Assembly (NCBI GenBank): GCA_902789425.1
Contig: CADANX010000001.1
Coordinates: 80,206-144,205 of the forward strand
DNA from: an uncultured Erysipelotrichaceae bacterium
Lineage (GTDB): Bacteria > Bacillota_I > Bacilli_A > RF39 > UBA660
DNA length: 64,000 nt
Reading direction: 5' to 3'
The notes below the pieces were generated by a model that was not told the DNA's origin, made no database searches, and worked only from the letters and a program-made list of their open reading frames with translations. Positions 1 through 64,000 of the stretch are shown here, piece after piece. The position numbers were made by a program, and so were the translations under genes. Positions within the stretch are counted from its first letter, which is position 1. Every line of letters starts with the position of its first letter.

Positions 1-1
1 A

Positions 2-786
<785 letters not shown>

Positions 787-787
<1 letters not shown>

Positions 788-3700
788 TGGATGCTAATAA
801 ATTTGATGGAATAAAAATATCTATTGCTTCGCCTGAAAAAATTCGTGAATGGTCATATGGTGAAGTTAAAAAACCTGAAACAATAAATTATAGAACATTA
901 AAACCTGAAAGAGATGGATTATTTTGTGAAAAAATATTCGGTCCTACTAAAGATTATGAATGTTCTTGTGGAAAATATAAAAGACTTAGATATAAAGATA
1001 TCGTATGTGATAGATGTGGAGTAGAAGTAACAAAAGCAAAAGTACGTCGTGAAAGAATGGGACATATTGAGCTTGCTACTCCTGTATCTCATATTTGGTT
1101 CTTTAAAGGTGTTCCATCTCGTATGGGACTTGTACTTGATATGTCACCAAGAGACTTAGAAGAAGTTTTATATTTCGTGTCATATGTAGTAATAGATCCA
1201 GGTAAAGCACCTCTTGAAAAGAAACAAACTTTATCTGATAAAGAATATAGAGTTTATTATGAAAAATATGGAGATGCTTTTGAAGTTGGAATGGGAGCTG
1301 AAGCTATAAAGAAACTTCTTATGGAAGTTGACTTAGATTCTGAAATCGAAAAGATTCAAAAAGAATTAGTTGATGCTCATGAACAAAAAAGAACAAGATT
1401 ATTAAAAAGATTAGATATACTTGATTCATTAAAACAATCAGGTAATAGACCAGAATGGATGATATTAGATGCAATTCCAGTTATTCCACCTGATTTAAGA
1501 CCTATGATTCAACTTGATGGTGGTAGATTTGCTACATCAGATTTAAATGATTTATATAGAAGAGTTATTAATCGTAATAATCGTTTAAAGAAATTATTAG
1601 AATTAGGTGCTCCATCTATTATTGTTCAAAATGAAAAACGTATGCTTCAAGAAGCAGTTGATGCTTTATTTGACAATGGTAGAAGAGGACGTAATGTTAC
1701 TGGTCCATCTAATAGACCACTTAAATCTTTAAGTAGTATGCTTAAAGGTAAACAAGGTAGATTTAGACAAAACTTACTTGGTAAACGTGTTGATTATTCA
1801 GGACGTTCAGTTATCGTTGTTGGTCCAAACTTAAAAATGTATCAATGCGGTATTCCAAAAGAAATGGCACTTGAATTATTTAAACCACATGTAATACGTG
1901 GACTTGTTGAAAAAGAAATAGTTCATAATATTAAATCTGCTAAAAAAATGATTGAAAATAGAGATGATAGAGTATGGGATATAGTTGAAGAAGTTATTAA
2001 AGAACATCCAGTATTACTTAACCGTGCTCCAACATTACATAGACTTGGTATTCAAGCGTTTGAACCAAAATTAATAGATGGTAAAGCTATTAGACTTCAT
2101 CCACTTGCATGTCCAGCATTTAACGCTGACTTCGATGGAGACCAAATGGCTGTACACGTACCATTAAGTGAAGAAGCAAAAGCTGAAGCTAAAATATTAA
2201 TGCTTGGTTCTGGAAACATCTTAGCACCAAGTAGTGGTAAACCAATAGTTAAACCTTCACAAGATATGATCCTTGGTAACTATTATTTAACTATGGAAAA
2301 ATCTAATGAAAATGAAGGTAGAGTATTTAAAGATTCTAATGATGCATTAATGGCATATGAAAGAAGAGAAGTTGATTTACATACAAGAATAGCTATTCCA
2401 GTAAATTCATTTACTCATAAATTATTCTTAGATTCGCAAAAAGATAAATACTTAGTTACTACTGTTGGTAAACTTAAATTTAATGAAATATTACCAGATT
2501 CTTATCAATATATTAATGAAGGATCTAAAGAAAATATAGAAAAAATGACACCTAAGAAATTCTTTATTCCTATGGGTGAAAATATTCCTGAATATATCAA
2601 GAATATGCCATTAACTGAACCAATTCCAAAAGGTGGACTTGTTGATTTAATTGCACAAATATTTAAAAGATATAAAACAGGTGAAACTTCTGTTATGCTT
2701 GATAGATTAAAAGATTTAGGATTTAAATATTCTACAATTTCTGGTATTACTATGTCTGCATTTGATGTTATGACTAGTGAAAAGAAAGATGAAATTATAG
2801 CAGAAGGTAAAAAGAAAGTTGCTCAAATTACTAAGCAATATAATAGAGGTCTTATTACTGATAATGAAAGATATGAAAAAGTTCTAGAAGTATGGAATGA
2901 GGTTAATGATGAAATACAAAAAGAACTTGGTGAAATAGCTAAAAGTAATCCAGATAATGATGTATTCATCATGATGAATTCTGGTGCGCGTGGTAGTATG
3001 GGACAATTTAGTCAATTAGCTGGTATGCGTGGACTTATGGCAAAACCAAATGGTATGACAGTGGAAATACCTATAACATCTTCATTTAAAGATGGACTTA
3101 CAGTTTCTGAGTACTTCTTATCAACACATGGTACTCGTAAAGGTAACGTTGATACAGCGCTTAAAACAGCTAACTCTGGTTACTTAACAAGACGTTTAGT
3201 TGACGTTGTACAAGACGTTATAGTAAAAGAAGAAGATTGTGGAACAATTCAAGGTGTTATCGTTAAAGCATTTATTAATGATAAGGACGGTAGTGTTATT
3301 GAACCATTATCTGATAGAATTATTGGTAGATATACTAATAAGAAAATTGTTGATCCAAAAACTAAAGAATTAATAGTTGATAAAAACGAATTTATTACTG
3401 AGCAAATAGCTAGCAAAATTATTGCAGCAGGTATAGATGCTGTTGAAATTAGAACTACACTAACTTGTAAAACTCAAGATGGTGTATGTCAAAAATGTTA
3501 TGGACGTAACCTTGCAACTAGTGCTCCAGTTGAAATTGGTGAAGCTGTTGGTATTATGGCTGCTCAATCAATTGGTGAACCAGGTACACAATTAACAATG
3601 CGTACATTCCACAGTGGTGGTGTTGCATCTGGTGAAGATATTACACAAGGTCTTCCTCGTGTTGAAGAGTTATTTGAAGCTCGTAATCCAAAAGTTAAAT

Positions 3701-4413
3701 CAACAGTAGCTGAAATAGCTGGTAAGATTACAAATATTGAAGATCAAAATGGTAAATTTAAAATAACAATTGTTAACGATAAAGAATCAAGAGAACAAAC
3801 AACTAATTATGGTGTTAAACTTCGTGTTAAAGTAGGTGATGAAGTTAAACCTGGTGATATGCTAAATGAAGGTGCTATTTCACCAAAAGAATTACTTGCT
3901 GTAACAGATCCAATAACAGTTCAATCATACATTGTACAAGAAGTACAAAAAGTATATCGTTCTCAAGGTGTTGATATCGATGACAAACATATCGAAATGA
4001 TCGTTAGAAAAATGATTGCTAGAATGAGAATTACTGATTGTGGTGATACTAACTTACTTAACGGTAAAGTTGTTTCATTACATGAATTTAGAGAAGTTAA
4101 TAAAAAAGCACTTCTAGAAGGTAAAAAGCCTGCTACTGCAAGACCAATACTTCTTGGTATTACAAAAGCAGCTCTTGAAACTGATTCATTCTTATCTGCT
4201 GCATCATTCCAAGAAACTACTAGAGTTCTTACTGATGCATCAATTAAAGGTAAAGTTGATGAACTTAAAGGTTTAAAAGAAAACGTAATAATCGGTAAAT
4301 TAATTCCAGCAGGTACTGGATTAAAGAGATATTCAAATGTAGATTTTTCTCTAGATAATGATTATTTTGATGAAGAACCATTAGACGTTTTAGAAGAAGA
4401 GTTAATTGATTAA
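787..4413 (+). CDS. rpoC: DNA-directed RNA polymerase beta' subunit
   Basis: 1208 aa. It has the catalytic motif '[14 protein letters not shown]', an N-terminal zinc motif 'CSCGKYK...CDRCGVEV', and the trigger-loop/bridge-helix regions. Confidence 0.97.
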
Positions 4414-4426
4414 TTCTTCTTTTTTT
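4392..4426 (+). terminator. Rho-independent terminator candidate after rpoC
   Basis: A 7-bp stem pairs agaagaa (4392-4398) with ttcttct (4414-4420), followed by a T-run at 4421-4426. The loop is long (15 nt) and spans the stop codon. Confidence 0.45.
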
Positions 4427-4461
4427 ATGCTTTTATTTGTGATATAATACTCACGAAAGGA

Positions 4462-5805
4462 ATGAGGTGTATGAACAAGTCAATTAAGTTTATTAATAAC
4501 TATTTAAATGATAATGATACAGTTATTTGTGCTTGCTCTGGTGGACCAGATTCTATGGTATTAATTAATCTATTAATTGATGTTAGAAAAGAAAAAAATA
4601 TTAATATTATATGTGCTCATGCAAATCATTCTTTAAGAAAAGAAAGTGATGAAGAGTATATATTTGTAAATGATTTTTGTAAAAATAATAATATTACTTT
4701 CGAAGGTACTAAATTTAGTAATTATAATAATGAAAATATTGAAAGTGCAGCAAGAAAAAAGAGATATTCTTTCTTTGATGAGTTAGCTATTAAATATAAT
4801 GCTAAATATTTATTTACTGCACATCATGGTGATGATTTAGTAGAAACTATACTTATGAAAATAACTAGAGGATCTAACATTGATAGTTTAATTGGTTTTG
4901 ATTTTGAATTAAAAAAGGATAATTATACCATTTTAAGACCACTTGTTTTTTATACTAAATCAGAAATAATAGATTATGCTAAAGAAAAAAATATTGAATT
5001 TAGAGTAGATCAAACTAATTTCGACAAAAAGTATACTCGAAATAGATATAGAATGAATATATTACCTTTACTTAAAGAGGAAGATAAAAATATACATTTA
5101 AAATACTTAAAGATAAGCAATGAATTAAAAGAGAATAATAACTTTATTAATAACTATGTAAATAAGAAATATGAAGAAATAGTTACAAATAATATGGTTA
5201 ATTTAGAATTATTATTAAATGAAGATGATTTTATTATAAAAAAGATTGTTTATAATTATTTAAAAAATATTTATAAAGATAATATATTTTATATAGAATC
5301 TAAACATATTAATAATATACTTGAAATAATTAAAAATAATAAAGTAAATAGTAATATTGATTTACCAAACAATATTACTTTAATAAAGAAATATGACTAT
5401 TTAACACTAAAAGATGATACTAATAATTCTGATTACAAGATAGAACTTATTGATGAAGTAAAGGTAAATGATGGGGTAATAAAAAAAGTAGATGAAACTA
5501 AACTTTCTAATAATTATGTTTGTTTTTTAGATAGTAAAAGAATTAAATTACCACTTTATATTAGAAATAAAAAAGATGGTGATAGAATTACTTTACTTGG
5601 ATTAAATAAATCTAAAAAGATTAAAGATATATTTATAGATGAGAAAGTTGATATTGAAAAAAGAGATAAATATCCAGTATTGGTTGATTCAGAAGATAAT
5701 ATATTATGGCTTCCTGGATTAAAAAAATCTAATTATGATGAGATAAAAACAGGAAAGTATGATATAATATTATGGTATGAAAAAGGAGAAGGCGAAAATG
5801 AGTAA
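4462..5805 (+). CDS. tilS: tRNA(Ile)-lysidine synthase
   Basis: PP-loop motif 'CACSGGPDSMVL' and the TilS-type C-terminal domain are present. The gene sits upstream of ftsH as in many Firmicutes. The start is ambiguous between the ATG at 4462 and the ATG at 4471. Confidence 0.85.
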   Translation: MRCMNKSIKFINNYLNDNDTVICACSGGPDSMVLINLLIDVRKEKNINIICAHANHSLRKESDEEYIFVNDFCKNNNITFEGTKFSNYNNENIESAARKKRYSFFDELAIKYNAKYLFTAHHGDDLVETILMKITRGSNIDSLIGFDFELKKDNYTILRPLVFYTKSEIIDYAKEKNIEFRVDQTNFDKKYTRNRYRMNILPLLKEEDKNIHLKYLKISNELKENNNFINNYVNKKYEEIVTNNMVNLELLLNEDDFIIKKIVYNYLKNIYKDNIFYIESKHINNILEIIKNNKVNSNIDLPNNITLIKKYDYLTLKDDTNNSDYKIELIDEVKVNDGVIKKVDETKLSNNYVCFLDSKRIKLPLYIRNKKDGDRITLLGLNKSKKIKDIFIDEKVDIEKRDKYPVLVDSEDNILWLPGLKKSNYDEIKTGKYDIILWYEKGEGENE

Positions 5806-7702
5806 TAAAACAAAAAGAAGTATAAGTCCATATATAGCATTAATTTTTATAATTGCTGTTGTATATTTTGTATCAAGTGTTTTAACACCTAGTTCTACTC
5901 AACTAACATATAGTGAATTTAAAAAAGAACTAAAAAATAATAATGTTAAAACTGTAGAAATATCTCCAAATTCAAAAGGAGCTACATATGATATTCAAGG
6001 TGAATTAAAAAGTTCAAAAGATAATAAAGCATATTATGTTGTTGCACCATTAAGTGATGATACTATTGATTACATTAGTAATATGCAACAAAAAAATAAC
6101 TTTAAGATGATTGTATCTGCTGATCCAACTACTAGTTTTTGGGTTGAATTCTTTATTAATGTTGTCCCTTATTTAATTATAGGTGGATTCTTAATTTGGT
6201 TATTTAGTAAACAACTTGGTAATAATAGTAAGTCAATGGACTTTGGAAAAAGTAGAGCAAGACTTAATGATGACAAAGATAAAAAGACTTTTAAATCAGT
6301 CGCTGGTTTAGATGAAGAAAAAGAAGAATTAACAGAACTTGTTGATTTCTTAAAAAATCCAAAGAAATTCACTGCAATGGGTGCTAGAATTCCAAAAGGA
6401 GTTCTATTGGTTGGTAATCCTGGTACAGGTAAAACATTACTTGCAAAAGCTATTGCAGGTGAAGCTAATGTTCCATTTTATTTTATAAGTGGTTCTGATT
6501 TTGTAGAATTATTTGTTGGTATTGGTGCATCTCGTGTTAGAGATATGTTTAAACAAGCAAAACAAAATGCTCCATGTTTAATATTTATTGATGAAATAGA
6601 TGCTGTTGGTCGTCAAAGAGGAACAGGTCTTGGTGGTGGCCATGATGAAAGAGAACAAACATTAAATCAATTATTAACTGAAATGGATGGTTTTGGTACT
6701 AATGAAGGAATAATTATAATTGCTGCAACTAATAGACCAGATGTACTAGATCCTGCATTATTAAGACCAGGTAGATTTGATAGACAAATTACCGTAGGTT
6801 TACCTGATGTTAAAGGGAGAAAAGAAATACTTAAAGTACATGCTGAAAATAAAAAATTCGCTAAAAGCGTTACTTTAGAAAATATTGCTAGAAGAACAGT
6901 AGGTTTTTCTGGTGCTGATCTTGAAAATTTATTAAATGAAGCAGCATTACTTGCTGTTAGAAGAGATAAAGATAAAATCACTATGAGTGAACTTGATGAA
7001 GCATATGATAGAGTTATTATGGGACCTGCTAAAAAATCTCATCAGTATACTGAAAAAGAAAGAAAAGTAGTTGCATATCATGAAGCAGGACATGCTGTTG
7101 TTGGTATTAAACTTGATGGTGCAAATGATGTACAAAAAATTACTATAGTACCAAGAGGTGCTGCAGGTGGATATAATTTAATGCTTCCAAAAGAAGAAAA
7201 GTATCTTGCAACTAAGGAAGAATTATTAGATCAAATAAGTGGATATCTTGGAGGTAGAATTGCCGAAGAAATTACATTTGGTGAAGTTACTACTGGAGCT
7301 CAAAACGATTTTGAAAAAGCAACTCATATTGCTAGATCTATGGTTACTGAATATGGTATGAGTGATCTTGGACCAGTTACTTTTGAACATCAAGAATCTA
7401 ATGTATTCTTAGGAAGAGATTATAATAAGAGTAAAAACTTCTCAGGCCAAATAGCATATCAAATAGATGAAGAAATAAGAAAAATTATTTCTAAGCAATA
7501 TGATATAACTAAGAAAATAATAAAAGAAAATAAAGCATTATTAAAATTAATAGCAGAAGCTTTATTAGAAAAAGAAACAATTACAAAAGAAGAAATAGAT
7601 TTCTTAGTTAAGAATGGAAAACTTCCTACTGAAGAAGAATTAAAAGAATGGGAAGAAAAACAAGATAAAAAAGAAGAAAAAGTAAAAAAAGAAGACAAAT
7701 AA
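5798..7702 (+). CDS. ftsH: ATP-dependent zinc metalloprotease FtsH
   Basis: It has an N-terminal TM segment, AAA+ Walker A '[13 protein letters not shown]', Walker B 'IIFIDEIDA'-type sequence, and the zinc motif 'HEAGHA'. I moved the start to the ATG at 5798, behind the RBS aaaggagaagg. This overlaps the tilS stop. Confidence 0.95.
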
Positions 7703-7724
7703 TGTAAATTGTTTGTCTTTTATA
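7692..7724 (+). terminator. terminator candidate after ftsH
   Basis: An 8-bp stem pairs aagacaaa (7692-7699) with tttgtctt (7712-7719). The following tract is T-rich. Confidence 0.4.
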
Positions 7725-7773
7725 TTGCTAGTCACATATATTAATAGTATAGTTAAGAAAAGAGGTGTACTTT

Positions 7774-7974
7774 ATGAAAGAAGAAAAAGAAAAAGTTAAT
7801 AAAACCGATTTTAAACCTGATATTAAACCAATAACTTCAACTGATGATTTAACATTAGAACAAATTAAAAGTAGAATTCAAAGAATGAATTATGAAATTG
7901 AATTACTTAGAAGAAAACAAGAAGAATTAGAAAAATTAACTAAGTATGGAAGAATAAAAATGGGAAGTAAATAA
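7774..7974 (+). CDS. small hypothetical coiled-coil protein
   Basis: RBS aaagagg lies 8 nt upstream of the ATG at 7774. The product is a charged, helical 66-aa protein with no recognisable family. Confidence 0.35.
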   Translation: MKEEKEKVNKTDFKPDIKPITSTDDLTLEQIKSRIQRMNYEIELLRRKQEELEKLTKYGRIKMGSK

Positions 7975-7999
7975 AAAACTTCTTTTTTTAATAAAATCA

Positions 8000-8029
8000 T
8001 TGACATTTTATAGAAAAAAATGTTATATT
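8000..8029 (+). promoter_or_regulatory. sigma-A type promoter candidate for the str operon
   Basis: TTGACA at 8000-8005 is followed by an extended -10, 'tgtTATATT' (TG at 8021-8022, hexamer at 8024-8029). Confidence 0.5.
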
Positions 8030-8125
8030 ATATATGCTGATAAATTATGTTTTGCAATAATGCAAAGCATTTAATTTATAACAAATAAGAAACACCAGGT
8101 TGTGTGTAAAGAAAGGAGTAGAAAA

Positions 8126-8536
8126 ATGCCTACAATTAATCAAATCAGAAGAAAAGGAAGAGAAGACAAGAAGAAAAAGAGTAAATCTCCAGTTTTAAAT
8201 GTTAGATTAAATAGTTTAACTAAAAAAACAACTGAAGTTCCATCACCACAAAAACGTGGAGTATGTACTCGTGTTGGTACTAAGACACCTAAGAAACCAA
8301 ACTCAGCATTACGTAAGTATGCTCGTGTAAGATTAAGTAATGGTAGAGAAATAGATGCTTATATACCAGGAGAAGGACATAACTTACAAGAACACAGTGT
8401 TGTACTTGTACGTGGCGGACGTGTTAAAGACCTTATCGGTGTAAGATATCACATCATTAGAGGTACACTTGATACAGCAGGTGTAGACGGAAGAAAAAAA
8501 GGTCGTTCTAAATACGGTGCTAAAAAAGGTAAATAA
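8126..8536 (+). CDS. rpsL: 30S ribosomal protein S12
   Basis: 'MPTINQ...[30 protein letters not shown]...[13 protein letters not shown]'. The start is set at the ATG at 8126, behind the RBS aaaggag. The usual Pro of the KDLPGVRY motif is replaced by Ile (codon 8435-8437). Confidence 0.95.
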
Positions 8537-8556
8537 TTTTTAGAAAGGAGATAACA

Positions 8557-9024
8557 ATGAGAAAAAGACAAGCAGTAAAAAGAGATGTATTAGCAGATCC
8601 AGTTTATAATTCAAAAGTAATTACTAAATTAGTAAATCAAATTATGATTGATGGTAAACGTGGTAAAGCTCAAAAAATAGTTTATAGTGCTTTTGACATG
8701 ATACAAGAAAAAACTAATGAAAATCCATTAGATGTATTTAACAAAGGACTTGAAAATATAACACCTGCTCTAGAACTTAAATCAAGAAGAGTTGGTGGAT
8801 CAAACTATTCAGTACCAGTTGAAGTTGACCCAGTAAGAGCTCAAGCATTAGCACTTCGTTGGTTAACAAACGCATCTAGAAGTAGAGGTGGACGTTCTAT
8901 GTCAGAAAAATTATGTAACGAAATTATAGATGCATCAAAAGAAACAGGGGCAGCATTTAAGAAAAAAGAAGATACACATAAAATGGCAGAAGCTAATAAA
9001 GCATTTGCTCATTATAGATGGTAA
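8557..9024 (+). CDS. rpsG: 30S ribosomal protein S7
   Basis: 155 aa. It contains '[26 protein letters not shown]' and ends in 'AFAHYRW'. Confidence 0.95.
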
Positions 9025-9039
9025 GAAAGGATTTAAATT

Positions 9040-11112
9040 ATGGCTCGTGAATATACATTAGAGAAAACAAGAAACTTTGGAATAATGGCTCATATAGATG
9101 CTGGTAAAACAACAACTACTGAGCGTATATTATTCTTAACACATAGAATCCACAAAATTGGTGAAACACATGAAGGTGCTTCACAAATGGACTGGATGGA
9201 TCAAGAAAAAGAAAGAGGTATCACAATTACATCAGCAGCTACTACTGCATTCTGGAAAGAACACAGATTAAACATTATCGATACACCAGGTCACGTAGAC
9301 TTCACAGTTGAAGTTTCTCGTAGCTTACGTGTATTAGATGGTGCTGTTGCATTATTAGATGCTCAAGCTGGTGTTGAACCACAAACTGAAACAGTTTGGA
9401 GACAAGCATCAGAATTTAAAGTACCTCGTATAATATTTGCAAATAAAATGGATAAAGTTGGTGTTGATTTCAACTTTACATTAAAAACAATTCAAGAAAG
9501 ATTAGGTGTTAATTTTAAACCTATTCAATGGCCTATTGGTGCTGGTGATGAATTTAGTGGTGTTGTTGATTTATTAACATTAAAAGCATATCACTTCGAA
9601 GGTAACGATAATGAAGACGTTACTGAAATCGAAATCCCAGCTGATTTAAAAGATTTAGTTGAAGAAAAACATGCAGACTTAATTGATGCAGTTGCTGAAT
9701 TCGACGATGAAATCATGGAAAAATATTTAGATGGAGCAGAATTAACTCTAGATGAAATCAAAAAATGTATAAGAAAAGGAACACTTGCAGCTGAATTCTT
9801 CCCAGTAATGTGCGGAACAGCATTTAAACATATGGGTGTTACATTCTTACTAGATGCAGTTATTGATTACTTACCATCTCCAGTTGATGTACCTTCAATT
9901 AAAGGAACTGATTTAAGTGGTAACCCAATTGAAAGACATCCATCTGATAACGAACCATTTAGTGCTTTAGCATTTAAAGTAATGACAGACCCATTTGTTG
10001 GTAAATTAACATTCTTCAGAGTTTACTCTGGTAAATTACAAAGTGGTTCTTATGTACTTAACTCAAGTAAAGACACTAAAGAAAGAGTAGGAAGAATTCT
10101 ACAAATGCATGCTAATACAAGAACTGAAATAAACGATGTTTATACTGGTGATATAGCTGCAGCTGTAGGTTTAAAAAATACTACTACAGGAAATACATTA
10201 TGTGATGAAAAACATCCATGTATTCTTGAATCTATGGAATTCCCAGATCCAGTTATCGAACTTACAGTTGAACCAAAATCTAAAGCAGATCAAGAAAAGA
10301 TGGGATTAGCTCTTCAAAAACTTGCTGAAGAAGATCCAACTTTCAAAGCTTCAACTAACCAAGAAACTGGACAAACAATAATAGCTGGTATGGGTGAACT
10401 TCACTTAGATATTATTGTTGATAGATTAAAAAGAGAATTTAACGTTGAATGTAACGTTGGTGCTCCACAAGTTGCTTATAGAGAAACATTAACTCAAGCA
10501 GGTGATTGTGAAGGTAAATACATTAAACAATCAGGTGGACGTGGTCAATATGGACATGTTGTTGTTAAATTCGAACCAAATCCTGGTAAAGGATATGAAT
10601 TCGTTGATGAAATCGTTGGTGGTGTTGTTCCTCGTGAATATATACCAGTTACTGATAAGGGATTACAAGAAGCTATGGAAACAGGTGTTCTTGCTGGATT
10701 CCCAATGATAGATGTAAAAGCTACTTTATTTGATGGATCATACCATGATGTTGACTCATCAGAAATGGCATTCAAAATTGCAGCATCTATGGCTTTAAAA
10801 GAAGCTAAAAATAAATGTAAACCAGTATTACTAGAACCTATTATGGATGTTTCAATAACAGTTCCTGAAGAATATTTAGGTAACGTAATGGGTGATATAA
10901 CTGCAAGAAGAGGTAAACCAATGGGACAAGAAGCTATCGGAAATGCTTTAAGAATCTCAGCTATGGTACCACTTTCTGAAATGTTTGGTTATGTTACAAC
11001 ATTAAGAAGTAATACACAAGGTCGTGGAACATATCAAATGACATTTGATCATTATGAAGAAGTTCCTAAGAATATCACTGAAGAAATAGTATCAAAAAGT
11101 GGTAAAAATTAA
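9040..11112 (+). CDS. fusA: translation elongation factor G
   Basis: 690 aa with G-domain motifs 'AHIDAGKTT', 'DTPGHVDF' and 'NKMD'. It occupies the expected str-operon position. Confidence 0.97.
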
Positions 11113-11131
11113 GATAAAATTTGAATAACAC

Positions 11132-11160
11132 TTGATATTTTTCAATAAATTAGATAAAAT
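11132..11160 (+). promoter_or_regulatory. possible internal promoter upstream of tuf
   Basis: TTGATA (11132-11137), a 17-nt spacer, then TAAAAT (11155-11160), in the fusA-tuf spacer. Confidence 0.3.
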
Positions 11161-11193
11161 AATTTTGTACATTAAAAAAGGAGGAAATTTAAA

Positions 11194-12378
11194 ATGGCAA
11201 AAGAAAAATTTGATCGTTCTAAACCTCATGTTAATATTGGTACTATTGGTCACGTTGACCACGGTAAAACAACTTTAACAGCAGCTATCACTAAAGTACA
11301 AGCTGATAAAGGTTTAGCAAAATTTGAAGGTTATGAGGATATTGATAAAGCCCCAGAAGAAAGAGAAAGAGGTATTACTATCAATACTGCTCACGTTGAG
11401 TATGAAACTGAAAAACGTCACTATGCACACGTTGACTGTCCAGGCCATGCTGACTATGTAAAAAACATGATCACTGGTGCTGCACAAATGGATGGTGCAA
11501 TCCTTGTTATTTCAGCTACTGACGGAGCTATGGCTCAAACTACAGAACACATCTTACTTGCTCACCAAGTTGGTGTTCCAAGAATAGTTGTATTCATCAA
11601 CAAATGTGATATGGTTGATGATCAAGAAATGTTAGATCTAATTGAAATGGATGTTAGAGAATTATTAACTAAATATGGTTATGATGGAGATAACACACCA
11701 TTCATATATGGTTCTGCATTAAAAGCACTTGAAGGAGATCCTGAATATGTTGCTAAAATCGACGAATTAATGAATGCAGTTGATGAATATATTCCAACTC
11801 CAACAAGAGACGTTGACAAACCATTCTTAATGAGTATTGAAGACGTATTTACAATCACAGGTCGTGGAACTGTTGTTACAGGACGTGTTGAAAGAGGACA
11901 ATTAAATCTTAACGATGAAGTAGAAATCGTTGGACTTAAAGAAACTAAGAAAACAGTTGCAACTGGTATCGAAATGTTCAGAAAATCACTTGATTATGCT
12001 GAAGCTGGAGATAATGCTGGTGTTCTTCTTAGAGGTATTGAAAGAGATGACGTTGAAAGAGGTCAAGTTCTTGCAAAACCAGGTTCAGTTACTCCACATA
12101 CTAAGTTCGAAGCTCAAGTATATGTATTAACTAAAGAAGAAGGTGGAAGACATACTCCATTCTTCACAAACTATCGTCCACAATTCTATTTCAGAACTAC
12201 AGACGTAACTGGTGTTGTTGAATTACCAGCTGGTACAGAAATGGTTATGCCAGGTGATAACATCACAATGACAGTTGAATTAATAGCTCCAATAGCACTT
12301 GAGGAAGGTACTGAATTCTCAGTTCGTGAAGGTGGTAGAACTGTTGGTGCTGGTAAAGTTACTAAAATAATTAAATAA
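11194..12378 (+). CDS. tuf: translation elongation factor Tu
   Basis: 394 aa with '[10 protein letters not shown]', 'DCPGHADY' and 'NKCD'. A strong RBS aaaggagg is present. Confidence 0.97.
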
Positions 12379-12393
12379 TTATAGTTAATTGAA

Positions 12394-12421
12394 AGAGTAA
12401 ATATAATTTACTCTTTTTTTA
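12394..12421 (+). terminator. Rho-independent terminator after tuf
   Basis: An 8-bp stem pairs agagtaaa (12394-12401) with tttactct (12407-12414), followed by a T-run to 12421. Confidence 0.6.
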
Positions 12422-12445
12422 TGCACAAAAAAAGTAGAAATTATT

Positions 12446-13711
12446 CTACTTAAATACTGGCGTATCTAACCATTCTTTTATAGGTTTTATTTTAACATAA
12501 GTTTTATATTTAGCTCTATTAATAATAAGGTTAAATTCGCCTATATATTCTTCTATATTAGCGTTAAATCCAAGTTTAAATTTATTTAATCCATAATATT
12601 GACTAGTCTTTTCAAAATTACCTGTAATACCGTTTAAATGGAATCTTTTATATCCTTCATGTCTATATTTTTCAATTATTTGAAATTTCATATAATGGTT
12701 TGGACAATAATTTTTATAATCATCTTTAAATCCATCTATTAAGAAGAATATTTCATTATTATATTTAATTATTAAACATGCACCAATAATTATTCCAGAT
12801 GGATATTCTTTATATAAATTTGTTGCATTTATTATATTTTGTTTATACACATTTAATAATGAATCAGATTGCATTTTTCTTTTAATAATATTTGATGTAT
12901 TATTACTATTTATGTTTTCTTCAAGTTCTTCATTTATTAAATTATTATTTCTTTCTTCTTTTTCAAATAATTCCTTGCTTTCTTTTACATACTTAGCTGT
13001 ATTAATATTTGCAAAATAGATTTCAACCATATCTTTTTTACCCATTATTTCATACATATCTAAGTAATAATTAAGTTTTCTTGTATTTCTTTTGCTTACA
13101 AGTGAATAGAATTCTTTTATATTTTCAGGATTTCCTTTTACTATTTCTATTCCTCTTTTTTCAGCTTTTCTAATTTTATTTCTTATTTCTTTACTATATT
13201 TAAAAAATAATGTATCAGTTTCGTCTGTTGTAATAACTGCATTCCATCTAGGTTTCATATTTTCAAAATATAAATTAAAACCTGTGTGTTCATAACCAAG
13301 AGATTTTAAATTTTCAATAATTGGTGTATTATCAATACCATTAATTATTTCACCATTATTTTGTCTGCTTTTATAAATAACATATGGATCTAGTTTTACA
13401 AACATGAAATTTCTCATTTTTAAGTATTCTTTAAGACCATCAGTGAATTCTCTTACTAATTCATTATTATGAAAATCAATTAAAAAGCCTCTTGGGCAAT
13501 AACCCCATTTATAACCAATAAAAACCTTATTAACAAGTATTAATGTTGCTGCGATTATGGTATTAGTACTATCTTTAAGTGCTAAGTAATAATCATCAAA
13601 ATTGTGTCTGTCCATAAGCATACCATATTCAACTGTTTGGTAAAAGTTTTTATATGGAGATGACTTAGCAAATTCATCAAATTCTTGTTCAGTAATTTGT
13701 ACTATAGCCAT
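12446..13711 (-). CDS. FemAB-family aminoacyltransferase (peptidoglycan interpeptide-bridge formation, tRNA-dependent)
   Basis: 421 aa. It has an N-terminal 'FYQTVEYGMLM...WGYCPRGFLIDF' segment, a central Asn/Glu-rich helical arm, and a C-terminal GNAT-like half ('HLNGITGNF'). This is the typical FemA/FemX/MurM layout. Confidence 0.7.
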   Translation of the reverse strand: MAIVQITEQEFDEFAKSSPYKNFYQTVEYGMLMDRHNFDDYYLALKDSTNTIIAATLILVNKVFIGYKWGYCPRGFLIDFHNNELVREFTDGLKEYLKMRNFMFVKLDPYVIYKSRQNNGEIINGIDNTPIIENLKSLGYEHTGFNLYFENMKPRWNAVITTDETDTLFFKYSKEIRNKIRKAEKRGIEIVKGNPENIKEFYSLVSKRNTRKLNYYLDMYEIMGKKDMVEIYFANINTAKYVKESKELFEKEERNNNLINEELEENINSNNTSNIIKRKMQSDSLLNVYKQNIINATNLYKEYPSGIIIGACLIIKYNNEIFFLIDGFKDDYKNYCPNHYMKFQIIEKYRHEGYKRFHLNGITGNFEKTSQYYGLNKFKLGFNANIEEYIGEFNLIINRAKYKTYVKIKPIKEWLDTPVFK

Positions 13712-13815
13712 AAATACGCCTCCTATTTATAATTATTATAACATATATAGTAAAATTATTGTTAAAAAATATTAAAATAATTAAATTTGTTGTATAATGA
13801 AATTGGGTGAGTAAA

Positions 13816-15048
13816 ATGAGTAAAATTATAAATATTGTATCAAGAGAAATACTTGATTCCAGAGGTAATCCTACTATTGAAACTGATGTATATAGTGAAA
13901 ATGGATTTGGAAGAGCATCTGTTCCTAGCGGTGCATCTACAGGATCAAATGAAGCTCTTGAACTTAGAGATAATGATAAATCAAGATATAATGGCAAAGG
14001 TGTATTAAAAGCAGTAAATAATGTTAATAATATTATTAAAGAAAGATTAATTGGACTTGATGTTAGAAATCAAAAAGAGATTGATGAATTAATGATTAAT
14101 CTTGATGGAACAAATAATAAATCTTCTTTAGGTGCAAATGCTATATTATCTGTATCACTTGCTTGCATTAAATGTGCAGCTTCAGAAGAAAATAAAGAAT
14201 TATTTGAATATGTTGGTACAGGTATAACAATGCCATATCCTATGATGAATATATTAAATGGTGGAGCACATGCAAATAATAAATTAGATTTTCAAGAATT
14301 TATGATTATTCCACAGCAAAAAAATATTAATGATAGAATAAGAGTAGGAGCTGAAGTTTTCCACAGCTTAAAGTCTTTATTGAATGAAAAAGGATATTCT
14401 ACATCAGTAGGTGATGAAGGTGGATTTGCACCAGAAATAAATACTAATGAAGAGGCTTTAGATTTAATAATCGAAGCTATAACAAATGCTGGTTACAAAC
14501 CTAATGAAGATGTTAAATTAGGTCTTGATGTTGCTGCATCTGAATTTTATAATAAAGAAGAAAATAAATATGTTTTTTTATCAGGAGAAAAATATAGTAG
14601 AGATGAATTTATAAAATACTTTGAAAAGTTAATAAGTAAATATCCAATTATTTCTATTGAAGATCCTCTTGATGAAAGTGATTTTGAAGGATTTAGAATT
14701 TTAACTAGTAAAATAGGTGATAAAGTCCAAATAGTTGGTGATGATTTATTTGTTACTAATAAAGAATTACTTCAAAGAGGAATTAATATGAAAGCCGCTA
14801 ATGCAATATTAATTAAATTTAATCAAATTGGTACAGTAACAGAAGCGTTAGAAACTATAAAACTTGCAAAAGAAAATAATTATAAAACAATTATTTCTCA
14901 TCGTAGTGGCGAAACAGAAGATACTTTTATTTCTGATTTTGCAGTTGGTCTTGATTTAGGACAAATAAAAACAGGATCACTATCAAGAGTTGATAGAGTA
15001 TCTAAGTATAATCGATTAATTAGAATTAATGAAATGATAAAAGATTAA
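13816..15048 (+). CDS. eno: enolase (phosphopyruvate hydratase)
   Basis: '[13 protein letters not shown]', 'SHRSGETED' and 'IKFNQIGT' are present. The start is taken at the ATG at 13816; the ORF track begins at an upstream GTG at 13807. Confidence 0.93.
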
Positions 15049-15091
15049 TATTTTTATCCATATAATCATACTATTTATAAAGGAGAATTAT

Positions 15092-16021
15092 ATGGATGGA
15101 TTAATCTTTTTATTTTTGGCTTTTTTAACAATTTTTTTTAGTATAAAATTATCTTATTATGGTGATCTTTTATCTAAACAATCTAGTTTTGGTTCTTTAT
15201 TTATAGGTGGATTATTAATCGCATCAATAACAAGTTTACCTGAATTTGTTACAAGTATTTCAGCAAGCATTTTAAATAATTCATCTTTGTCTTTAGGTGA
15301 TATTTTGGGAAGTAATTTCTTTAATGTATTTGTATTAGCTATTTATAATATTTATTTTTTTAAAAAATGTGTATTTAAAAACACCTCAAAAAAATATATT
15401 TTTGAAACTATAATTCTTATAATAGATTACTTTTTTATTTTTCTAGGAAGTAATAATATCCTTACTTTTTTAACGAGTTTTGTTCTAATAATAAATTATT
15501 TATTTTATATTATTTCATTATTTAATAATTCGTCTGAAGATGAAAGAAGTACTACTGATGAAAAACATGTTATTTTAAAATTTTTTATAACAGCTGTATT
15601 TATGATAATAGTAAGTATATTTTTAACGGTCGAAGCAGATAAAATAACAAGGTTATATCCAAGTTTTTCATCAAGTACTATTGGTGCAATACTTTTAGGT
15701 ATAACAACATCTCTTCCCGAAGTAGTAACTACATTTTCATTACTTCAAATTAATAATTATAATATGGCAATATCTAATATGCTTGGAAGTAATATATTTA
15801 ATTTTTTAATTCTATCTATATCAGATTTTTTCTATAAAGGAGAATACATTTATTATCCAATTGATAAGAATTCTAGTATATATATTTTTGGCGGACTTAT
15901 ATCTTTAATACTTTTTTTAATTACATTATTATTTAAGAATAAAAGTAATTTATTTTATATATTTTTTTCGGTTATTATTTGCTTTTTATACTTATATATC
16001 TGGTATTTACAATTTATATAA
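15092..16021 (+). CDS. sodium/calcium exchanger (CaCA, YrbG-like) membrane protein
   Basis: Polytopic membrane protein with two alpha-repeat signatures: 'ITSLPEFVTS...GDILGSNFFNV' and 'TTSLPEVVTT...SNMLGSNIFNF'. Confidence 0.7.
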   Translation: MDGLIFLFLAFLTIFFSIKLSYYGDLLSKQSSFGSLFIGGLLIASITSLPEFVTSISASILNNSSLSLGDILGSNFFNVFVLAIYNIYFFKKCVFKNTSKKYIFETIILIIDYFFIFLGSNNILTFLTSFVLIINYLFYIISLFNNSSEDERSTTDEKHVILKFFITAVFMIIVSIFLTVEADKITRLYPSFSSSTIGAILLGITTSLPEVVTTFSLLQINNYNMAISNMLGSNIFNFLILSISDFFYKGEYIYYPIDKNSSIYIFGGLISLILFLITLLFKNKSNLFYIFFSVIICFLYLYIWYLQFI

Positions 16022-16061
16022 TAAGTAATATAATATATGCTTAGAAAAAGAGGGGATTTTC

Positions 16062-16520
16062 GTGAAAAAGAATAATTATGAAGAAATAATTAATTCAATA
16101 ATTTATGTACCTAATATTGTCATATTAATAAGAGAAGATGGTTCTCAAATCTTAGATATGGCAAATGATAGCCATGTTCTATCAATGAAGAGAATAATAG
16201 AAGAAAACTATTCGGATTTATTTCAAGTTATAGTAGATAATCCTGATTTAGAAGATTTTATGACATTAGTAAAAGAGATGACAAAGAGAAAAGCAGCTTT
16301 AATTTGTAAACATGTAGATGTATATGGAGTTTTTTTACCAGAAAAGGTTACCAAGAAGCAATTAAATGAGATAAAAAAAGATTTATTATATATGAAATAC
16401 AGAGATTTAATCTATTCTGGTATTTATAGTGATGATATTAAAGATATGGAAGCATTACATTATGGCAAACTTATGAGTAAAAGAATTTTTTTGTATGAAA
16501 TAAAGAATAAAAAAAATTAA
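16062..16520 (+). CDS. hypothetical protein
   Basis: 152-aa ORF with a GTG start behind the RBS agagggga. No family recognised. Confidence 0.35.
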   Translation: MKKNNYEEIINSIIYVPNIVILIREDGSQILDMANDSHVLSMKRIIEENYSDLFQVIVDNPDLEDFMTLVKEMTKRKAALICKHVDVYGVFLPEKVTKKQLNEIKKDLLYMKYRDLIYSGIYSDDIKDMEALHYGKLMSKRIFLYEIKNKKN

Positions 16521-16585
16521 ATATTATAATTATTTATTTTTTAAGTATTTTATGGTAAAATAATTATATTGATTGGAGGCATATT

Positions 16586-16798
16586 ATGGAAACAGCATTA
16601 ATAATCATATCAGTTTTATTAATAACAGTAGTATTATTACAAAGTAGTAAAGCAGAATCTGCAACAAATGTTATGATGGGTGCAAGTTCTGAATTATTTG
16701 CTCAAAGAAAAGAAAGAGGTTCAGAACTATTCTTAAGTAGATTAACATTAGTATTAGGAATATTATTTTTTGTAATAAGTATTTTTTTATCTATGTAG
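16586..16798 (+). CDS. secG: preprotein translocase subunit SecG
   Basis: 70 aa with two TM segments and 'VVLLQSSKAE'. It has the conserved secG-rnr-smpB-ssrA neighbourhood. Confidence 0.75.
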   Translation: METALIIISVLLITVVLLQSSKAESATNVMMGASSELFAQRKERGSELFLSRLTLVLGILFFVISIFLSM

Positions 16799-16821
16799 GT
16801 CTTTTAATTAAGACCTTTTTA
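16797..16821 (+). terminator. terminator/attenuator hairpin after secG
   Basis: A 7-bp stem pairs aggtctt with aagacct around a 6-nt loop, followed by a T-run. Confidence 0.6.
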
Positions 16822-16849
16822 TTTTATAATTAAACTAGGAGGAATCAAT

Positions 16850-18976
16850 ATGAAAGATGTTATATTAGAATTATTAAGTAAACAAGATAAAGCTCTTTCA
16901 TCAATAGAAATAGCTGAGAAATTAAATTTAACAGAAGTCGAAAGTTATAAACAATTATTAGCTGTTTTAAAGAATATGGAAGACGAATATACAATTTATA
17001 GATCTAATAAAGAAAAATATATGTTATTTGATAAGTCTCATCTAAAAAAAGGTAGACTTATTGTTAATAAAAAAGGGTTTGGATTTGTAAATATTGATGG
17101 TGAAGAAGATGATATTTATATTGATTCAAAAAATATGAAAAATGCACTTAATAATGACCTTGTAGTAGTAGAACCAATAAAAGGTAAAGGTAATAAAGAA
17201 GAAGGTAGAATTGTTAAGGTATTAAAACAAGAAAATAATCTTATAATTGGTGAATATAGCGTAGTTGATAATCACCCTAATTTTACACCTGATGATAATA
17301 AACTATTTATGAAAATTATACTTGATAAAGAACAAACAAAAGATTTAGTTGAAGGATATAAAATAGAAGTTAGTATAACTAAAGATTTAGGTAATCATAC
17401 ATATAAAGGTGATGTAGTTAGAGTAATTGGTCATAAAGATGATCCTGGTGTTGATATATTATCTATAGTATATAGTTATGGAATTAATGATAGATTTCCA
17501 GATGAAGTTATAAAAGAATTAGATGATATTCCAACTGAAGTTTCTTTAGAAGAAACAATAGGTAGAGTTGATTTAAGAGATAAAATGATATATACAATAG
17601 ATGGAGCTGATACTAAAGATATAGATGATGCTGTTTCTTTAGAAAGAAAAGGTGATAATTATTTACTTGGGGTACATATTGCTGATGTTTCATATTATGT
17701 AAAAGAGGGGACAGCTCTTTATGAAGAAGCAAAAGAAAGGGCAACTAGTGTATATTTAGTAGATAGAGTTATTCCAATGATACCACATAAATTAAGTAAT
17801 GGAATTTGTTCTTTAAATGAAAAAGTTGATAGATTAGCAGTTAGTTGTATTATGGAAATTGATAGCAATGGTAAAGTAGTTAGTCATGATATTTTTGAAA
17901 GTGTTATTAATTCAAAAAAGAAAATGACTTATTCAGCAGTTAATAAAATATTAAAAGATGAAGAAGTAGAAGAAGGATATGAAGAGTTTGCAGATACTTT
18001 AAAAGAAATGAATAATCTTGCTCATATTTTAAGAAAAGCAAAAGAAAAAAGAGGTTACTTAGATTTTGACTCATCCGAAGCAAAAATATTAGTAGATGAA
18101 AATGGTAAACCATATGATATTGTTCCTAGAGTTCAAGATGAAGCAGAAAACTTAATTGAGGACTTTATGATTGTGGCAAATGAAACAGTAGCTGAACATA
18201 TTTTTTATATGAACTATCCATTTGTATATAGAATTCACGAAGTACCTGAAGATGATAAGATAAAAGAATTTTTAAGTAATATAAGTTTACTTGGATATAA
18301 TGTAAAAGGTTCAAGACACTATGAAGATCCTAGAACTTTAAAAAGTATATTGGAACAGTTAAAAGAGACAGAAGAATACTCAGTTTTCTCAAATATGCTT
18401 TTGAGATGCATGAAAAAAGCTGTATATAAAGAAGAAAACTTAGGTCACTACGGACTTGGATCTAAATGTTATACACATTTTACTTCACCAATAAGAAGAT
18501 TTCCTGATACAACAGTTCACAATTTACTTAGAAAATATATTTTTAATAAACCAAGTGAAAAAGAATTAAATAAATTAATTGATTATTGGAAAGACAATCT
18601 TCCAGCTTTATGTATGCATGTTTCAGAAAAAGAAAGAGATGCAATCGATTGTGAAAGAGATGTTGATTCAATGAAGATGGCTGAATATATGGAAAGCCAT
18701 ATAGGTGAAGAATTTGATGGAATAATTGATACAATTACTAGTTTTGGAATGTTTGTAGAACTTCCTAACTTAGTAGAGGGACTTGTTCATATATCTGAAA
18801 TAAAAGGAGATTATTACGTATTTAATGAAGTTAATAAAACTTTGAAAGGTCAACATCATAAAAAGGAATATAGAGTAGGACAAAAAGTAAGAGTAATAGT
18901 AACTGGTGCATCAAAAATAAATAGTACAATAGATTTTAATTTAGTAGAGGGTAATGAAAATGGAAATAATAAATAG
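16850..18976 (+). CDS. rnr: ribonuclease R
   Basis: 708 aa. It has cold-shock/OB N-terminal domains, an RNB catalytic domain ('IDGADTKDIDDAVS', 'HYGLGSKCYTHFTSPIRRFPD'), and a C-terminal S1 domain. Confidence 0.93.
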   Translation: MKDVILELLSKQDKALSSIEIAEKLNLTEVESYKQLLAVLKNMEDEYTIYRSNKEKYMLFDKSHLKKGRLIVNKKGFGFVNIDGEEDDIYIDSKNMKNALNNDLVVVEPIKGKGNKEEGRIVKVLKQENNLIIGEYSVVDNHPNFTPDDNKLFMKIILDKEQTKDLVEGYKIEVSITKDLGNHTYKGDVVRVIGHKDDPGVDILSIVYSYGINDRFPDEVIKELDDIPTEVSLEETIGRVDLRDKMIYTIDGADTKDIDDAVSLERKGDNYLLGVHIADVSYYVKEGTALYEEAKERATSVYLVDRVIPMIPHKLSNGICSLNEKVDRLAVSCIMEIDSNGKVVSHDIFESVINSKKKMTYSAVNKILKDEEVEEGYEEFADTLKEMNNLAHILRKAKEKRGYLDFDSSEAKILVDENGKPYDIVPRVQDEAENLIEDFMIVANETVAEHIFYMNYPFVYRIHEVPEDDKIKEFLSNISLLGYNVKGSRHYEDPRTLKSILEQLKETEEYSVFSNMLLRCMKKAVYKEENLGHYGLGSKCYTHFTSPIRRFPDTTVHNLLRKYIFNKPSEKELNKLIDYWKDNLPALCMHVSEKERDAIDCERDVDSMKMAEYMESHIGEEFDGIIDTITSFGMFVELPNLVEGLVHISEIKGDYYVFNEVNKTLKGQHHKKEYRVGQKVRVIVTGASKINSTIDFNLVEGNENGNNK

Positions 18977-19400
18977 AAAAGCAAAATTTGAATACGAAAT
19001 ACATGAAAAATATGAAGCGGGTATTGTATTAACAGGTACTGAAATAAAATCGATTAGAAATGGTAATGCACTTATAAAAGATAGTTATGTAGTAATTAAA
19101 AATAATGAAGTTTTTATCATTAATATGTTTATTTCTCCGTATAAAGAAGGTAATATTTTTAATCCATCAGAGACTAGAACAAGAAAACTTTTATTAAATA
19201 AAAAAGAAATACTTAAAATAAATGAAAAAATGAAAGTAAAAGGATTTACGATTGTACCTTTAAAATTATATTTTAAAAATGGACTTGCTAAAATAGAAAT
19301 AGGTGTAGCTAAAGGTAAACATACTTATGATAAAAAAGAGTCAATTAAACAAAGAGATATAAAAAGAGAAACTGATAAAGAACTTAAAAATAAATACTAA
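18954..19400 (+). CDS. smpB: SsrA-binding protein SmpB
   Basis: 'NRKAKFEYEI...EAGIVLTGTEIKSIR...TRTRKLLLNKKEI'. It overlaps the rnr end and lies next to ssrA. Confidence 0.93.
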   Translation: MKMEIINRKAKFEYEIHEKYEAGIVLTGTEIKSIRNGNALIKDSYVVIKNNEVFIINMFISPYKEGNIFNPSETRTRKLLLNKKEILKINEKMKVKGFTIVPLKLYFKNGLAKIEIGVAKGKHTYDKKESIKQRDIKRETDKELKNKY

Positions 19401-19430
19401 AAAAAGAACTATAATTTTAGTTCTTTTTTA
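19399..19430. terminator. bidirectional terminator between smpB and the convergent kinase-like gene
   Basis: An 8-bp stem pairs aagaacta (19404-19411) with tagttctt (19418-19425). An A-run lies upstream and a T-run downstream. Confidence 0.55.
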
Positions 19431-20263
19431 ATATCTTTAATACCATTAAAACTTCCATTAGCAAGTTTATTAGCAAGATCATTATTTATTCCCATATTAA
19501 TTAATTCATATTCGATTTCATCTATTTCCTTTATTTCTGGATTTATTTTAAATAAAAACTCACATAATAATATGGATAAACTTTCTATAGATTTATGATA
19601 TAGTGCATTATTGTAAGTTTCAGTATATATAGTTGATTTACCATCAAGATCAATTATGTTTGTTTTTAAATTAAAAGGTTCAACTAAAATATGTGAATGA
19701 CCATTTATAAACTTTTCATTACCATTTTCAATAATTTTATTTTGTACATATGGACTATTATTTAAATCAATATGATATACATTATTATTTAATAATTCTT
19801 GAATACAACTTAATAGGTTTTTTATTATTTTAAGTTTGTATACCATAGGCATTCCTGTTAGCTTATGTATTTGAATACCATTAGATTTTTTTATTTGGCA
19901 ACCTGCAAATTTATTATTAAGATAAACTATTCCACAGGGTAAATTAGTTTTTTTAATCATTATTTGCTTCTCAATTGCTCTTTCTATTGCGTCATTAGTT
20001 CGAATTTTTATTTCTTCATTAAATTCATTCATAATATAATTAATTCTAGCAATATCGTTTTTAATAACTAATTGATTTTTAGAAAAAATTTTATCTTCAC
20101 TATCTAATATTTTTTTTAATTCTTGTTCATTATATAAATGTTCTAAATATATTTTTATTAATAAATCATTATTATATTTAAATACTTTTCCGTCGGTTCC
20201 TTGACCAATAGTTTTAAAATTGTTTAAATCTTTGTCTGTTATGTATATTTTTTTTGTGTTCAT
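19409..20263 (-). CDS. atypical protein-kinase-like fold protein
   Basis: It has a Gly-rich loop 'GQGTDGKVF', a Lys in 'LLIKIY', a catalytic-loop-like 'VYHIDLNNSP', and a DFG-like 'IIDLDG'. No other domain is recognised. Confidence 0.4.
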   Translation of the reverse strand: MNTKKIYITDKDLNNFKTIGQGTDGKVFKYNNDLLIKIYLEHLYNEQELKKILDSEDKIFSKNQLVIKNDIARINYIMNEFNEEIKIRTNDAIERAIEKQIMIKKTNLPCGIVYLNNKFAGCQIKKSNGIQIHKLTGMPMVYKLKIIKNLLSCIQELLNNNVYHIDLNNSPYVQNKIIENGNEKFINGHSHILVEPFNLKTNIIDLDGKSTIYTETYNNALYHKSIESLSILLCEFLFKINPEIKEIDEIEYELINMGINNDLANKLANGSFNGIKDIKKELKL

Positions 20264-20331
20264 CTTATCCTCTTTAAGCTAAACTATTGTATCATTATAG
20301 AATATAATTGTCAAAGACTATTAGTAATTTT

Positions 20332-20360
20332 TTGACTTTTTGTCATTATTATACTATAAT
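20332..20360 (+). promoter_or_regulatory. ssrA promoter
   Basis: TTGACT (20332-20337), a 17-nt spacer, then TATAAT (20355-20360). This lies 9 nt upstream of the tmRNA 5' end. Confidence 0.55.
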
Positions 20361-20369
20361 TTACTACAC

Positions 20370-20747
20370 GGGGCTGTATTTGGTTTCGACAGGAATATTG
20401 AATACTAAGCTGCAAGTCGGAGGAACACGTTACGAACGAAGAAAAATAAATGCAAACAATTTTAAAAACACACTTGCTTCACTATTCAGAGTTAATAGTG
20501 CAGCCTTAGCTTAATTAATAAAAGAGGTGTACTTTCTATTATCTTTTCCTACGTAGATTTTAGAAGGTTCGATTTTAGTAGGATATGTTATTATTTAGCT
20601 TAGAAGTAATAATGAATATTTATAAGCTTACTAATTTATTTGTTGTTAGTTACTTATTAAATTAGGACATACTATAACTAACTAAACTTGTAGATGCTTT
20701 TTTGGATATATTTTTGGACAGGAGTTCGATTCTCCTCAGCTCCACCA
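20370..20747 (+). ncRNA. ssrA: transfer-messenger RNA (tmRNA, SsrA)
   Basis: The 5' end 'GGGGCTGTATTTGGTTTCGACAGG' and the 3' tRNA-like end 'GGACAGGAGTTCGATTCTCCTCAGCTCCACCA' are both present. The internal tag ORF runs from resume codon GCA at 20452 to TAA at 20512-20514 and encodes ANNFKNTLASLFRVNSAALA. Confidence 0.9.
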
Positions 20748-20789
20748 TAGAGGAATCTGGTTGGACATGTGTTCAACTTTTAAATAAAT

Positions 20790-20819
20790 ATCAATTCTAG
20801 AAATGGAATTGATTTTTTT
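20790..20819 (+). terminator. ssrA terminator
   Basis: A perfect 8-bp stem pairs atcaattc (20790-20797) with gaattgat (20806-20813), followed by T6. Confidence 0.7.
20802..20813. repeat. 12-nt inverted-repeat arm (left), embedded in the ssrA terminator
   Basis: 'aatggaattgat' is the exact reverse complement of 21125-21136. Confidence 0.6.
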
Positions 20820-20843
20820 GTTTATTGAGAAAGGGGTGAATTT

Positions 20844-21116
20844 ATGGTAAAAGTAATAACACAAGAAATTGAGATTGAAGAATCTTTAAAGAAAAGAATC
20901 GAATTTATATGTAGTTTTTGTAATACTTCACCTGTAATAGAAAATGGTAGTTTAAGAACAATAGAAAGAACTAATCTAGCATATGTAGAGCCACATAGAA
21001 TAATTATAAAAGGAATTAACTTTCTAGCTTTCAACTATGAAACAAGTATATATATAGAAAGTTTAGAAAATAAAATTTCAATAAAAGATTTAGAATCTTA
21101 TATAAAAAGTATTTAA
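20844..21116 (+). CDS. hypothetical protein (90 aa) bracketed by 12-nt inverted repeats
   Basis: RBS aaagggg lies upstream of the ATG at 20844. No family recognised. Confidence 0.4.
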   Translation: MVKVITQEIEIEESLKKRIEFICSFCNTSPVIENGSLRTIERTNLAYVEPHRIIIKGINFLAFNYETSIYIESLENKISIKDLESYIKSI

Positions 21117-21124
21117 TCGACTTT

Positions 21125-21136
21125 ATCAATTCCATT
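21125..21136. repeat. 12-nt inverted-repeat arm (right)
   Basis: 'atcaattccatt' is the exact reverse complement of 20802-20813. Confidence 0.6.
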
Positions 21137-21289
21137 CAAATTATACGAAAGTATTGACTTTTGATAACTAAATGATTAATATATATAACCAATAAATGAC
21201 AAGCAGTATCCGTCTTTATTAGAAAGAGAGGTACACCTATGGTCAAATACAGAATGGAATTTATTAAAAATTATATATTGAATAATTAT

Positions 21290-23244
<1,955 letters not shown>

Positions 23245-23383
23245 TATAAGAAAATGTTTTATATAAAATATTTTCTATAATCATTTATTAATTTATATAG
23301 TATATAAATTTAAATGATTTATAAATTATCGTGGTTCGTTTTGTTCTGCAAAGAATGAAAGAAGCGATAGATAATTTCGGTTT

Positions 23384-23436
23384 CTAAGGTATGACCTTAG
23401 CTTCCATATCTTGTTCATGACAAGATATATAGGAAG
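23384..23436 (+). other. candidate oriT: two adjacent hairpins upstream of the relaxase gene
   Basis: IR-a: ctaagg (23384-23389), a 5-nt loop, ccttag (23395-23400). IR-b: atatcttgt (23406-23414), loop tcatg, acaagatat (23420-23428), extendable by cttcc/ggaag with a bulge. Confidence 0.4.
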
Positions 23437-23498
23437 TTATGAATTATGTCTTTATCGATTTTATCGCTAAAAAACAAATTCTTATTTAGGGGGAATAT

Positions 23499-24782
23499 AT
23501 GGAAGAACTATCTTATTCATTTCATTTAAGTAATGATAAAAATAAAACTATTAAAGCAAAACAAGAAGCATTAAATTCACCATCAGGAACTACTTCAAAG
23601 AATAATAATGCTATACAGAATATAAAACATTTAGGAAAAGTAAATCATCATAATTTAAGACAATATGATAATAAAACAGAACTTATTACTACTATTAAAG
23701 GCAGTAATGATATTATTAAAGATGTTAAAGATTTATATTTAGATTTATTTAATGAAGCAAGAATTAATTATAATAATAAACAAGTTAGAGATGATAGAAA
23801 AATAGAAGATTATTTTTATAAAATATCAAATGATGATAAACATGATCTTGCATGTGAAATAATTATTGAAATTGGTAATATGGCTTATTGGGAAGATAAA
23901 TCATCAGAAGAAAAATATAAAATGACAGAAGTATTTGAAAATCAATTAAATGATTTAAAAGAAATAGTTCCAGATTTTTATATAGCAAATGCTACCATAC
24001 ACTTTGATGAAAATTCTCCACATATGCATATAGTTGGAGTTCCAGTAAAAGAAAATTGTAAAACTGGTATGGAAAGACAAGTTGGTAAAACTTCAATTTT
24101 TACAAAAGAATCATTAGTAGTTATCCAAGATAAAATGAGAAGTAAATGTATTGAAGAATTTAATCTAGTATATTCAAAAGATAATAAATTAAAGAAAAAA
24201 GAAAAAGGTAAAAATAGAGATTATTCTGCATATGAAAGATTAAAATTTAATGAGAAAGCCGAAAAGTTAAAACAAGAGTTAAACGAATTAAGAGAAGATG
24301 TTTCTGAATTAAAAGATAATAAACAAAAAATAAATAATGAAATTATTGATTTGAATAATGATAAAGAAGATATAAAAAAAGAAATTGATAAGAAGAAAAA
24401 AGCTAATAATAAAATTGTTCTTAAATCTAAAAATAAAATGAAGGATCAAATAGATAAACTAACTGAAGAGAATAATCATTTAAAATGGGAAAACAAATAT
24501 ATTAAAGAAAAATATAACGAATTAGAAGAAAAAACAAACTATTTAATTTTTCATCTAAAAAAAGTGTTAAAAAAACTTCCTGAATTTATACAAAAGATAG
24601 TTGATAAAATGTTTGACAAAAATTATAGTTTATTTTCATTTAAACATGATTATGATCCAGAAGAGTTTGACAAAAGAGAAAAATTAAGACAAAAAGAACA
24701 AGAAAGAAAACAACAATATTCGTATGACTATTATGATGAAGAAGAATTAGAAAAGGATAATGATGATGTTATGGAAATATAA
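23499..24782 (+). CDS. Mob_Pre / MOBV-family mobilization relaxase with long C-terminal coiled coil
   Basis: The signature 'HFDENSPHMHIVGVPV' fits the HxDExxPHxH metal-binding motif of pMV158 MobM-type relaxases. The C-terminal half is Lys/Glu/Asn-rich and helical. Confidence 0.8.
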   Translation: MEELSYSFHLSNDKNKTIKAKQEALNSPSGTTSKNNNAIQNIKHLGKVNHHNLRQYDNKTELITTIKGSNDIIKDVKDLYLDLFNEARINYNNKQVRDDRKIEDYFYKISNDDKHDLACEIIIEIGNMAYWEDKSSEEKYKMTEVFENQLNDLKEIVPDFYIANATIHFDENSPHMHIVGVPVKENCKTGMERQVGKTSIFTKESLVVIQDKMRSKCIEEFNLVYSKDNKLKKKEKGKNRDYSAYERLKFNEKAEKLKQELNELREDVSELKDNKQKINNEIIDLNNDKEDIKKEIDKKKKANNKIVLKSKNKMKDQIDKLTEENNHLKWENKYIKEKYNELEEKTNYLIFHLKKVLKKLPEFIQKIVDKMFDKNYSLFSFKHDYDPEEFDKREKLRQKEQERKQQYSYDYYDEEELEKDNDDVMEI

Positions 24783-24805
24783 ATATATTTGTATAGTTAG
24801 TAAAA

Positions 24806-24834
24806 TTGACACTATAAAAAAAATAATATATAAT
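24806..24834 (+). promoter_or_regulatory. perfect-consensus sigma-A promoter of the cargo operon
   Basis: TTGACA (24806-24811), exactly 17 nt, then TATAAT (24829-24834). The RBS aaggggga lies before the ATG at 24859. Confidence 0.6.
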
Positions 24835-24858
24835 ATCAAATAAATTAAGGGGGATTAT

Positions 24859-25725
24859 ATGATAGATTTACATGTACACTCTGTATACTCTGATGGTTTT
24901 TTGACAGTCGAAGAATTAATTGATAATGCAAGAAGCAATGAAGTGAATATTATGTCAATAACTGATCACGATACTACTTTAGGTGTAGAAGAGTATAGTA
25001 AAAATATTAGAGATGATATTATAGTTATTCCTGGAGTAGAGTTTTCTACTGATACATATTATTTAGGTAAAAAGACTAAGATACATATGTTAGGTTATGG
25101 ATATAAAGTATATGATAAATTAATTAATAAAGTATTAAGTGATTTATATCAAAGACATTATAATGATAATAAAGGATATATAGAAGAATTAATAACTAAA
25201 TTTAATTATTTAAGTAATGAATTCTTTATAGATTTTAATTACGGTAAAAGTGGATGGTTATATAAACATATTTTAAATTGTGTTAATGAATATTTAAGTA
25301 AAGAAGAATTAGAAGAACTAAGAGAATACTTAGTTAATAATAAACCTAATTATAATAAATATAATGAAGATGTATGTGATGTTATTAAACTAATGAAAAG
25401 TATTGGTGGCTATGCAGTATTTGCACATCCTCAAAAATGTAATTTAACTAAAGAAGAATTAAGTATATTAGTTAAGTATTTAACTGATAATGGATTAGAC
25501 GGATTAGAAACATATCATATAGATTCTATTAGTAGTGATAGAAAGATAATTCATGACCTTGCATTAGAATATGGTTTATATGAAACTGGTGGAAGTGACT
25601 TCCATAGTTTCATATATGGAAATGGTGTTGGAGATACTAATATTAAATTTCCAGAAAATTATGATCCTTTACTAGTTAAAAGATTAATAAAAGAAAATAA
25701 GGTGTTGGGTGGTAAAAATGAATAA
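24859..25725 (+). CDS. PHP-domain metal-dependent phosphoesterase (TrpH/YciV-like)
   Basis: N-terminal 'IDLHVHSVYSDG...MSITDHDT', then 'FAHPQ' and 'GGSDFHS'. These are the characteristic PHP His/Asp metal ligands. Confidence 0.75.
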   Translation: MIDLHVHSVYSDGFLTVEELIDNARSNEVNIMSITDHDTTLGVEEYSKNIRDDIIVIPGVEFSTDTYYLGKKTKIHMLGYGYKVYDKLINKVLSDLYQRHYNDNKGYIEELITKFNYLSNEFFIDFNYGKSGWLYKHILNCVNEYLSKEELEELREYLVNNKPNYNKYNEDVCDVIKLMKSIGGYAVFAHPQKCNLTKEELSILVKYLTDNGLDGLETYHIDSISSDRKIIHDLALEYGLYETGGSDFHSFIYGNGVGDTNIKFPENYDPLLVKRLIKENKVLGGKNE

Positions 25726-26653
25726 TAAATTAATATTAGATATTTATAATAAGAAATATTTATTACCTATTTATTCTGGTTCTTTAGCTATAGAAGGAGT
25801 TTTAAGAAGTTTAAATTTAAATAGTAATGATAAAGTATTAATAACTAATGTAGTATGTCATAGTATTTTACAATCTATATTAAACGCTAATTTAACCCCA
25901 GTGATAGCAATACCAAGTAATGGTTTAACTTTGTCTAAAAAAGAAATTAAGGATATTGTTAAAAAAGAAAATATTAAGGTATTTATAGCAGTTCATCAAT
26001 ATGGATATGAACAAGAAATAATTAAAATAAAAGATTTAATAGTTATAGAAGATATTGCTCAGGCTTGGAACATTGTTTTAAGTGATGGATATGTAGGTAA
26101 GTATAGTGATTATATTGTTACATCTTTAGGTAAGAGTAAGGAGTTATGTAATGGTATTGGAGGACTTATTATATCTGATATTTATTTTATTAATAATTTT
26201 GATATTAAGAAAAGAGAATGTAGAAATAGTAATTCTAAGTTATTAGAATATTATTATCCAATAGATATTAATTATAAAAAATTATTAAAAATCGGTAATA
26301 GGAATGTTAAAAGAAATAGAAAAAATGCTAAGTATTATAAAAATATATTTAGTAAATATAATTTTATAAAGTTAGTTAATGAGAATAATAGTATTCCTAG
26401 TTATCATAGATTTTTAATTTATGTAAGTGATAAATATTATGAAGATATTATATATATATTAGATAAATGTAATATTAAATATCAAAAAGAATATAAAGAT
26501 AAATTAGATAATATTAATTTAGTTAAGAATAATAGGATAAAAGTTATTGGTAGTAATAATAGTAATGATAAATGTTTATTATTTAGAACTAATAATAGTT
26601 ATTTTAATATTAAAAAGTTAGAAAGGGAGTTGGTGAAGTATTATGGATCCTAA
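25718..26653 (+). CDS. divergent DegT/DnrJ/EryC1/StrS-like PLP-fold protein (possibly degenerate)
   Basis: 'SGSLAIEGVLRSLNL..DKVLITNVVCHSILQSI' resembles the N-terminal region of sugar aminotransferases. 'VTSLGKSKEL' is a candidate PLP-Lys segment. Overall similarity is weak, and the protein is shorter than gene 27602-28756. Confidence 0.4.
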   Translation: MNNKLILDIYNKKYLLPIYSGSLAIEGVLRSLNLNSNDKVLITNVVCHSILQSILNANLTPVIAIPSNGLTLSKKEIKDIVKKENIKVFIAVHQYGYEQEIIKIKDLIVIEDIAQAWNIVLSDGYVGKYSDYIVTSLGKSKELCNGIGGLIISDIYFINNFDIKKRECRNSNSKLLEYYYPIDINYKKLLKIGNRNVKRNRKNAKYYKNIFSKYNFIKLVNENNSIPSYHRFLIYVSDKYYEDIIYILDKCNIKYQKEYKDKLDNINLVKNNRIKVIGSNNSNDKCLLFRTNNSYFNIKKLERELVKYYGS

Positions 26654-27590
26654 GATTATGTATGTAAGAGTATCTGAAAATTGTAATTCACATTGTTTTA
26701 TGTGTCATTTTGCAGGTACTAGTAACGCTTTAAATATAAGTGATGAACAATATGATAAGTTATTAAATCATATGAAAAAGAAAAATTATAAGATGATTAG
26801 ATTTACTGGAGGAGAACCATTACTACATAAGAATATTATAGAGTTTATTAAGAAAGCTAAAGAGATTGGTGTTAAAGCATCTATTATTACTAATGGATAC
26901 TTATTACCTTTATATGTAGATAAGTTATTAAAAGTAGGTTTAGATGAATGTATTATTAGTTTAGATGGTTCTTGTAGTGAAGTACATGATAGTTTAAGAA
27001 ACTTTCCAGGATGTTTTGATAATATTATTAAGGGTATTAAATTATTAAAAGAAAAAGACATTATTATAAGAGTAAATACAGTAGTAAGTGGTAAAAATAT
27101 TTCAGATATTTGTAATATATATGATTTATTAATTAATTTAGGAGTAGATCAATGGTCTATTATTCCTGTTAAGTATAAAGAAAATTTATGGAATGAAGAT
27201 AGTATTAATTACTATAGAGAATTTGTAGATAAAGTTAAGGATTCTAATGATATTAAATTCTTAGGTTATTCTAAAAACTTTGCTGGTTTAAGTGATGAAG
27301 AGATAAAAGATACTTTTGATAATAATAGTAGATTAAGTATTAAAGATAATTGTAAGGTAGTTGATAATGTTAGATTCTATATTCCCGATAAAGATGTATT
27401 AGTACCATGTAATTGTGTTTCTCATAGACTAAAGGAATTACCTTTTAGTATTACTGGTGATATGGAAGAAGTTTGTGAGAAGATAAGATTATGGTTAAAG
27501 GAAAATAATTGTAGTTGTAAATGTGAACCATTAAATGTTTATATTAATGATCATCCAGAAATAATGGATGAAGATGAAATATTATATTAA
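26643..27590 (+). CDS. radical SAM enzyme with C-terminal Cys-rich extension
   Basis: CX3CX2C 'CNSHCFMCHF' lies near the N-terminus, and 'FTGGEPLLH' is present. Additional Cys residues occur in 'PCNCVSH' and 'NNCSCKCEP', which could hold an auxiliary cluster. Confidence 0.8.
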   Translation: MDPKIMYVRVSENCNSHCFMCHFAGTSNALNISDEQYDKLLNHMKKKNYKMIRFTGGEPLLHKNIIEFIKKAKEIGVKASIITNGYLLPLYVDKLLKVGLDECIISLDGSCSEVHDSLRNFPGCFDNIIKGIKLLKEKDIIIRVNTVVSGKNISDICNIYDLLINLGVDQWSIIPVKYKENLWNEDSINYYREFVDKVKDSNDIKFLGYSKNFAGLSDEEIKDTFDNNSRLSIKDNCKVVDNVRFYIPDKDVLVPCNCVSHRLKELPFSITGDMEEVCEKIRLWLKENNCSCKCEPLNVYINDHPEIMDEDEILY

Positions 27591-27601
27591 GGGGTGAAGT
27601 T

Positions 27602-28756
27602 ATGATTAATCCAAATGAATATGGAAGTTTATTATTTGATGATAAGGAGAAGGAATATTTAAGTAATGTTATAGATTCTAGAAGAATATTTAGATATTCT
27701 AGAACAGATTATCCTTATACTAAAATGTGTGAAGAAAAGATATGTGAGTTAGTTAATTCTAAATATGCGTTATGTACTACTAATGGAACTTCTTCTTTAA
27801 AAAGTGCTATGGTAGGAGCTGGTGTTAGTTATGGTGATAGAGTATTAATAAGTTCTTATACTTTCTTAGCTACAGCACTTTCTGCAATTGCATTAGGAGC
27901 AACTGCAGTACCTATTGATGTAGATTTAGATTATGGACTTAATTTAGAAGATTTGGAAAATGAAATAAAAAAAGGATGTAAGGCAGTAGTTGCAGTACAT
28001 TTTCAAGGAAGAACTTTTGATTTAAGTAAGGTAGTTGAGTTATGCAAAAAATATAATGTTATGTTAATAGAAGATGCTTGCCAAGCATTTGGATCTAAAT
28101 ATAAAGATACTTATGCTGGTACTTTTGGAGATATAGGAGTATATAGTTTTCAACAATTTAAACAAATTACTTGTGGTGAAGGTGGTTGCTGTGTAACTAA
28201 TAATGAAGCTGTTTTTAATAGAATGAGAAATTATACTGATATGGGCTCTACTAGAGATAGATTTCCTTCTTGGAATAGTGAAGAAGCATTATTTGGTGAA
28301 AATTATAGAATGAACAATTTATGTTCTGCAGTACTTTATTCACAACTTGAAAAGTTAGATGATGTTATTTTAAGACAACGAAAGTCTAGAAGTAATATCA
28401 TGAGTAAGTTAAGTAATATAAATAATATATTAACAAGTAAAGATAGTAGTGGAGATACTTGTATGAATATAGTTATTATATTAAATGATAAAAACAATAA
28501 AGAAGATGTTATCAATTATGGTAAAGAATTAGATATTGAATTTAGAAATATGTGGTCTTCTTTATATTATGATAATGATTTATTTAGAAGAAATAATTTA
28601 ACTTCTATAGATATAAAGAATAACGAATGCAGTTATACTAAAGATTTAATAGAGAAAATGTTAGTTATTTCTATTCCACCAATATTAAGTAGTGATGATG
28701 AAGATATAATTGTTAATGCTATTAATGGTATTAAGGAGAAAGGGTATTTATCATGA
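27602..28756 (+). CDS. DegT/DnrJ/EryC1/StrS-family PLP-dependent (amino)sugar aminotransferase
   Basis: 'CTTNGTSSLKSAMVGAGVSYGDRVLISSYTFLATA', 'LIEDACQAFGS' and 'YSFQQFKQITCGEGG' (PLP-Lys context) are present. Confidence 0.8.
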   Translation: MINPNEYGSLLFDDKEKEYLSNVIDSRRIFRYSRTDYPYTKMCEEKICELVNSKYALCTTNGTSSLKSAMVGAGVSYGDRVLISSYTFLATALSAIALGATAVPIDVDLDYGLNLEDLENEIKKGCKAVVAVHFQGRTFDLSKVVELCKKYNVMLIEDACQAFGSKYKDTYAGTFGDIGVYSFQQFKQITCGEGGCCVTNNEAVFNRMRNYTDMGSTRDRFPSWNSEEALFGENYRMNNLCSAVLYSQLEKLDDVILRQRKSRSNIMSKLSNINNILTSKDSSGDTCMNIVIILNDKNNKEDVINYGKELDIEFRNMWSSLYYDNDLFRRNNLTSIDIKNNECSYTKDLIEKMLVISIPPILSSDDEDIIVNAINGIKEKGYLS

Positions 28757-29682
28757 TTATAGAGAGTATAAGTAGTAAGGAATATTTTGATATTGTAAGT
28801 AAGTTAGATTATATTCCTATATATAGTGATATAGAAGCAATTAATATTTATTCTAATAAAGAATTTATTAAAGTTAGCAAGAATGATAATGTTATTGCTG
28901 TAATGTTAGTACCTATTGATAATAGTGGAGTTAGAAGAGAATATAGATATTTCCCTTATATTAATCCTATATTTTTAGAAGAAGTAAATAATGTAAGTAA
29001 GAAAAATGTATTAAAGTTAATTTTTAATTATTTATTTAAGAAATATGATTATACTTTTATACCTTTACATCCTTCATTTAAATTGATTTCATCAATTCAA
29101 AGTGAAGGTGGTTTAGTAGAAATGAGACATACTCATATTACTAATACTAAATTAACTTTAGATAATGTATCATCTAAGTTAAGAAATCATATTAGAAGTG
29201 CAGAAAAGAATGTTCAAGTTTTAATAGATAGAGATTATAGTAATTTTAGTTTTGTGGATGCAATTAAAGGCAATAGTGATGAAGTAACAAAGAGAAGTAA
29301 GCTAACTAAGAAATTAATTGATAATGGTAAAGGTATTGTTGTTAAAGCATTTGTTGATGGAGAAGTAAAAGCTGGAGTTATTTGTGTATATGATAAAGAA
29401 TGGTCTTATTTATTACATTCCTATCAAGATAAAAGTATTAGAGGAGTTATTCCTTTACTTATATTAAAAGCTAATGAATATTTATTTGATAAAGTTGGTA
29501 TTAAGTATTTTGATTTTGAGGGTAGTGTTATAGATGAAATTGATGATTTTTTTTCAAGTTTTAATGTAGATATTATTAATTATCCTTATGTTATAGAAGC
29601 AAATACACAGGATAAATTGTATAATTTAATTAATAGAAGTATGAATATAGAAGGAAGGATTAAGTATTATGAAGATAAGTAG
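28753..29682 (+). CDS. FemAB / Acetyltransf_6-like GNAT-fold transferase
   Basis: 'SSKLRNHIRSAEKNVQV' and 'GEVKAGVICVYDKEWSYLLHSYQD...IKYFDFEG' follow the pattern of FemAB/BioF2-like GNAT proteins. The ATG overlaps the previous TGA (ATGA). Confidence 0.45.
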   Translation: MIIESISSKEYFDIVSKLDYIPIYSDIEAINIYSNKEFIKVSKNDNVIAVMLVPIDNSGVRREYRYFPYINPIFLEEVNNVSKKNVLKLIFNYLFKKYDYTFIPLHPSFKLISSIQSEGGLVEMRHTHITNTKLTLDNVSSKLRNHIRSAEKNVQVLIDRDYSNFSFVDAIKGNSDEVTKRSKLTKKLIDNGKGIVVKAFVDGEVKAGVICVYDKEWSYLLHSYQDKSIRGVIPLLILKANEYLFDKVGIKYFDFEGSVIDEIDDFFSSFNVDIINYPYVIEANTQDKLYNLINRSMNIEGRIKYYEDK

Positions 29683-30709
29683 TAGAGAGTTTAATAATAT
29701 TAAAGAAGGAAAACAAGTTTATATAGTTAGTGATGATAATAGTTATGATAATAAAGATATAGTATTACTTGAAAGTAATGATGATACTTTAGAAGTAGAA
29801 ATTACTATTAAGTATAAATATAATAGTTTAGAAGACTGTTTTAATTTATTACCATTTGATTTATTTGGGTTTGAAACTCAAGAAGAGGCATTAGATTATT
29901 ATAAAGATATTAATGATATTATAGTTTATCGTATTAAAGTAGATAATGATAGAAAGTTAGAAGATAATTTAGATGATGAAATATTAGATTTAATTGATGT
30001 TTCTTCTATTGTAAAAAATAATGTTGGCCACAGTGCTAGTGAAGTTTATGAATTAAAGTTAAAAGATGGAACTGAAGCTATTTTAAAAGTACAATATTTA
30101 AGTAGTAGAAATGATTTAAAAGGTGAATATGAAAGAAATAAATGGTTAGAAGATAAATTAAATGTACCTAAAGTATTTTGTTTTAAAGAAATAAATAAAG
30201 TTCAATATTATTTAAGAGAAAAGAGTATTGGAGTATCTGTTCATAAAGTTGATAATTTTGCTCCATTAGTAGGAGAAAATTTAAAAGAAATACATAGTGT
30301 AGATATAAGTGATTGTCCATTTGATAATAATGATACTTTAAAATTATTAGATATTGCATTATCTAAGATAGATATTATATTACCTAATATTATAGAATTA
30401 TACCCTGATATGAATAAAGAAAGTATCATAGAATTCTTAAAAAATAAAAGACCTCTTGATAGAGTATTAGTACATGGTGATTACAGTCTACCTAATATAT
30501 TAGTAGATGTGGATAGAACAGTAAGTTTAATTGATTTAGGAGATGTAAGTATTTCTACTAAGTATTTCGATTTATATTATTTAAGAAAAAGTTTTAATAG
30601 AAATAAAAAAATGGATTATTTTAATGAATTTTTAGAAAGTTATGGTTTATCTAGTTTAGATGATGATTCTATGAAATGGATGGACATTATTGATAAGGTA
30701 TTATACTAA
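29669..30709 (+). CDS. fusion protein: N-terminal ASCH-like domain + C-terminal APH-family (aminoglycoside phosphotransferase-type) kinase
   Basis: The N-terminal ~95 aa ('FNNIKEGKQVYIV...LEVEITIKYKYNSLEDCFNLLP...GFETQEEALDYY...IIVYRIKV') are ASCH-like. The C-terminal part has 'AILKVQ', the catalytic 'VLVHGDYSLPNILVD' and 'SLIDLGDVSIS', as in APH(3')-type kinases. Confidence 0.7.
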   Translation: MKISSREFNNIKEGKQVYIVSDDNSYDNKDIVLLESNDDTLEVEITIKYKYNSLEDCFNLLPFDLFGFETQEEALDYYKDINDIIVYRIKVDNDRKLEDNLDDEILDLIDVSSIVKNNVGHSASEVYELKLKDGTEAILKVQYLSSRNDLKGEYERNKWLEDKLNVPKVFCFKEINKVQYYLREKSIGVSVHKVDNFAPLVGENLKEIHSVDISDCPFDNNDTLKLLDIALSKIDIILPNIIELYPDMNKESIIEFLKNKRPLDRVLVHGDYSLPNILVDVDRTVSLIDLGDVSISTKYFDLYYLRKSFNRNKKMDYFNEFLESYGLSSLDDDSMKWMDIIDKVLY

Positions 30710-32802
30710 TGATAGTTATAAAAACTATTGATGAGTTAAGTAATTATGAAGAATTAATTAGGGGGTTAAAAATTAATAATTATCAACAAACTTATGAAAA
30801 TATTTATTCTATTTATTTATCTAATGATAGTGCTATTAGTTTTTTAGATAAAGATATGTTTACTGTATTAACTAAAAGAGATGATAATATTTATGAATGT
30901 CCTTTAAATATAGAACCTATAATAAATTCTAATAATCCTAAAAATGAATTATTAGAGTTTATAAATGATATTAAAGATTATTTAGGAAAGATTATTTATT
31001 TTTCTTTAGTATATGAAGATTCCAACTTTTATAAATTATTAAATAATGATTTATATACTTATGATAGATTATATACTTCAATATGTGATTATAGTAAGAT
31101 AGATAATATTTTAGATAGAGTATTAAGCAGTGAAAAAGTTCATTATTCTAATAGAAATGTTAAGAAGTTTAAGAATAATTTATATATTAAATATTATAGT
31201 AATATTGATCCTACTGATATTATTGTTAGTATTGAAAAGGATAGTTGGAAGAATATTGCTAAGCAAGATATGATTAATAAGAAAGAACAATTATTATATT
31301 ATTCTTCTTTAGTTAAGTTAGGTGTTGCTAATATAGCAGTATCATATATGAAAGATAGTAATGATATAGTATCTTATAGATTAGAAACTATTTATAATAA
31401 TAAGGTACATGTTTTAAAGAATTCTTTTAGAGAAAAATATAAGAAATATTCTCCTGGATCTTATATGTTAATTAGTGATTTATATAATAATTATAAAGAT
31501 TATAATTATGTAGATTTATATGGTGGACCAGGTTTAGTTAAAGATATGATAGAAACTAGAAGAGTTAATAGATATGATATGTTAATAGGAGAAGAAGATA
31601 TTATTAAGGATCTTGAAGTAAGAAGAAAAAGATGGGATTTAAAAAATTATAGTAATTTTTTAAATGATAAATCTATTAAATATATCTTTAATAAGAAAGA
31701 AAATATATTAGCTGTTACTAGTTGTTTTGGATTAGGTCCAGTTGGTAAGTTAAGTGCTATTGTTGAGACTAGTAAAAATGATTTTAATTGGTATGCATCT
31801 GGAGAAGAATTTGATATAAATATTTTTAATGATAAGAATATATTTATAGATAAATGTTTTACGATGGATAAAGAGATATTAAAGGAATTTTTAGATAAAT
31901 ATAATATTAAGTATGCTTTAGTAGTACTAAAAAATAAAATGGCCCGTTTATTACTTGAATTAGGAATTAAAGTTATATATGTAGACAGTTTACCTTTTAT
32001 GTGGAGTATGGAAGATGCTAATAGTGGTAAGGTACCATATAATGTAGATTGTTATTGTGCACAAAAAACTATTGAATTATCAAGCATCTCAAAAGAAATA
32101 TTTAGTAAAGTTAAAAATTTAGTTTGGGTAGATCCAATTGTTAATAAGAATAATATTAATTTAAGTAATAAGAAAAGTAATTATATATTAGTTAATATTG
32201 GAGGATTACATTCTCCTAGTACTAATGGATATGATTATGTAGATGTTGTTATAAAAAATTTAATTAGGATATATAAAGATTATAAGATTATTATTACTAC
32301 TTCTTTAAAATCATCTATTTATTTAAAAGAAGATTTAAAAGAATATAGTAATGTAGATGTTAAAACATTGAAACAAAGAGAATTTTTTCAGTATATAAAT
32401 AATGCTAAGTTATTTATTACTAGTCCTGGTTTAACGACGATATTAGAAAGTAGAAATATTATTGATAAGGTAGTATTTTTACCTCCACAGAATATAAGTC
32501 AGTTTTATAATGTAGAATATGGTAAAAAGATATTTAAATATTATAAGGAGTTAACATGGAATAATAATAAATTAACTATAGTTGGTTTAAATAAATATTT
32601 AGAGTTAGATGAACATGGTGTTATTGAAGTAATAAATAATGAAATAAGTAAGATGAGTAATGAAAGTGAAAAAGAAACTTATATGAATTATATGAAAAAT
32701 ATTTTAGATAGTTATTATATAGAAAATAAAGATAATGATAATATAACTTTTAATGGAGTTAATGAAGTTATAGAAAATATAAAGAAAGTAATGGGGGAAT
32801 AA
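30709..32802 (+). CDS. fusion protein: Acetyltransf_6/FemAB-like GNAT domain + C-terminal GT-B glycosyltransferase-like domain
   Basis: The N-terminal half has 'EKDSWKN', 'VSYRLETIYNNKVHVLKNSF', 'KYSPGSYML' and 'YVDLYGG' (CelD/BioF2-like GNAT pattern). The C-terminal half has 'YILVNIGGLHSP', 'LFITSPGLTTILES' and 'VVFLPPQNISQFYN', reminiscent of the MurG/GT28-type C-terminal domain. Confidence 0.45.
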   Translation: MIVIKTIDELSNYEELIRGLKINNYQQTYENIYSIYLSNDSAISFLDKDMFTVLTKRDDNIYECPLNIEPIINSNNPKNELLEFINDIKDYLGKIIYFSLVYEDSNFYKLLNNDLYTYDRLYTSICDYSKIDNILDRVLSSEKVHYSNRNVKKFKNNLYIKYYSNIDPTDIIVSIEKDSWKNIAKQDMINKKEQLLYYSSLVKLGVANIAVSYMKDSNDIVSYRLETIYNNKVHVLKNSFREKYKKYSPGSYMLISDLYNNYKDYNYVDLYGGPGLVKDMIETRRVNRYDMLIGEEDIIKDLEVRRKRWDLKNYSNFLNDKSIKYIFNKKENILAVTSCFGLGPVGKLSAIVETSKNDFNWYASGEEFDINIFNDKNIFIDKCFTMDKEILKEFLDKYNIKYALVVLKNKMARLLLELGIKVIYVDSLPFMWSMEDANSGKVPYNVDCYCAQKTIELSSISKEIFSKVKNLVWVDPIVNKNNINLSNKKSNYILVNIGGLHSPSTNGYDYVDVVIKNLIRIYKDYKIIITTSLKSSIYLKEDLKEYSNVDVKTLKQREFFQYINNAKLFITSPGLTTILESRNIIDKVVFLPPQNISQFYNVEYGKKIFKYYKELTWNNNKLTIVGLNKYLELDEHGVIEVINNEISKMSNESEKETYMNYMKNILDSYYIENKDNDNITFNGVNEVIENIKKVMGE

Positions 32803-32803
32803 T

Positions 32804-33250
32804 ATGAAAATTTATTTAGCAAGTCCTATATCAAAATATGTTAGAAATGGTATGGATAAAGATTATACGGAAACTATTGATAAGGTATATGAATTATTAT
32901 GTAAGCATGGAGAAGTTTATTATCCACTAAAAAAAGAAGCTTATGGAGAAGATAAGACAACAGGATCTGGAGAAGTTTGTACTAAAGTTGATTTTGATAA
33001 AGTTAATGAAGCAGATTTAATTGTTGCTTTTCCAGAAGATTCACAAGGTGTATCAGTTGAAATGGGTTGGGCCAGTTCAGCTAAAAAGAATGTATTAATA
33101 TTTATTGATAAGAATTATCATCAATCTGAATTAATTAGATTTATTGATACTGTAACACCTGCAGTTAAAGCAAATATTAATACTTGTGATGGTTATAAAA
33201 AACAAGAAAAAGAAATATTAGATGCAATAAATAAATATTTTGGAGAATAA
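32804..33250 (+). CDS. nucleoside 2-deoxyribosyltransferase-family protein (possible nucleotide N-glycosidase, BlsM/MilB-like)
   Basis: 148 aa with 'MKIYLASPIS', 'EADLIVAFPED' and 'GVSVEMGWA' (candidate catalytic Glu). This is the typical Nuc_deoxyrib_tr pattern. Confidence 0.65.
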   Translation: MKIYLASPISKYVRNGMDKDYTETIDKVYELLCKHGEVYYPLKKEAYGEDKTTGSGEVCTKVDFDKVNEADLIVAFPEDSQGVSVEMGWASSAKKNVLIFIDKNYHQSELIRFIDTVTPAVKANINTCDGYKKQEKEILDAINKYFGE

Positions 33251-33252
33251 TT

Positions 33253-34344
33253 ATGGAATTAAAGTGTGATTTTCAAGTTCATCATCCACTAGGTGGAGCT
33301 TCATATGTTTTTGAACATGATTTAATTAATTATATTTTACGTAAGGTTAAGAAGGATAAGATTGTTATTAGTATAGGAGCACAACCTAATTCTTCTCCTC
33401 ACTTTGGAACATTATGTGTTTTTTCATTGGCATTTTCATTAGCCAGTTTAATTAAATCGAAAAGTTGTAAGGAAGTAGAAGTATTATTTGAAGTAGTTGA
33501 TACTGCTCCAAGTAAAACTATTACTGTTAATGGAATTAAATATCAAATGGATTTAAAAGAATCTAATAAGATGAGTGAATCTATGAATGATTTTGAAGAA
33601 ATATTAGAGTATTATAGTAAGAAGAATAATATTAAATATAGTATTAGAAATCAAAATGAATTTAATGGTCAAGAAGAGATTAAAAATATTTTAAGTAATA
33701 TTGTTAATCATGAAGATGATGTTAAATTTTTATTAGATCCAGATAATGGTAGATTAAGAATGAGATGTTCTTGTTTAGAATGTGGTTTAGTCGATAAAGA
33801 AGGTATTAATACAGTTATTAAAGATAATATAATTGAATCCTTTTGCCCTAATCATGGAGAATATAAGGTGGATTATATGATTGAAAGTAATAGAGTTGAA
33901 TATAATACTCCTTTACGTAATTTAGTTAGAGCTATTATGTATGGAATTATTAATGATAGTAGTTCATATGATTATGAAATAATCAGAATTACTGGTGGAG
34001 ATTATGCTGGCTTTTATCAAGAAGAATTATTATATAAGGCATCTTCTATATTAGGATATGAAGCTAATAAGTTGCCTATGATAGTTTATTGTCCACAAAT
34101 ACTTGATTGGTCTGGAGCTAAATTATCTAAAAGCTTATATGTAAAAGAAGGTGCTTATCAATATTTACCAAAATATGTAATTAATTATTCTTATTTAAGA
34201 GATAAATTTGGTATTAATGGATTAGATGTAATAATTGATGAAACTAAATTATGGTTAAATGAACCATATAGATTATTTAGAAATTATTCAGTTTATTATT
34301 TTATAAAATTATTTGAAGAGAGGTATAATAATGGAATTAAGTAA
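33253..34344 (+). CDS. class-I aminoacyl-tRNA-synthetase-like protein (truncated, no anticodon-binding domain evident) with Cys cluster
   Basis: HIGH-like 'SPHFGT' (aa 48-53), KMSKS-type 'KLSKS' (aa 290-294), and 'ITGGDYAG'. An inserted cluster 'CSCLEC...CPNH' uses Cys172/174/177/198 and His201. Confidence 0.55.
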   Translation: MELKCDFQVHHPLGGASYVFEHDLINYILRKVKKDKIVISIGAQPNSSPHFGTLCVFSLAFSLASLIKSKSCKEVEVLFEVVDTAPSKTITVNGIKYQMDLKESNKMSESMNDFEEILEYYSKKNNIKYSIRNQNEFNGQEEIKNILSNIVNHEDDVKFLLDPDNGRLRMRCSCLECGLVDKEGINTVIKDNIIESFCPNHGEYKVDYMIESNRVEYNTPLRNLVRAIMYGIINDSSSYDYEIIRITGGDYAGFYQEELLYKASSILGYEANKLPMIVYCPQILDWSGAKLSKSLYVKEGAYQYLPKYVINYSYLRDKFGINGLDVIIDETKLWLNEPYRLFRNYSVYYFIKLFEERYNNGIK

Positions 34345-34630
34345 AGTACAAAAAGAGGTAATAGAAAATAAAATAAATCATGGTTTTAATACTAATGATG
34401 TTAATAAAGAATTTTTATTATTATATGGTGAAGTAAGTGAAGCTTATGAAGCATATAGAAAGAAGAAAGATGATTTGGGTGGAGAGTTAGCTGATGTAGC
34501 AATTTATCTACTTGGAATTTCTGAAATATTAGGTTTTGATTTAGAAGACGAAATAAATAAAAAAATGGAAATAAATAAGAATAGAATTTATAAGAAAGTA
34601 AATGGTGTAAATATCAAAATTGACAATTAA
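34331..34630 (+). CDS. MazG-like nucleoside-triphosphate pyrophosphohydrolase (small all-alpha type)
   Basis: 'LLLYGEVSEAYEAYRK' and 'ELADVAIYLLGISE' form the EExxE / ExxD helical pair typical of MazG-type proteins. The start is set at the ATG at 34331, behind gaagagagg, overlapping the previous gene. Confidence 0.7.
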   Translation: MELSKVQKEVIENKINHGFNTNDVNKEFLLLYGEVSEAYEAYRKKKDDLGGELADVAIYLLGISEILGFDLEDEINKKMEINKNRIYKKVNGVNIKIDN

Positions 34631-34647
34631 AGGTCATATGGTATAAT
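34620..34647 (+). promoter_or_regulatory. consensus extended -10 promoter for the ABC-F gene
   Basis: TTGACA (34620-34625), a 16-nt spacer ending in TGg, then TATAAT (34642-34647). It lies inside or after the MazG-like gene 3' end. Only about 21 nt separate it from the ATG at 34669. Confidence 0.6.
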
Positions 34648-34668
34648 AATTTCGATAGAGGTGAATTT

Positions 34669-36327
34669 ATGACAGAACTAAGTTTAAATAATATTGAAAA
34701 AACATTCGGTTTTAAAAAGATATTAAATGGTTTTGATCTAGAATTAAAAACTGGTGAAAGAGTTGCTTTAATAGGACCTAATGGTTCAGGTAAAACAACT
34801 ATATTTAATATGATAACTGGAGATGAAATTCCAACTGCTGGTCAAATATCTATAAGAAAGGGTGCTACTGTAGGATTCTTATCTCAAATGCCTCCTAAAT
34901 ATGATGATGAAGCTACTGTAAGAGATATTATAGTTCAAGGGAAAACTAAATTATTAGAAGTAGAAGCTAAATTAAGAAAATTAGAAAACAAATTAGGTCA
35001 ATGTGATCCTGATCAAATGGATGATTTATTAAAATCTTATGGGCAATTACAAGAAGCATTTGAAAACATGGGTGGTTATCAATTAGAATCAGATATTAGT
35101 AAAGTATGTGGTGGTTTTAAAATATCAGATGAAATGATGGATAGAAAATTTTCTACTTTATCTGGTGGAGAAAAAACTATTGTATCTTTTGCTAAATTAA
35201 TTTTAAGTGAACCAACTATATTATTATTAGATGAACCTACTAATCATTTAGATATTAGTACTCTAGAATGGTTAGAAGAATATTTAAAAAATTATAAAGG
35301 TAGTATTTTAATAAGTTCACATGATAGATATTTTTTAGATCAAGTAACAAATAAAACTATATTAATTGATAGAGGTAAGAGTGAAGTATTCTTTGGTAAT
35401 TATTCTTATTATTTAGAAGAAAATGAAAGAAGAATAATGGCTGAATTTGAAGATTTTAAAGATCAACAAAAACAAATAGCTGCTATGAAAGCTTCTATTA
35501 AGAAATTACAAGAATTTGGTAGATTAGCTTTCCCTGGAGGAGAAGCATTCTTTAAAAGAGCTGCTAGTATTCAAAAAAGATTAGATAAATTAGAATTATT
35601 GGATAAACCAGAAGAAAAGAAAGATATTCCACTTGATTTCCAAATTAGTAAACGTAGTGGTAAAGATGTTTTAATTATTGAAGATTTATCTGCCATGATT
35701 GGTGATAAAGTATTATTTGATGGAGCTAATATGCATATTACTTTCGGAGATAAAGATTGCTTAATGGGGAAAAATGGTAGTGGTAAATCAACATTAATAA
35801 AAATGATATTAGAACAATCTAATGCTGAATTATTAGGTGGAAAAATAAAATTAGGTAGTAATGTAATAATAGGTTATTTACCTCAGGAAATACGTTTTGA
35901 AAATGAAGATGCTACTATATTAGAAACTGCTAGGCAATTTTATGATGGAACTGAAACTCATTTAAGAGCTAGTTTAGCTAAGTTCTTATTTTATGAAGAT
36001 AATGTATTTAAAAAAGTCAAAACTTTATCTGGTGGTGAAAAGGTTAGATTAAAATTATTCGAATTAATTCAAAAGAATGCTAATTTCTTAATTTTAGATG
36101 AACCAACAAACCATATTGATATAGATACTAAAGAAATGTTAGAAGAAGCATTAAAAGAATATAATGGTACGTTATTATTTATATCACATGATAGATATTT
36201 TATTAACAAATTGGCTAAAAATACTATGGAAATTAATGATGAACATATAGATAATTACATTGGCAATTACGATTATCTAAAAGAACAAAAAACAAAATTA
36301 TTACAAAAGAGTAGTATAAAAAGATGA
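34669..36327 (+). CDS. ABC-F family ATPase (no transmembrane domain; candidate ribosome-protection / translation factor)
   Basis: It has two ATP-binding cassettes: Walker A 'GPNGSGKTT' and 'GKNGSGKST', two 'LSGGE' signatures, and 'LLLDEPTNHLD' / 'LILDEPTNHID'. A charged inter-domain linker of about 75 aa separates them. Confidence 0.9.
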   Translation: MTELSLNNIEKTFGFKKILNGFDLELKTGERVALIGPNGSGKTTIFNMITGDEIPTAGQISIRKGATVGFLSQMPPKYDDEATVRDIIVQGKTKLLEVEAKLRKLENKLGQCDPDQMDDLLKSYGQLQEAFENMGGYQLESDISKVCGGFKISDEMMDRKFSTLSGGEKTIVSFAKLILSEPTILLLDEPTNHLDISTLEWLEEYLKNYKGSILISSHDRYFLDQVTNKTILIDRGKSEVFFGNYSYYLEENERRIMAEFEDFKDQQKQIAAMKASIKKLQEFGRLAFPGGEAFFKRAASIQKRLDKLELLDKPEEKKDIPLDFQISKRSGKDVLIIEDLSAMIGDKVLFDGANMHITFGDKDCLMGKNGSGKSTLIKMILEQSNAELLGGKIKLGSNVIIGYLPQEIRFENEDATILETARQFYDGTETHLRASLAKFLFYEDNVFKKVKTLSGGEKVRLKLFELIQKNANFLILDEPTNHIDIDTKEMLEEALKEYNGTLLFISHDRYFINKLAKNTMEINDEHIDNYIGNYDYLKEQKTKLLQKSSIKR

Positions 36328-36740
36328 TGGATTTTGGAATTTTTTTAAGTATTAAGCCTAATTTCGTTAGAATTATAGAAAGTGGTAAAAAAAATTTTGA
36401 ATTTAGAAAATATAAACCTAAAAAAGATTTTAATAAAATATATGTTTATGAATCCCATCCAACTTGTATGTTAAAATATATTATATATATAGATAAAATT
36501 GTTGAATACCCTAATAAAATAGATGAATTTGGTATAGGTAATAATGATTTTAATAATGGTTTAAAAAAATCAAAATATGCTTATCATATTTTACATCTTG
36601 ATATGTTAGAAGAGCCCATTACGTTGAAGTATTTAAAGACAATGTTTAACTTTTATCCACCGCAATCTTTTATATATGAAAATAGTAATTATGAATTGAA
36701 AAAATATATTGATAAATTAAAAAAAGTTAGAATTTATTAA
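36324..36740 (+). CDS. stand-alone ASCH-domain protein
   Basis: 'LSIKPNFVRIIESGKKNFEFRKY', 'IYVYESHP' and 'PPQSFIY' match the typical ASCH pattern. It is translationally coupled to the ABC-F gene (ATGA overlap). Confidence 0.65.
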   Translation: MMDFGIFLSIKPNFVRIIESGKKNFEFRKYKPKKDFNKIYVYESHPTCMLKYIIYIDKIVEYPNKIDEFGIGNNDFNNGLKKSKYAYHILHLDMLEEPITLKYLKTMFNFYPPQSFIYENSNYELKKYIDKLKKVRIY

Positions 36741-36805
36741 CTACAAAATTATAATAAATAAAATTTGATATATTATTCAAAAATATAAAATTCATGTTAT
36801 ACTAT

Positions 36806-36841
36806 AGATAGAACTGATATTTATTAGATTCTATCTTTTTT
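36806..36841 (+). terminator. terminator hairpin after the ABC-F/ASCH unit
   Basis: An 8-bp stem pairs agatagaa (36806-36813) with ttctatct (36829-36836), followed by a T-run. Confidence 0.5.
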
Positions 36842-36891
36842 GATATAAGTGTTCAAAATAGGCTCTTGTATCGCACCAATTGTTGATGTTT

Positions 36892-36929
36892 AGAACACTA
36901 ACATGTATTATGTGAAGTGTTCTTTTTTT
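36892..36929 (+). terminator. second terminator hairpin with a competing upstream arm
   Basis: An 8-bp stem pairs agaacact (36892-36899) with agtgttct (36916-36923), followed by T6. A second copy of 'agtgttc' at 36848-36854 can pair with the same arm. Confidence 0.5.
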
Positions 36930-37142
36930 ATGTTATGATTAACAAAAAACACTGTGTTTTGTGGTAAAATAGTATAAATGCAACCAACTTTCTACAAAAA
37001 ACAACCTAAAGATGGTAGAGCGCAACTGGTAGAAAATTATAAAATGTTTGTGTAAGGAGAAAAAAATATGAATAATCAATTTTCAGAAAATTCAAAAAAA
37101 TTAGAAAATAATAATGAGCAATAATTATAAAAAGTTTTTGTT

Positions 37143-37167
37143 AAAGAACCGAATGGTTCTTTTTTTC
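37143..37167 (+). terminator. terminator hairpin
   Basis: 'aaagaacc' / loop gaat / 'ggttcttt', followed by a T-run. Confidence 0.5.
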
Positions 37168-37200
37168 TTTTATTATGTGATATAATGATTATATAAGGTA

Positions 37201-37908
37201 GTGATAGATGTGAATTTATTTTTAGAATTAATGTTTATATTTTATATTGGATGTACTTTAGGTTGGGTTATCGAATTGTTTTTTAGAAGAATAGTACATG
37301 GTAAATGGATTAATCCTGGATTTCTTGTTGGTCCTTATTTACCTATATATGGTTTTGGATTACTTATTTTAACTATTATATATTTATTATTAAAAGATTC
37401 TGATTTAAATCCTATTGTTATTATATTGATTATGGGATTATCTATGACATTTATTGAATTTGTTGGTGGATTAATTGGTTTAAAAAATAAAATTAGATTA
37501 TGGGATTATTCGGATTTATGGGGAAACTACAGAGGAATAATATGTCCTCAATTTAGCGTAATTTGGACATCAATTGGAGCAGTTTATTATTATTTTCTTG
37601 TTCCATATACAATGTATGCATTAGAATGGTTTAGTAAGAATATAACTTTTTCATATATGCTTGGTTTATTTACTGGTTTTATAATTATAGATACAGTTTA
37701 TTCAACTAAACTATATAATAAAATTAGAAAATATGCAAAAGAAAATAATATTACAATTAAGTATGAACAGTTTAAATCTCATATTAAAGATGCACAATTA
37801 AAAGCAAAAGAAAAATATTCATTTATAAAACCATTTAGTCAAACTAAGTTATTATTGGAATATTTGGATGATTATAAGGATAAATTGATAGAAAAATTAA
37901 TTAAGTAA
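37201..37908 (+). CDS. polytopic membrane protein ('putative ABC-transporter type IV' / DUF1113-like family)
   Basis: 'GCTLGWVIELFFRRIVHGKWINPGFLVGPYLPIYGFG' is the characteristic N-terminal block of this family. The protein has about 6 TM segments. Confidence 0.55.
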   Translation: MIDVNLFLELMFIFYIGCTLGWVIELFFRRIVHGKWINPGFLVGPYLPIYGFGLLILTIIYLLLKDSDLNPIVIILIMGLSMTFIEFVGGLIGLKNKIRLWDYSDLWGNYRGIICPQFSVIWTSIGAVYYYFLVPYTMYALEWFSKNITFSYMLGLFTGFIIIDTVYSTKLYNKIRKYAKENNITIKYEQFKSHIKDAQLKAKEKYSFIKPFSQTKLLLEYLDDYKDKLIEKLIK

Positions 37909-37981
37909 TAAAACATTTTAAAAATTAATTGTTAAAACCAGTAGTATTAGAATAAATAGATAAAAAACATCTATTTTTTTC

Positions 37982-38010
37982 TTGCTTTTATAAAACAATA
38001 GGCGTATAAT
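37982..38010 (+). promoter_or_regulatory. promoter candidate of the zur-znu operon
   Basis: TTGCTT (37982-37987), a 17-nt spacer, then TATAAT (38005-38010). Confidence 0.5.
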
Positions 38011-38018
38011 ATCGAATA

Positions 38019-38033
38019 TGAAAATGATTTTCA
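38019..38033. promoter_or_regulatory. Fur/Zur-box-like operator
   Basis: A perfect 7-1-7 palindrome, TGAAAATgATTTTCA, lies immediately downstream of the -10 hexamer. Confidence 0.55.
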
Positions 38034-38052
38034 AATTGAAAGAGGTGTATAT

Positions 38053-38451
38053 ATGTCTAGAAATGATACATATAATACAAAACAAAAAGATGCTATTTTA
38101 AAGATAATTAAAAAGCAAAATAAGGCATTTACTATTAAAGATTTGTATAATTTACTTAAATATGAGACTGGTCTTACTACAATTTATAGACTTGTAGATA
38201 AGCTTATAGCCGAAGGTTATATCAGTAAGCATATTGGAAAAGATAATATCACTTATTATCAGTATTTAGAAAAATGTGATAATGAAAATCACTTCTATTT
38301 AAAATGTGATGAGTGTGGTATGATTACACATGTTGACTGTGATTGTATCGATGAATTATCAAGTCATATAATAAAAGATCATAAATTTAAATTAAGTAAA
38401 GAAAACATAATGATAAATGGATTATGTGATAATTGTTGTAATGGGAGGTAA
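38053..38451 (+). CDS. zur: Fur-family metalloregulator, probably zinc uptake regulator
   Basis: 132 aa with a winged-helix N-terminus and C-terminal Cys pairs 'CDECG...CDC' and 'CDNCC'. It is the first gene of a ZnuABC-type operon. Confidence 0.7.
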   Translation: MSRNDTYNTKQKDAILKIIKKQNKAFTIKDLYNLLKYETGLTTIYRLVDKLIAEGYISKHIGKDNITYYQYLEKCDNENHFYLKCDECGMITHVDCDCIDELSSHIIKDHKFKLSKENIMINGLCDNCCNGR

Positions 38452-38453
38452 TT

Positions 38454-39407
38454 ATGAAAAGAGTATTTAAAATATTAATTGTTACATTAGTTTTAATAGG
38501 TTTAGTTTTTATTACTGGTTGTGATAAAAAGAAAGATGATGGTAAATTAACTATTATAACTTCTAGTTTTCCTGGTTATGACTTTGCAAGGGCTATAACT
38601 AAAGACAATAAGGATATTACAGTTAAAATGTTATTAAAACCAGGTTCAGAAATGCATAATTATGAACCAACACCACAAGATATTAAAGATATTAAAAATA
38701 GTGATATATTTATATATGTTGGTGGTGATTCTGATGAATGGATTGATGATATATTAGATAATATCGATGTGAAAAAGACAAAAGTTGTTAAATTAATGCG
38801 TTTAGTTGATTTAGTTGAAGAAGAACATGTTGAAGGAATGGAAGCAGAAGAAGATGCAGTAAATGAAGAAGAAGCACCTGAATATGATGAACATGTATGG
38901 ACTAGTCCAAAAAATGCAATTACTATTACAAAAAAACTAACTAAAGTTATAGTTGGTTTAGATGAAGATAATAGGTCAATTTATGAAGAAAATTCATCAA
39001 AATATATAAGTGAATTAGAAAGTATTGATAATAGAATTGAAGAAGTAGTTAAAAATGCTAAAAGAAAAGAAATCGTATTTGGAGATAGATTTCCGCTTCG
39101 TTATTTTGCAGATGATTATAATTTAAAATATTATGCTGCTTTTCCAGGATGCTCTGAACAAACAGAAGCTAGTTCAAAAACTATTACTTATTTAATAAAT
39201 AGAGTAAAAAAGGATAAAATACCTGTTGTATTTCATATAGAATTATCAAATGGAAAAATAGCTAAAACTATTGCAAAAGAAACAAATGCAAAAGTGTTAG
39301 AATTTAAATCAGCACATAATATTTCACAAAAGGACTTTGATGCTGGAGTTACTTATGTTGATATTATGAATGATAATATAAAAGTTTTAAAGGAAGCTCT
39401 TAATTAA
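38454..39407 (+). CDS. znuA: metal (Zn/Mn) ABC transporter substrate-binding lipoprotein, ZnuA/AdcA-type
   Basis: Lipobox 'ITGC', an acidic/His loop 'EEEHVEGMEAEEDAVNEEEAPEYDEHVW', and a cluster-9 SBP layout. Confidence 0.8.
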   Translation: MKRVFKILIVTLVLIGLVFITGCDKKKDDGKLTIITSSFPGYDFARAITKDNKDITVKMLLKPGSEMHNYEPTPQDIKDIKNSDIFIYVGGDSDEWIDDILDNIDVKKTKVVKLMRLVDLVEEEHVEGMEAEEDAVNEEEAPEYDEHVWTSPKNAITITKKLTKVIVGLDEDNRSIYEENSSKYISELESIDNRIEEVVKNAKRKEIVFGDRFPLRYFADDYNLKYYAAFPGCSEQTEASSKTITYLINRVKKDKIPVVFHIELSNGKIAKTIAKETNAKVLEFKSAHNISQKDFDAGVTYVDIMNDNIKVLKEALN

Positions 39408-40084
39408 TGAATTTAATTGAAACAAAGAATTTATCTTTAGGTTATGATAACAATATAGTTTTAAAAGATTTGAATATTCAGGTCGAAGATAGTGATTTTA
39501 TATGTATAGTGGGGCCTAATGGTAGTGGTAAATCAACACTTGTAAAAGGACTGCTTGGTCTTATAAAACCAAAAAAAGGTGAAATTATTTATAATATAAA
39601 ACAAAACTTTATTGGTTATATGCCTCAAGAAACAAAGGTGGATTCTAATTTTCCAGCATCAGTTTTTGAAATAGTTTTATCAGGAACTTTAAATAGAATT
39701 GGTTTATTTTCATTTTATACTAAAAAAGAAAAAGAACTTGCTTTTAAAAATTTAAAAATATTAGGAATTGAAGATTTAAAAGATAAGAGTTTTTGTGATT
39801 TATCTGGTGGACAAAGACAAAAAGTTTTATTAGCTAGAAGTTTATGTTCCACATCTAAATTATTAATTTTAGATGAACCATCTAATAATCTAGATAGTAA
39901 GTCTAAAGAAGAATTATATAAAATAATAAATGATTTAAATAAAAAACATAATATAGCAATTATGATGATTACTCATGATTTGGATCATGGTAATTTAATT
40001 GGAAATAAAATACTATCACTAAGAGATAATGAAATATTCTTTGGAACAACAGATAATTTTGTAAGGAGAATTCATCATGACTAG
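39407..40084 (+). CDS. znuC: metal ABC transporter ATP-binding protein
   Basis: Walker A 'GPNGSGKST', signature 'LSGGQRQK', and 'LILDEP'. Confidence 0.85.
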   Translation: MNLIETKNLSLGYDNNIVLKDLNIQVEDSDFICIVGPNGSGKSTLVKGLLGLIKPKKGEIIYNIKQNFIGYMPQETKVDSNFPASVFEIVLSGTLNRIGLFSFYTKKEKELAFKNLKILGIEDLKDKSFCDLSGGQRQKVLLARSLCSTSKLLILDEPSNNLDSKSKEELYKIINDLNKKHNIAIMMITHDLDHGNLIGNKILSLRDNEIFFGTTDNFVRRIHHD

Positions 40085-40895
40085 TATATTAGATATGTTT
40101 TCATACACATTTATGGTTAGGGCATTTTTTGTTGGTATTCTAATATCACTTTGTGCATCTCTTATCGGTGTGTCATTAGTGCTTAGACGTAATTCTATGA
40201 TAGGTGACGGATTGTCACACGTTGGTTTTGGTGCATTTGCTATAGCCACAATTTTGGGATTTGCTCCTTTAGAATTTGCTATACCTATTGTTATTATAGT
40301 TTCATTCTTTATATTAAAATTAAATGATAGTAGTAAAATTCATGGTGATTCTGCAATAGCACTTATCTCAGCAAGTTCACTTGCTATAGGTACATTTGCA
40401 ATATCTGTAACTAAAGGTGTTAATACAGATATTAATAATTATTTATTTGGTAGTATTTTAGGATTAAATGAAAAAGATATAATAATTAGTGTTGTATTAT
40501 CTATTTTAGTAATTTTAATTTATGTTATTTCTTATAATAAAATATTTGCAATAACATTTGATGAAAAATTTGCTAAATCAGTAGGAATTAAAACTGATTT
40601 ATATAACATAATATTTGCTTGTTTATGTTCAGTAGTTGTTGTTCTTGGTATGAGATTAATGGGATCGCTTTTAATATCAAGTTTAATAATTTTTCCTACA
40701 TTATCATCTATGCAATATTTTAAAAAATTTAAAAGTGTTGTAATATCAAGTACAATTATTTCAATAATTGCGTTTATTATTGGATTAATTATTTCATATA
40801 TTTATGCAACTCCGACTGGTGCAACAATAGTTATTATTAATTTAATAGTGTTTATTATTTTTAAACTAATTTCAATGTTTAAAGTAAATGTGTAA
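40077..40895 (+). CDS. znuB: metal ABC transporter permease (ABC-3 family)
   Basis: Polytopic membrane protein of 272 aa. It overlaps the ATPase gene, in typical znuB position. Confidence 0.8.
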   Translation: MTSILDMFSYTFMVRAFFVGILISLCASLIGVSLVLRRNSMIGDGLSHVGFGAFAIATILGFAPLEFAIPIVIIVSFFILKLNDSSKIHGDSAIALISASSLAIGTFAISVTKGVNTDINNYLFGSILGLNEKDIIISVVLSILVILIYVISYNKIFAITFDEKFAKSVGIKTDLYNIIFACLCSVVVVLGMRLMGSLLISSLIIFPTLSSMQYFKKFKSVVISSTIISIIAFIIGLIISYIYATPTGATIVIINLIVFIIFKLISMFKVNV

Positions 40896-40918
40896 AAGAT
40901 ATTTTTATATCTTTTTTT
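40895..40918 (+). terminator. terminator after znuB
   Basis: 'aaagatat' / loop tttt / 'atatcttt', followed by a T-run. Confidence 0.55.
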
Positions 40919-40956
40919 CTTTATTTTTTAGTGTTATAATTTTTATGGAGGGTTTT

Positions 40957-41277
40957 ATGCAAGAAGTAGGATTAGGCAGATTATTAAAAACATATAGAGC
41001 TATTACAAATATAAAAGAAGAAGCTTTTGCTGGTGCAATATTAACATCAAAAGTGTCATTTTATAAATTAGAAAATTTAGCATCTGTTTCTGATATATCT
41101 GATGATATGTTATTTAGATTGTTTTATTTCTTTAAATTAAAAAGGGATGATGATATGACAGCTAATGCAATTAAAAATCAAATACTTATAAGTATAACAA
41201 AGGAAATTAATGCCAGATCATTAAAAAATAGTCTTACTGAAGATACTGTTTCATTAGTAAGAAAATTAAAATTATAA
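40957..41277 (+). CDS. small hypothetical protein, weak HTH-like N-terminus
   Basis: The start is moved to the ATG at 40957 behind ggaggg. The ORF-track N-terminal extension covers the znuB terminator and a -10 element. Confidence 0.3.
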   Translation: MQEVGLGRLLKTYRAITNIKEEAFAGAILTSKVSFYKLENLASVSDISDDMLFRLFYFFKLKRDDDMTANAIKNQILISITKEINARSLKNSLTEDTVSLVRKLKL

Positions 41278-41289
41278 AAAGGAGTTATT

Positions 41290-41556
41290 ATGAAAATAGA
41301 AGAAAGAGTAAAAAATATCGAAGATAGAAATAAAAGAGTTGAAAAAGATAAAGCATGGGAAACAAGTAATACAAGAAAAATATGTATTATGGTATTAACT
41401 TATATTGTTGTTATTTCATATTCATATTTAATTAGAGAATATAACTATATATTACTAAGTTCACTTGTACCAGTTATTGGTTTTACATTATCAACTGTTT
41501 CTTTAAAATTTATAAGAAAGATTTGGGAAAGTAAAGTATATAAAGAAAACAACTAA
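41290..41556 (+). CDS. small membrane protein
   Basis: 88 aa with two predicted TM helices. RBS aaaggag is present. Confidence 0.35.
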   Translation: MKIEERVKNIEDRNKRVEKDKAWETSNTRKICIMVLTYIVVISYSYLIREYNYILLSSLVPVIGFTLSTVSLKFIRKIWESKVYKENN

Positions 41557-41612
41557 TTAGGTTGCTTTTTTTTTATTTTTTTTATATAATATCAGGCCAT
41601 AGGAGGGGTTAT

Positions 41613-42155
41613 ATGATAAAAATTTATAATGCCAAATCATCAAAAAAAGGTGAAATAACTTTAAATGATTATATAGAATTTGATGAAAATGGTGTATATG
41701 AACCATATATTAATAGTTTTGGTGAAATTATTTGTGATAATGGAATTAAAAAAGCTAATTATGATTTAATGTCTCTTGATACTTTATATGAGTATTTAAG
41801 TAAATTAGAAGTAATTAATAAAGAGTTAAAATTAAAATTAGTTTCACCAGTTGATTATAATTATGTAAATAAAGAATTTGATTTTGTTTCAAAAAGTAAT
41901 ATAAATAAATATTCTTCATTAATTGAGGAAGCCGTATTACTTATAACAGATTATGTTTATTTAATTAATCATGATAATAAAGTAAAAAAGATTTATAGTA
42001 GATGTCCAGAAACAGGTTTATATGTAGTTGAACCTAATGCTCAATTTATTATGCGTTCTCCTGATTATAGTTTCATTAAACATGATTATGAATTATTACA
42101 AAGTAGAAATGCAGGTAAAAGATTAATTTTATCAAGAATGGATCATATTATTTAA
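41613..42155 (+). CDS. hypothetical protein
   Basis: The start is set at the ATG at 41613 behind ataggagggg. No family recognised. Confidence 0.35.
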   Translation: MIKIYNAKSSKKGEITLNDYIEFDENGVYEPYINSFGEIICDNGIKKANYDLMSLDTLYEYLSKLEVINKELKLKLVSPVDYNYVNKEFDFVSKSNINKYSSLIEEAVLLITDYVYLINHDNKVKKIYSRCPETGLYVVEPNAQFIMRSPDYSFIKHDYELLQSRNAGKRLILSRMDHII

Positions 42156-42199
42156 TTTAAAGAGTATTTATGATATACTCTTTTTTAGTGAGGTAAAAA

Positions 42200-43423
42200 A
42201 TGAAGAAGAGAATAATACTACTTTTAATACTACTACTATTTCCATTTTCAGTTTTTGCAGAAGAAATAAGTGATTTGTATTCTGAAACTGCAGTTTTATA
42301 TAATAGAGACACTCATGAAATTTTATATGATAAAAATGGTAATGATAAAACTTTAATAGCAAGCTTAACTAAAGTAATGACATCAATTGTTGCTATTGAA
42401 AATATCAAAGATATGAATGAAAAAGTTGTTTTAAATGATGAAATATTTGATTATTTATCATATGATTTATCAACAGCCGGATTTAAAAGAAATGAAGAAG
42501 TAACATATGAAGATTTATTATATGGAGCTTTATTTCCTTCAGGAGCTGATGCCACTCATTCACTAGCTTATTTTATTTCTGGAAGCGAAGAAGAATATAT
42601 TAAACTTATGAATAAAAAAGCAAAAGAACTTGGCATGACAAATACACATTTTGTAAATACAATTGGAATAGAAGATGTAAATGATACTCATTATTCTAGT
42701 GCTGAAGATATGGTGAAATTACTTGATTATGCTCTTAAAAATGATACTTTTAGAGAAATGTTCAGTAATGATAAATATGTGACTAGTGATAAATCATTAA
42801 CATTTGTAAGCCCACAAAAAAGAACAAGTGAAAGACTAAATATAGATTTATCTATTATAAGTGGCTCTAAAACAGGTTATACGAGTAGAGCAGGCTTATG
42901 TCTTGCGAGTTATGCCAGTAATGGTAAAGCCAATCTTATTTTAGTCACAACTGGTGCTCATACTGATAGACAAGGTGCTCATTATTTAGATGCAAAAAAG
43001 ATTTATGAATATTATTTTGATAATTATGAATATAAAACTTTATTAAAAGAAAAAGATGAAATAGTTAATTTAAAAACAAAATATGAATATAATGTTTCTA
43101 TTAAACAAGATAAAGATGTAAGAAAATATTTAAAAAAAGAAATAACTAAAAAGAATTTAAAGTATATTTATAAAGGAAAGAAAGTGCTTGATAACACTGT
43201 TAGGAAAGGTGATAAATTAGGTACATATTATATAAAATATAAAGATGAAGTTTTATTTAAAAAGACGATTTATGCACCATATAATATCAAATATAGATTA
43301 AATAAAATACAAAAGAACATTTTGAAAATAATTATTGTGTTTTCAGCATTAACCGAATATATTACAATCAAAAGAAGAAGACGTCTTAGAAAAAGAAGAC
43401 GTAAAAGACATAAAAAACATTGA
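42200..43423 (+). CDS. D-alanyl-D-alanine carboxypeptidase (S11, PBP5-like) with basic C-terminal anchor
   Basis: It has a signal peptide, SxxK 'SLTKVM', 'SKTGYT' (KTG), and a C-terminal TM segment plus an Arg/Lys tail. Confidence 0.8.
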   Translation: MKKRIILLLILLLFPFSVFAEEISDLYSETAVLYNRDTHEILYDKNGNDKTLIASLTKVMTSIVAIENIKDMNEKVVLNDEIFDYLSYDLSTAGFKRNEEVTYEDLLYGALFPSGADATHSLAYFISGSEEEYIKLMNKKAKELGMTNTHFVNTIGIEDVNDTHYSSAEDMVKLLDYALKNDTFREMFSNDKYVTSDKSLTFVSPQKRTSERLNIDLSIISGSKTGYTSRAGLCLASYASNGKANLILVTTGAHTDRQGAHYLDAKKIYEYYFDNYEYKTLLKEKDEIVNLKTKYEYNVSIKQDKDVRKYLKKEITKKNLKYIYKGKKVLDNTVRKGDKLGTYYIKYKDEVLFKKTIYAPYNIKYRLNKIQKNILKIIIVFSALTEYITIKRRRRLRKRRRKRHKKH

Positions 43424-43477
43424 AAAAAAATTATTTAAATGATAAAATGGTTATAAGAATAGAAAAGAGGGTATAAA

Positions 43478-44137
43478 ATGAATGATGTAATTGATAATGT
43501 AATGACATTTATAAATGAAAATACTACTATTTTAATAATTATTTGTGTCTTTTTAATTGTAGTACTTGTAGTATATTTAATTGAAAATGCTATTAAGTCT
43601 AGTAGTGTTAACAAAAAAATTGAAAATGATAAAAAGAAAATTGAAGAAAAAATTAAAATCGAAGAAAATGTTCCAAAAACTAGTAAGTTTGAAGATGCAG
43701 TAGTTGAAGATTCACCAAAAGTTGAAGAAATCTTTAATGAAATTCCAGTAGATGCAATTGATGAACCTAAAGAAACTGAAGAAGAAAAGAATTATGTTCC
43801 AATTGAAAATCTAAATGAAGATAGTTCTCTTGATAATACTATTTTAGATATGGATAAAATTATTGCAAAAGAAGAAACAAATGCTAAAGAAAAAGATAAC
43901 AGTGTAGACGTTTTATATAAAAATGATAAAAAATTATCTGAGATTCTTTTTGGAAATATAGAAAAACAACCAGAAGGTAAATTAAGTGAAGATATAGTAA
44001 AAAATAGTTCTTCTGAAGAAATGAAAGAATTATCTGAAAGTGTTAATGAACTTGATAGAATAATGAAAAAACTAAATGATTATGACAAAAATTCAAAAGA
44101 AATAGACGACGAAGAAACTTTTTCAAATATTTTCTAA
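43478..44137 (+). CDS. membrane-anchored acidic protein, unknown function
   Basis: N-terminal TM segment followed by a Glu/Lys/Asp-rich low-complexity region. Confidence 0.4.
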   Translation: MNDVIDNVMTFINENTTILIIICVFLIVVLVVYLIENAIKSSSVNKKIENDKKKIEEKIKIEENVPKTSKFEDAVVEDSPKVEEIFNEIPVDAIDEPKETEEEKNYVPIENLNEDSSLDNTILDMDKIIAKEETNAKEKDNSVDVLYKNDKKLSEILFGNIEKQPEGKLSEDIVKNSSSEEMKELSESVNELDRIMKKLNDYDKNSKEIDDEETFSNIF

Positions 44138-44204
44138 AAGGGGTTAAATACCCTTTTTTATTTTCTTAAAATATGATATAATTTTATAGTACTGAAGGTG
44201 AAGT

Positions 44205-44903
44205 ATGAAGAATATTAGATATTTAATTATATTACTTGTAGTTTGCTTTTTAACTGGCTGTAAGGTTGATTACAATATAAATATAAATCGTGACCTTTCT
44301 GTAGATGAAACTGTTTTGGCTAGTGATTATAAAAAGAATATAGAAGTAATGACTAATTTAAAAGGAAAAGAAGCAGTTAATTATTTATTTGATATATTTA
44401 AAAGAGGAAAAAAAGATGAAGTATTTTATTATGATGAAGATTCAACTACAGTAAAAGCAACAGTTTCTAATAATTATTCTTCTTTAGATGAATATAAAAC
44501 ATATAGTTATTCAAATATGTTTGATGAAGTTAAAGTTAAAGAAAAAGATGGTGTTATTACTTTAACAAGTAAACAAATTCAAAAACTTGGTAATGATTCA
44601 TCTAGACCACTCTTATATGATGAAGTAAATGTTAATATAAAAGTTCCATATAAAGTAGTTAGTCATAATGCAGATAAAGTACATAATGATACTTATACAT
44701 GGAATTTTAAGAAGAATGAAAAATTAAAAACTATTAAATTATCATTTAAAAAAAATACAAATAAAAACGCTATTTCAGTAGGATTAAAAAAGAATAATAT
44801 AAATATTAATTATAGTTATATAGTTATTGGTTTTATTGTTGCTATAATTTGCGTTATAATTATAGTAGTAACTATTAATAACAAAAAGAATAATGCGCTT
44901 TAG
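44205..44903 (+). CDS. putative lipoprotein with C-terminal TM segment
   Basis: Lipobox 'LTGC' at aa 16-19. Confidence 0.5.
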   Translation: MKNIRYLIILLVVCFLTGCKVDYNININRDLSVDETVLASDYKKNIEVMTNLKGKEAVNYLFDIFKRGKKDEVFYYDEDSTTVKATVSNNYSSLDEYKTYSYSNMFDEVKVKEKDGVITLTSKQIQKLGNDSSRPLLYDEVNVNIKVPYKVVSHNADKVHNDTYTWNFKKNEKLKTIKLSFKKNTNKNAISVGLKKNNININYSYIVIGFIVAIICVIIIVVTINNKKNNAL

Positions 44904-44914
44904 GAGGATTTATT

Positions 44915-45736
44915 ATGAGTGTAGAAAGTATATTATCAATCGTAAAAAAGATTATAGATATTTGTCTTATATGGTCAGTATTTTATTATGTACTAAAGAA
45001 TATAAGAAAAAATGTAAAATTTTCATTATTATTTAAAGGAATAATAATAATTGTATTAATTAAGTTGTTGGCTGATTATTTTGGCCTTGTAACAATAGGA
45101 TTATTATTTGAATATGTTATTACTTGGGGTCCAATAGCAATAATTATAATATTCCAACCAGAAATCAGAAATGCACTTGAACAATTAGGTAAGACACAAT
45201 TGCTTGGAAGACATAAAACTTTAACGCAAACTGAAAGAGAAAAGATTGTTCTTGAAATAGGTAAAGCATTAGAATATTTAGTTAAAGATAAAATTGGTGC
45301 TCTTATAGTTATTGAAAGAGATACTAGCTTATCTGATTATATTGATAAAGCTAAAAAGATATATGCAGAAATATCAAATGAATTATTATGCGCAATATTC
45401 TTTCCAGATAATCCACTTCATGATGGTGGCGCTATTATCCAAGGAGATAAAATTACATGTGCAGGTGCAGTTTTCCCTACAACAGTTGATATGAAATTTA
45501 GTAAAAGACTTGGAACAAGACATAGAGCAGCTATTGGAATATCTGAAGAAAGTGACGCTATTGCAATTGTAGTATCTGAAGAAACAGGAAGAGTATCTGT
45601 AGCAATAGGTGGTAAATTAAATTACAATTTGTCTATAGATGAAGTTAAAAGTATTATATTAGATGAGTTAATGCCTAAATCAGAGACTTTTGTAGTTGAA
45701 AGTGATGAGGAGGACGATTTCGATGCGATTAATTAA
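44915..45736 (+). CDS. cdaA: diadenylate cyclase CdaA
   Basis: Three N-terminal TM helices and DAC-domain motifs 'HDGGAII' and 'GTRHRAAIG'. Confidence 0.9.
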   Translation: MSVESILSIVKKIIDICLIWSVFYYVLKNIRKNVKFSLLFKGIIIIVLIKLLADYFGLVTIGLLFEYVITWGPIAIIIIFQPEIRNALEQLGKTQLLGRHKTLTQTEREKIVLEIGKALEYLVKDKIGALIVIERDTSLSDYIDKAKKIYAEISNELLCAIFFPDNPLHDGGAIIQGDKITCAGAVFPTTVDMKFSKRLGTRHRAAIGISEESDAIAIVVSEETGRVSVAIGGKLNYNLSIDEVKSIILDELMPKSETFVVESDEEDDFDAIN

Positions 45737-47066
45737 GAAAATAGTTAGAGGAATCTATAAATTTATAGATAAAAGAATAATTTTACCTATTACTAAATTA
45801 GTAGTTGGTATTGCTAAAAGATTAAAGATTACTGATAAACCATTTGAATCTTTATTAAAGACAAAAAGCAGTTTAATAATAATATCATTAATATTTTCAT
45901 TCTTATTTTTCTACATAGTTGATATTAAAAACACTACATTACTTGAAACAAATGCTGAAGTTATTTATAACACTCCAGTTACTGCAAGTTATAATGATGA
46001 GGAATATATAGTTGAAGGTTTACCTGAAACTGTTGATATAACATTAATTGGTACAAAAGCTAATTTATATTTAGCAAAACAATTACCAAAACAAGATGTT
46101 GTGGTTGATTTAAGCGATTTAAAACCAGGTGTTCATAAAGTAAATTTAAAATACAAACAATCTATTTCAAATGTTGAATACAAATTAGATCCATCAGTTG
46201 CAACAATTATAATTAGTCAAAAGAAATCAATGACTAAAGATCTATCTTATGAAATAGTTAATTTATCTAAATTAGATAGCAAATTATCAATTGAAAATGT
46301 AAATATTTCAGAAGAAGATGTAATAATTAAAGATACTGAAGAAAACTTAGGAAAAGTAGCTACAGTAAAAGCTTTAATAAATGTAAATAATTTAGTTGAT
46401 CCAAAAGTTGGTGAAAATAAGCTAAAAGATGTTGAACTTGTTGCTTATGATGAAAATGGTAAAATAATGAATGTTGAAATAGTACCATCAAAAGTAAATG
46501 CAACTTTAACAATTGCATCACCAAGTAAAGAAGTACCTGTTAAGATTATTCCAGTAGGTAACGTAGTATTTGGTAAAGCTATAGCGACATTAACACCAAG
46601 TGTTGATAGAGTAACAATTTATGGTAAACAAGAAGTTCTTGATGCTACAAATAGTTTAAATATTAAAATAGATGTAGATGAACTTAAAGAAAATAAAAAG
46701 ATAACAAAAACTATTAAGAAACCTACAGGAATTAGAGAGATTTCATCAAAAACTATATCAGTAGATATAACGTTAGGTGAAGAAGTAACAACTGAAATTT
46801 CAGGCGTTAAATTAGGTTATATTAATCTAGGTGATTCATATACAGTTCAAGCAACAGATACAAGTAGTACTGAAGTAACTGTAATACTTAAGGGAGTTGA
46901 ATCAGTTGTAAATAATATAACAGCTGAATCAATAAATGCTTATGTTGATCTTAAAGATTTAGGAATAGGTGAACATGAAGTTGAAGTAAAAATTAAAGGT
47001 AGTGACGAAAGGGTTATATATAAAGCCAAAGTTACTAATGCTATGATAAAAATCGCTCAAAAGTAG
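45723..47066 (+). CDS. cdaR: CdaA regulatory protein CdaR (YbbR-domain repeats)
   Basis: N-terminal TM segment and repeated beta-rich YbbR-like modules. It overlaps the cdaA end. The start is set at the ATG at 45723 behind gaggagga. Confidence 0.8.
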   Translation: MRLIKKIVRGIYKFIDKRIILPITKLVVGIAKRLKITDKPFESLLKTKSSLIIISLIFSFLFFYIVDIKNTTLLETNAEVIYNTPVTASYNDEEYIVEGLPETVDITLIGTKANLYLAKQLPKQDVVVDLSDLKPGVHKVNLKYKQSISNVEYKLDPSVATIIISQKKSMTKDLSYEIVNLSKLDSKLSIENVNISEEDVIIKDTEENLGKVATVKALINVNNLVDPKVGENKLKDVELVAYDENGKIMNVEIVPSKVNATLTIASPSKEVPVKIIPVGNVVFGKAIATLTPSVDRVTIYGKQEVLDATNSLNIKIDVDELKENKKITKTIKKPTGIREISSKTISVDITLGEEVTTEISGVKLGYINLGDSYTVQATDTSSTEVTVILKGVESVVNNITAESINAYVDLKDLGIGEHEVEVKIKGSDERVIYKAKVTNAMIKIAQK

Positions 47067-47076
47067 CGATTTTTTT
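47051..47076 (+). terminator. terminator after cdaR
   Basis: A 7-bp stem pairs aatcgct with agcgatt, followed by T6. Confidence 0.6.
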
Positions 47077-47121
47077 AGGGGATTTTTTTCACTTCTTTCA
47101 AATAATATAATAGGTGATTAT

Positions 47122-48789
47122 ATGAATAATTACAAAATGTTTGAAAGAGATATTTATAATATAAATTATTATATTTCAAATAGTGAATACTTACTATTAA
47201 AAGAAAAATATATGAATTTATTCAATACTTTATTTTTAAAATTATTATATTATAGATACTATAAATTATATAAAAATTTATATAATATTATAAAAAAAAA
47301 GAATAATGATTTTATTAATCATAGGATTAAAACATGTGAATTACTAAATAATATAAATGGTTATGCACTTGATAAAGAACAAAAAACATCTGTTATTAAT
47401 GATGAAGATAATATACTTATTTTAGCGGGTGCTGGTTCTGGTAAATCACTCACCTTAATTGGTAAAATAAGATATCTAATTGAGGAAAAGAATATAAATG
47501 AAAATGAAATATTATGTATTTCTTTTACCAATGAATCAGCAGTTAGTTTAAAAAATAATATAATGAAAAACTATAATTATGATATAGATGTTTTTACATT
47601 TCATAAATTATCTCTTGAAATTATTAAATATTTTGAAAATGATATTAATATTGCACCAAGTAATTATTTAGAATATATTGTAGATGAAATACTAAGTAAT
47701 GATTATATAAATTGCAGTGATTTTTATATAAAAAATTATTTAAAAAATAATATTATTACCTTTATTAATCTTTTTAAATCATCTGGATATAAATATGAAT
47801 ATTTTAATGAAATAATTCTTAAAAATAATAAAATAAAAAACAAAGTTATTAGAAAGAAAAACTTAATTCTAATAAACATTATTAAATACTTTTATCTTAT
47901 ATATGAGAATGAATTACATAGTCAAAAAATGATTGATTTTAATGATATGATTACTTATAGTGAATATTTAGTACGAAAGAATGGTATAAATAAAGAATAT
48001 AAATATATATTAATAGATGAATTTCAAGACACTTCCTTTATTAGATTTAAATTAATTGATTCAGTTAGGAAATGTTGTGATTCTAAAGTGGTAGCTGTAG
48101 GTGATGATTTTCAATCAATTTATAGATTTACTGGATGTAACTTAGATATTTTTTTAAACTTTGAAAAGTATTTTGGCTATACATCAATTATTAGTATTAA
48201 GAATACATATCGTAATTCAAATGAACTTATTAAAGTAGCTGGTGATTTTATTATGAAGAATAATAGCCAAATAAAAAAAGATTTAAGTTCAAATAAAAGT
48301 AATAAAAAACCAATAAAAATATTCTATTATAATGAAGAGAAAGAATTATATAAATTAATAAATTATATAGTGAAAAAATATGGAGAAAACATCTTAGTTA
48401 TATCTAGAAATAATAACGATATTATTCCTTATTTAAGTGATAAATTAAAGTATGAAGATAACTATTTAATTACTAGTAATTTAAAAATAAAATATTTAAC
48501 AGCGCATAAATCAAAGGGGCTAGAAGAAGAAAATACTATATTAATAAACTTAACTAATAAATCACTTGGTTTCCCATCTAAAATAACTAATAATAAAATA
48601 CTTGATTTTGTACTATCTAAAGATGATAATTATCCTTATTCTGAAGAAAGAAGACTTTTTTATGTAGCCTTAACTAGAACTAAAAATAATGTTTTTTTAT
48701 TTGTTAAAAAAAATGAAGAGTCTATATTTGTAAAAGAACTAATTAGTAATTCTAGTAGGTATATTGAGTTTTTAGATAAATTATTATAA
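47122..48789 (+). CDS. UvrD/REP (helicase IV-like) superfamily-1 helicase
   Basis: Walker A 'AGAGSGKSLT', 'ILIDEFQDTS', 'VGDDFQSIYRFTG', and C-terminal 'TAHKSKGLE...LFYVALTRTK'. The composition is very Asn/Ile/Lys/Tyr-rich. Confidence 0.7.
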   Translation: MNNYKMFERDIYNINYYISNSEYLLLKEKYMNLFNTLFLKLLYYRYYKLYKNLYNIIKKKNNDFINHRIKTCELLNNINGYALDKEQKTSVINDEDNILILAGAGSGKSLTLIGKIRYLIEEKNINENEILCISFTNESAVSLKNNIMKNYNYDIDVFTFHKLSLEIIKYFENDINIAPSNYLEYIVDEILSNDYINCSDFYIKNYLKNNIITFINLFKSSGYKYEYFNEIILKNNKIKNKVIRKKNLILINIIKYFYLIYENELHSQKMIDFNDMITYSEYLVRKNGINKEYKYILIDEFQDTSFIRFKLIDSVRKCCDSKVVAVGDDFQSIYRFTGCNLDIFLNFEKYFGYTSIISIKNTYRNSNELIKVAGDFIMKNNSQIKKDLSSNKSNKKPIKIFYYNEEKELYKLINYIVKKYGENILVISRNNNDIIPYLSDKLKYEDNYLITSNLKIKYLTAHKSKGLEEENTILINLTNKSLGFPSKITNNKILDFVLSKDDNYPYSEERRLFYVALTRTKNNVFLFVKKNEESIFVKELISNSSRYIEFLDKLL

Positions 48790-48812
48790 AATTATATAAA
48801 GGAATGATTAGT

Positions 48813-49229
48813 ATGGAAAAAAGAAAAGTTTTAATAAAAGAATTAATAATTATATTAGTTTTATTAGTAATAATAGGTGTATTAATAATATTTTTGCTTG
48901 GTAAGAAACCATATACCTCATCTCAAATGGATGATAAATTAAGAGAAATGTCATCAAAATTCTATACTGAGTATTATTATGATGATATATCTGATAATAG
49001 ATCAAAAAAAGAGGTTACTGATTATCTTTCTTCGTTTAAAGAAAAAGGTTTAAAAGTAGATCTTGAAACATTATCTGATTACGATTCAGAAAATAATGAT
49101 CCTGTTATTGCAAACTTTATAAAAGATGGAATAGAGTGTAATAAAAATGAGACTAAAGCAGTCATTTATCCAAAGAGTCCATATGGTAAAAAAGACTTTG
49201 AAATTGAAACAGTTATAGTATGTGATTAA
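48813..49229 (+). CDS. small membrane-anchored protein, paralog A
   Basis: N-terminal TM segment. It shares 'FYTEYYY', 'KEVTDYLSSFKEKG' and 'IYPKSPYGKKDFEIE..V.CD' with the next gene. Confidence 0.45.
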   Translation: MEKRKVLIKELIIILVLLVIIGVLIIFLLGKKPYTSSQMDDKLREMSSKFYTEYYYDDISDNRSKKEVTDYLSSFKEKGLKVDLETLSDYDSENNDPVIANFIKDGIECNKNETKAVIYPKSPYGKKDFEIETVIVCD

Positions 49230-49289
49230 TATTGACTTTATCTTTGTTTTATAATAAAATTATATATATAATAGAAAGGGCTTTTTGAA

Positions 49290-49694
49290 ATGGAAAAAGA
49301 AAAAAAAGAAATTAAAATTAATAAAAAATTTGTTTTCATAATTGTATCGGTAGTAGTTATTATTGGACTATTAATAATTGTATCTAAAAAACCAAGACTT
49401 GAAAGTAATTTTAAAAGTTTAGGAAGTGATTTCTATACAGAATATTACTATAAAACAATTTCTAAATCTAAAACAGAAAAAGAAGTAAAAAACTTTTTAA
49501 GTGATTTTAAAGAAATAGGTATTGTTGCAAGTTTAAGAAGTATTGATACATATAATCAAAAAGGTCATGAAAAAGAAATTAAAAAACTTAAAAATGCAAA
49601 ATGTGATTTTGATAAATCAACAGTAACTATTTATCCTAAAAAACCATATGGTAAAAAAGATTTCACTGTTAAAGTAAAATTAAGTTGCAAATAA
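49290..49694 (+). CDS. small membrane-anchored protein, paralog B
   Basis: N-terminal TM segment. 'FYTEYYY', 'KEVKNFLSDFKEIG' and 'IYPKKPYGKKDFTVK..LSCK' are colinear with paralog A. Confidence 0.45.
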   Translation: MEKEKKEIKINKKFVFIIVSVVVIIGLLIIVSKKPRLESNFKSLGSDFYTEYYYKTISKSKTEKEVKNFLSDFKEIGIVASLRSIDTYNQKGHEKEIKKLKNAKCDFDKSTVTIYPKKPYGKKDFTVKVKLSCK

Positions 49695-49782
49695 AAAAAC
49701 ATTTTTTGTTTTTTTTTCGTATAAATTGTTTAAAAATCGGACAATTTTTGATAGAATATAAAGTAGTTAGGAAGTGCATAAA

Positions 49783-50586
49783 ATGGGTAAAATTATTTCA
49801 CTGGTTAATCAAAAAGGTGGCGTTGGAAAAACAACAACTAGTATTAACTTAGCATCATCTTTAGGTTTGTTAGGTAAAAAAGTATTATTAGTTGATTTTG
49901 ACCCACAAGGTAATGCAACAACTGGTGTAGGTATTGAAAAAGGTGATTTAAAATATACTATTCATGAAGCACTACTTGATTTAGTACCAACTAAAGAGGT
50001 TATTGTTAAAACTAAGTTTAAAAATTTATCAATAATTCCATCAACAGTTAATTTAGCTGCTATAGAATCAGAATTCAATGAAAAACTTAGAAATGATAGT
50101 ACATTCTCTCAAAGTTCACAACTTAAAAGAGTACTTTCAGAAGTAAAAGATGATTATGATTATATATTAATTGATTGTCCACCATCACTTAGTGCTCTTA
50201 CAAATAATGCTTTAACAGCAAGTAATTCAGTTTTAATTCCAGTACAATGTGAATTTTATGCAATGGAAGGAATTTTACAACTTTTAAATACAGTAAATAT
50301 AGCTAGAAAAAATTTAAATCCTAGCTTGGAAATAGAAGGTGTTTTATTAACAATGCTAGATGCAAGAACTATTCTTGGACTTGATGTAGTAGAAGATGTT
50401 AGAAGCTTCTTTAAAGAAAAAGTTTATGACACTATAATCCCAAGATTAATTGTTTTAGCAGAAGCACCAAGCCATGGAAAACCAATCGCAGATTATAATG
50501 CAAACAGTAGAGGAACTGAAGCATATATTAATTTAGCAAAGGAGGTAATTGAAAAGAATGAAAGAAAAGAGGAACGCCCTAGGTAA
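49783..50586 (+). CDS. parA: chromosome partitioning ATPase ParA/Soj
   Basis: Deviant Walker A 'NQKGGVGKTTT' and 'DCPPSL'. It is followed by parB. Confidence 0.9.
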   Translation: MGKIISLVNQKGGVGKTTTSINLASSLGLLGKKVLLVDFDPQGNATTGVGIEKGDLKYTIHEALLDLVPTKEVIVKTKFKNLSIIPSTVNLAAIESEFNEKLRNDSTFSQSSQLKRVLSEVKDDYDYILIDCPPSLSALTNNALTASNSVLIPVQCEFYAMEGILQLLNTVNIARKNLNPSLEIEGVLLTMLDARTILGLDVVEDVRSFFKEKVYDTIIPRLIVLAEAPSHGKPIADYNANSRGTEAYINLAKEVIEKNERKEERPR

Positions 50587-51445
50587 GGGACTTGAACAAT
50601 TATTAACTGATGTAAACTTAAACTTTGATGATTTTGAAGAAACAATAGTAGAAGATGCTAAAAAAAATAATGAAATAGAAGAACTTGATTTAACAGAACT
50701 TAGAGCAAATCCATATCAACCACGTAAAGTGTTTGATGAAACTGCTTTAAACGAACTTGCATTATCTATTAAAGAACACGGTGTATTTCAACCGATTATT
50801 GTTAAAAAGAGTGTTAAAGGTTATGAAATAGTTGCAGGTGAAAGAAGAGTTAAAGCATCTTTATTAGCAGGTAAAAAGACAATACCTGCAATAATTAAAG
50901 ATTTTACTGATGAAGAAATGATGAATATATCACTTCTTGAAAATCTTCAAAGAGAAAATCTATCTGCAATTGAAGAAGCAAAAGCTTACAAAGCAATTAT
51001 TGATAGACTAAATATAACTCAAGATGATTTGGCAAAAAAAGTAGGGAAAAGCCGTAGCCATATTACTAATATGCTTGGTTTATTAAGACTTCCTGCATCT
51101 GTACAAGATTTAGTTTTATTTAATAAAATAAGTATGGGTCATGCAAGAGTACTTAGTAAAATAGAAGATCCTGCTCAAGTAGAATTGCTAGCGGATAGAA
51201 TAGTTAATGAAGGTCTTAGTGTTAGAGATATTGAATCAGAAACAAGTAATAATGAATACAAAAAAATAGTAAAAAATGATGGACAAAAACATGTTAATGA
51301 TGAATTCAAACATTTAGAAAATGAATTAAAAGAAAAACTTGGTACAAAAGTTAAAATTTCATCAAATAAATTAACAATAAGCTTTAATTCAGTACAAGAT
51401 TTGAATAGAATTCTTGAAATAATGAATTTAAATTATAAAGATTAA
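50558..51445 (+). CDS. parB: chromosome partitioning protein ParB/Spo0J
   Basis: 'LGKGLEQLL', 'NPYQPRKVFDE', 'GERRVKAS', and the HTH 'TQDDLAKKVGKSRSHITNMLGLLRL'. The start is ambiguous between the TTG at 50549 and the ATG at 50558. Confidence 0.9.
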   Translation: MKEKRNALGKGLEQLLTDVNLNFDDFEETIVEDAKKNNEIEELDLTELRANPYQPRKVFDETALNELALSIKEHGVFQPIIVKKSVKGYEIVAGERRVKASLLAGKKTIPAIIKDFTDEEMMNISLLENLQRENLSAIEEAKAYKAIIDRLNITQDDLAKKVGKSRSHITNMLGLLRLPASVQDLVLFNKISMGHARVLSKIEDPAQVELLADRIVNEGLSVRDIESETSNNEYKKIVKNDGQKHVNDEFKHLENELKEKLGTKVKISSNKLTISFNSVQDLNRILEIMNLNYKD

Positions 51446-51448
51446 GAG

Positions 51449-52261
51449 GTGATTTATTTGACTATTTTTGGAATAAAAGTTTCAGAAAAAATTATATATA
51501 CATTAATAAGTATAGTTTTTTCATATTTACTTATATGTCTTGAATCAGCAATTATTAATAAAATAGTAAAGAATAATACTGCTAAAACTAAACATATTCA
51601 AAGAAGTCAAAATACAATATTAATACTTGCAAAAAATCTAATTAAATATTTAATTATGATTTTTACTTTTATTTCTATTTTAAAAATATTTGGAATAAAT
51701 ACAACTGCACTTGTAACAGGTATTAGTGCAATAAGTGTATTTATAGGACTTGTTTTTCAAGATGTTTTAAAAGATTATTTAGTAGGTATTTCTATAATAG
51801 CAGAAAGTCAATTTGCTATTGGTGAAATAGTAGAAATAAATGGTTTTAAAGGTGAGGTTATTGGACTTAGTTTAAAAACTACAAAAATAAAAGCACCTAC
51901 AGGTGAAGTAAAGATTATTTCAAATAGAAATATATCTGATGTAATTAATTATAGTTTAAATAAAACTTTACTTATATTTAATATAAATGTTTCATATGAA
52001 GATGATAATGAAAAAGTAGAAAAAGTATTAACAAAACTTGCAAATGATTTACCAAAATTAGTTGATGAAATATCAGAAGCTACCATGGATGGTCTTGACT
52101 CATTATCTGATTCTTGTGTAGTATATAGGATATCTACTTTTATTAGAGACAGAGATAGATATGTTATTAAAAGAAAAGTTAATAAGTTAATTAAAAAGAC
52201 ATTAGATGATAACAAAATTAAAATACCATATCCTCAATTGGAGGTACATAATGAAAAATGA
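51449..52261 (+). CDS. small-conductance mechanosensitive channel (MscS family)
   Basis: Three TM helices followed by the beta domain 'GEIVEINGFKGEVIGLSLKTTKIK...GEVKIISN'. Confidence 0.75.
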   Translation: MIYLTIFGIKVSEKIIYTLISIVFSYLLICLESAIINKIVKNNTAKTKHIQRSQNTILILAKNLIKYLIMIFTFISILKIFGINTTALVTGISAISVFIGLVFQDVLKDYLVGISIIAESQFAIGEIVEINGFKGEVIGLSLKTTKIKAPTGEVKIISNRNISDVINYSLNKTLLIFNINVSYEDDNEKVEKVLTKLANDLPKLVDEISEATMDGLDSLSDSCVVYRISTFIRDRDRYVIKRKVNKLIKKTLDDNKIKIPYPQLEVHNEK

Positions 52262-52436
52262 TTATAAATTAGGTTCTAAAGTAATAATGAAAAAAGCTCA
52301 TCCTTGTGGTGAAAATTTATGGGTTATTGATAGAATCGGTGTGGATATTAAAATAAAATGTTTGAACTGTGGAAGAACAATAATGCTTCCAAGAATTGAA
52401 TTTAATAAAAAGATTAAAAAGGTTGTGGAGGAATAG
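52251..52436 (+). CDS. DUF951-family small protein
   Basis: 'KKAHPCGENLW...R.G.DIKIKCLNCGR'. The start is set at the ATG at 52251 behind ggagg. Confidence 0.6.
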   Translation: MKNDYKLGSKVIMKKAHPCGENLWVIDRIGVDIKIKCLNCGRTIMLPRIEFNKKIKKVVEE

Positions 52437-52437
52437 T

Positions 52438-53955
52438 ATGAAGGATAATAGTATTAAAGCAAAAATGCATCCGGCGATGTTTTTTGTTATATTGTCATTT
52501 TTAACAATTATACTTAGTTTTGTATTATCACTAATCAATTTACAAGCTAATGAAATGTCAATGTCTGTTGCAACATCTAAAGTTTCAACAACAATATTAA
52601 CTGTTGAATCATTATTATCACTAGATGGATTTAAATTTATTTTTGGAGAGGCTATCAATAACTTTCTTAAATTTATACCGCTAGGTACTTTAATAGTTGG
52701 TCTTGTTGGTATTGGCGTTGCTATAAAAACAGGTTTTTTAAAATCAATATTTAAGAAAATAGCTGATCATATTCCAAGAAGAACTGCATTTTTTGTTCTT
52801 AGTTTATTATGTATTGTAATGGGATTTAGTTCAGACCTTGCATATATAGTTATGATACCAATAGCATCAATAATGTTTACTGAATATAAAAGAAGTCAAA
52901 CTGTAGGCATGACTATGGCATTTGTTTCTGTAGCAGCAGGATCAAATATAAATTTATTTATTACATCAATAGATTATAGCTTAATAGAACTTGCATCACC
53001 TGCAGTTAAAATGATAGATGCTGATTATAATTATGGTTATAGTGGAAATATTTATTTTATAGTAGTTGCATCTTTAATGCTTGCATATTTATTATCAAAA
53101 ATTACTGATGTAATAGCAAGAACTAAACCAGTTAGAATAGGTGATGAAGAATTAAAAGTAAGTACTAAAGCAGATAAAAGAGGTTTAAAAAATGCTTTTA
53201 TTGCATTCTTTATATTACTTGTAATATTTGTATATGCAATTATACCAAATTTACCTTTATCTGGAATGCTTTTAGATAATACACAACATTTATATGTTAA
53301 TAAGCTATTTGGAGCAAATTCTCCATTTACAAATGGTATTTTATATATTGTTTCTTTAACATTTGCTATATGTGGTATTATTTATGGAGTATCAACTAAA
53401 CTTATTAAAAATGAAAATGATGTTATTAAATATTTAACAGCAAGTTTAAATGGTATTGGTGAAATGTTACTACTTATTTTTGTAGCATCTCAATTTGTAG
53501 CTTTATTTAGATATTCAAATATAGGAGAAGTATTAACAGCTAATATGTTTGAGTTTATTAGTAAACAAGAATTTTCATTTATTATTCTTATATTAATTAC
53601 TTTTGCATTTGTGTTTATATCAGGATTATTACTTCCATCTTTATCTACAAAATGGTCAATGTTTGTTCCATTATTAGTACCATTATTTATGAAATCAAAT
53701 ATTACTCCAGAATTTACTGGTGCTATATTTAGACTTGCATCTTCTTTATCTAATATAGTAACACCAACTCTATCTTATTTTGTTATTTATTTAGGATTTA
53801 TTGGTCTATATAGTAAAGATGATTTCAATGTTAAAAAATGTTATAAATTATTAGTACCATATTTTATCGGTGTACTAATATTATGGTTATTCATTATAAT
53901 TGGATGGTATGTTTTAAAAGCACCTATTGGACCAAATGTATTACCAAGTATTTAA
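52438..53955 (+). CDS. AbgT-family transporter (p-aminobenzoyl-glutamate / sulfonamide-efflux type)
   Basis: About 505 aa and polytopic. The N-terminus 'HPAMFFVILS' and overall layout are typical of AbgT/MtrF. The start is set at the ATG at 52438. Confidence 0.75.
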   Translation: MKDNSIKAKMHPAMFFVILSFLTIILSFVLSLINLQANEMSMSVATSKVSTTILTVESLLSLDGFKFIFGEAINNFLKFIPLGTLIVGLVGIGVAIKTGFLKSIFKKIADHIPRRTAFFVLSLLCIVMGFSSDLAYIVMIPIASIMFTEYKRSQTVGMTMAFVSVAAGSNINLFITSIDYSLIELASPAVKMIDADYNYGYSGNIYFIVVASLMLAYLLSKITDVIARTKPVRIGDEELKVSTKADKRGLKNAFIAFFILLVIFVYAIIPNLPLSGMLLDNTQHLYVNKLFGANSPFTNGILYIVSLTFAICGIIYGVSTKLIKNENDVIKYLTASLNGIGEMLLLIFVASQFVALFRYSNIGEVLTANMFEFISKQEFSFIILILITFAFVFISGLLLPSLSTKWSMFVPLLVPLFMKSNITPEFTGAIFRLASSLSNIVTPTLSYFVIYLGFIGLYSKDDFNVKKCYKLLVPYFIGVLILWLFIIIGWYVLKAPIGPNVLPSI

Positions 53956-54015
53956 AAAAGACTTATGTCTTTTTTTTATTTATGCTATAATATAAAAAAG
54001 AAAAGAGGTTTTATT

Positions 54016-55113
54016 ATGAGTTTAACAGCAGGAATAGTTGGACTTCCAAATGTAGGTAAATCAACTTTATTTAATGCAATTACTAAAAAGAATATTTTGG
54101 CAGCAAATTATCCATTTGCAACAATTGATCCAAATGTAGGTATTGTTGTTGTTCCAGATGAGAGACTTGCAAAATTAGAAGAAATGGTAATGCCAGAAAA
54201 CGTTGTACCAACTTCATTCGAATTTACTGATATAGCTGGGCTAGTAAAAGGCGCATCAAAGGGTGAGGGACTTGGAAATAAATTTTTAGCACATATAAGA
54301 GAAGTTGACTCAATTTGTGAAGTGGTTAGATGTTTTGATGATGAAAATATTACTCACGTTGAAGGAAAAACTGATCCAATTAGAGATATAGAAATAATTA
54401 ATCTTGAATTAATATTTTCAGACTTAGAAGTAGTAGATAAAAGACTTAATAGTATAGAAAAGAAAGCTGTAGCTACTAAAGATAAAGAAGCTTTATTTGA
54501 AGTTGAATTATTAAAGAAAATTAAAGGTGCATTACTTGAAAATAAACCAGCAAGACATTTAGAATATAGCGCTGATGAAGAAAGAGTAATGAAATCTTAT
54601 AACTTACTTACGAAAAAACCAATGATATATATGGCTAATGTAAAAGAAGTTGATATAGTAAATGGTAATTCATATGTAGAACTTGTTCGTGAATATGCAA
54701 AAAAAGAGAATTCTGAAGTAATAATGCTTTGTGCTAAAACTGAAAGTGAACTTAGTGAATTAAATGAAGAAGATAAAATGTTATTTTTAGAAGAATTAGG
54801 TCTTAAAGAAAGTGGACTTGATAAATTAATTCGTGCAACATATTCACTACTTGGTCTTGCAACATATTTTACAGCTGGTCCTAAAGAAGTTAAAGCATGG
54901 ACATTTAGAAAAGGTATGAAAGCACCAGAATGTGCAGGAATAATACATAGTGATTTTGAAAGAGGATTTATTCGTGCGGAAGTAATATCATATGAAGATT
55001 ATGTAAAATATAACGGAGAAAAAGGTGCAAAAGAAGCTGGAAAGATGAGACTTGAAGGTAAAGAATATTTAATGCAAGATGGAGATATTTGTTTATTTAG
55101 ATTTAATGTATAA
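54016..55113 (+). CDS. ychF: ribosome-binding ATPase YchF
   Basis: 'GIVGLPNVGKSTLFNA', 'DIAGLVKGAS', and the C-terminal TGS-like domain 'AWTFRKGMKAPECAGIIHSDFERGFIRAEV'. Confidence 0.93.
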   Translation: MSLTAGIVGLPNVGKSTLFNAITKKNILAANYPFATIDPNVGIVVVPDERLAKLEEMVMPENVVPTSFEFTDIAGLVKGASKGEGLGNKFLAHIREVDSICEVVRCFDDENITHVEGKTDPIRDIEIINLELIFSDLEVVDKRLNSIEKKAVATKDKEALFEVELLKKIKGALLENKPARHLEYSADEERVMKSYNLLTKKPMIYMANVKEVDIVNGNSYVELVREYAKKENSEVIMLCAKTESELSELNEEDKMLFLEELGLKESGLDKLIRATYSLLGLATYFTAGPKEVKAWTFRKGMKAPECAGIIHSDFERGFIRAEVISYEDYVKYNGEKGAKEAGKMRLEGKEYLMQDGDICLFRFNV

Positions 55114-55139
55114 AAAAATCAGGATTATTCCTGATTTTA
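55112..55139. terminator. bidirectional terminator between ychF and the convergent small gene
   Basis: An 8-bp stem pairs aatcagga with tcctgatt around a 4-nt loop, with an A-run and a T-run flanking. Confidence 0.6.
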
Positions 55140-55400
55140 TGCTTTTTTAGATGCTACGAAGAAATATATCATTCCCATTAATGTTAAAGATGCAAAAACA
55201 GTTGAATAGATAAATACTTTTGATGTTCCATCATTTATATTATCTATTTGTATTTTTTCTGCATTATTTGCTTCCATAACAACTAAATTATCTTGATTTG
55301 TTACTTGCTGTTTTCTATTTCCCATAAAAATACTAATTGATAATGGAATTACTAATAAAATAAAAACAGTAATTATAATTATACTTTTAACTTTTTTCAT
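55137..55400 (-). CDS. small membrane protein (2 TM)
   Basis: 87 aa with hydrophobic N- and C-terminal segments. Confidence 0.35.
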   Translation of the reverse strand: MKKVKSIIIITVFILLVIPLSISIFMGNRKQQVTNQDNLVVMEANNAEKIQIDNINDGTSKVFIYSTVFASLTLMGMIYFFVASKKA

Positions 55401-55486
55401 CTTTTTTCACCATATGTAAAGTATATCATTAAATATCAATAAAATCAATATTTGTTATTTACTTTATTAATACTATTTGATATAAT

Positions 55487-55557
55487 ACATATGCGAGTAT
55501 TTATTACTCTCTGCTTATATTAAATATAAGCCTATTAGTCCAAAGGGAGGTGTAAGA
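55487..55557 (+). promoter_or_regulatory. structured 5' leader of the rpsF-ssb-rpsR operon (possible S6:S18 autoregulatory element)
   Basis: An extended -10 'tgaTATAAT' (55478-55486) is followed by two hairpins: gagta/tactc (55495-55509) and gcttatat/atataagc (55512-55530). Confidence 0.3.
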
Positions 55558-55842
55558 ATGACATATGAGATTTTATTCATTGTTAAACCTGATTTAGAAG
55601 AAAAAGCTATTAAAAAAATAGCTAAAGATTTAGAGAAAGTTTTAGTTGATAAAAATGCTAAAATTTTAAGTTCTAAAGAAATGGGTCAAAAAGAATTAGC
55701 ATATGAAATTAAAAATCAAAAAAGTGGTTATTACTTCTTAATTAATGTAGAAGCATCAAATGAAGCTATTAAAGAATTTGATCGTTTAGCATTAATAAAT
55801 GAAGATGTATTACGTCACTTAGTAATAAAATTAGATAAATAA
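55558..55842 (+). CDS. rpsF: 30S ribosomal protein S6
   Basis: '[13 protein letters not shown]' and '[10 protein letters not shown]'. It heads the rpsF-ssb-rpsR operon. Confidence 0.93.
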
Positions 55843-55861
55843 GAAAGTAAGGTGTAAAAGT

Positions 55862-56329
55862 ATGAATAAAGTAGTATTGATAGGAAGAGTAACAAGGGAT
55901 CCTGAATTAAGATACACAGCAAGTAATATTCCAAATGTAAGATTTACTCTAGCTGTTAATAGAACTTTTCAAAATCAAAGTGGAGAAACAGAAGCTGATT
56001 TTGTTCCAATAGTTGTTTGGAGAAAACAAGCTGAAAATGTAAAAAAATATGTTTCAAAAGGTAGTTTAGTTGCAGTTGAAGGTAGAATTCAAACTGGAAG
56101 CTATGAAAAAGATGGACAAAGAGTTTATACAACAGATGTCGTTGCTGATAATGTTCAATTCTTAGAAAGTAAAGCACAAAGTCAAAATAGAACTACTGAA
56201 GATAATATAACTCCATCAGATTTTGCTACTGAAGACACTAATGAAAATAAAGAAACTGATATGAGCGATGAAGTTTTTGCTGATTTTGGTGATTCAATTG
56301 AAATCAGTGATGATGATATTGCTTTCTAA
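55862..56329 (+). CDS. ssb: single-stranded DNA-binding protein
   Basis: '[19 protein letters not shown]', an OB fold, and an acidic tail ending 'DDDIAF'. Confidence 0.93.
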
Positions 56330-56353
56330 AATTAAAGTTAGGAGGAATTAGAG

Positions 56354-56569
56354 TTGGCAGAATTTAGAAGAAGACATAAAAAAGTATGTCAATTATGTGC
56401 TGGTAAAGAAGTTAATTATAAAGATGTTGAAGAACTTCGTAAATATATAAATGAAAAAGGTAAAATATTACCAAGAAGAGTTACTGGAACTTGTGCTAGA
56501 CATCAAAGAATAGTTGCAAGAGAAATCAAAAGAGCTCGTATGGCAGCATTATTACCATTCGTTAAATAA
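56354..56569 (+). CDS. rpsR: 30S ribosomal protein S18
   Basis: '[32 protein letters not shown]'. It has a TTG start behind aggagga. Confidence 0.9.
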
Positions 56570-56570
56570 T

Positions 56571-56592
56571 AGCGTTTTAAACGCTTTTTTTT
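56571..56592 (+). terminator. terminator after rpsR
   Basis: The palindrome agcgtt..aacgct is followed by T8. Confidence 0.6.
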
Positions 56593-56663
56593 ATTGCTTT
56601 CTTATTTAATTATTTATGAAAATATAGTATAATGATTATATGTATGCGAAAGGAGGTTTTCGT

Positions 56664-57107
56664 ATGAAAGTTATTTTTATAAAAGACTTAAAAGGTCAAG
56701 GAAAAAAAGATGAAATAAAAGAAGTAAAAGATGGATATGCTGAAAACTTTTTAATTAAAAACGGATATGCAATTATGTATACTTCAAGAAGTAATCAAAT
56801 ATTAAATAATCAAATAAATGATAGAAAACAAAAAGAAGAAGAATTAATAAAAGAATTAACAATCGAAAAAGATAAATTAGAAAAATTAGAATTTGTTTTT
56901 AAAGTGAAAACAGGTAAGGAAGGAAAAGTGTTTGGAAGTATTTCTTCTAAAGCTATTTCTGAAGAAATAAATAAAAAAGGTTTTAAAATAGATAAAAAGA
57001 AAATAAAAATTGATGAAAGTATATCAACTCTTGGAACTCATAATGTAATTATTGAATTACATCCTAAGGTTATAGCAAAGGTGAAAATCAAATTAATGGA
57101 GGGATAA
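56664..57107 (+). CDS. rplI: 50S ribosomal protein L9
   Basis: '[36 protein letters not shown]'. The start is set behind aaaggagg. Confidence 0.92.
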
Positions 57108-57108
57108 T

Positions 57109-58449
57109 ATGAATAATAGAAATATGCCTTATAATGAAGAGGCTGAACAATCAGTTCTTGGTGCTACATTTTATTCAAAAGAAGCTCTTCAAAAAGTATG
57201 TGATGATTTAACTCGTGATGATTTTTATATTGATGCACATGCTTTAATATTTGATACATTAAAAGAATTAAATGATGAAGGTACACCTGTTGATATTACA
57301 ATAGTAAGTGATAGACTTGAAAGTAATAAGAACTTAGTTTCAGTAGGTAATATTGAATATTTACTTGATATAATTAATTCAGTACCAAATGCTGCTAATG
57401 TTGATTATTACATAAAAATTGTACATGATAAATCAGTATTAAGAAACTTAATTAAAGCATCAAATGAAATAACTGCTAATTCTTATACAAGTGATAAAAC
57501 AGTTAATGACATATTAGATGATGCAGAAAGTAAAATATTTAATGTTGTTAAGAAAAGAAGTACATCTGAATTTAGAGATATACAAGATGTTATATTTAAA
57601 GCACAATCTGATTTAGAAACATTATCAAAAAACAAAAATGAAATAACAGGTCTTGCAACAGGATTTTATGAACTTGATAAATTAACTAGTGGACTTCATG
57701 AAAATGAACTTATTATAATTGCAGCTCGTCCTGCTATGGGTAAAACTGCATTTACGCTTAATTTATGTACTAATGTTGCAATGAATACAAAAAAAGCTGT
57801 TGCAATATTTACTCTAGAAATGAGTGCTGAACAACTTGTTAATCGTATGTTTAGTTCAGTAGGTCAAATAGATTTTTCTAAATTTAGAAATGGTAATTTT
57901 AATAATGATGATTGGAAAAGTCTTAGTGAAGCAGTAAGTAAACTTGCTGATACAAATATAAAAATAGATGATACACCAGGTCTTAGTGTTTCTGATATTA
58001 GAAGTAAAGCAAGAAGACTTGCAGCATCTAAAGATGGACTTGCACTTGTTGTAATAGATTACTTACAGTTAATACTTGGTTCAGCAAAGAATGCTGGAAA
58101 TAGACAACAAGAAGTTGGTGAAATTTCAAGAAGTCTTAAAATGATGGCTCTTGAACTTCATGTTCCTGTTATAGCAGTAGCACAATTATCTCGTGCTGTT
58201 GAAGGAAGACCTGATAAAAGGCCGCTTATGAGTGACTTAAGAGAATCTGGATCAATCGAGCAAGATGCGGATATGGTTGCATTCTTATATAGAGATGATT
58301 ACTATAATAAGGAAGCTAAAGTATCAGATGTAAGTATTAGTGAATTTATCATTGGTAAAAACCGTAGTGGTCCAACAAGTACAATAGAATTTTTATTTAA
58401 GGGAAATACAGTTACATTTGCTAATTATATAAATGAAAGTGAAGAGTAG
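57109..58449 (+). CDS. dnaB: replicative DNA helicase DnaB (DnaC in Bacillus nomenclature)
   Basis: 'PYNEEAEQSVLGA', Walker A 'ARPAMGKTAF', 'VIDYLQLI', and 'QLSRAVEGRPDKRPLMSDLRESGSIEQDAD'. No intein is present. Confidence 0.95.
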   Translation: MNNRNMPYNEEAEQSVLGATFYSKEALQKVCDDLTRDDFYIDAHALIFDTLKELNDEGTPVDITIVSDRLESNKNLVSVGNIEYLLDIINSVPNAANVDYYIKIVHDKSVLRNLIKASNEITANSYTSDKTVNDILDDAESKIFNVVKKRSTSEFRDIQDVIFKAQSDLETLSKNKNEITGLATGFYELDKLTSGLHENELIIIAARPAMGKTAFTLNLCTNVAMNTKKAVAIFTLEMSAEQLVNRMFSSVGQIDFSKFRNGNFNNDDWKSLSEAVSKLADTNIKIDDTPGLSVSDIRSKARRLAASKDGLALVVIDYLQLILGSAKNAGNRQQEVGEISRSLKMMALELHVPVIAVAQLSRAVEGRPDKRPLMSDLRESGSIEQDADMVAFLYRDDYYNKEAKVSDVSISEFIIGKNRSGPTSTIEFLFKGNTVTFANYINESEE

Positions 58450-58461
58450 TCGGAGGTAAAT

Positions 58462-59967
58462 ATGAGTAAGATAAAATCTTATATTCCAGTTATAATTTCA
58501 TTTTTAATATCGGTAATTATTATATTTGTATATGTTTTATGTACTAAAAACGATGTTAGTTTTTCTACTAAAGAATACTATAATGTATATTTAGATGGAA
58601 AATTATTAGGATCAATTAGATCAAAAGTAGCGCTTGAAAACTATATAAATAAAGAACAAAAGAATCTTAAGAAACAATATGGTGTTAGTAAAATATATGT
58701 ACCTAATGGTATAGATATTGAAAAGGGCATTTCACATGAACCTGAAATTGTTTCTGAAAAGAAAATATATAATAAAATTAAAAAGAAAAAAGGATTCACA
58801 GTTAAAGGATACGTTGTTACAATAACTGATTCTAAAAAGAATGAAATAAAAATCAATATGATTGATAAAAAAATCTTTAATAAAGCAGTTACTAAAGTTG
58901 TAAAAAGTTTCGTAGATCAAACAAGTTTAAATAATTATAGAAATAATACTCAACCAGAAATAAAAACAACAGGAAGTATAATTGAAAATATAGATATAGA
59001 ACAAGATGTTTCAATTAAAGAATCATATATATCAACAGAAGAACCAATTTATCTTGATACCGAATCATTAACAAAATACTTATTATTTGGTTCATCAAGC
59101 ACTGAATCAGAATATATAGTTAAACCAGGTGATACTATTGAAACGGTTGCATTTAATAATAAATTAAATGAAGAAGAATTTTTAATAGTTAATCCAGAAT
59201 TTACAAGTAGTAACAACCTTCTTACTCCTGGGCAAGTTGTAAACGTTGCACTTATAAATCCAGTACTTAAGATAGTTGTAGAAAAACATATTGTAGTTGA
59301 TCAAGATAAGCCATTTGAAATAGAAGAAAAAGATGATGATTCAATGGATGTTGGTACAACTGAAGTTGAGGTTGAAGGTGTAAATGGTAGACAAAGATTA
59401 ACTGAAAAAATTAAATATGTAAATGGTGATATAGAAAAATCAGTTATCGTTAATACTGAAGTATTAAAAGAACCAATTAAAAAAGTTGTTAGAAAAGGAA
59501 CAAGAAAATCTTATAATGCATACAGTTATTATGAAGGCGGTGGATCACCAGCTGTAGTATCAGGTGTATGGGGATGGCCAACAATATATCCGTATATTAT
59601 AACTAGTGAGTTTAAGTTTAGATGGGGACGTCACCACAATGGTCTTGATATTTCTGGTTGTGGATTTGGTTCACCAATATTCTCTATAGGTGATGGTACT
59701 GTTGTTGATGTTGTAGCTAGTTGCCCAGGACAAGGTTATTATGGTAGTTCTTGTGGATCAGGATATGGTAATAGAGTTCAAATTCAAACTGGTAATATGC
59801 TTGTAATATATGCCCATTTAAATTCAGTACAAGTTTCTGTAGGTCAACATGTTTCAAAAGGTGAAGTAGTAGGAACAATGGGGAATAGTGGATCATCAAC
59901 AGGTACGCACTTACACTTCGAAGTAAGAGTAGATGGTACTCCTGTTAATCCTTGGGTAATTTATTAA
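58462..59967 (+). CDS. membrane-anchored peptidoglycan hydrolase: LysM + G5 + M23 peptidase domains
   Basis: LysM 'YIVKPGDTIETVAFNN', G5 'VEVEGVNGRQRLTEKIKYVNG', and M23 'HHNGLDISG' plus 'GNSGSSTGTHLHFEVRVDG'. Confidence 0.85.
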   Translation: MSKIKSYIPVIISFLISVIIIFVYVLCTKNDVSFSTKEYYNVYLDGKLLGSIRSKVALENYINKEQKNLKKQYGVSKIYVPNGIDIEKGISHEPEIVSEKKIYNKIKKKKGFTVKGYVVTITDSKKNEIKINMIDKKIFNKAVTKVVKSFVDQTSLNNYRNNTQPEIKTTGSIIENIDIEQDVSIKESYISTEEPIYLDTESLTKYLLFGSSSTESEYIVKPGDTIETVAFNNKLNEEEFLIVNPEFTSSNNLLTPGQVVNVALINPVLKIVVEKHIVVDQDKPFEIEEKDDDSMDVGTTEVEVEGVNGRQRLTEKIKYVNGDIEKSVIVNTEVLKEPIKKVVRKGTRKSYNAYSYYEGGGSPAVVSGVWGWPTIYPYIITSEFKFRWGRHHNGLDISGCGFGSPIFSIGDGTVVDVVASCPGQGYYGSSCGSGYGNRVQIQTGNMLVIYAHLNSVQVSVGQHVSKGEVVGTMGNSGSSTGTHLHFEVRVDGTPVNPWVIY

Positions 59968-60734
59968 TGAGAGTTAATGTTTTATCTAGCGGAAGTAAAG
60001 GTAATTCCACATTCATAAGATCTGGAAGAACAAAAATACTAATTGACCTTGGAACTACTTCATCATATGTAGAAAAAGAACTTGAAAAACTAGGTGTTGA
60101 TCCAAATGAAATTGATGCAATATTAATTTCACATATTCATATAGACCATATAAAAGGTTTAAAAGTATTTATAAAAAGATATAAACCAGTATTAATAGTA
60201 ACAGAAAAATTATTATATCTATTAAATGAACAAATAGGTGATTTTGATTATCAATTATATGATGATAAAAAAATAACTATTAAAGATTTAAATATTAATA
60301 TTATTAAAACAAGTCACGATGCTGGAGAAAGCGTTGGATTTATTATAAGCGATAAGGATTCTAGTATGGTACATATCACAGATACTGGATTTATAAACAG
60401 TAAATATCATAAAGATTTAACAAATAAAAATCTATATGTTTTTGAAAGTAATCATGATGTTAAGATGCTAAGAGAGGGACCTTATCCATATCATTTACAA
60501 CAAAGAGTAATTAGTGATAAAGGACACTTATCTAACGATCAAGCAAGTAAATATTTATGCAAGTTTATTGGTAAAGATACAAAGGCAGTTGTATTTGCCC
60601 ATATAAGTGAAAAAAATAATTCAGAAGAAAAAGTAATAGAAACATTTAATAAAGAACTTTTGAAAAATAATATAAGGTTTGATAATTATATTATTGCAAG
60701 ACAAAATGAATGTAGTAAGGAAATAAAAATATGA
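59967..60734 (+). CDS. metallo-beta-lactamase-fold hydrolase (YycJ/WalJ-like)
   Basis: 'ISHIHIDHIKG' fits the HxHxDH motif. The ATG overlaps the previous TAA. Confidence 0.75.
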   Translation: MRVNVLSSGSKGNSTFIRSGRTKILIDLGTTSSYVEKELEKLGVDPNEIDAILISHIHIDHIKGLKVFIKRYKPVLIVTEKLLYLLNEQIGDFDYQLYDDKKITIKDLNINIIKTSHDAGESVGFIISDKDSSMVHITDTGFINSKYHKDLTNKNLYVFESNHDVKMLREGPYPYHLQQRVISDKGHLSNDQASKYLCKFIGKDTKAVVFAHISEKNNSEEKVIETFNKELLKNNIRFDNYIIARQNECSKEIKI

Positions 60735-61183
60735 TAAAAATTATTACAGTTGGAAAAATTAAAGAAAAGTATTTGTTAGATGCTATTGATGAATATAAAA
60801 AAAGAATTAGTAAATATACTAGTATTAATATTTATGAAGTTAATGATGAAAATTTTGATATAACTAAAACTTTACTTAAAGAAAAAGAAAGTATTTTAAA
60901 ACACGTATCAGAAAAAGACTACATTATATCATTAGACATTGATGGTAACATGTTAACAAGTGAAGAGCTAGCATCTAAGATAGATAATATATATTTAACA
61001 AATAGTGATATCTGCTTTATAATTGGTGGATCTTATGGACTTCATGAAGATATAAAGAAAATGAGCAACTATAGATTATCATTTTCTAAACTTACTTTTC
61101 CACATCAATTATTCAGAGTAATGTTACTTGAACAAATATATAGAGCATATAAAATTAATAATAATGAAACATATCATAAATAA
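60731..61183 (+). CDS. rlmH: 23S rRNA (pseudouridine1915-N3)-methyltransferase RlmH
   Basis: 150 aa SPOUT protein with 'IITVGKIKEKYL', 'FIIGGSYGL' and 'SFSKLTFPHQLFRVMLLEQIYRA'. Confidence 0.9.
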   Translation: MIKIITVGKIKEKYLLDAIDEYKKRISKYTSINIYEVNDENFDITKTLLKEKESILKHVSEKDYIISLDIDGNMLTSEELASKIDNIYLTNSDICFIIGGSYGLHEDIKKMSNYRLSFSKLTFPHQLFRVMLLEQIYRAYKINNNETYHK

Positions 61184-61207
61184 AGCACTAAAAGGTGCTT
61201 TTTTTTC
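61183..61207 (+). terminator. terminator after rlmH
   Basis: 'aagcac' / 6-nt loop / 'gtgctt', followed by T-run 61201-61206. Confidence 0.6.
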
Positions 61208-61266
61208 TTATAACTCATAGATTTTTAGATTTTATTGATGTATAATTAATAGTGGTGAAGGTAGGG

Positions 61267-62526
61267 ATGATGATGAGTAAAGAAGTATTTGAAAAATACG
61301 AATCAAACGTAAGAAGCTACTGCAGAAAATGGCCAGTAGTAATGAAATCAGCAAAAGGAAGTTATTATACTGATGTTGATGGAAAAAAATATATAGATTT
61401 TTTTGATGGAGCAGGTGCTTTAAACTATGGGCACAATCCAGATTTTATTAAAGAAAGAATTCTTGAATATATTGAAAGTGATGGTATAACACATTCACTT
61501 GATATGTTTGCAGATTCAAAAGAAAAATTCATTTCATATTTTGAAGAAAATTATTTAATACCAAAAGGATTAGAGTATAAAATAATGTTTACTGGTCCAA
61601 CTGGTACTAATTCAGTTGAAGCTGCATTAAAACTAGCAAGAAAAGTAACTGGTAGAAGCGAAGTTTGGGCATTTATGGGAGCATTCCATGGAATGAGTCT
61701 TGGTGCTTTATCACTAACAACTGAAAGATATGCAAGAGGTGGAGCAGGAGTTAAATTAACTGATGTGACTCATATACCAACTCCAGATTATATTGATGGA
61801 TTTGATACTATTAAATATATGAGAACTATATTAGATGATGATCATTCTGGTATAGAAAAACCAGCTGCTATTATAATTGAAACTGTTCAAGCAGAAGGCG
61901 GAATCAATGTTTTTAGTGTAGATTTCTTAAAAGAATTAAGAAAACTATGTGATGATTATGACATAATCTTAATAGTTGATGATGTACAAGTTGGATGTTC
62001 AAGAACTGGTACTTTCTTCTCATTTGAAAGAGCAGGTATAGTTCCGGATATGGTTTGTTTAAGTAAATCAATTGGTGGTTATGGACTTCCATTTGCACTT
62101 ACTTTAGTAAAAGAAGAATATGATAAATTTGGGCCTGGTGAACACAATGGTACATTTAGAGGTTCTCAAATTTCAATAGTTGCTGCTAAAGCAGGACTTG
62201 AATTAAATAAACTTGAAAAAGTAGATGAAAAAGTAAAAGAAAAAGAACAAATAGTTAAAGATTATTTAGAAAAAGAAATTAAACCGTTATTAGATGAAAA
62301 TGAAACATATAGAGGTATTGGTTTAATTTGGGGAATTTGTTTTAAAGATGGAAAATTATCTCGTGCAGTACTTGATAAATGCTTTGAAAAAGGATTAATC
62401 ATAGAACTTGCTGGTAGAGGTGATTCTGTTCTTAAAATATTACCATCTTTATTAATTGAAAATGAAACTTTATTAAAAGGACTTAATATAATTAAAGAAT
62501 CAATAATTGAAGTTAAAAATCAATAG
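61267..62526 (+). CDS. class-III PLP aminotransferase, diaminobutyrate--2-oxoglutarate transaminase (EctB/Dat)-like
   Basis: 'ESNVRSYCRKWPVV', 'GAGALNYGHNP', 'DDVQVGCSRTG' and 'LSKSIGG' (PLP-Lys). The start is one of three consecutive ATGs at 61267-61275. Confidence 0.7.
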   Translation: MMMSKEVFEKYESNVRSYCRKWPVVMKSAKGSYYTDVDGKKYIDFFDGAGALNYGHNPDFIKERILEYIESDGITHSLDMFADSKEKFISYFEENYLIPKGLEYKIMFTGPTGTNSVEAALKLARKVTGRSEVWAFMGAFHGMSLGALSLTTERYARGGAGVKLTDVTHIPTPDYIDGFDTIKYMRTILDDDHSGIEKPAAIIIETVQAEGGINVFSVDFLKELRKLCDDYDIILIVDDVQVGCSRTGTFFSFERAGIVPDMVCLSKSIGGYGLPFALTLVKEEYDKFGPGEHNGTFRGSQISIVAAKAGLELNKLEKVDEKVKEKEQIVKDYLEKEIKPLLDENETYRGIGLIWGICFKDGKLSRAVLDKCFEKGLIIELAGRGDSVLKILPSLLIENETLLKGLNIIKESIIEVKNQ

Positions 62527-62535
62527 GAGGTTTTT

Positions 62536-63882
62536 ATGAGATTTTATTTAGCACTTTGGGCAAGTAAATTTTATTTATTTATTAAAAAAATAATGGGACA
62601 GGGAAGAAGTGATAGAGCAGGATTACTTGCTGCTAAGATTTGTCCTGAAATTTTAACAAAAGTTAATAAACCAAAAACTGTTATTTTAGTAACAGGAACG
62701 AATGGTAAAACAACTGTTACACATCTTATTTATAATATTTTAAAAAGAGATGGTAAAAAAATTGGTTTTAATGATTGGAATGCAAATATGAGAGCGGGTC
62801 ATATAAGATGTTTAATTGATTCAGTTAATATCTTTAACAAACCTAATAAGGATGTTGCAATACTAGAATGTGATGAAATGACTAGTAATTTAACTGTTCC
62901 AGAAATTAAACCAGATTATGTAATAGTTACAAATATATGCCGTGATTCAATAAGAAGAAATTCTTATCCAGAATTTATATTTAATAAAATAAATGAAGGT
63001 GTTACTAAAAGTGGTTCAACTTTAATACTTAATGCAGATGATCCAATAAGTAGTTTCTTAGGAAAAAATAATAAAAAAATATTTGTATCAATAGATAAAT
63101 TTAATAAAGATGAAGTATATGAAAATATATCTCCAGATTTTAATGTATGTCCTGAATGTAATACACTTGTTAATTATGAATATAAACACTATAGACATAT
63201 TGGTAAATTTAAATGTCCAAATTGTAAATTAGAATCTTTTAAAGGTGATTATAAAGTTACAAAAGTATCAGAAAACACTTTTACTTTAAATGGTATAGAA
63301 TATCCAAAATTATCAGATAATTTATTTAATATTTATAATGAGTCACAAGTTATTGTTTTATTAAAACAACTTGGTTATGATTTTAAATTTATACAAAATG
63401 CTTTAGCTAATTCTAGTATTCCAAAATCTAGAGAGAATTTAGAAATAGAAAAAGATATTAAAATATATTCACAAATGGCTAAAGGACAAAATTCAAGTGC
63501 ACTTTCAACAGTACTTGAAAACTTATCAAAATTAAAAAACAAAAAACAAATAGTATTATTATTAGATGAGGTATATGAAGGTCTTGATGCGCAAGAAACA
63601 ATTACTTGGCTTTATGATAGTGACTTTGAATTATTAAATAAACTTAATTTAGAAAAGATAGTTGTCACTGGACCAAGATATCTTGATTACATTGTAAGAT
63701 TAAAACTTGCTGGTGTGAAAGAAAATAAAATAGAAGTATCACCAGATTATAAAGAAGCTTATAAACTTCTTAATTTAGATAAAAAATCAGATATATATGT
63801 TCTTTATGAAGTTGAAAGAAGACCTATGAGTCGTGAAGTTGTTGAAAGCCTTAAAGAACGTATAAGAAATGAGGTGGAATAA
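62536..63882 (+). CDS. murT: lipid II isoglutaminyl synthase, Mur-ligase-like subunit MurT
   Basis: Mur-ligase P-loop 'VTGTNGKTT', Cys ribbon 'CPECN...CPNC', and a DUF1727-like C-terminus. It is followed by a gatD-like gene. Confidence 0.8.
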   Translation: MRFYLALWASKFYLFIKKIMGQGRSDRAGLLAAKICPEILTKVNKPKTVILVTGTNGKTTVTHLIYNILKRDGKKIGFNDWNANMRAGHIRCLIDSVNIFNKPNKDVAILECDEMTSNLTVPEIKPDYVIVTNICRDSIRRNSYPEFIFNKINEGVTKSGSTLILNADDPISSFLGKNNKKIFVSIDKFNKDEVYENISPDFNVCPECNTLVNYEYKHYRHIGKFKCPNCKLESFKGDYKVTKVSENTFTLNGIEYPKLSDNLFNIYNESQVIVLLKQLGYDFKFIQNALANSSIPKSRENLEIEKDIKIYSQMAKGQNSSALSTVLENLSKLKNKKQIVLLLDEVYEGLDAQETITWLYDSDFELLNKLNLEKIVVTGPRYLDYIVRLKLAGVKENKIEVSPDYKEAYKLLNLDKKSDIYVLYEVERRPMSREVVESLKERIRNEVE

Positions 63883-64000
63883 TGAAAATAATCGAAGTTA
63901 TTTATCCTGAATTTCAAAATGTATATGCTGATTTATATCAAATAGAATTTTTAAAGAAATGTAATAAAAATATAAAAGTAGTTTATACATCATATAATGA
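63882..64000 (+). CDS. gatD: glutamine amidotransferase GatD (CobQ-like), N-terminal fragment running off the window
   Basis: 'MKIIEVIYPEFQNVYADLYQIEFL' matches the GatD N-terminal pattern ('LYPDLLNLYGD...'). The ATG overlaps the murT stop. Confidence 0.55.
   Translation, partial: MKIIEVIYPEFQNVYADLYQIEFLKKCNKNIKVVYTSYN

Follow-up and report, generated by a model that had tools for sequence, protein, structure and literature searches.

A candidate blasticidin/mildiomycin-type gene cluster on a mobilisable element of a gut bacterium, with a MazG and N-glycosidase pair predicted to supply free cytosine

The window, by which we mean the whole 64,000-nucleotide stretch of contig CADANX010000001.1 analysed here, belongs to a gut bacterium of low GC content whose genome measures ~1 Mb. 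It encodes a recombinase and a relaxase followed by a compact set of putative biosynthetic genes. The features are listed below, where types A (the window's own), B and C refer to cluster types found among loci fetched for comparison.

21310..23244, + strand: large serine recombinase of the mobile element carrying the cluster (Pfam Resolvase 120 bits, Recombinase 75.6 bits)
23499..24782, + strand: Mob_Pre-type relaxase (Pfam PF01076, 52.8 bits)
24806..24834, + strand: promoter-like site before the biosynthetic operon (12/12 sigma-70 consensus match only)
24859..25725, + strand: PHP-domain phosphoesterase, kept in cluster types A, B and C (Pfam PF02811, 45.5 bits)
25709..26653, + strand: short DegT-like protein (Pfam PF01041, 63.4 bits)
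26643..27590, + strand: radical SAM enzyme, BlsE-like (top NCBIfam match TIGR04466 rSAM_BlsE, 183.9 bits; equivalog cut-off 400)
27602..28756, + strand: DegT/DnrJ-type sugar aminotransferase (Pfam PF01041, 251 bits)
28753..29682, + strand: 309-aa protein kept in all cluster types (tblastn homologues in 25/35 fetched loci)
29669..30709, + strand: APH(3')-like phosphotransferase, extended at its N-terminus (Pfam APH, 67.7 bits; NCBIfam APH_3p, 136 bits where the cut-off is 205)
30709..32802, + strand: 697-aa fusion that joins an N-terminal half to a CGA-synthase-like glycosyltransferase domain at residues 340-657 (TIGR04467 CGA_synthase of NCBIfam, 165.2 bits; cut-off 300)
32804..33250, + strand: NDT-superfamily (d)CMP N-glycosidase-like protein, 148 aa (Pfam PF05014, PDB matches, alignment, AF2 model)
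33253..34344, + strand: aaRS-like protein, 363 aa, with a class I, LysRS-like core (PHROG 35625 'tRNA synthetase', 2e-21; Atlas lead to PF01921 clusters, 0.94)
34331..34630, + strand: predicted nucleoside-triphosphate pyrophosphohydrolase of the single-domain MazG type, with which the biosynthetic unit ends (Pfam, profile, alignment, AF2 model)
34620..34647, + strand: promoter-like site before the ABC-F gene (12/12 with TG extension; consensus match only)
34669..36327, + strand: ABC-F ribosomal-protection protein, presumed to give self-resistance (NCBIfam NF000355, 444 bits; cut-off 380)
36324..36740, + strand: 138-aa protein kept at the end of type A clusters (tblastn matches in L001, L002, L003 and L042; PADLOC PDC-M11B, 4.7e-16)
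37143..37162, + strand: terminator-like hairpin after the cluster (sequence scan)

The genes from 24859 to 34630 overlap or are closely packed, and the only two 12/12 sigma-70 consensus matches between 23000 and 38500 lie before the PHP gene and before the ABC-F gene. The NDT-like and MazG genes share an operon with the CGA-synthase-like glycosyltransferase, the BlsE-like radical SAM enzyme, the DegT aminotransferases, and the ABC-F protein. The initial annotation had placed an NDT-family gene and a MazG-like gene on either side of the aaRS-like gene; both reading frames are confirmed there, and with 85 homologues of the NDT-like protein and 1779 of the MazG family, many of them conserved, neither is a chance ORF. 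The aaRS-like protein itself has no sequence match in Pfam, NCBIfam, or the PDB, and the 309-aa protein has none in Pfam or NCBIfam. The N-terminal half of the 697-aa protein gives only a weak Acetyltransf_6 match (0.0034); kinship of this half with the 309-aa protein was considered and rejected by BLASTP (E 3.2).

In RNA data, for which contigs only were compared, one gut metatranscriptome contig spans 32905-33162, within the NDT gene, and contigs of two other RNA runs span parts of the ABC-F gene. No contig from true RNA runs spans most of the aaRS-like gene or of MazG, and X5 gives a single short, poor match at 34281-34314. As DNA carry-over is possible in RNA libraries, these contigs show neither transcription nor its absence.

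The operon resembles the CGA pathway of blasticidin S and mildiomycin, in which, according to PMC3715490, CGA is made from free cytosine and UDP-glucuronate by BlsD/MilC in a route that derives from CMP. Homologues of the first four steps (BlsM/MilB, BlsD/MilC, BlsE/MilG, and the aminotransferase) are present and clustered, and TIGR04467 and TIGR04466 are the best NCBIfam matches of the CGA-synthase-like and BlsE-like proteins by a wide margin, although neither reaches its equivalog cut-off (165 bits where 300 is required, and 184 where 400 is). The window also differs from that pathway in its additional PHP, APH-like kinase, aaRS-like, and MazG proteins and in the 340-aa N-terminal half of its glycosyltransferase, which has no assigned family. 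No ThyA/MilA-like hydroxymethylase was seen in the window operon with Pfam. A search of the window's genome (91.5% complete) found no UDP-glucose dehydrogenase (PF03721), whereas type B clusters do encode this enzyme. The ABC-F gene fits a ribosome-targeting product.

The 148-aa protein exceeds the Pfam cut-off for PF05014 (38.4 bits against 28.8), and its only significant matches in a PDB sequence search are BcmB (4jen; 3.3e-11), MilB (8e-7), and BlsM (2.6e-6). BlsM, MilB, and BcmB (PDB 5vto, 4jem/4ohb, and 4jen) are N-glycosidases of CMP or hydroxymethyl-CMP that serve in making blasticidin S, mildiomycin, and bacimethrin, respectively. A profile search returns the same three enzymes (BcmB 1.4e-14, BlsM 8e-9, MilB 1e-8), while true NDTs and DNPH1 reach only 0.04-0.9, and the best Foldseek matches of an AF2 model (pLDDT 87) are BcmB 4jen and MilB 4jem (2e-7), with DNPH1 ranked below them. 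Identity to solved structures is only 22-27%.

The residues on which catalysis and base recognition depend in MilB can be followed through the alignment, in which window Y4, I9, S10, E45, D63, S80, G82, and E86 correspond to MilB F17, F22, R23, E62, D78, S97, G99, and E103. As reported in PMC4081090, MilB E103 is catalytic, E62 and D78 bind cytosine, and S97 and G99 bind phosphate. The 'VEMGWA' glutamate earlier proposed as the catalytic residue is E86; this Glu of 'SVEMGWA' aligns with E103 of 'HVEIGWA' and is invariant in 29/29 family sequences. Positions E45, D63, S80, G82, and E86 are all kept across the 29-sequence family alignment, and of the 134 database representatives in which all five positions are covered, 120 show the same E-D-S-G-E pattern. 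A wider search brought the number of family members to 364. Outside this set, the window protein differs from MilB in having Ile9 for the stacking Phe22 and Ser10 for Arg23.

DNPH1/Rcl shares the NDT fold, the catalytic Glu, and a Tyr at the position of window Tyr4 (Y24 in DNPH1, as given in PMC10603095). However, its sequence similarity to the window protein is not significant (profile E 0.07-0.6), and the same source places His56 of DNPH1 where MilB and the window protein have the cytosine-binding Glu. Together with the gene's neighbourhood, which includes a CGA-synthase-like glycosyltransferase gene and a BlsE-like radical SAM gene, the closest sequence kinship, fold, catalytic Glu, phosphate-binding Ser/Gly, and cytosine-binding Glu/Asp strongly support placing this protein with BcmB, MilB, and BlsM in the CMP N-glycosidase branch of the NDT superfamily. 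Its host is not a Streptomyces. The initial reading of the protein as BlsM/MilB-like is upheld by this subfamily placement, and of BlsM/MilB, true deoxyribosyltransferases, and DNPH1, the groups proposed for comparison, the CMP N-glycosidases are nearest to it in the profile search.

The MazG ORF at 34313-34630 would encode 105 aa from a TTG, but the start used by homologues is the ATG at 34331, and the product is then 99 aa long. Its Pfam scores fall just below the cut-offs (PF12643, 24.3 against 27; PF03819, 21.7 against 22), both of which are cleared by the 68% identical homologue in L012 (33.9 and 27.2). That homologue was rejected as a cluster member, as it sits after a truncated PfkB-like gene, the partner of MazG in L033-L035. 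A 20-sequence profile matches solved MazG-type enzymes at 3.7e-7 to 3.5e-4. The AF2 model (pLDDT 91.4) consists of four helices and superposes on MazZ of cyanophage S-2L, integron iMazG, DCTPP1 (RS21-C6), and Sulfolobus SSO3215 with TM 0.69-0.79 and Foldseek probability 1.00, at E-values of only 2e-3 to 2e-2. With these enzymes it shares the all-alpha four-helix fold and the ExxE...ExxD site, whereas identity to them is only 23-29% and its place in a nucleoside-antibiotic-type operon sets it apart. iMazG prefers dNTPs; a search found no literature on iMazG with dCTP.

Numbered from the ATG at 34331, the motif reads G-E34-x-x-E37 ... E52-x-x-D55, as in DCTPP1, and none of these four acidic residues varies across the 20-sequence alignment. 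The MazG assignment and the acidic residues noted at first inspection stand, while the literal 'EExxE' does not and gives way to GExxE...ExxD. The gene at 34331-34630 is a single-domain MazG with an ExxE...ExxD metal site, for which pyrophosphohydrolase function is predicted. BGC and non-BGC copies retain the identical four acidic residues, and their alignment revealed no BGC-specific MazG residue; E51G, considered as such, was rejected because BGC copies have G, S, or E at this position.

Comparison with other loci ties the NDT-like gene to glycosyl transfer. A CGA-synthase-like gene adjoins it or lies near it in the window and in 29 of the 35 fetched loci; the remaining six are L046, L050, L055, and L056, which are short or cut on that side, L057, with no match, and L043, with an N-terminal match only. 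Nine of the 12 long NDT representatives (509-654 aa) are NDT::CGA-synthase fusions. MazG lies between the aaRS-like and ABC-F genes in the window and in L001, L002, L042, L043, L045, L046, and L047. These are 8/8 of the assessable type A loci with an NDT identity of 75% or more, and their eight MazG copies group as a single clade in a tree made with FastTree. Locus L003, which has a Tyr-type NDT and an aaRS-like gene, contains no MazG, nor does its whole genome (G121) give a MazG match; the 202-aa ORF in its MazG slot matches no family.

In type B clusters, a 191-aa protein occupies the slot directly upstream of ABC-F in all 11 loci that extend to it. This protein is Ham1-like by hhalign (93.5% probability, E 2.2e-7, 139 columns), and its best match at a relaxed Pfam threshold is Ham1p_like (0.0037). 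Six protein clusters (47-100% identity) represent a Ham1::NDT fusion, the halves of which match the RdgB-type pyrophosphatase 4bnq (5e-13) and BcmB (1.1e-12). The fusion marks a third type (C), and one copy of it is found inside a CGA-type cluster (L052, 7389-8453). L057 and L059-L062 show no recognisable pyrophosphatase in the parts that were fetched, and the literature searched contains no description of a pyrophosphatase step for this antibiotic class. Such a step is supported by comparative genomics, being putatively carried out by MazG in type A, a Ham1-like protein in type B, and the Ham1 fusion in the third type.

Based on these observations, we propose, with a probability of roughly 0.6, that 24859-36740 is a blasticidin/mildiomycin-type cluster for a cytosyl-hexose nucleoside, carried on a mobilisable element, in which the MazG and NDT-like pair supplies free cytosine. 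The MazG-type enzyme would hydrolyse CTP or dCTP to the monophosphate and pyrophosphate. Glu86 of the NDT-like protein, judging by its family and conserved residues, would then cleave the N-glycosidic bond of the monophosphate to release cytosine, which the CGA-synthase-like domain encoded directly upstream would couple to a nucleotide sugar, by analogy with the known BlsD/MilC reaction. We infer these substrates and this flux; what is observed is which families the proteins belong to, which residues they keep, where the genes lie in the operon, and that their linkage is conserved. For the NTP -> NMP -> base supply line suggested in the initial annotation, the glycosidase half is strongly backed, and the backing for the NTP -> NMP half comes from comparative genomics.

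A less probable reading, to which we give some credence, is that the pathway includes the NDT-like enzyme alone, which draws on the existing CMP/dCMP pool, and that MazG is a captured house-cleaning or mobile-element gene with no specific bearing on the product. CMP is an ordinary metabolite, and the Streptomyces bls and mil clusters are not known to include a gene of this kind. The MazG family far outnumbers the NDT family (1779 against 85 homologues) and is found mostly outside such antibiotic clusters. Among 120 genomes of the same family, MazG is found in 17, an NDT relative in only two, and both in one, so that 16/17 MazG-positive genomes lack an NDT relative. The neighbours of MazG elsewhere vary (NUDIX, thymidylate kinase with UDG, or a dNK/NT5C operon) and are nucleotide-hygiene genes, a pattern that fits a general house-cleaning enzyme. 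In L039, MazG occurs with Tmk and UDG on an element that has a relaxase homologue (46% identity) adjoining a recombinase homologue (50% identity). Capture is also consistent with the absence of MazG from L003 and its genome, and the window copy, as the sole MazG of its genome, could simply serve housekeeping. Against this, the position within the operon is fixed in the eight assessable type A loci, whose copies form a single clade, and an unrelated pyrophosphatase fold takes the same slot in all 11 type B loci that extend to it and in type C forms part of a fusion with the glycosidase. Comparison of the MazG site with the same-genus genome G047, for synteny and ancestry of the gene, found only a CmpB-like gene in common.

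It is improbable that MazG and the NDT-like protein instead form a two-step sanitation system that protects the producer by converting a toxic by-product of the pathway from analogue-NTP to analogue-NMP and then to base and sugar phosphate. The nearest non-CMP kin of the NDT-like protein are indeed the DNPH1 nucleotide-pool sanitisers (a role described in PMC10603095), DCTPP1-type dCTPases are among the structural neighbours of MazG, and the cluster has genes for a kinase-like enzyme and a PHP phosphatase as well. However, linkage of the NDT gene to a CGA-synthase-like glycosyltransferase, including the nine fusions, argues that the base is used rather than discarded, the Glu and Asp that recognise cytosine in MilB are kept, and pyranosyl-cytosine products would be unlikely to be triphosphorylated. 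A nucleotide-depleting anti-phage module, an alternative raised earlier, is very unlikely: NTP/dNTP depletion is a known defence logic and the neighbouring 138-aa protein matches the candidate defence family PDC-M11B, but PADLOC finds no match for any of the three proteins (NDT-like, aaRS-like, MazG), their genes lie within a biosynthetic operon that includes a ribosome-protection gene, and the linkage in the fetched loci is with biosynthetic genes.

Within the cytosine-supply reading, the choice between ribo- and deoxynucleotide turns on Tyr4. The CMP N-glycosidase motif is F-L-G/A-G/A-P-F, whereas the window has Y4-L-A-S-P-I9, with Tyr replacing the Phe of MilB position 17. The Glu/Tyr constellation expected at the outset is thus present in the window protein, with its Glu and with Tyr4, but Tyr is not a trait of BlsM and MilB, which, like BcmB, have Phe beside the catalytic Glu; Tyr at this position is a mark of 2'-deoxy specificity. 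According to PMC4081090, PMC10603095, and PMC7308715, MilB Phe17 accommodates the ribose 2'-OH and sets the ribo versus deoxy preference, and F17Y is reported to switch the substrate from CMP to dCMP.

Tyr occupies position 4 in all 28 close homologues that have this position. Among cluster loci, the Tyr state is found in the window and 11 fetched loci and the Phe state in the 24 others, and Phe occurs at the MilB-17 position in 115 of 128 database representatives. Given the Tyr of the window clade and the reported F17Y switch, a dCTP -> dCMP -> cytosine route is possible, and the substrate of the NDT-like protein may be dCMP rather than CMP. We suggest tentatively, and with some doubt, that the window's cluster type switched its cytosine supply from a ribo to a deoxy route, drawing the base from the DNA-precursor pool through a natural Phe-to-Tyr replacement equivalent to the engineered F17Y change. 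One lineage of the Tyr clade has a DCTPP1-like MazG, which would make dCMP from dCTP, and lacks the Ham1-like protein of its sister clusters. A strict coupling of Tyr to MazG is ruled out by L003, which has Tyr and no MazG.

If the proposed assignment is correct, blasticidin-type cytosyl-hexose nucleoside pathways are not confined to actinomycetes and circulate, with ABC-F protection, on mobile elements of gut and digester Bacillota that have reduced genomes. A pyrophosphatase would have been recruited ahead of a base-releasing glycosidase repeatedly, at least two times, as MazG, free Ham1, and fused Ham1, and MazG or Ham1 with its glycosidase would constitute ready-made enzyme pairs for obtaining free bases from nucleotides. 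The natural Tyr/Phe split within one gene-cluster family offers a direct test of the published ribo/deoxy rule for NDT-fold hydrolases. The aaRS-like gene, absent from L048, occurs in Tyr-type loci.

The window has a G+C content of ~24%, and its blasticidin/mildiomycin-like cluster (24859–36740) consists of closely packed or overlapping ORFs, every one on the + strand. The three ORFs that the initial annotation had placed side by side are confirmed:

32804–33250, + strand, 148-aa NDT-like protein
33253–34344, + strand, 363-aa aaRS-like protein
34313–34630, + strand, MazG-like protein

Family searches add two DegT-family proteins (a short DegT-like one and an aminotransferase), a PHP phosphoesterase, and an APH-like kinase. 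The locus also encodes a radical SAM enzyme that scores far better against BlsE (184 bits) than against any other NCBIfam model, a 309-aa unknown protein, a 697-aa protein that resembles CGA synthase over residues 340–657 (165 bits), a ribosomal-protection protein of the ABC-F type (444 bits, exceeding its cut-off), and a closing 138-aa protein (36324–36740). Because the BlsE and CGA synthase matches each fall under their equivalog cut-offs, the cluster, as judged by homology, is related to the blasticidin/mildiomycin system without being a copy of it; in that system, according to PMC3715490, BlsD/MilC makes CGA from UDP-glucuronate and free cytosine in a pathway that derives from CMP. The 138-aa protein matches the PDC-M11B candidate defence family (4.7e-16) and a PHROG without known function, and is kept in L001, L002, L003, and L042. 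The two best promoter-like matches lie ahead of the PHP and ABC-F genes, and a terminator-like hairpin lies 3' of the cluster. Upstream are a large serine recombinase and a Mob_Pre relaxase; homologues of these (50% and 46% identical, respectively) occur in L039 (8573–16840) with different cargo, including thymidylate kinase, UDG, and MazG.

The NDT-like protein scores 38.4 bits against the Pfam NDT model, above the cut-off of 28.8, and its only significant matches among PDB sequences are the CMP N-glycosidases BcmB (3.3e-11), MilB, and BlsM. A 29-sequence profile bears out the suspected BlsM/MilB kinship, matching BcmB at 1.4e-14, BlsM at 8e-9, and MilB at 1e-8, versus only 0.04–0.9 for true deoxyribosyltransferases and DNPH1/Rcl; the structures nearest to the AF2 model (pLDDT 87) are BcmB and MilB. 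Alignment to MilB, with residue roles taken from PMC4081090, pairs E62, D78, S97, G99, and E103 with E45, D63, S80, G82, and E86. All five are conserved across the family, and 120 of the 134 library representatives that span these positions share the E-D-S-G-E pattern. The N-terminal motif differs, being F17-L-G-G-P-F22-R23 in MilB and Y4-L-A-S-P-I9-S10 here. The Ser at the R23 position and the absence of a ThyA/MilA-like gene from the operon argue against a hydroxymethyl-cytosine substrate. We consider this predicted glycosidase a variant within an already known enzyme kind.

Scans of genomes and metagenome contigs yielded 35 loci with NDT relatives, and in 29 a CGA-synthase-like gene adjoins or is close to the NDT gene. 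The other six comprise four that are short or cut on that side (L046, L050, L055, and L056), L057, which has no such match, and L043, in which the match covers the N-terminal half only. Moreover, among the 364 family members (E ≤ 0.001) in a library of 1.84 billion proteins, 12 representatives of 509–654 aa are fusions: nine NDT::CGA-synthase, two NDT::DegT, and one NDT::radical SAM. This proximity and these fusions are strong evidence that the glycosyltransferase consumes the product of the putative glycosidase.

Judging from its homologues, the MazG-like protein most probably begins at the ATG at 34331 and is 99 aa long. Its Pfam scores are slightly under the cut-offs, while a homologue 68% identical to it scores above them. 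Its MazG-type identity is upheld by profile matches to solved MazG enzymes (3.7e-7 to 3.5e-4), by superposition of its model (pLDDT 91.4) with MazZ, iMazG, DCTPP1, and Sulfolobus MazG, and by four invariant acidic residues (E34, E37, E52, and D55).

Three cluster types can be described by their pyrophosphatase and by the residue equivalent to MilB F17 (position 4 in the window protein):

Type A (window, L001, L002, L042, L043, L045–L047): Tyr; MazG directly before ABC-F
Type B (L004–L014, L049–L051, L053, L054, L058): Phe; free 191-aa Ham1-like protein directly before ABC-F
Type C (L052): Phe; Ham1 fused to the glycosidase (354 aa; 7389–8453)

The order NDT, aaRS-like, MazG, ABC-F holds in 8/8 assessable type A loci. 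Type B clusters contain LysR, GNAT, and UDP-glucose dehydrogenase genes and lack the aaRS-like gene. Their 191-aa protein occupies the slot in all 11 loci reaching it (L009 12464–13039; also L005, L006, L011–L014, L049, L051, L053, and L058). It has no Pfam match at 0.01, but because a custom Ham1 profile, hhalign (93.5%, E 2.2e-7), and a relaxed Pfam scan (Ham1p_like, 0.0037) agree, we assign it as a cryptic, divergent Ham1/RdgB-like protein. The Ham1::NDT fusion is known as six protein clusters (P0208 and P0354–P0358); one half matches RdgB-type pyrophosphatase and the other, Phe-type half matches BcmB. In L052, the gene beside ABC-F specifies a P-loop kinase whose match to cytidylate kinase is near threshold.

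Thus, one glycosidase family is joined to two unrelated pyrophosphatase folds, once via fusion, a pairing that is predicted by the NTP -> NMP -> base supply line proposed in the initial annotation. A serious rival is that MazG is a passive hitch-hiker. The Tyr-type cluster L003 has the aaRS-like gene, yet MazG is absent from both cluster and genome, and the ORF in the slot belongs to no recognisable family; for L057 and L059–L062, the fetched parts contain no recognisable pyrophosphatase. The MazG family is large (1779 matches), and of 120 genomes of the host's family 17 have MazG, one of them together with an NDT relative. MazG neighbours there are NUDIX genes, thymidylate kinase and UDG, or a dNK/NT5C/PfkB operon, as would be expected of an enzyme for general nucleotide house-cleaning, and the window copy is the sole one in its genome. 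However, the position of MazG is constant in the assessable type A loci and its copies there form one clade.

The supply line may also have a deoxy form. According to PMC4081090 and PMC10603095, F17Y in MilB reverses preference from CMP to dCMP, and PMC7308715 describes the Phe/Tyr choice as the feature believed to govern, more than any other, whether members of the superfamily act on NMP or dNMP. Tyr occupies this position in the window and 11/35 fetched loci (Phe in the remaining 24); it is a minority state and probably derived, since the 128 library representatives with a residue there have 115 Phe, 12 Tyr, and one Asn. Inside the Tyr clade, it is the lineage with ≥75% identity that has MazG and lacks the Ham1-like gene, and structural neighbours of the window MazG include dCTP and dNTP pyrophosphatases. 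A switch to dCTP -> dCMP -> cytosine fits these features; as L003 is Tyr-type, MazG is not required for the Tyr state.

The papers found by full-text search for 'cytosylglucuronic' all concern Streptomyces, and MazG goes unmentioned, among the matches listed, in those on blasticidin, mildiomycin, gougerotin, amicetin, or 'CMP hydrolase'; we therefore count the pyrophosphatase and glycosidase arrangement as a new form within a kind of pathway already known.

The window's glycosyltransferase may use a sugar donor other than UDP-glucuronate: UDP-glucose dehydrogenase (PF03721) was not found in the window's genome (1.03 Mb, 91.5% complete). This glycosyltransferase has an extra 340-aa N-terminal half (30709–31728), missing from the 373–378-aa versions in other cluster types, whose only match is a weak one to Acetyltransf_6 (0.0034). 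The aaRS-like gene, confined to Tyr-type clusters among the fetched loci, encodes a protein with no match in Pfam, NCBIfam, or PDB sequences; it matches PHROG 35625 'tRNA synthetase' (2e-21), and the Atlas leads to class I LysRS-like clusters. Recent horizontal spread of type B clusters is suggested by proteins 83–100% identical across MAGs labelled Bacilli, Tenericutes, Firmicutes, and Sphaerochaetaceae, and by serine-recombinase genes at the end of several loci (L005–L014, L051, L053, and L058).

Another cluster type (L059–L062) has two NDT-like paralogues in tandem, one with P-I-S-K and the other with P-F-I-K after the conserved Phe. L030 (3312–11897) and L031, from the host's bacterial family, are a different nucleoside-related cluster, which combines a distant Phe-type NDT relative (32–34% identical by tblastn) with LysR, a PNP_UDP_1 phosphorylase, a small protein resembling pyrophosphatases, and a pair of radical SAM enzymes, one of them B12-binding. 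A conserved operon in L033 (337–6128), L034, and L035 encodes NT5C-like, radical SAM (502 aa), Amdase-like, unknown, dNK-like kinase, PfkB-domain (529 aa), and MazG proteins, and may represent another nucleoside-modifying pathway.

What the first reader, a model, noticed from the sequence alone, without database searches (positions are those of the whole stretch)
33253..34344. Stand-alone class-I aaRS-like catalytic core with an inserted CxCxxC...CxxH cluster
Seen in sequence: this 363-aa protein has a HIGH-like 'PHFG' (aa 49-52) and a canonical KMSKS-type 'KLSKS' (aa 290-294). It shows no evident anticodon-binding domain. A Cys/His cluster (C172, C174, C177, C198, H201) lies between the two signature motifs.

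Established knowledge (recalled): truncated aaRS paralogs act in natural-product and tRNA-modification chemistry. BlsK of the blasticidin S pathway is an aaRS-like, Fe-S-containing, tRNA-dependent aminoacyltransferase. GluQRS is another example of a truncated paralog.

Inference: this protein either activates an amino acid or uses aminoacyl-tRNA to decorate the pathway intermediate. It may feed the two FemAB-like transferases in the same operon. An aaRS-like protein, FemAB-like domains and a nucleoside-type toolkit in one operon is an unusual combination.
Basis: partly seen in the sequence, partly recalled or inferred. Interest (0 to 1): 0.7.

Follow-up and report, generated by a model that had tools for sequence, protein, structure and literature searches.

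The report
aaRS-like ligase paired with ASCH protein
This gene encodes a truncated tRNA-synthetase-like enzyme from a large, unnamed family found in bacteria, archaea, fungi, plasmids and phages that almost always travels with a small ASCH-fold partner, and here the pair sits in a blasticidin-like antibiotic gene cluster on a mobile island.

Summary
ORF 33253-34344 (+) encodes 363 aa with PHFG (49-52), KLSKS (290-294) and the listed Cys/His residues. A confident AlphaFold model (pLDDT 91.6) matches class I lysyl-tRNA synthetase best, then GluRS, ArgRS, BshC, MetRS, GluQRS and CysRS. There is no anticodon-binding domain.

- Only C174, C177, C198 and H201 are conserved; C172 is not. The site is a CxxC...CxxH knuckle, most likely zinc.
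- The protein is not stand-alone. In about 57 of 62 genome loci its gene abuts a 138-aa ASCH-fold gene, and fusions exist. In the window that partner is ORF 36324-36740, displaced by MazG-like and ABC-F genes.
- Only the subclade at least 62% identical, plus one Clostridia locus, lies in the cytosyl-nucleoside cluster.
- Other members sit in gut Bacilli and Clostridia, CPR bacteria, DPANN archaea, fungi, plasmids and Streptomyces prophages. Every source name found is 'hypothetical protein', apart from one JGI 'Zn-ribbon' label and the phages' 'tRNA synthetase'.
- ORF 28753-29682 is Fem-like (aa-tRNA-dependent transferase fold). The second claimed Fem-like domain has only a weak signal.

My best reading (confidence about 0.35) is a two-part adenylate-forming ligase that acylates a cytosine-type acceptor, for tailoring or self-protection. 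tRNA-directed and BlsK-like readings remain open.

The parts
33253..34344 (+). Subunit A: class I aaRS-like catalytic core, 363 aa, LysRS-I/GluRS-like, no anticodon-binding domain
   Evidence: ORF and translation. AF2 pLDDT 91.6, pTM 0.91. Foldseek top hit 1IRX, class I LysRS, E 1.8e-9. 455 homologues and 498 clusters at 50% identity.
33397..33408 (+). HIGH-type motif PHFG (aa 49-52), within the invariant stretch 'GAQPNSSPHFGT'
   Evidence: It follows strand 36-43 and starts helix 51-70.
33772..33855 (+). Metal knuckle C174-x2-C177...C198-x2-H201 in a beta-hairpin insertion (aa 170-207) between the two Rossmann halves
   Evidence: Invariant in 78 homologues and in distant relatives. Strands 170-207. 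C172 is not conserved.
34120..34134 (+). KMSKS-type motif KLSKS (aa 290-294), within the nearly invariant 'DWSGAKLSKS'
   Evidence: It lies in a low-pLDDT mobile loop after strand 276-280.
36324..36740 (+). Subunit B: 138-aa ASCH-fold partner (ZmASCH-like, G-x-K23-x-x-E26-x-R28 motif). It is the displaced partner of subunit A.
   Evidence: 43-46% identical to the gene directly downstream of A in CPR and DPANN loci. Adjacent to A in about 57 of 62 loci. A-B fusions P0031, P0050 and P0073. Profile hits PDB 5GUQ/5GUS at E 4e-11. PADLOC PDC-M11B at E 5e-16.
34313..34630 (+). MazG-like NTP pyrophosphohydrolase. Its start overlaps the end of A (gene callers elsewhere start it at the equivalent of 34331).
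   Evidence: Pfam MazG-like/MazG hits just below threshold. 66-67% identical copies lie beside A-B-C cassettes that have no antibiotic cluster, in L040 and L052.
34669..36327 (+). ABC-F ribosomal-protection-type ATPase (likely self-resistance)
   Evidence: NCBIfam NF000355, 444 bits against a cut-off of 380.
32804..33250 (+). Nucleoside 2-deoxyribosyltransferase-fold protein (BlsM/MilB-type CMP hydrolase candidate), ending 2 nt before A
   Evidence: PF05014, E 1.5e-9. Always directly upstream of A in the cluster loci.
30709..32802 (+). 697-aa fusion: unknown N-terminal half (weak GNAT/Acetyltransf_6 hit) plus a C-terminal half resembling cytosylglucuronate synthase
   Evidence: TIGR04467, 165 bits over aa 340-657, below the cut-off of 300. 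PF13480, E 0.0035.
29669..30709 (+). APH-family kinase
   Evidence: PF01636, E 1.7e-18.
28753..29682 (+). Fem-like tandem-GNAT protein, probably an aa-tRNA-dependent aminoacyl transferase
   Evidence: AF2 pLDDT 94.5. Foldseek hits Sba18/Sbb17, FemX, FemA and MprF, E 8.5e-12, TMq 0.67.
27602..28756 (+). DegT-family sugar aminotransferase
   Evidence: PF01041, E 2e-74.
26643..27590 (+). Radical SAM enzyme resembling BlsE (cytosylglucuronate decarboxylase)
   Evidence: TIGR04466, 184 bits (below the cut-off of 400). PF04055.
25709..26653 (+). Short DegT-like PLP protein
   Evidence: PF01041, E 2.8e-17.
24859..25725 (+). PHP-domain phosphoesterase, first gene of the operon
   Evidence: PF02811, E 1.3e-11.
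20370..24782 (+). Island boundary and mobility genes: tmRNA gene (20370-20747), large serine recombinase (21310-23244), Mob_Pre relaxase (23499-24782)
   Evidence: Rfam RF00023, 145 bits. Pfam Resolvase/Recombinase and Mob_Pre. The identical A protein occurs on contigs with different downstream flanks.

Best explanation
The protein is the catalytic subunit (A) of a mobile two-part enzyme. Its second part is the ASCH-fold protein (B) encoded at 36324-36740.

Shown:
- A has a class I aaRS nucleotide-binding core with intact HIGH and KMSKS motifs.
- A has a Cys3His knuckle in the insertion where, from memory, class Ib synthetases carry their zinc-binding acceptor-arm domain.
- A is genetically coupled to an ASCH protein by adjacency, overlapping reading frames and fusions. 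This coupling spans bacteria, archaea, plasmids and phages; no ASCH partner was found for the fungal homologues.

Inferred mechanism:
- A binds ATP and an amino acid (or another carboxylate) and forms an acyl-adenylate.
- B belongs to a fold whose characterised members bind N4-acylcytidine, free or in tRNA. B keeps that fold's Lys/Glu/Arg motif. I propose that B presents the acceptor amine of a cytosine-type base or nucleoside, which then attacks the adenylate.
- In this operon the acceptor would be the cytosine moiety, or another amine, of the cytosyl-aminosugar nucleoside or its free-base precursor.
- The acylation would act as tailoring that also masks the drug inside the producer. The role is analogous to BlsK leucylation in blasticidin S, but the chemistry would be ATP-driven, like MshC or TmcAL.
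- The same cassette on other mobile elements would carry the same chemistry as a portable resistance or base-modifying module.
For: - Fold and motifs.
- Coupling of A to B: 43-46% identical partner directly downstream in CPR and DPANN loci; adjacency in about 57 of 62 loci; A-B fusion proteins; the pairing persists at 29% identity in a different operon; it also holds with a C-type ASCH in actinobacterial plasmids and Streptomyces phages.
- B is ASCH. Its profile hits ZmASCH structures at E 4e-11, and K23, E26 and R28 are invariant. A third gene, C, hits PH0355/PF0455 ASCH at E 1e-20.
- A preprint reports that ASCH proteins hydrolyse N4-acetylcytidine and deacetylate tRNA, with the Lys and Glu essential.
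- Link to nucleotides and free bases, through non-homologous analogues next to A. Enzymes that release a base from an NMP: NDT-like here, LOG-like in Pantoea, AMP-phosphorylase-type plus PNP in DPANN. NTP pyrophosphatases: MazG-like here and in L040 and L052, Ham1 in Pantoea.
- Small-molecule contexts with exporters or other ligases: L063, L068 with a CysRS/MshC-like gene and DegT, and a Macrococcoides plasmid with two ATP-grasp ligases and an MFS transporter.
- Amide formation on the sugar amine is already covered by the Fem-like ORF, which frees A for a capping role.
- A sits in the 3' part of the operon with the ABC-F resistance gene.
- The A copies inside the cluster keep every family invariant, so the chemistry is shared with the cassettes outside clusters.
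- Precedent for capping as self-resistance.
Against: - No substrate, donor or product is shown. Everything beyond fold and gene linkage is inference.
- B and C keep the catalytic dyad of amidohydrolases, which would undo an N-acylation unless B is repurposed as a binding or transfer module.
- Three cluster loci (L069-L071) have A but no B within 10 kb, so A can apparently work without B there.
- ZmASCH-type proteins bind RNA and tRNA, the nearest structural relatives of A are true tRNA synthetases, and A's metal knuckle sits where (from memory) class Ib synthetases carry their acceptor-arm-binding zinc domain. All three points fit a tRNA substrate equally well.
- The stand-alone cassettes in CPR, DPANN and fungi have no known cytosine-nucleoside drug to act on.
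- Class Ib synthetases (GluRS, GlnRS, ArgRS, LysRS-I) generally need tRNA to activate their amino acid (established knowledge).
Confidence: 0.35

Rival explanations
1. tRNA-directed enzyme. A plus the ASCH partner form a split minimal synthetase or tRNA-modifying enzyme. The ASCH protein replaces the missing anticodon-binding domain as the tRNA-binding module. The pair either charges a tRNA, which in this operon would supply aa-tRNA to the Fem-like transferase, or writes an acyl or aminoacyl mark on a tRNA nucleoside, like GluQRS on queuosine or TmcAL on C34.
For: - The nearest folds are bona fide class Ib synthetases and GluQRS.
- HIGH and KMSKS are invariant.
- The Cys3His knuckle sits in the insertion that, from memory, binds zinc and the acceptor arm in E. 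coli GluRS.
- In a preprint, relatives of B and C deacetylate tRNA in vitro, ZmASCH among the 19 proteins tested.
- A Fem-like aa-tRNA user lies in the same operon.
- tRNA is a universal substrate, which fits a family found in three domains of life.
- Phage annotators called the pair 'tRNA synthetase' and 'RNA binding protein'.
Against: - Most loci have no aa-tRNA-using enzyme nearby.
- No dedicated tRNA gene accompanies the cassette.
- The distribution is patchy and tied to mobile elements, which is unlike a core decoding function.
- Several distant operons look like small-molecule pathways with exporters.
- Three cluster loci lack B.
Confidence: 0.25
2. BlsK-type capping enzyme. A uses aminoacyl-tRNA, not ATP, as donor. 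The aminoacyl-A76 end occupies the adenylate site. A transfers the amino acid to a free amine of the peptidyl-nucleoside intermediate, giving a cryptic, less toxic intermediate. The three Cys (plus His) would bind an Fe-S cluster as reported for BlsK.
For: - BlsK is described as a [3Fe-4S]-containing, tRNA-dependent aminoacyltransferase that leucylates demethylblasticidin S for self-resistance, and leucylation lowers toxicity about 20-fold.
- The pathway type matches: BlsE-like, CGA-synthase-like and BlsM-like genes.
- Three invariant Cys residues.
- aaRS-like enzymes that use aa-tRNA on nucleoside drugs are known, namely AcmF and SbzA.
- An adjacent or nearby methyltransferase recurs in distant relatives. 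From memory this parallels BlsL next to BlsK.
Against: - Homology to BlsK could not be tested, since neither its sequence nor the paper was available.
- Strict conservation of both ATP-site motifs is more than an aa-tRNA binder would need. From memory, cyclodipeptide synthases, which use aa-tRNA, lost them.
- The CxxC...CxxH beta-knuckle looks like a zinc site.
- This reading does not explain the ASCH partner or the hundreds of cassettes outside clusters.
Confidence: 0.15
3. MshC/BshC-type biosynthetic ligase. A activates an amino acid with ATP and ligates it directly to the 4'-amino group of the aminosugar-cytosine core, as the main peptide-bond-forming step.
For: - BshC is among the structural hits (rank 8).
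- A distant paralogue sits next to a CysRS/MshC-like gene and a DegT aminotransferase in a Woesearchaeote.
- The operon makes an amino sugar (DegT).
Against: - The operon already has a Fem-like transferase whose closest structures acylate an aminosugar amine.
- The cluster copies of A keep all family invariants, yet most family members lack any aminosugar pathway.
Confidence: 0.1
4. Writer-eraser toxin-antitoxin or anti-phage module. A places a toxic acyl mark on RNA or DNA cytidines and the ASCH protein removes it, in the manner of DarT-DarG. In this reading the module merely hitch-hikes on the island.
For: - Genes are tightly overlapped and lie on plasmids, integrative elements and prophages, beside integrases and restriction-modification systems.
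- B matches the PADLOC defence candidate PDC-M11B.
Against: - A has no PADLOC match.
- A-B fusions exist.
- A occurs without B in three cluster loci with all invariants kept.
- A holds a fixed position in the middle of the operon across copies 62-92% identical.
- The core clade is nearly absent from IMG/VR.
Confidence: 0.08

Closest known systems
Class I lysyl-tRNA synthetase (Pfam PF01921; PDB 1IRX) and GluRS (class Ib synthetases)
   Same: Best structural match (E 1.8e-9, TMq 0.53). HIGH and KMSKS motifs are in canonical positions. There is a 'TGxDY' element reminiscent of the class Ib 'GxDH' signature (from memory). A Cys/His metal knuckle sits in the Rossmann insertion, similar to the CxCx24CxH zinc site I recall for E. 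coli GluRS. Some homologues score 26.6 bits on PF01921.
   Different: There is no anticodon-binding domain and the protein is 363 aa rather than about 520. The target has no Pfam or NCBIfam hit. A family profile finds no synthetase in the PDB by sequence. The gene is encoded on mobile elements with an ASCH partner.
GluQRS (YadB), glutamyl-queuosine tRNA(Asp) synthetase
   Same: A truncated class Ib paralogue with no anticodon-binding domain and a zinc site. It activates an amino acid and puts it on a modified nucleoside rather than on A76. It is a structural hit (4A91 and 1NZJ).
   Different: No sequence-level relationship was detected. GluQRS has no ASCH partner and is a chromosomal housekeeping-type gene.
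BlsK of the blasticidin S pathway
   Same: An accessory enzyme in a cytosyl-peptidyl-nucleoside cluster that aminoacylates an intermediate as self-protection. It carries a Cys-bound metal cluster.
   Different: BlsK uses Leu-tRNA and a [3Fe-4S] cluster. Here the ATP motifs are invariant and the site looks like zinc. Homology was not testable. No ASCH partner is known to me for BlsK.
MshC, BshC and TmcAL (aaRS-like ATP-dependent ligases with non-A76 acceptors)
   Same: The proposed chemistry is the same: an acyl-adenylate formed on a class I core, then attack by an amine. In MshC the amine is the GlcN-Ins amine; in TmcAL it is N4 of C34 (and established knowledge). BshC is a structural hit.
   Different: These belong to other subfamilies (CysRS-like and MetRS-like). 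They are single polypeptides with their own substrate-binding domains and are not mobile cassettes.
ASCH amidohydrolases (YqfB, ZmASCH, PH0355) - for the partner proteins
   Same: B and C share the fold family and the GxKxxExR motif. Characterised members act on N4-acylcytidine and on tRNA ac4C.
   Different: I found no report of ASCH proteins paired or fused with a synthetase-like enzyme (search).
SbzA and AcmF (aaRS-like aa-tRNA-dependent transferases in nucleoside and sulfonamide antibiotic pathways)
   Same: Synthetase-fold enzymes inside antibiotic clusters that aminoacylate a small molecule.
   Different: They are near full-length IleRS-like or AlaRS-like proteins, not a 363-aa LysRS-I-like core.

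Membership tests
Class I aminoacyl-tRNA synthetase superfamily (HUP Rossmann fold) | Rossmann-type nucleotide-binding fold | tested here: met
   AF2 pLDDT 91.6. 121 PDB hits at E <= 0.001; of the 50 listed, all but BshC are class I synthetases or GluQRS.
Class I aminoacyl-tRNA synthetase superfamily (HUP Rossmann fold) | HIGH motif after the first strand and KMSKS motif after the second Rossmann half | tested here: met
   PHFG follows strand 36-43. KLSKS follows strand 276-280. Both are invariant in the family.
Class I aminoacyl-tRNA synthetase superfamily (HUP Rossmann fold) | Anticodon-binding domain and tRNA aminoacylation activity | tested here: not met
   Only about 50 helical residues follow KLSKS, so there is no anticodon-binding domain. 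Catalytic activity cannot be tested with these tools.
Class I LysRS (PF01921) | Score at or above the Pfam gathering threshold | tested here: not met
   The target has no hit. Homologues P0013 and P0054 score 26.6 and 26.3 bits against a cut-off of 27, over the N-terminal half only.
GluQRS / GluRS (PF00749) | Sequence membership in tRNA-synt_1c | tested here: not met
   No Pfam hit. Structural similarity only.
BlsK-type tRNA-dependent aminoacyltransferase | Sequence or structural homology to BlsK | not testable with these tools
   No BlsK sequence or paper was available.
BlsK-type tRNA-dependent aminoacyltransferase | Residence in a cytosyl-peptidyl-nucleoside cluster | tested here: met
   BlsE-like, CGA-synthase-like and BlsM-like neighbours. 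However, this holds only for one subclade of the family.
BlsK-type tRNA-dependent aminoacyltransferase | [3Fe-4S] cluster and use of aa-tRNA as donor | not testable with these tools
   Three invariant Cys plus one His fit either Zn or Fe-S. This needs metal analysis and enzyme assays.
MshC/BshC cysteine ligases | CysRS-like catalytic domain (PF01406) or BshC family membership | tested here: not met
   No Pfam or NCBIfam hit. BshC 4WBD is only rank 8, TMq 0.44, rmsd 20.
ASCH domain (partner B, 36324-36740) | ASCH beta-barrel family membership and GxKxxExR motif | tested here: met
   The family profile hits ZmASCH 5GUQ/5GUS at E 4e-11. K23, E26 and R28 are invariant. Pfam ASCH hits on orthologues are subthreshold, E 0.002-0.003.
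FemAB/GNAT aa-tRNA-dependent transferases (ORF 28753-29682) | Tandem-GNAT Fem fold | tested here: met
   AF2 pLDDT 94.5. Foldseek hits Sba18/Sbb17, FemX and FemA at E about 1e-11, TMq 0.64-0.69.
FemAB/GNAT aa-tRNA-dependent transferases (N-terminal half of ORF 30709-32802) | Fem/GNAT fold | tested here: inconclusive
   Only PF13480 at E 0.0035, below threshold. No PDB sequence hit. No profile similarity to the confirmed Fem-like ORF.
Known or candidate anti-phage defence systems (PADLOC) | Match of subunit A to any PADLOC model | tested here: not met
   No hit for A from the window, CPR, DPANN or gut Bacilli. Only B matches PDC-M11B.

The most novel reading that the evidence does not exclude
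The aaRS-like core plus ASCH protein is an undescribed two-component enzyme, spread by mobile elements across bacteria and archaea, with the synthetase-like subunit also present in fungi. It would write an aminoacyl or acyl group onto the exocyclic amine of cytosine or cytidine, in nucleoside antibiotics, free nucleosides or tRNA. That would make it either a new antibiotic-resistance or prodrug mechanism against universal peptidyl-transferase inhibitors, or a new nucleoside or RNA modification system with a built-in eraser.
Probability: 0.25. Interest if true: 0.85.

Novelty: new variant of a known kind. Interest (0 to 1): 0.72.

Why it matters
Truncated synthetase paralogues such as GluQRS, MshC, TmcAL, cyclodipeptide synthases and BlsK have each revealed new chemistry. 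This one defines a large family: 498 clusters at 50% identity.

- It is found in gut Bacilli and Clostridia, CPR bacteria, DPANN archaea, basidiomycete and chytrid fungi, plasmids and prophages.
- It has no Pfam or NCBIfam model. Every source name found was 'hypothetical protein', except one JGI 'Zn-ribbon' label and the phages' 'tRNA synthetase'.
- It has an obligate-looking ASCH partner that I found no report of.

If the pair acylates cytosine-type acceptors, it would be a new resistance or prodrug mechanism for blasticidin-like ribosome inhibitors in animal-gut communities. If it acts on tRNA, it would be a new mobile tRNA-modifying or tRNA-charging system.

The host operon is also of interest in its own right. 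It is a compact blasticidin/gougerotin-type nucleoside cluster on a mobilisable island in a 22-26% GC gut bacterium, far from the actinomycetes where such pathways are known.

Tried and rejected
- Pfam, NCBIfam and PADLOC scans of the target gave no hits.
- phmmer of the target and hmmsearch of the 78-sequence family profile against PDB sequences found no synthetase. The relationship is visible only by structure.
- The BlsK paper could not be opened by PMC id or DOI. Other papers gave BlsK's role but not its fold. BlsK homology is therefore left untested.
- hhalign of partner B against gene C found no significant similarity beyond the GxKxxExR motif. I treat them as two distinct ASCH subfamilies.
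- The N-terminal half of the 697-aa protein gave no PDB hit by sequence or profile and showed no similarity to the Fem-like ORF.
- A search for direct repeats marking the island ends next to the tmRNA gene found nothing convincing.
- ARAGORN on 57 loci found no tRNA gene consistently linked to the cassette.
- An IMG/VR scan for the core clade found no relatives with the automatic patterns, and one contig with a DWSGAKLSKS pattern. I therefore rejected 'typical phage gene'.
- I considered that the fungal 500-aa forms might carry an N-terminal ASCH fusion. Their extensions look low-complexity and Pfam found nothing.
- I considered that MazG-like simply feeds CMP to the pathway. That remains possible, but the same MazG-like gene (66-67% identical) accompanies cassettes outside any cluster.
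Full report
**Observation.** ORF 33253-34344 (+) encodes 363 aa. A GGAG ribosome-binding site lies 9 nt upstream. The stop codon of the preceding gene is 2 nt before the ATG.

The motifs are not chance strings. In 78 homologues that are 48-92% identical, H50, G52, T53 and K290, S292, K293 are invariant. They sit within the blocks 'GAQPNSSPHFGT' and 'DWSGAKLSKS'. The motifs survive in relatives at 22-30% identity. C172 is not conserved. The conserved metal-type cluster is C174-x2-C177...C198-x2-H201.

**Fold.** Pfam, NCBIfam and PDB sequence searches find nothing for the target. Two homologues score 26.6 and 26.3 bits on PF01921 (class I LysRS), against a cut-off of 27.

An AlphaFold2 model built on the 78-sequence alignment is confident: pLDDT 91.6, pTM 0.91. 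PHFG follows strand 36-43 and opens helix 51-70. KLSKS lies in a lower-confidence loop after strand 276-280. The Cys/His knuckle lies in a beta-hairpin insertion (residues 170-207) between the two Rossmann halves.

- Foldseek against the PDB gives class I LysRS 1IRX first (E 1.8e-9, TMq 0.53).
- Next come GluRS, a putative ArgRS, BshC, MetRS, GluQRS and CysRS.
- The viral library gives giant-virus synthetases and a 375-aa 'lysine-tRNA ligase' of Halogranum tailed virus 1.

After KLSKS there is only a roughly 50-residue helical tail, so there is no anticodon-binding domain. The Cys3His site matches in position and ligand type the zinc site I recall for E. coli GluRS (CxCx24CxH in the acceptor-arm-binding insertion). 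Several zinc-bound GluRS structures are among the hits. An Fe-S cluster cannot be excluded from sequence alone.

**The operon.** The gene lies in a co-directional operon spanning 24859-36740. Its genes, in order, are:

1. PHP phosphoesterase.
2. Short DegT-like protein.
3. BlsE-like radical SAM enzyme.
4. DegT aminotransferase.
5. A 309-aa protein with no family match.
6. APH-like kinase.
7. A 697-aa protein whose C-terminal half resembles cytosylglucuronate synthase.
8. A BlsM-like nucleoside-deoxyribosyltransferase-fold protein.
9. The target.
10. A MazG-like protein.
11. An ABC-F ribosomal-protection protein.
12. A 138-aa protein with no family match.

This is a blasticidin/gougerotin-type cytosyl-aminosugar pathway with ribosome-protection resistance, in DNA of 22-26% GC. 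The operon follows a tmRNA gene, a large serine recombinase and a Mob_Pre relaxase. The identical protein occurs on contigs with different downstream flanks. The cluster therefore appears to be cargo of a mobilisable island.

The 309-aa ORF folds confidently (pLDDT 94.5). Its best PDB matches are the aa-tRNA-dependent peptide synthases Sba18 and Sbb17 (complexed with an aminosugar substrate), FemX, FemA and MprF. One 'FemAB-like' transferase is therefore confirmed. The N-terminal half of the 697-aa protein has only a weak GNAT hit and no similarity to the first.

**The family and its partner.** The target has 455 homologues in the 90%-clustered collection and 498 clusters at 50% identity. Named members are 'hypothetical protein', except one JGI entry ('predicted nucleic-acid-binding Zn-ribbon protein') and the phage 'tRNA synthetase' label. 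Carriers include:

- gut Bacilli and Clostridia;
- Saccharibacteria, WWE3 and Peribacteria;
- Woese-, Pace- and Nanoarchaeia;
- Methanosarcinales and Halobacteriales;
- Muribaculaceae;
- Thermoactinomycetaceae (Thermoactinomyces and Planifilum);
- a chytrid and several basidiomycetes.

In Patescibacteria and DPANN loci the gene is not in any antibiotic cluster. It is followed, with overlapping reading frames, by a 138-147-aa gene and then by a roughly 120-aa ASCH gene. The 138-aa protein is 43-46% identical to window ORF 36324-36740.

- Across 62 genome loci, the synthetase-like gene (A) is directly followed by this partner (B) in about 57.
- 44 of the 67 loci examined (the 62 plus extra contigs) also carry the third gene (C), sometimes as a tandem ASCH-ASCH protein.
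- Natural A-B fusions exist.
- A profile of B hits the Zymomonas ASCH structures 5GUQ and 5GUS (E 4e-11), and B keeps an invariant G-x-K-x-x-E-x-R motif.
- A profile of C hits the Pyrococcus ASCH proteins PH0355 and PF0455 (E 1e-20).
- B also matches the PADLOC candidate PDC-M11B. A matches nothing in PADLOC.

The target is thus one half of a conserved pair. In the window the pair has been split by the MazG-like and ABC-F genes.

**Where the pair occurs.**

- The nucleoside cluster accompanies only the subclade at least 62% identical to the target (L007, L008, L069-L071) and one Clostridia locus at 54% (L021), where A and B are still adjacent at the end of the operon.
- Three cluster loci have A but no B within 10 kb.
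- A 29%-identical relative in a Ruminococcaceae genome sits with a B homologue (hhalign 96.8%). Its neighbours are a pyruvate-kinase-barrel protein, an alanine-dehydrogenase-like protein, a methyltransferase and two ABC exporters.
- A 25%-identical relative in a Woesearchaeote sits between radical SAM/SPASM genes, a CysRS/MshC-like gene and a DegT aminotransferase. This relative lacks the HIGH motif.
- Macrococcoides and Macrococcus plasmids carry a 44-45% identical A. In the Macrococcoides bohemicum plasmid, the only one inspected, the operon is two ATP-grasp ligases, A and B, beside an MFS transporter and a recombinase.
- A Pantoea megaplasmid has methyltransferase, A, a LOG-like TIGR00730 protein, a DMT transporter and a Ham1 pyrophosphatase.
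- Actinomycete plasmids and the temperate Streptomyces phages Picard and Mojorita carry A followed by a C-type ASCH. The pair lies beside integrases or a type ISP restriction enzyme. The phage genes are annotated 'tRNA synthetase' and 'RNA binding protein'.
- The core clade is almost absent from IMG/VR.
- No tRNA gene is consistently linked to the cassette.

**Inference on function.**

1. The cluster copies of A keep every family invariant and are 50-57% identical to the copies outside clusters. The biochemical activity is therefore probably shared. The acceptor must then be either something universal (tRNA, or a common nucleobase, nucleoside or nucleotide) or an exogenous compound, as for a resistance enzyme.
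2. A is repeatedly flanked by non-homologous enzymes that release a free base from an NMP. These are the NDT-like protein here, the LOG-like protein in Pantoea, and an AMP-phosphorylase-type protein plus PNP in DPANN. It is also flanked by NTP pyrophosphatases: MazG-like here and in two loci outside clusters at 66-67% identity, and Ham1 in Pantoea.
3. Characterised ASCH proteins hydrolyse N4-acylcytidine and remove ac4C from tRNA, using the motif's Lys and Glu.
4. From established knowledge, TmcAL shows that a synthetase-like enzyme can acylate N4 of cytidine through an acyl-adenylate (mentioned).
5. Sugar-amine acylation in this operon is already provided by the Fem-like ORF.

My best-supported reading (about 0.35) is therefore as follows. 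A forms an acyl- or aminoacyl-adenylate. With the ASCH partner presenting the acceptor, A transfers the acyl group to an amine of a cytosine-type base or nucleoside. In this operon that would be a tailoring and self-protection step, comparable in role to BlsK leucylation. Shown: the fold, the motifs, the gene linkage and the distribution. Inferred: the donor, the acceptor and the biological role.

**Rivals.**

- A tRNA-directed function (about 0.25) fits the synthetase neighbours, the acceptor-arm-type metal knuckle, the RNA-binding relatives of B and the Fem-like neighbour. Here A-B would be a split minimal synthetase feeding the Fem-like enzyme, or a GluQRS/TmcAL-like tRNA modifier. It fits poorly with the mobile, patchy distribution and with the many loci that have no aa-tRNA-using enzyme.
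- A BlsK-type, aa-tRNA-dependent, Fe-S enzyme (about 0.15) remains open because BlsK could not be compared.
- An MshC-like sugar-amine ligase (about 0.1) and a writer-eraser toxin or defence module (about 0.08) are less likely. The second is weakened by A-B fusions, by the B-less cluster loci and by the absence of any PADLOC match for A.

**Novelty.** Stand-alone synthetase-like paralogues are a known kind. A LysRS-I-like core coupled to ASCH proteins, spread by mobile elements across bacteria and archaea and present without a known partner in fungi, and embedded in a Firmicute blasticidin-like cluster, was not found in the literature searched. I rate it a new variant of a known kind, with interest about 0.7.

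Noticed in passing
window 20370-24782: A tmRNA gene (145 bits) is followed by a large serine recombinase and a Mob_Pre relaxase, and then by the antibiotic operon. This looks like an integrative mobilisable island at ssrA. I found no flanking direct repeats.
   Followed up: partly
window 24859-36740: A compact blasticidin/gougerotin-type cytosyl-aminosugar nucleoside cluster in 22-26% GC DNA. It contains BlsE-like, DegT, Fem-like, APH-like kinase, CGA-synthase-like fusion, BlsM-like and ABC-F genes. The same gene order is kept in at least six other gut-metagenome loci 62-92% identical. Its product is unknown.
   Followed up: partly
window 29669-30709 and 24859-25725: An APH-family kinase and a PHP phosphoesterase in the same operon suggest a phosphorylate-then-dephosphorylate self-protection or prodrug cycle, separate from the ABC-F resistance gene.
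   Followed up: no
window 38053-40895: A Fur-family regulator plus a ZnuA/ZnuC/ZnuB-type metal uptake operon lies about 1.3 kb downstream of the island. It is probably unrelated host sequence. I note it because the target has a probable zinc site.
   Followed up: no
L063 6575-15959 (Ruminococcaceae MAG): A different operon built around a 29%-identical A and a B homologue. It also contains a pyruvate-kinase-barrel protein, an AlaDH/PNT-like protein, a methyltransferase, two ABC exporters and an NTP_transf_5 protein, downstream of a LytTR two-component system. It looks like an unknown small-molecule pathway.
   Followed up: partly
L068 7325-12685 (Woesearchaeota MAG): A distant paralogue of A with the HIGH motif deleted lies between two radical SAM/SPASM genes, a 412-aa CysRS/MshC-like protein and a DegT aminotransferase. 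This may be an archaeal aminosugar-amino acid conjugate pathway.
   Followed up: partly
L075 3548-7462 (Macrococcoides bohemicum plasmid p19Msa0383-2): A plasmid operon of two ATP-grasp ligases, A (45% identical) and B, next to an MFS transporter, HTH regulators and a tyrosine recombinase.
   Followed up: partly
L076 5941-7412 (Streptomyces phage Mojorita gp28-gp29): A temperate phage carries A ('tRNA synthetase') overlapping a C-type ASCH ('RNA binding protein'), directly beside its serine integrase. This is a moron-like position.
   Followed up: partly
P0258, P0244, P0245, P0248, P0255, P0268, P0316 (fungal proteins): Chytrid and basidiomycete genomes encode family members with all motifs kept. 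Some have 100-150-residue N-terminal extensions or sit inside much larger gene models. No ASCH partner was identified for them.
   Followed up: partly
L078 5198-8978 (Pantoea sp. JZ29 megaplasmid): Methyltransferase, A (30% identical), a LOG-like TIGR00730 protein, a DMT transporter and a Ham1 NTP pyrophosphatase. This parallels the window's NDT-like, A and MazG-like trio using non-homologous enzymes.
   Followed up: no
L001, L013, L061 (CPR loci): In Patescibacteria, Saccharibacteria and WWE3 loci a tRNA-His gene lies downstream of the A-B-C cassette, 75 nt away in L013 but about 5-6 kb away in L001 and L061. In L001 the cassette also lies next to an Eco57I-type restriction-modification system. 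This could be island-like placement.
   Followed up: no
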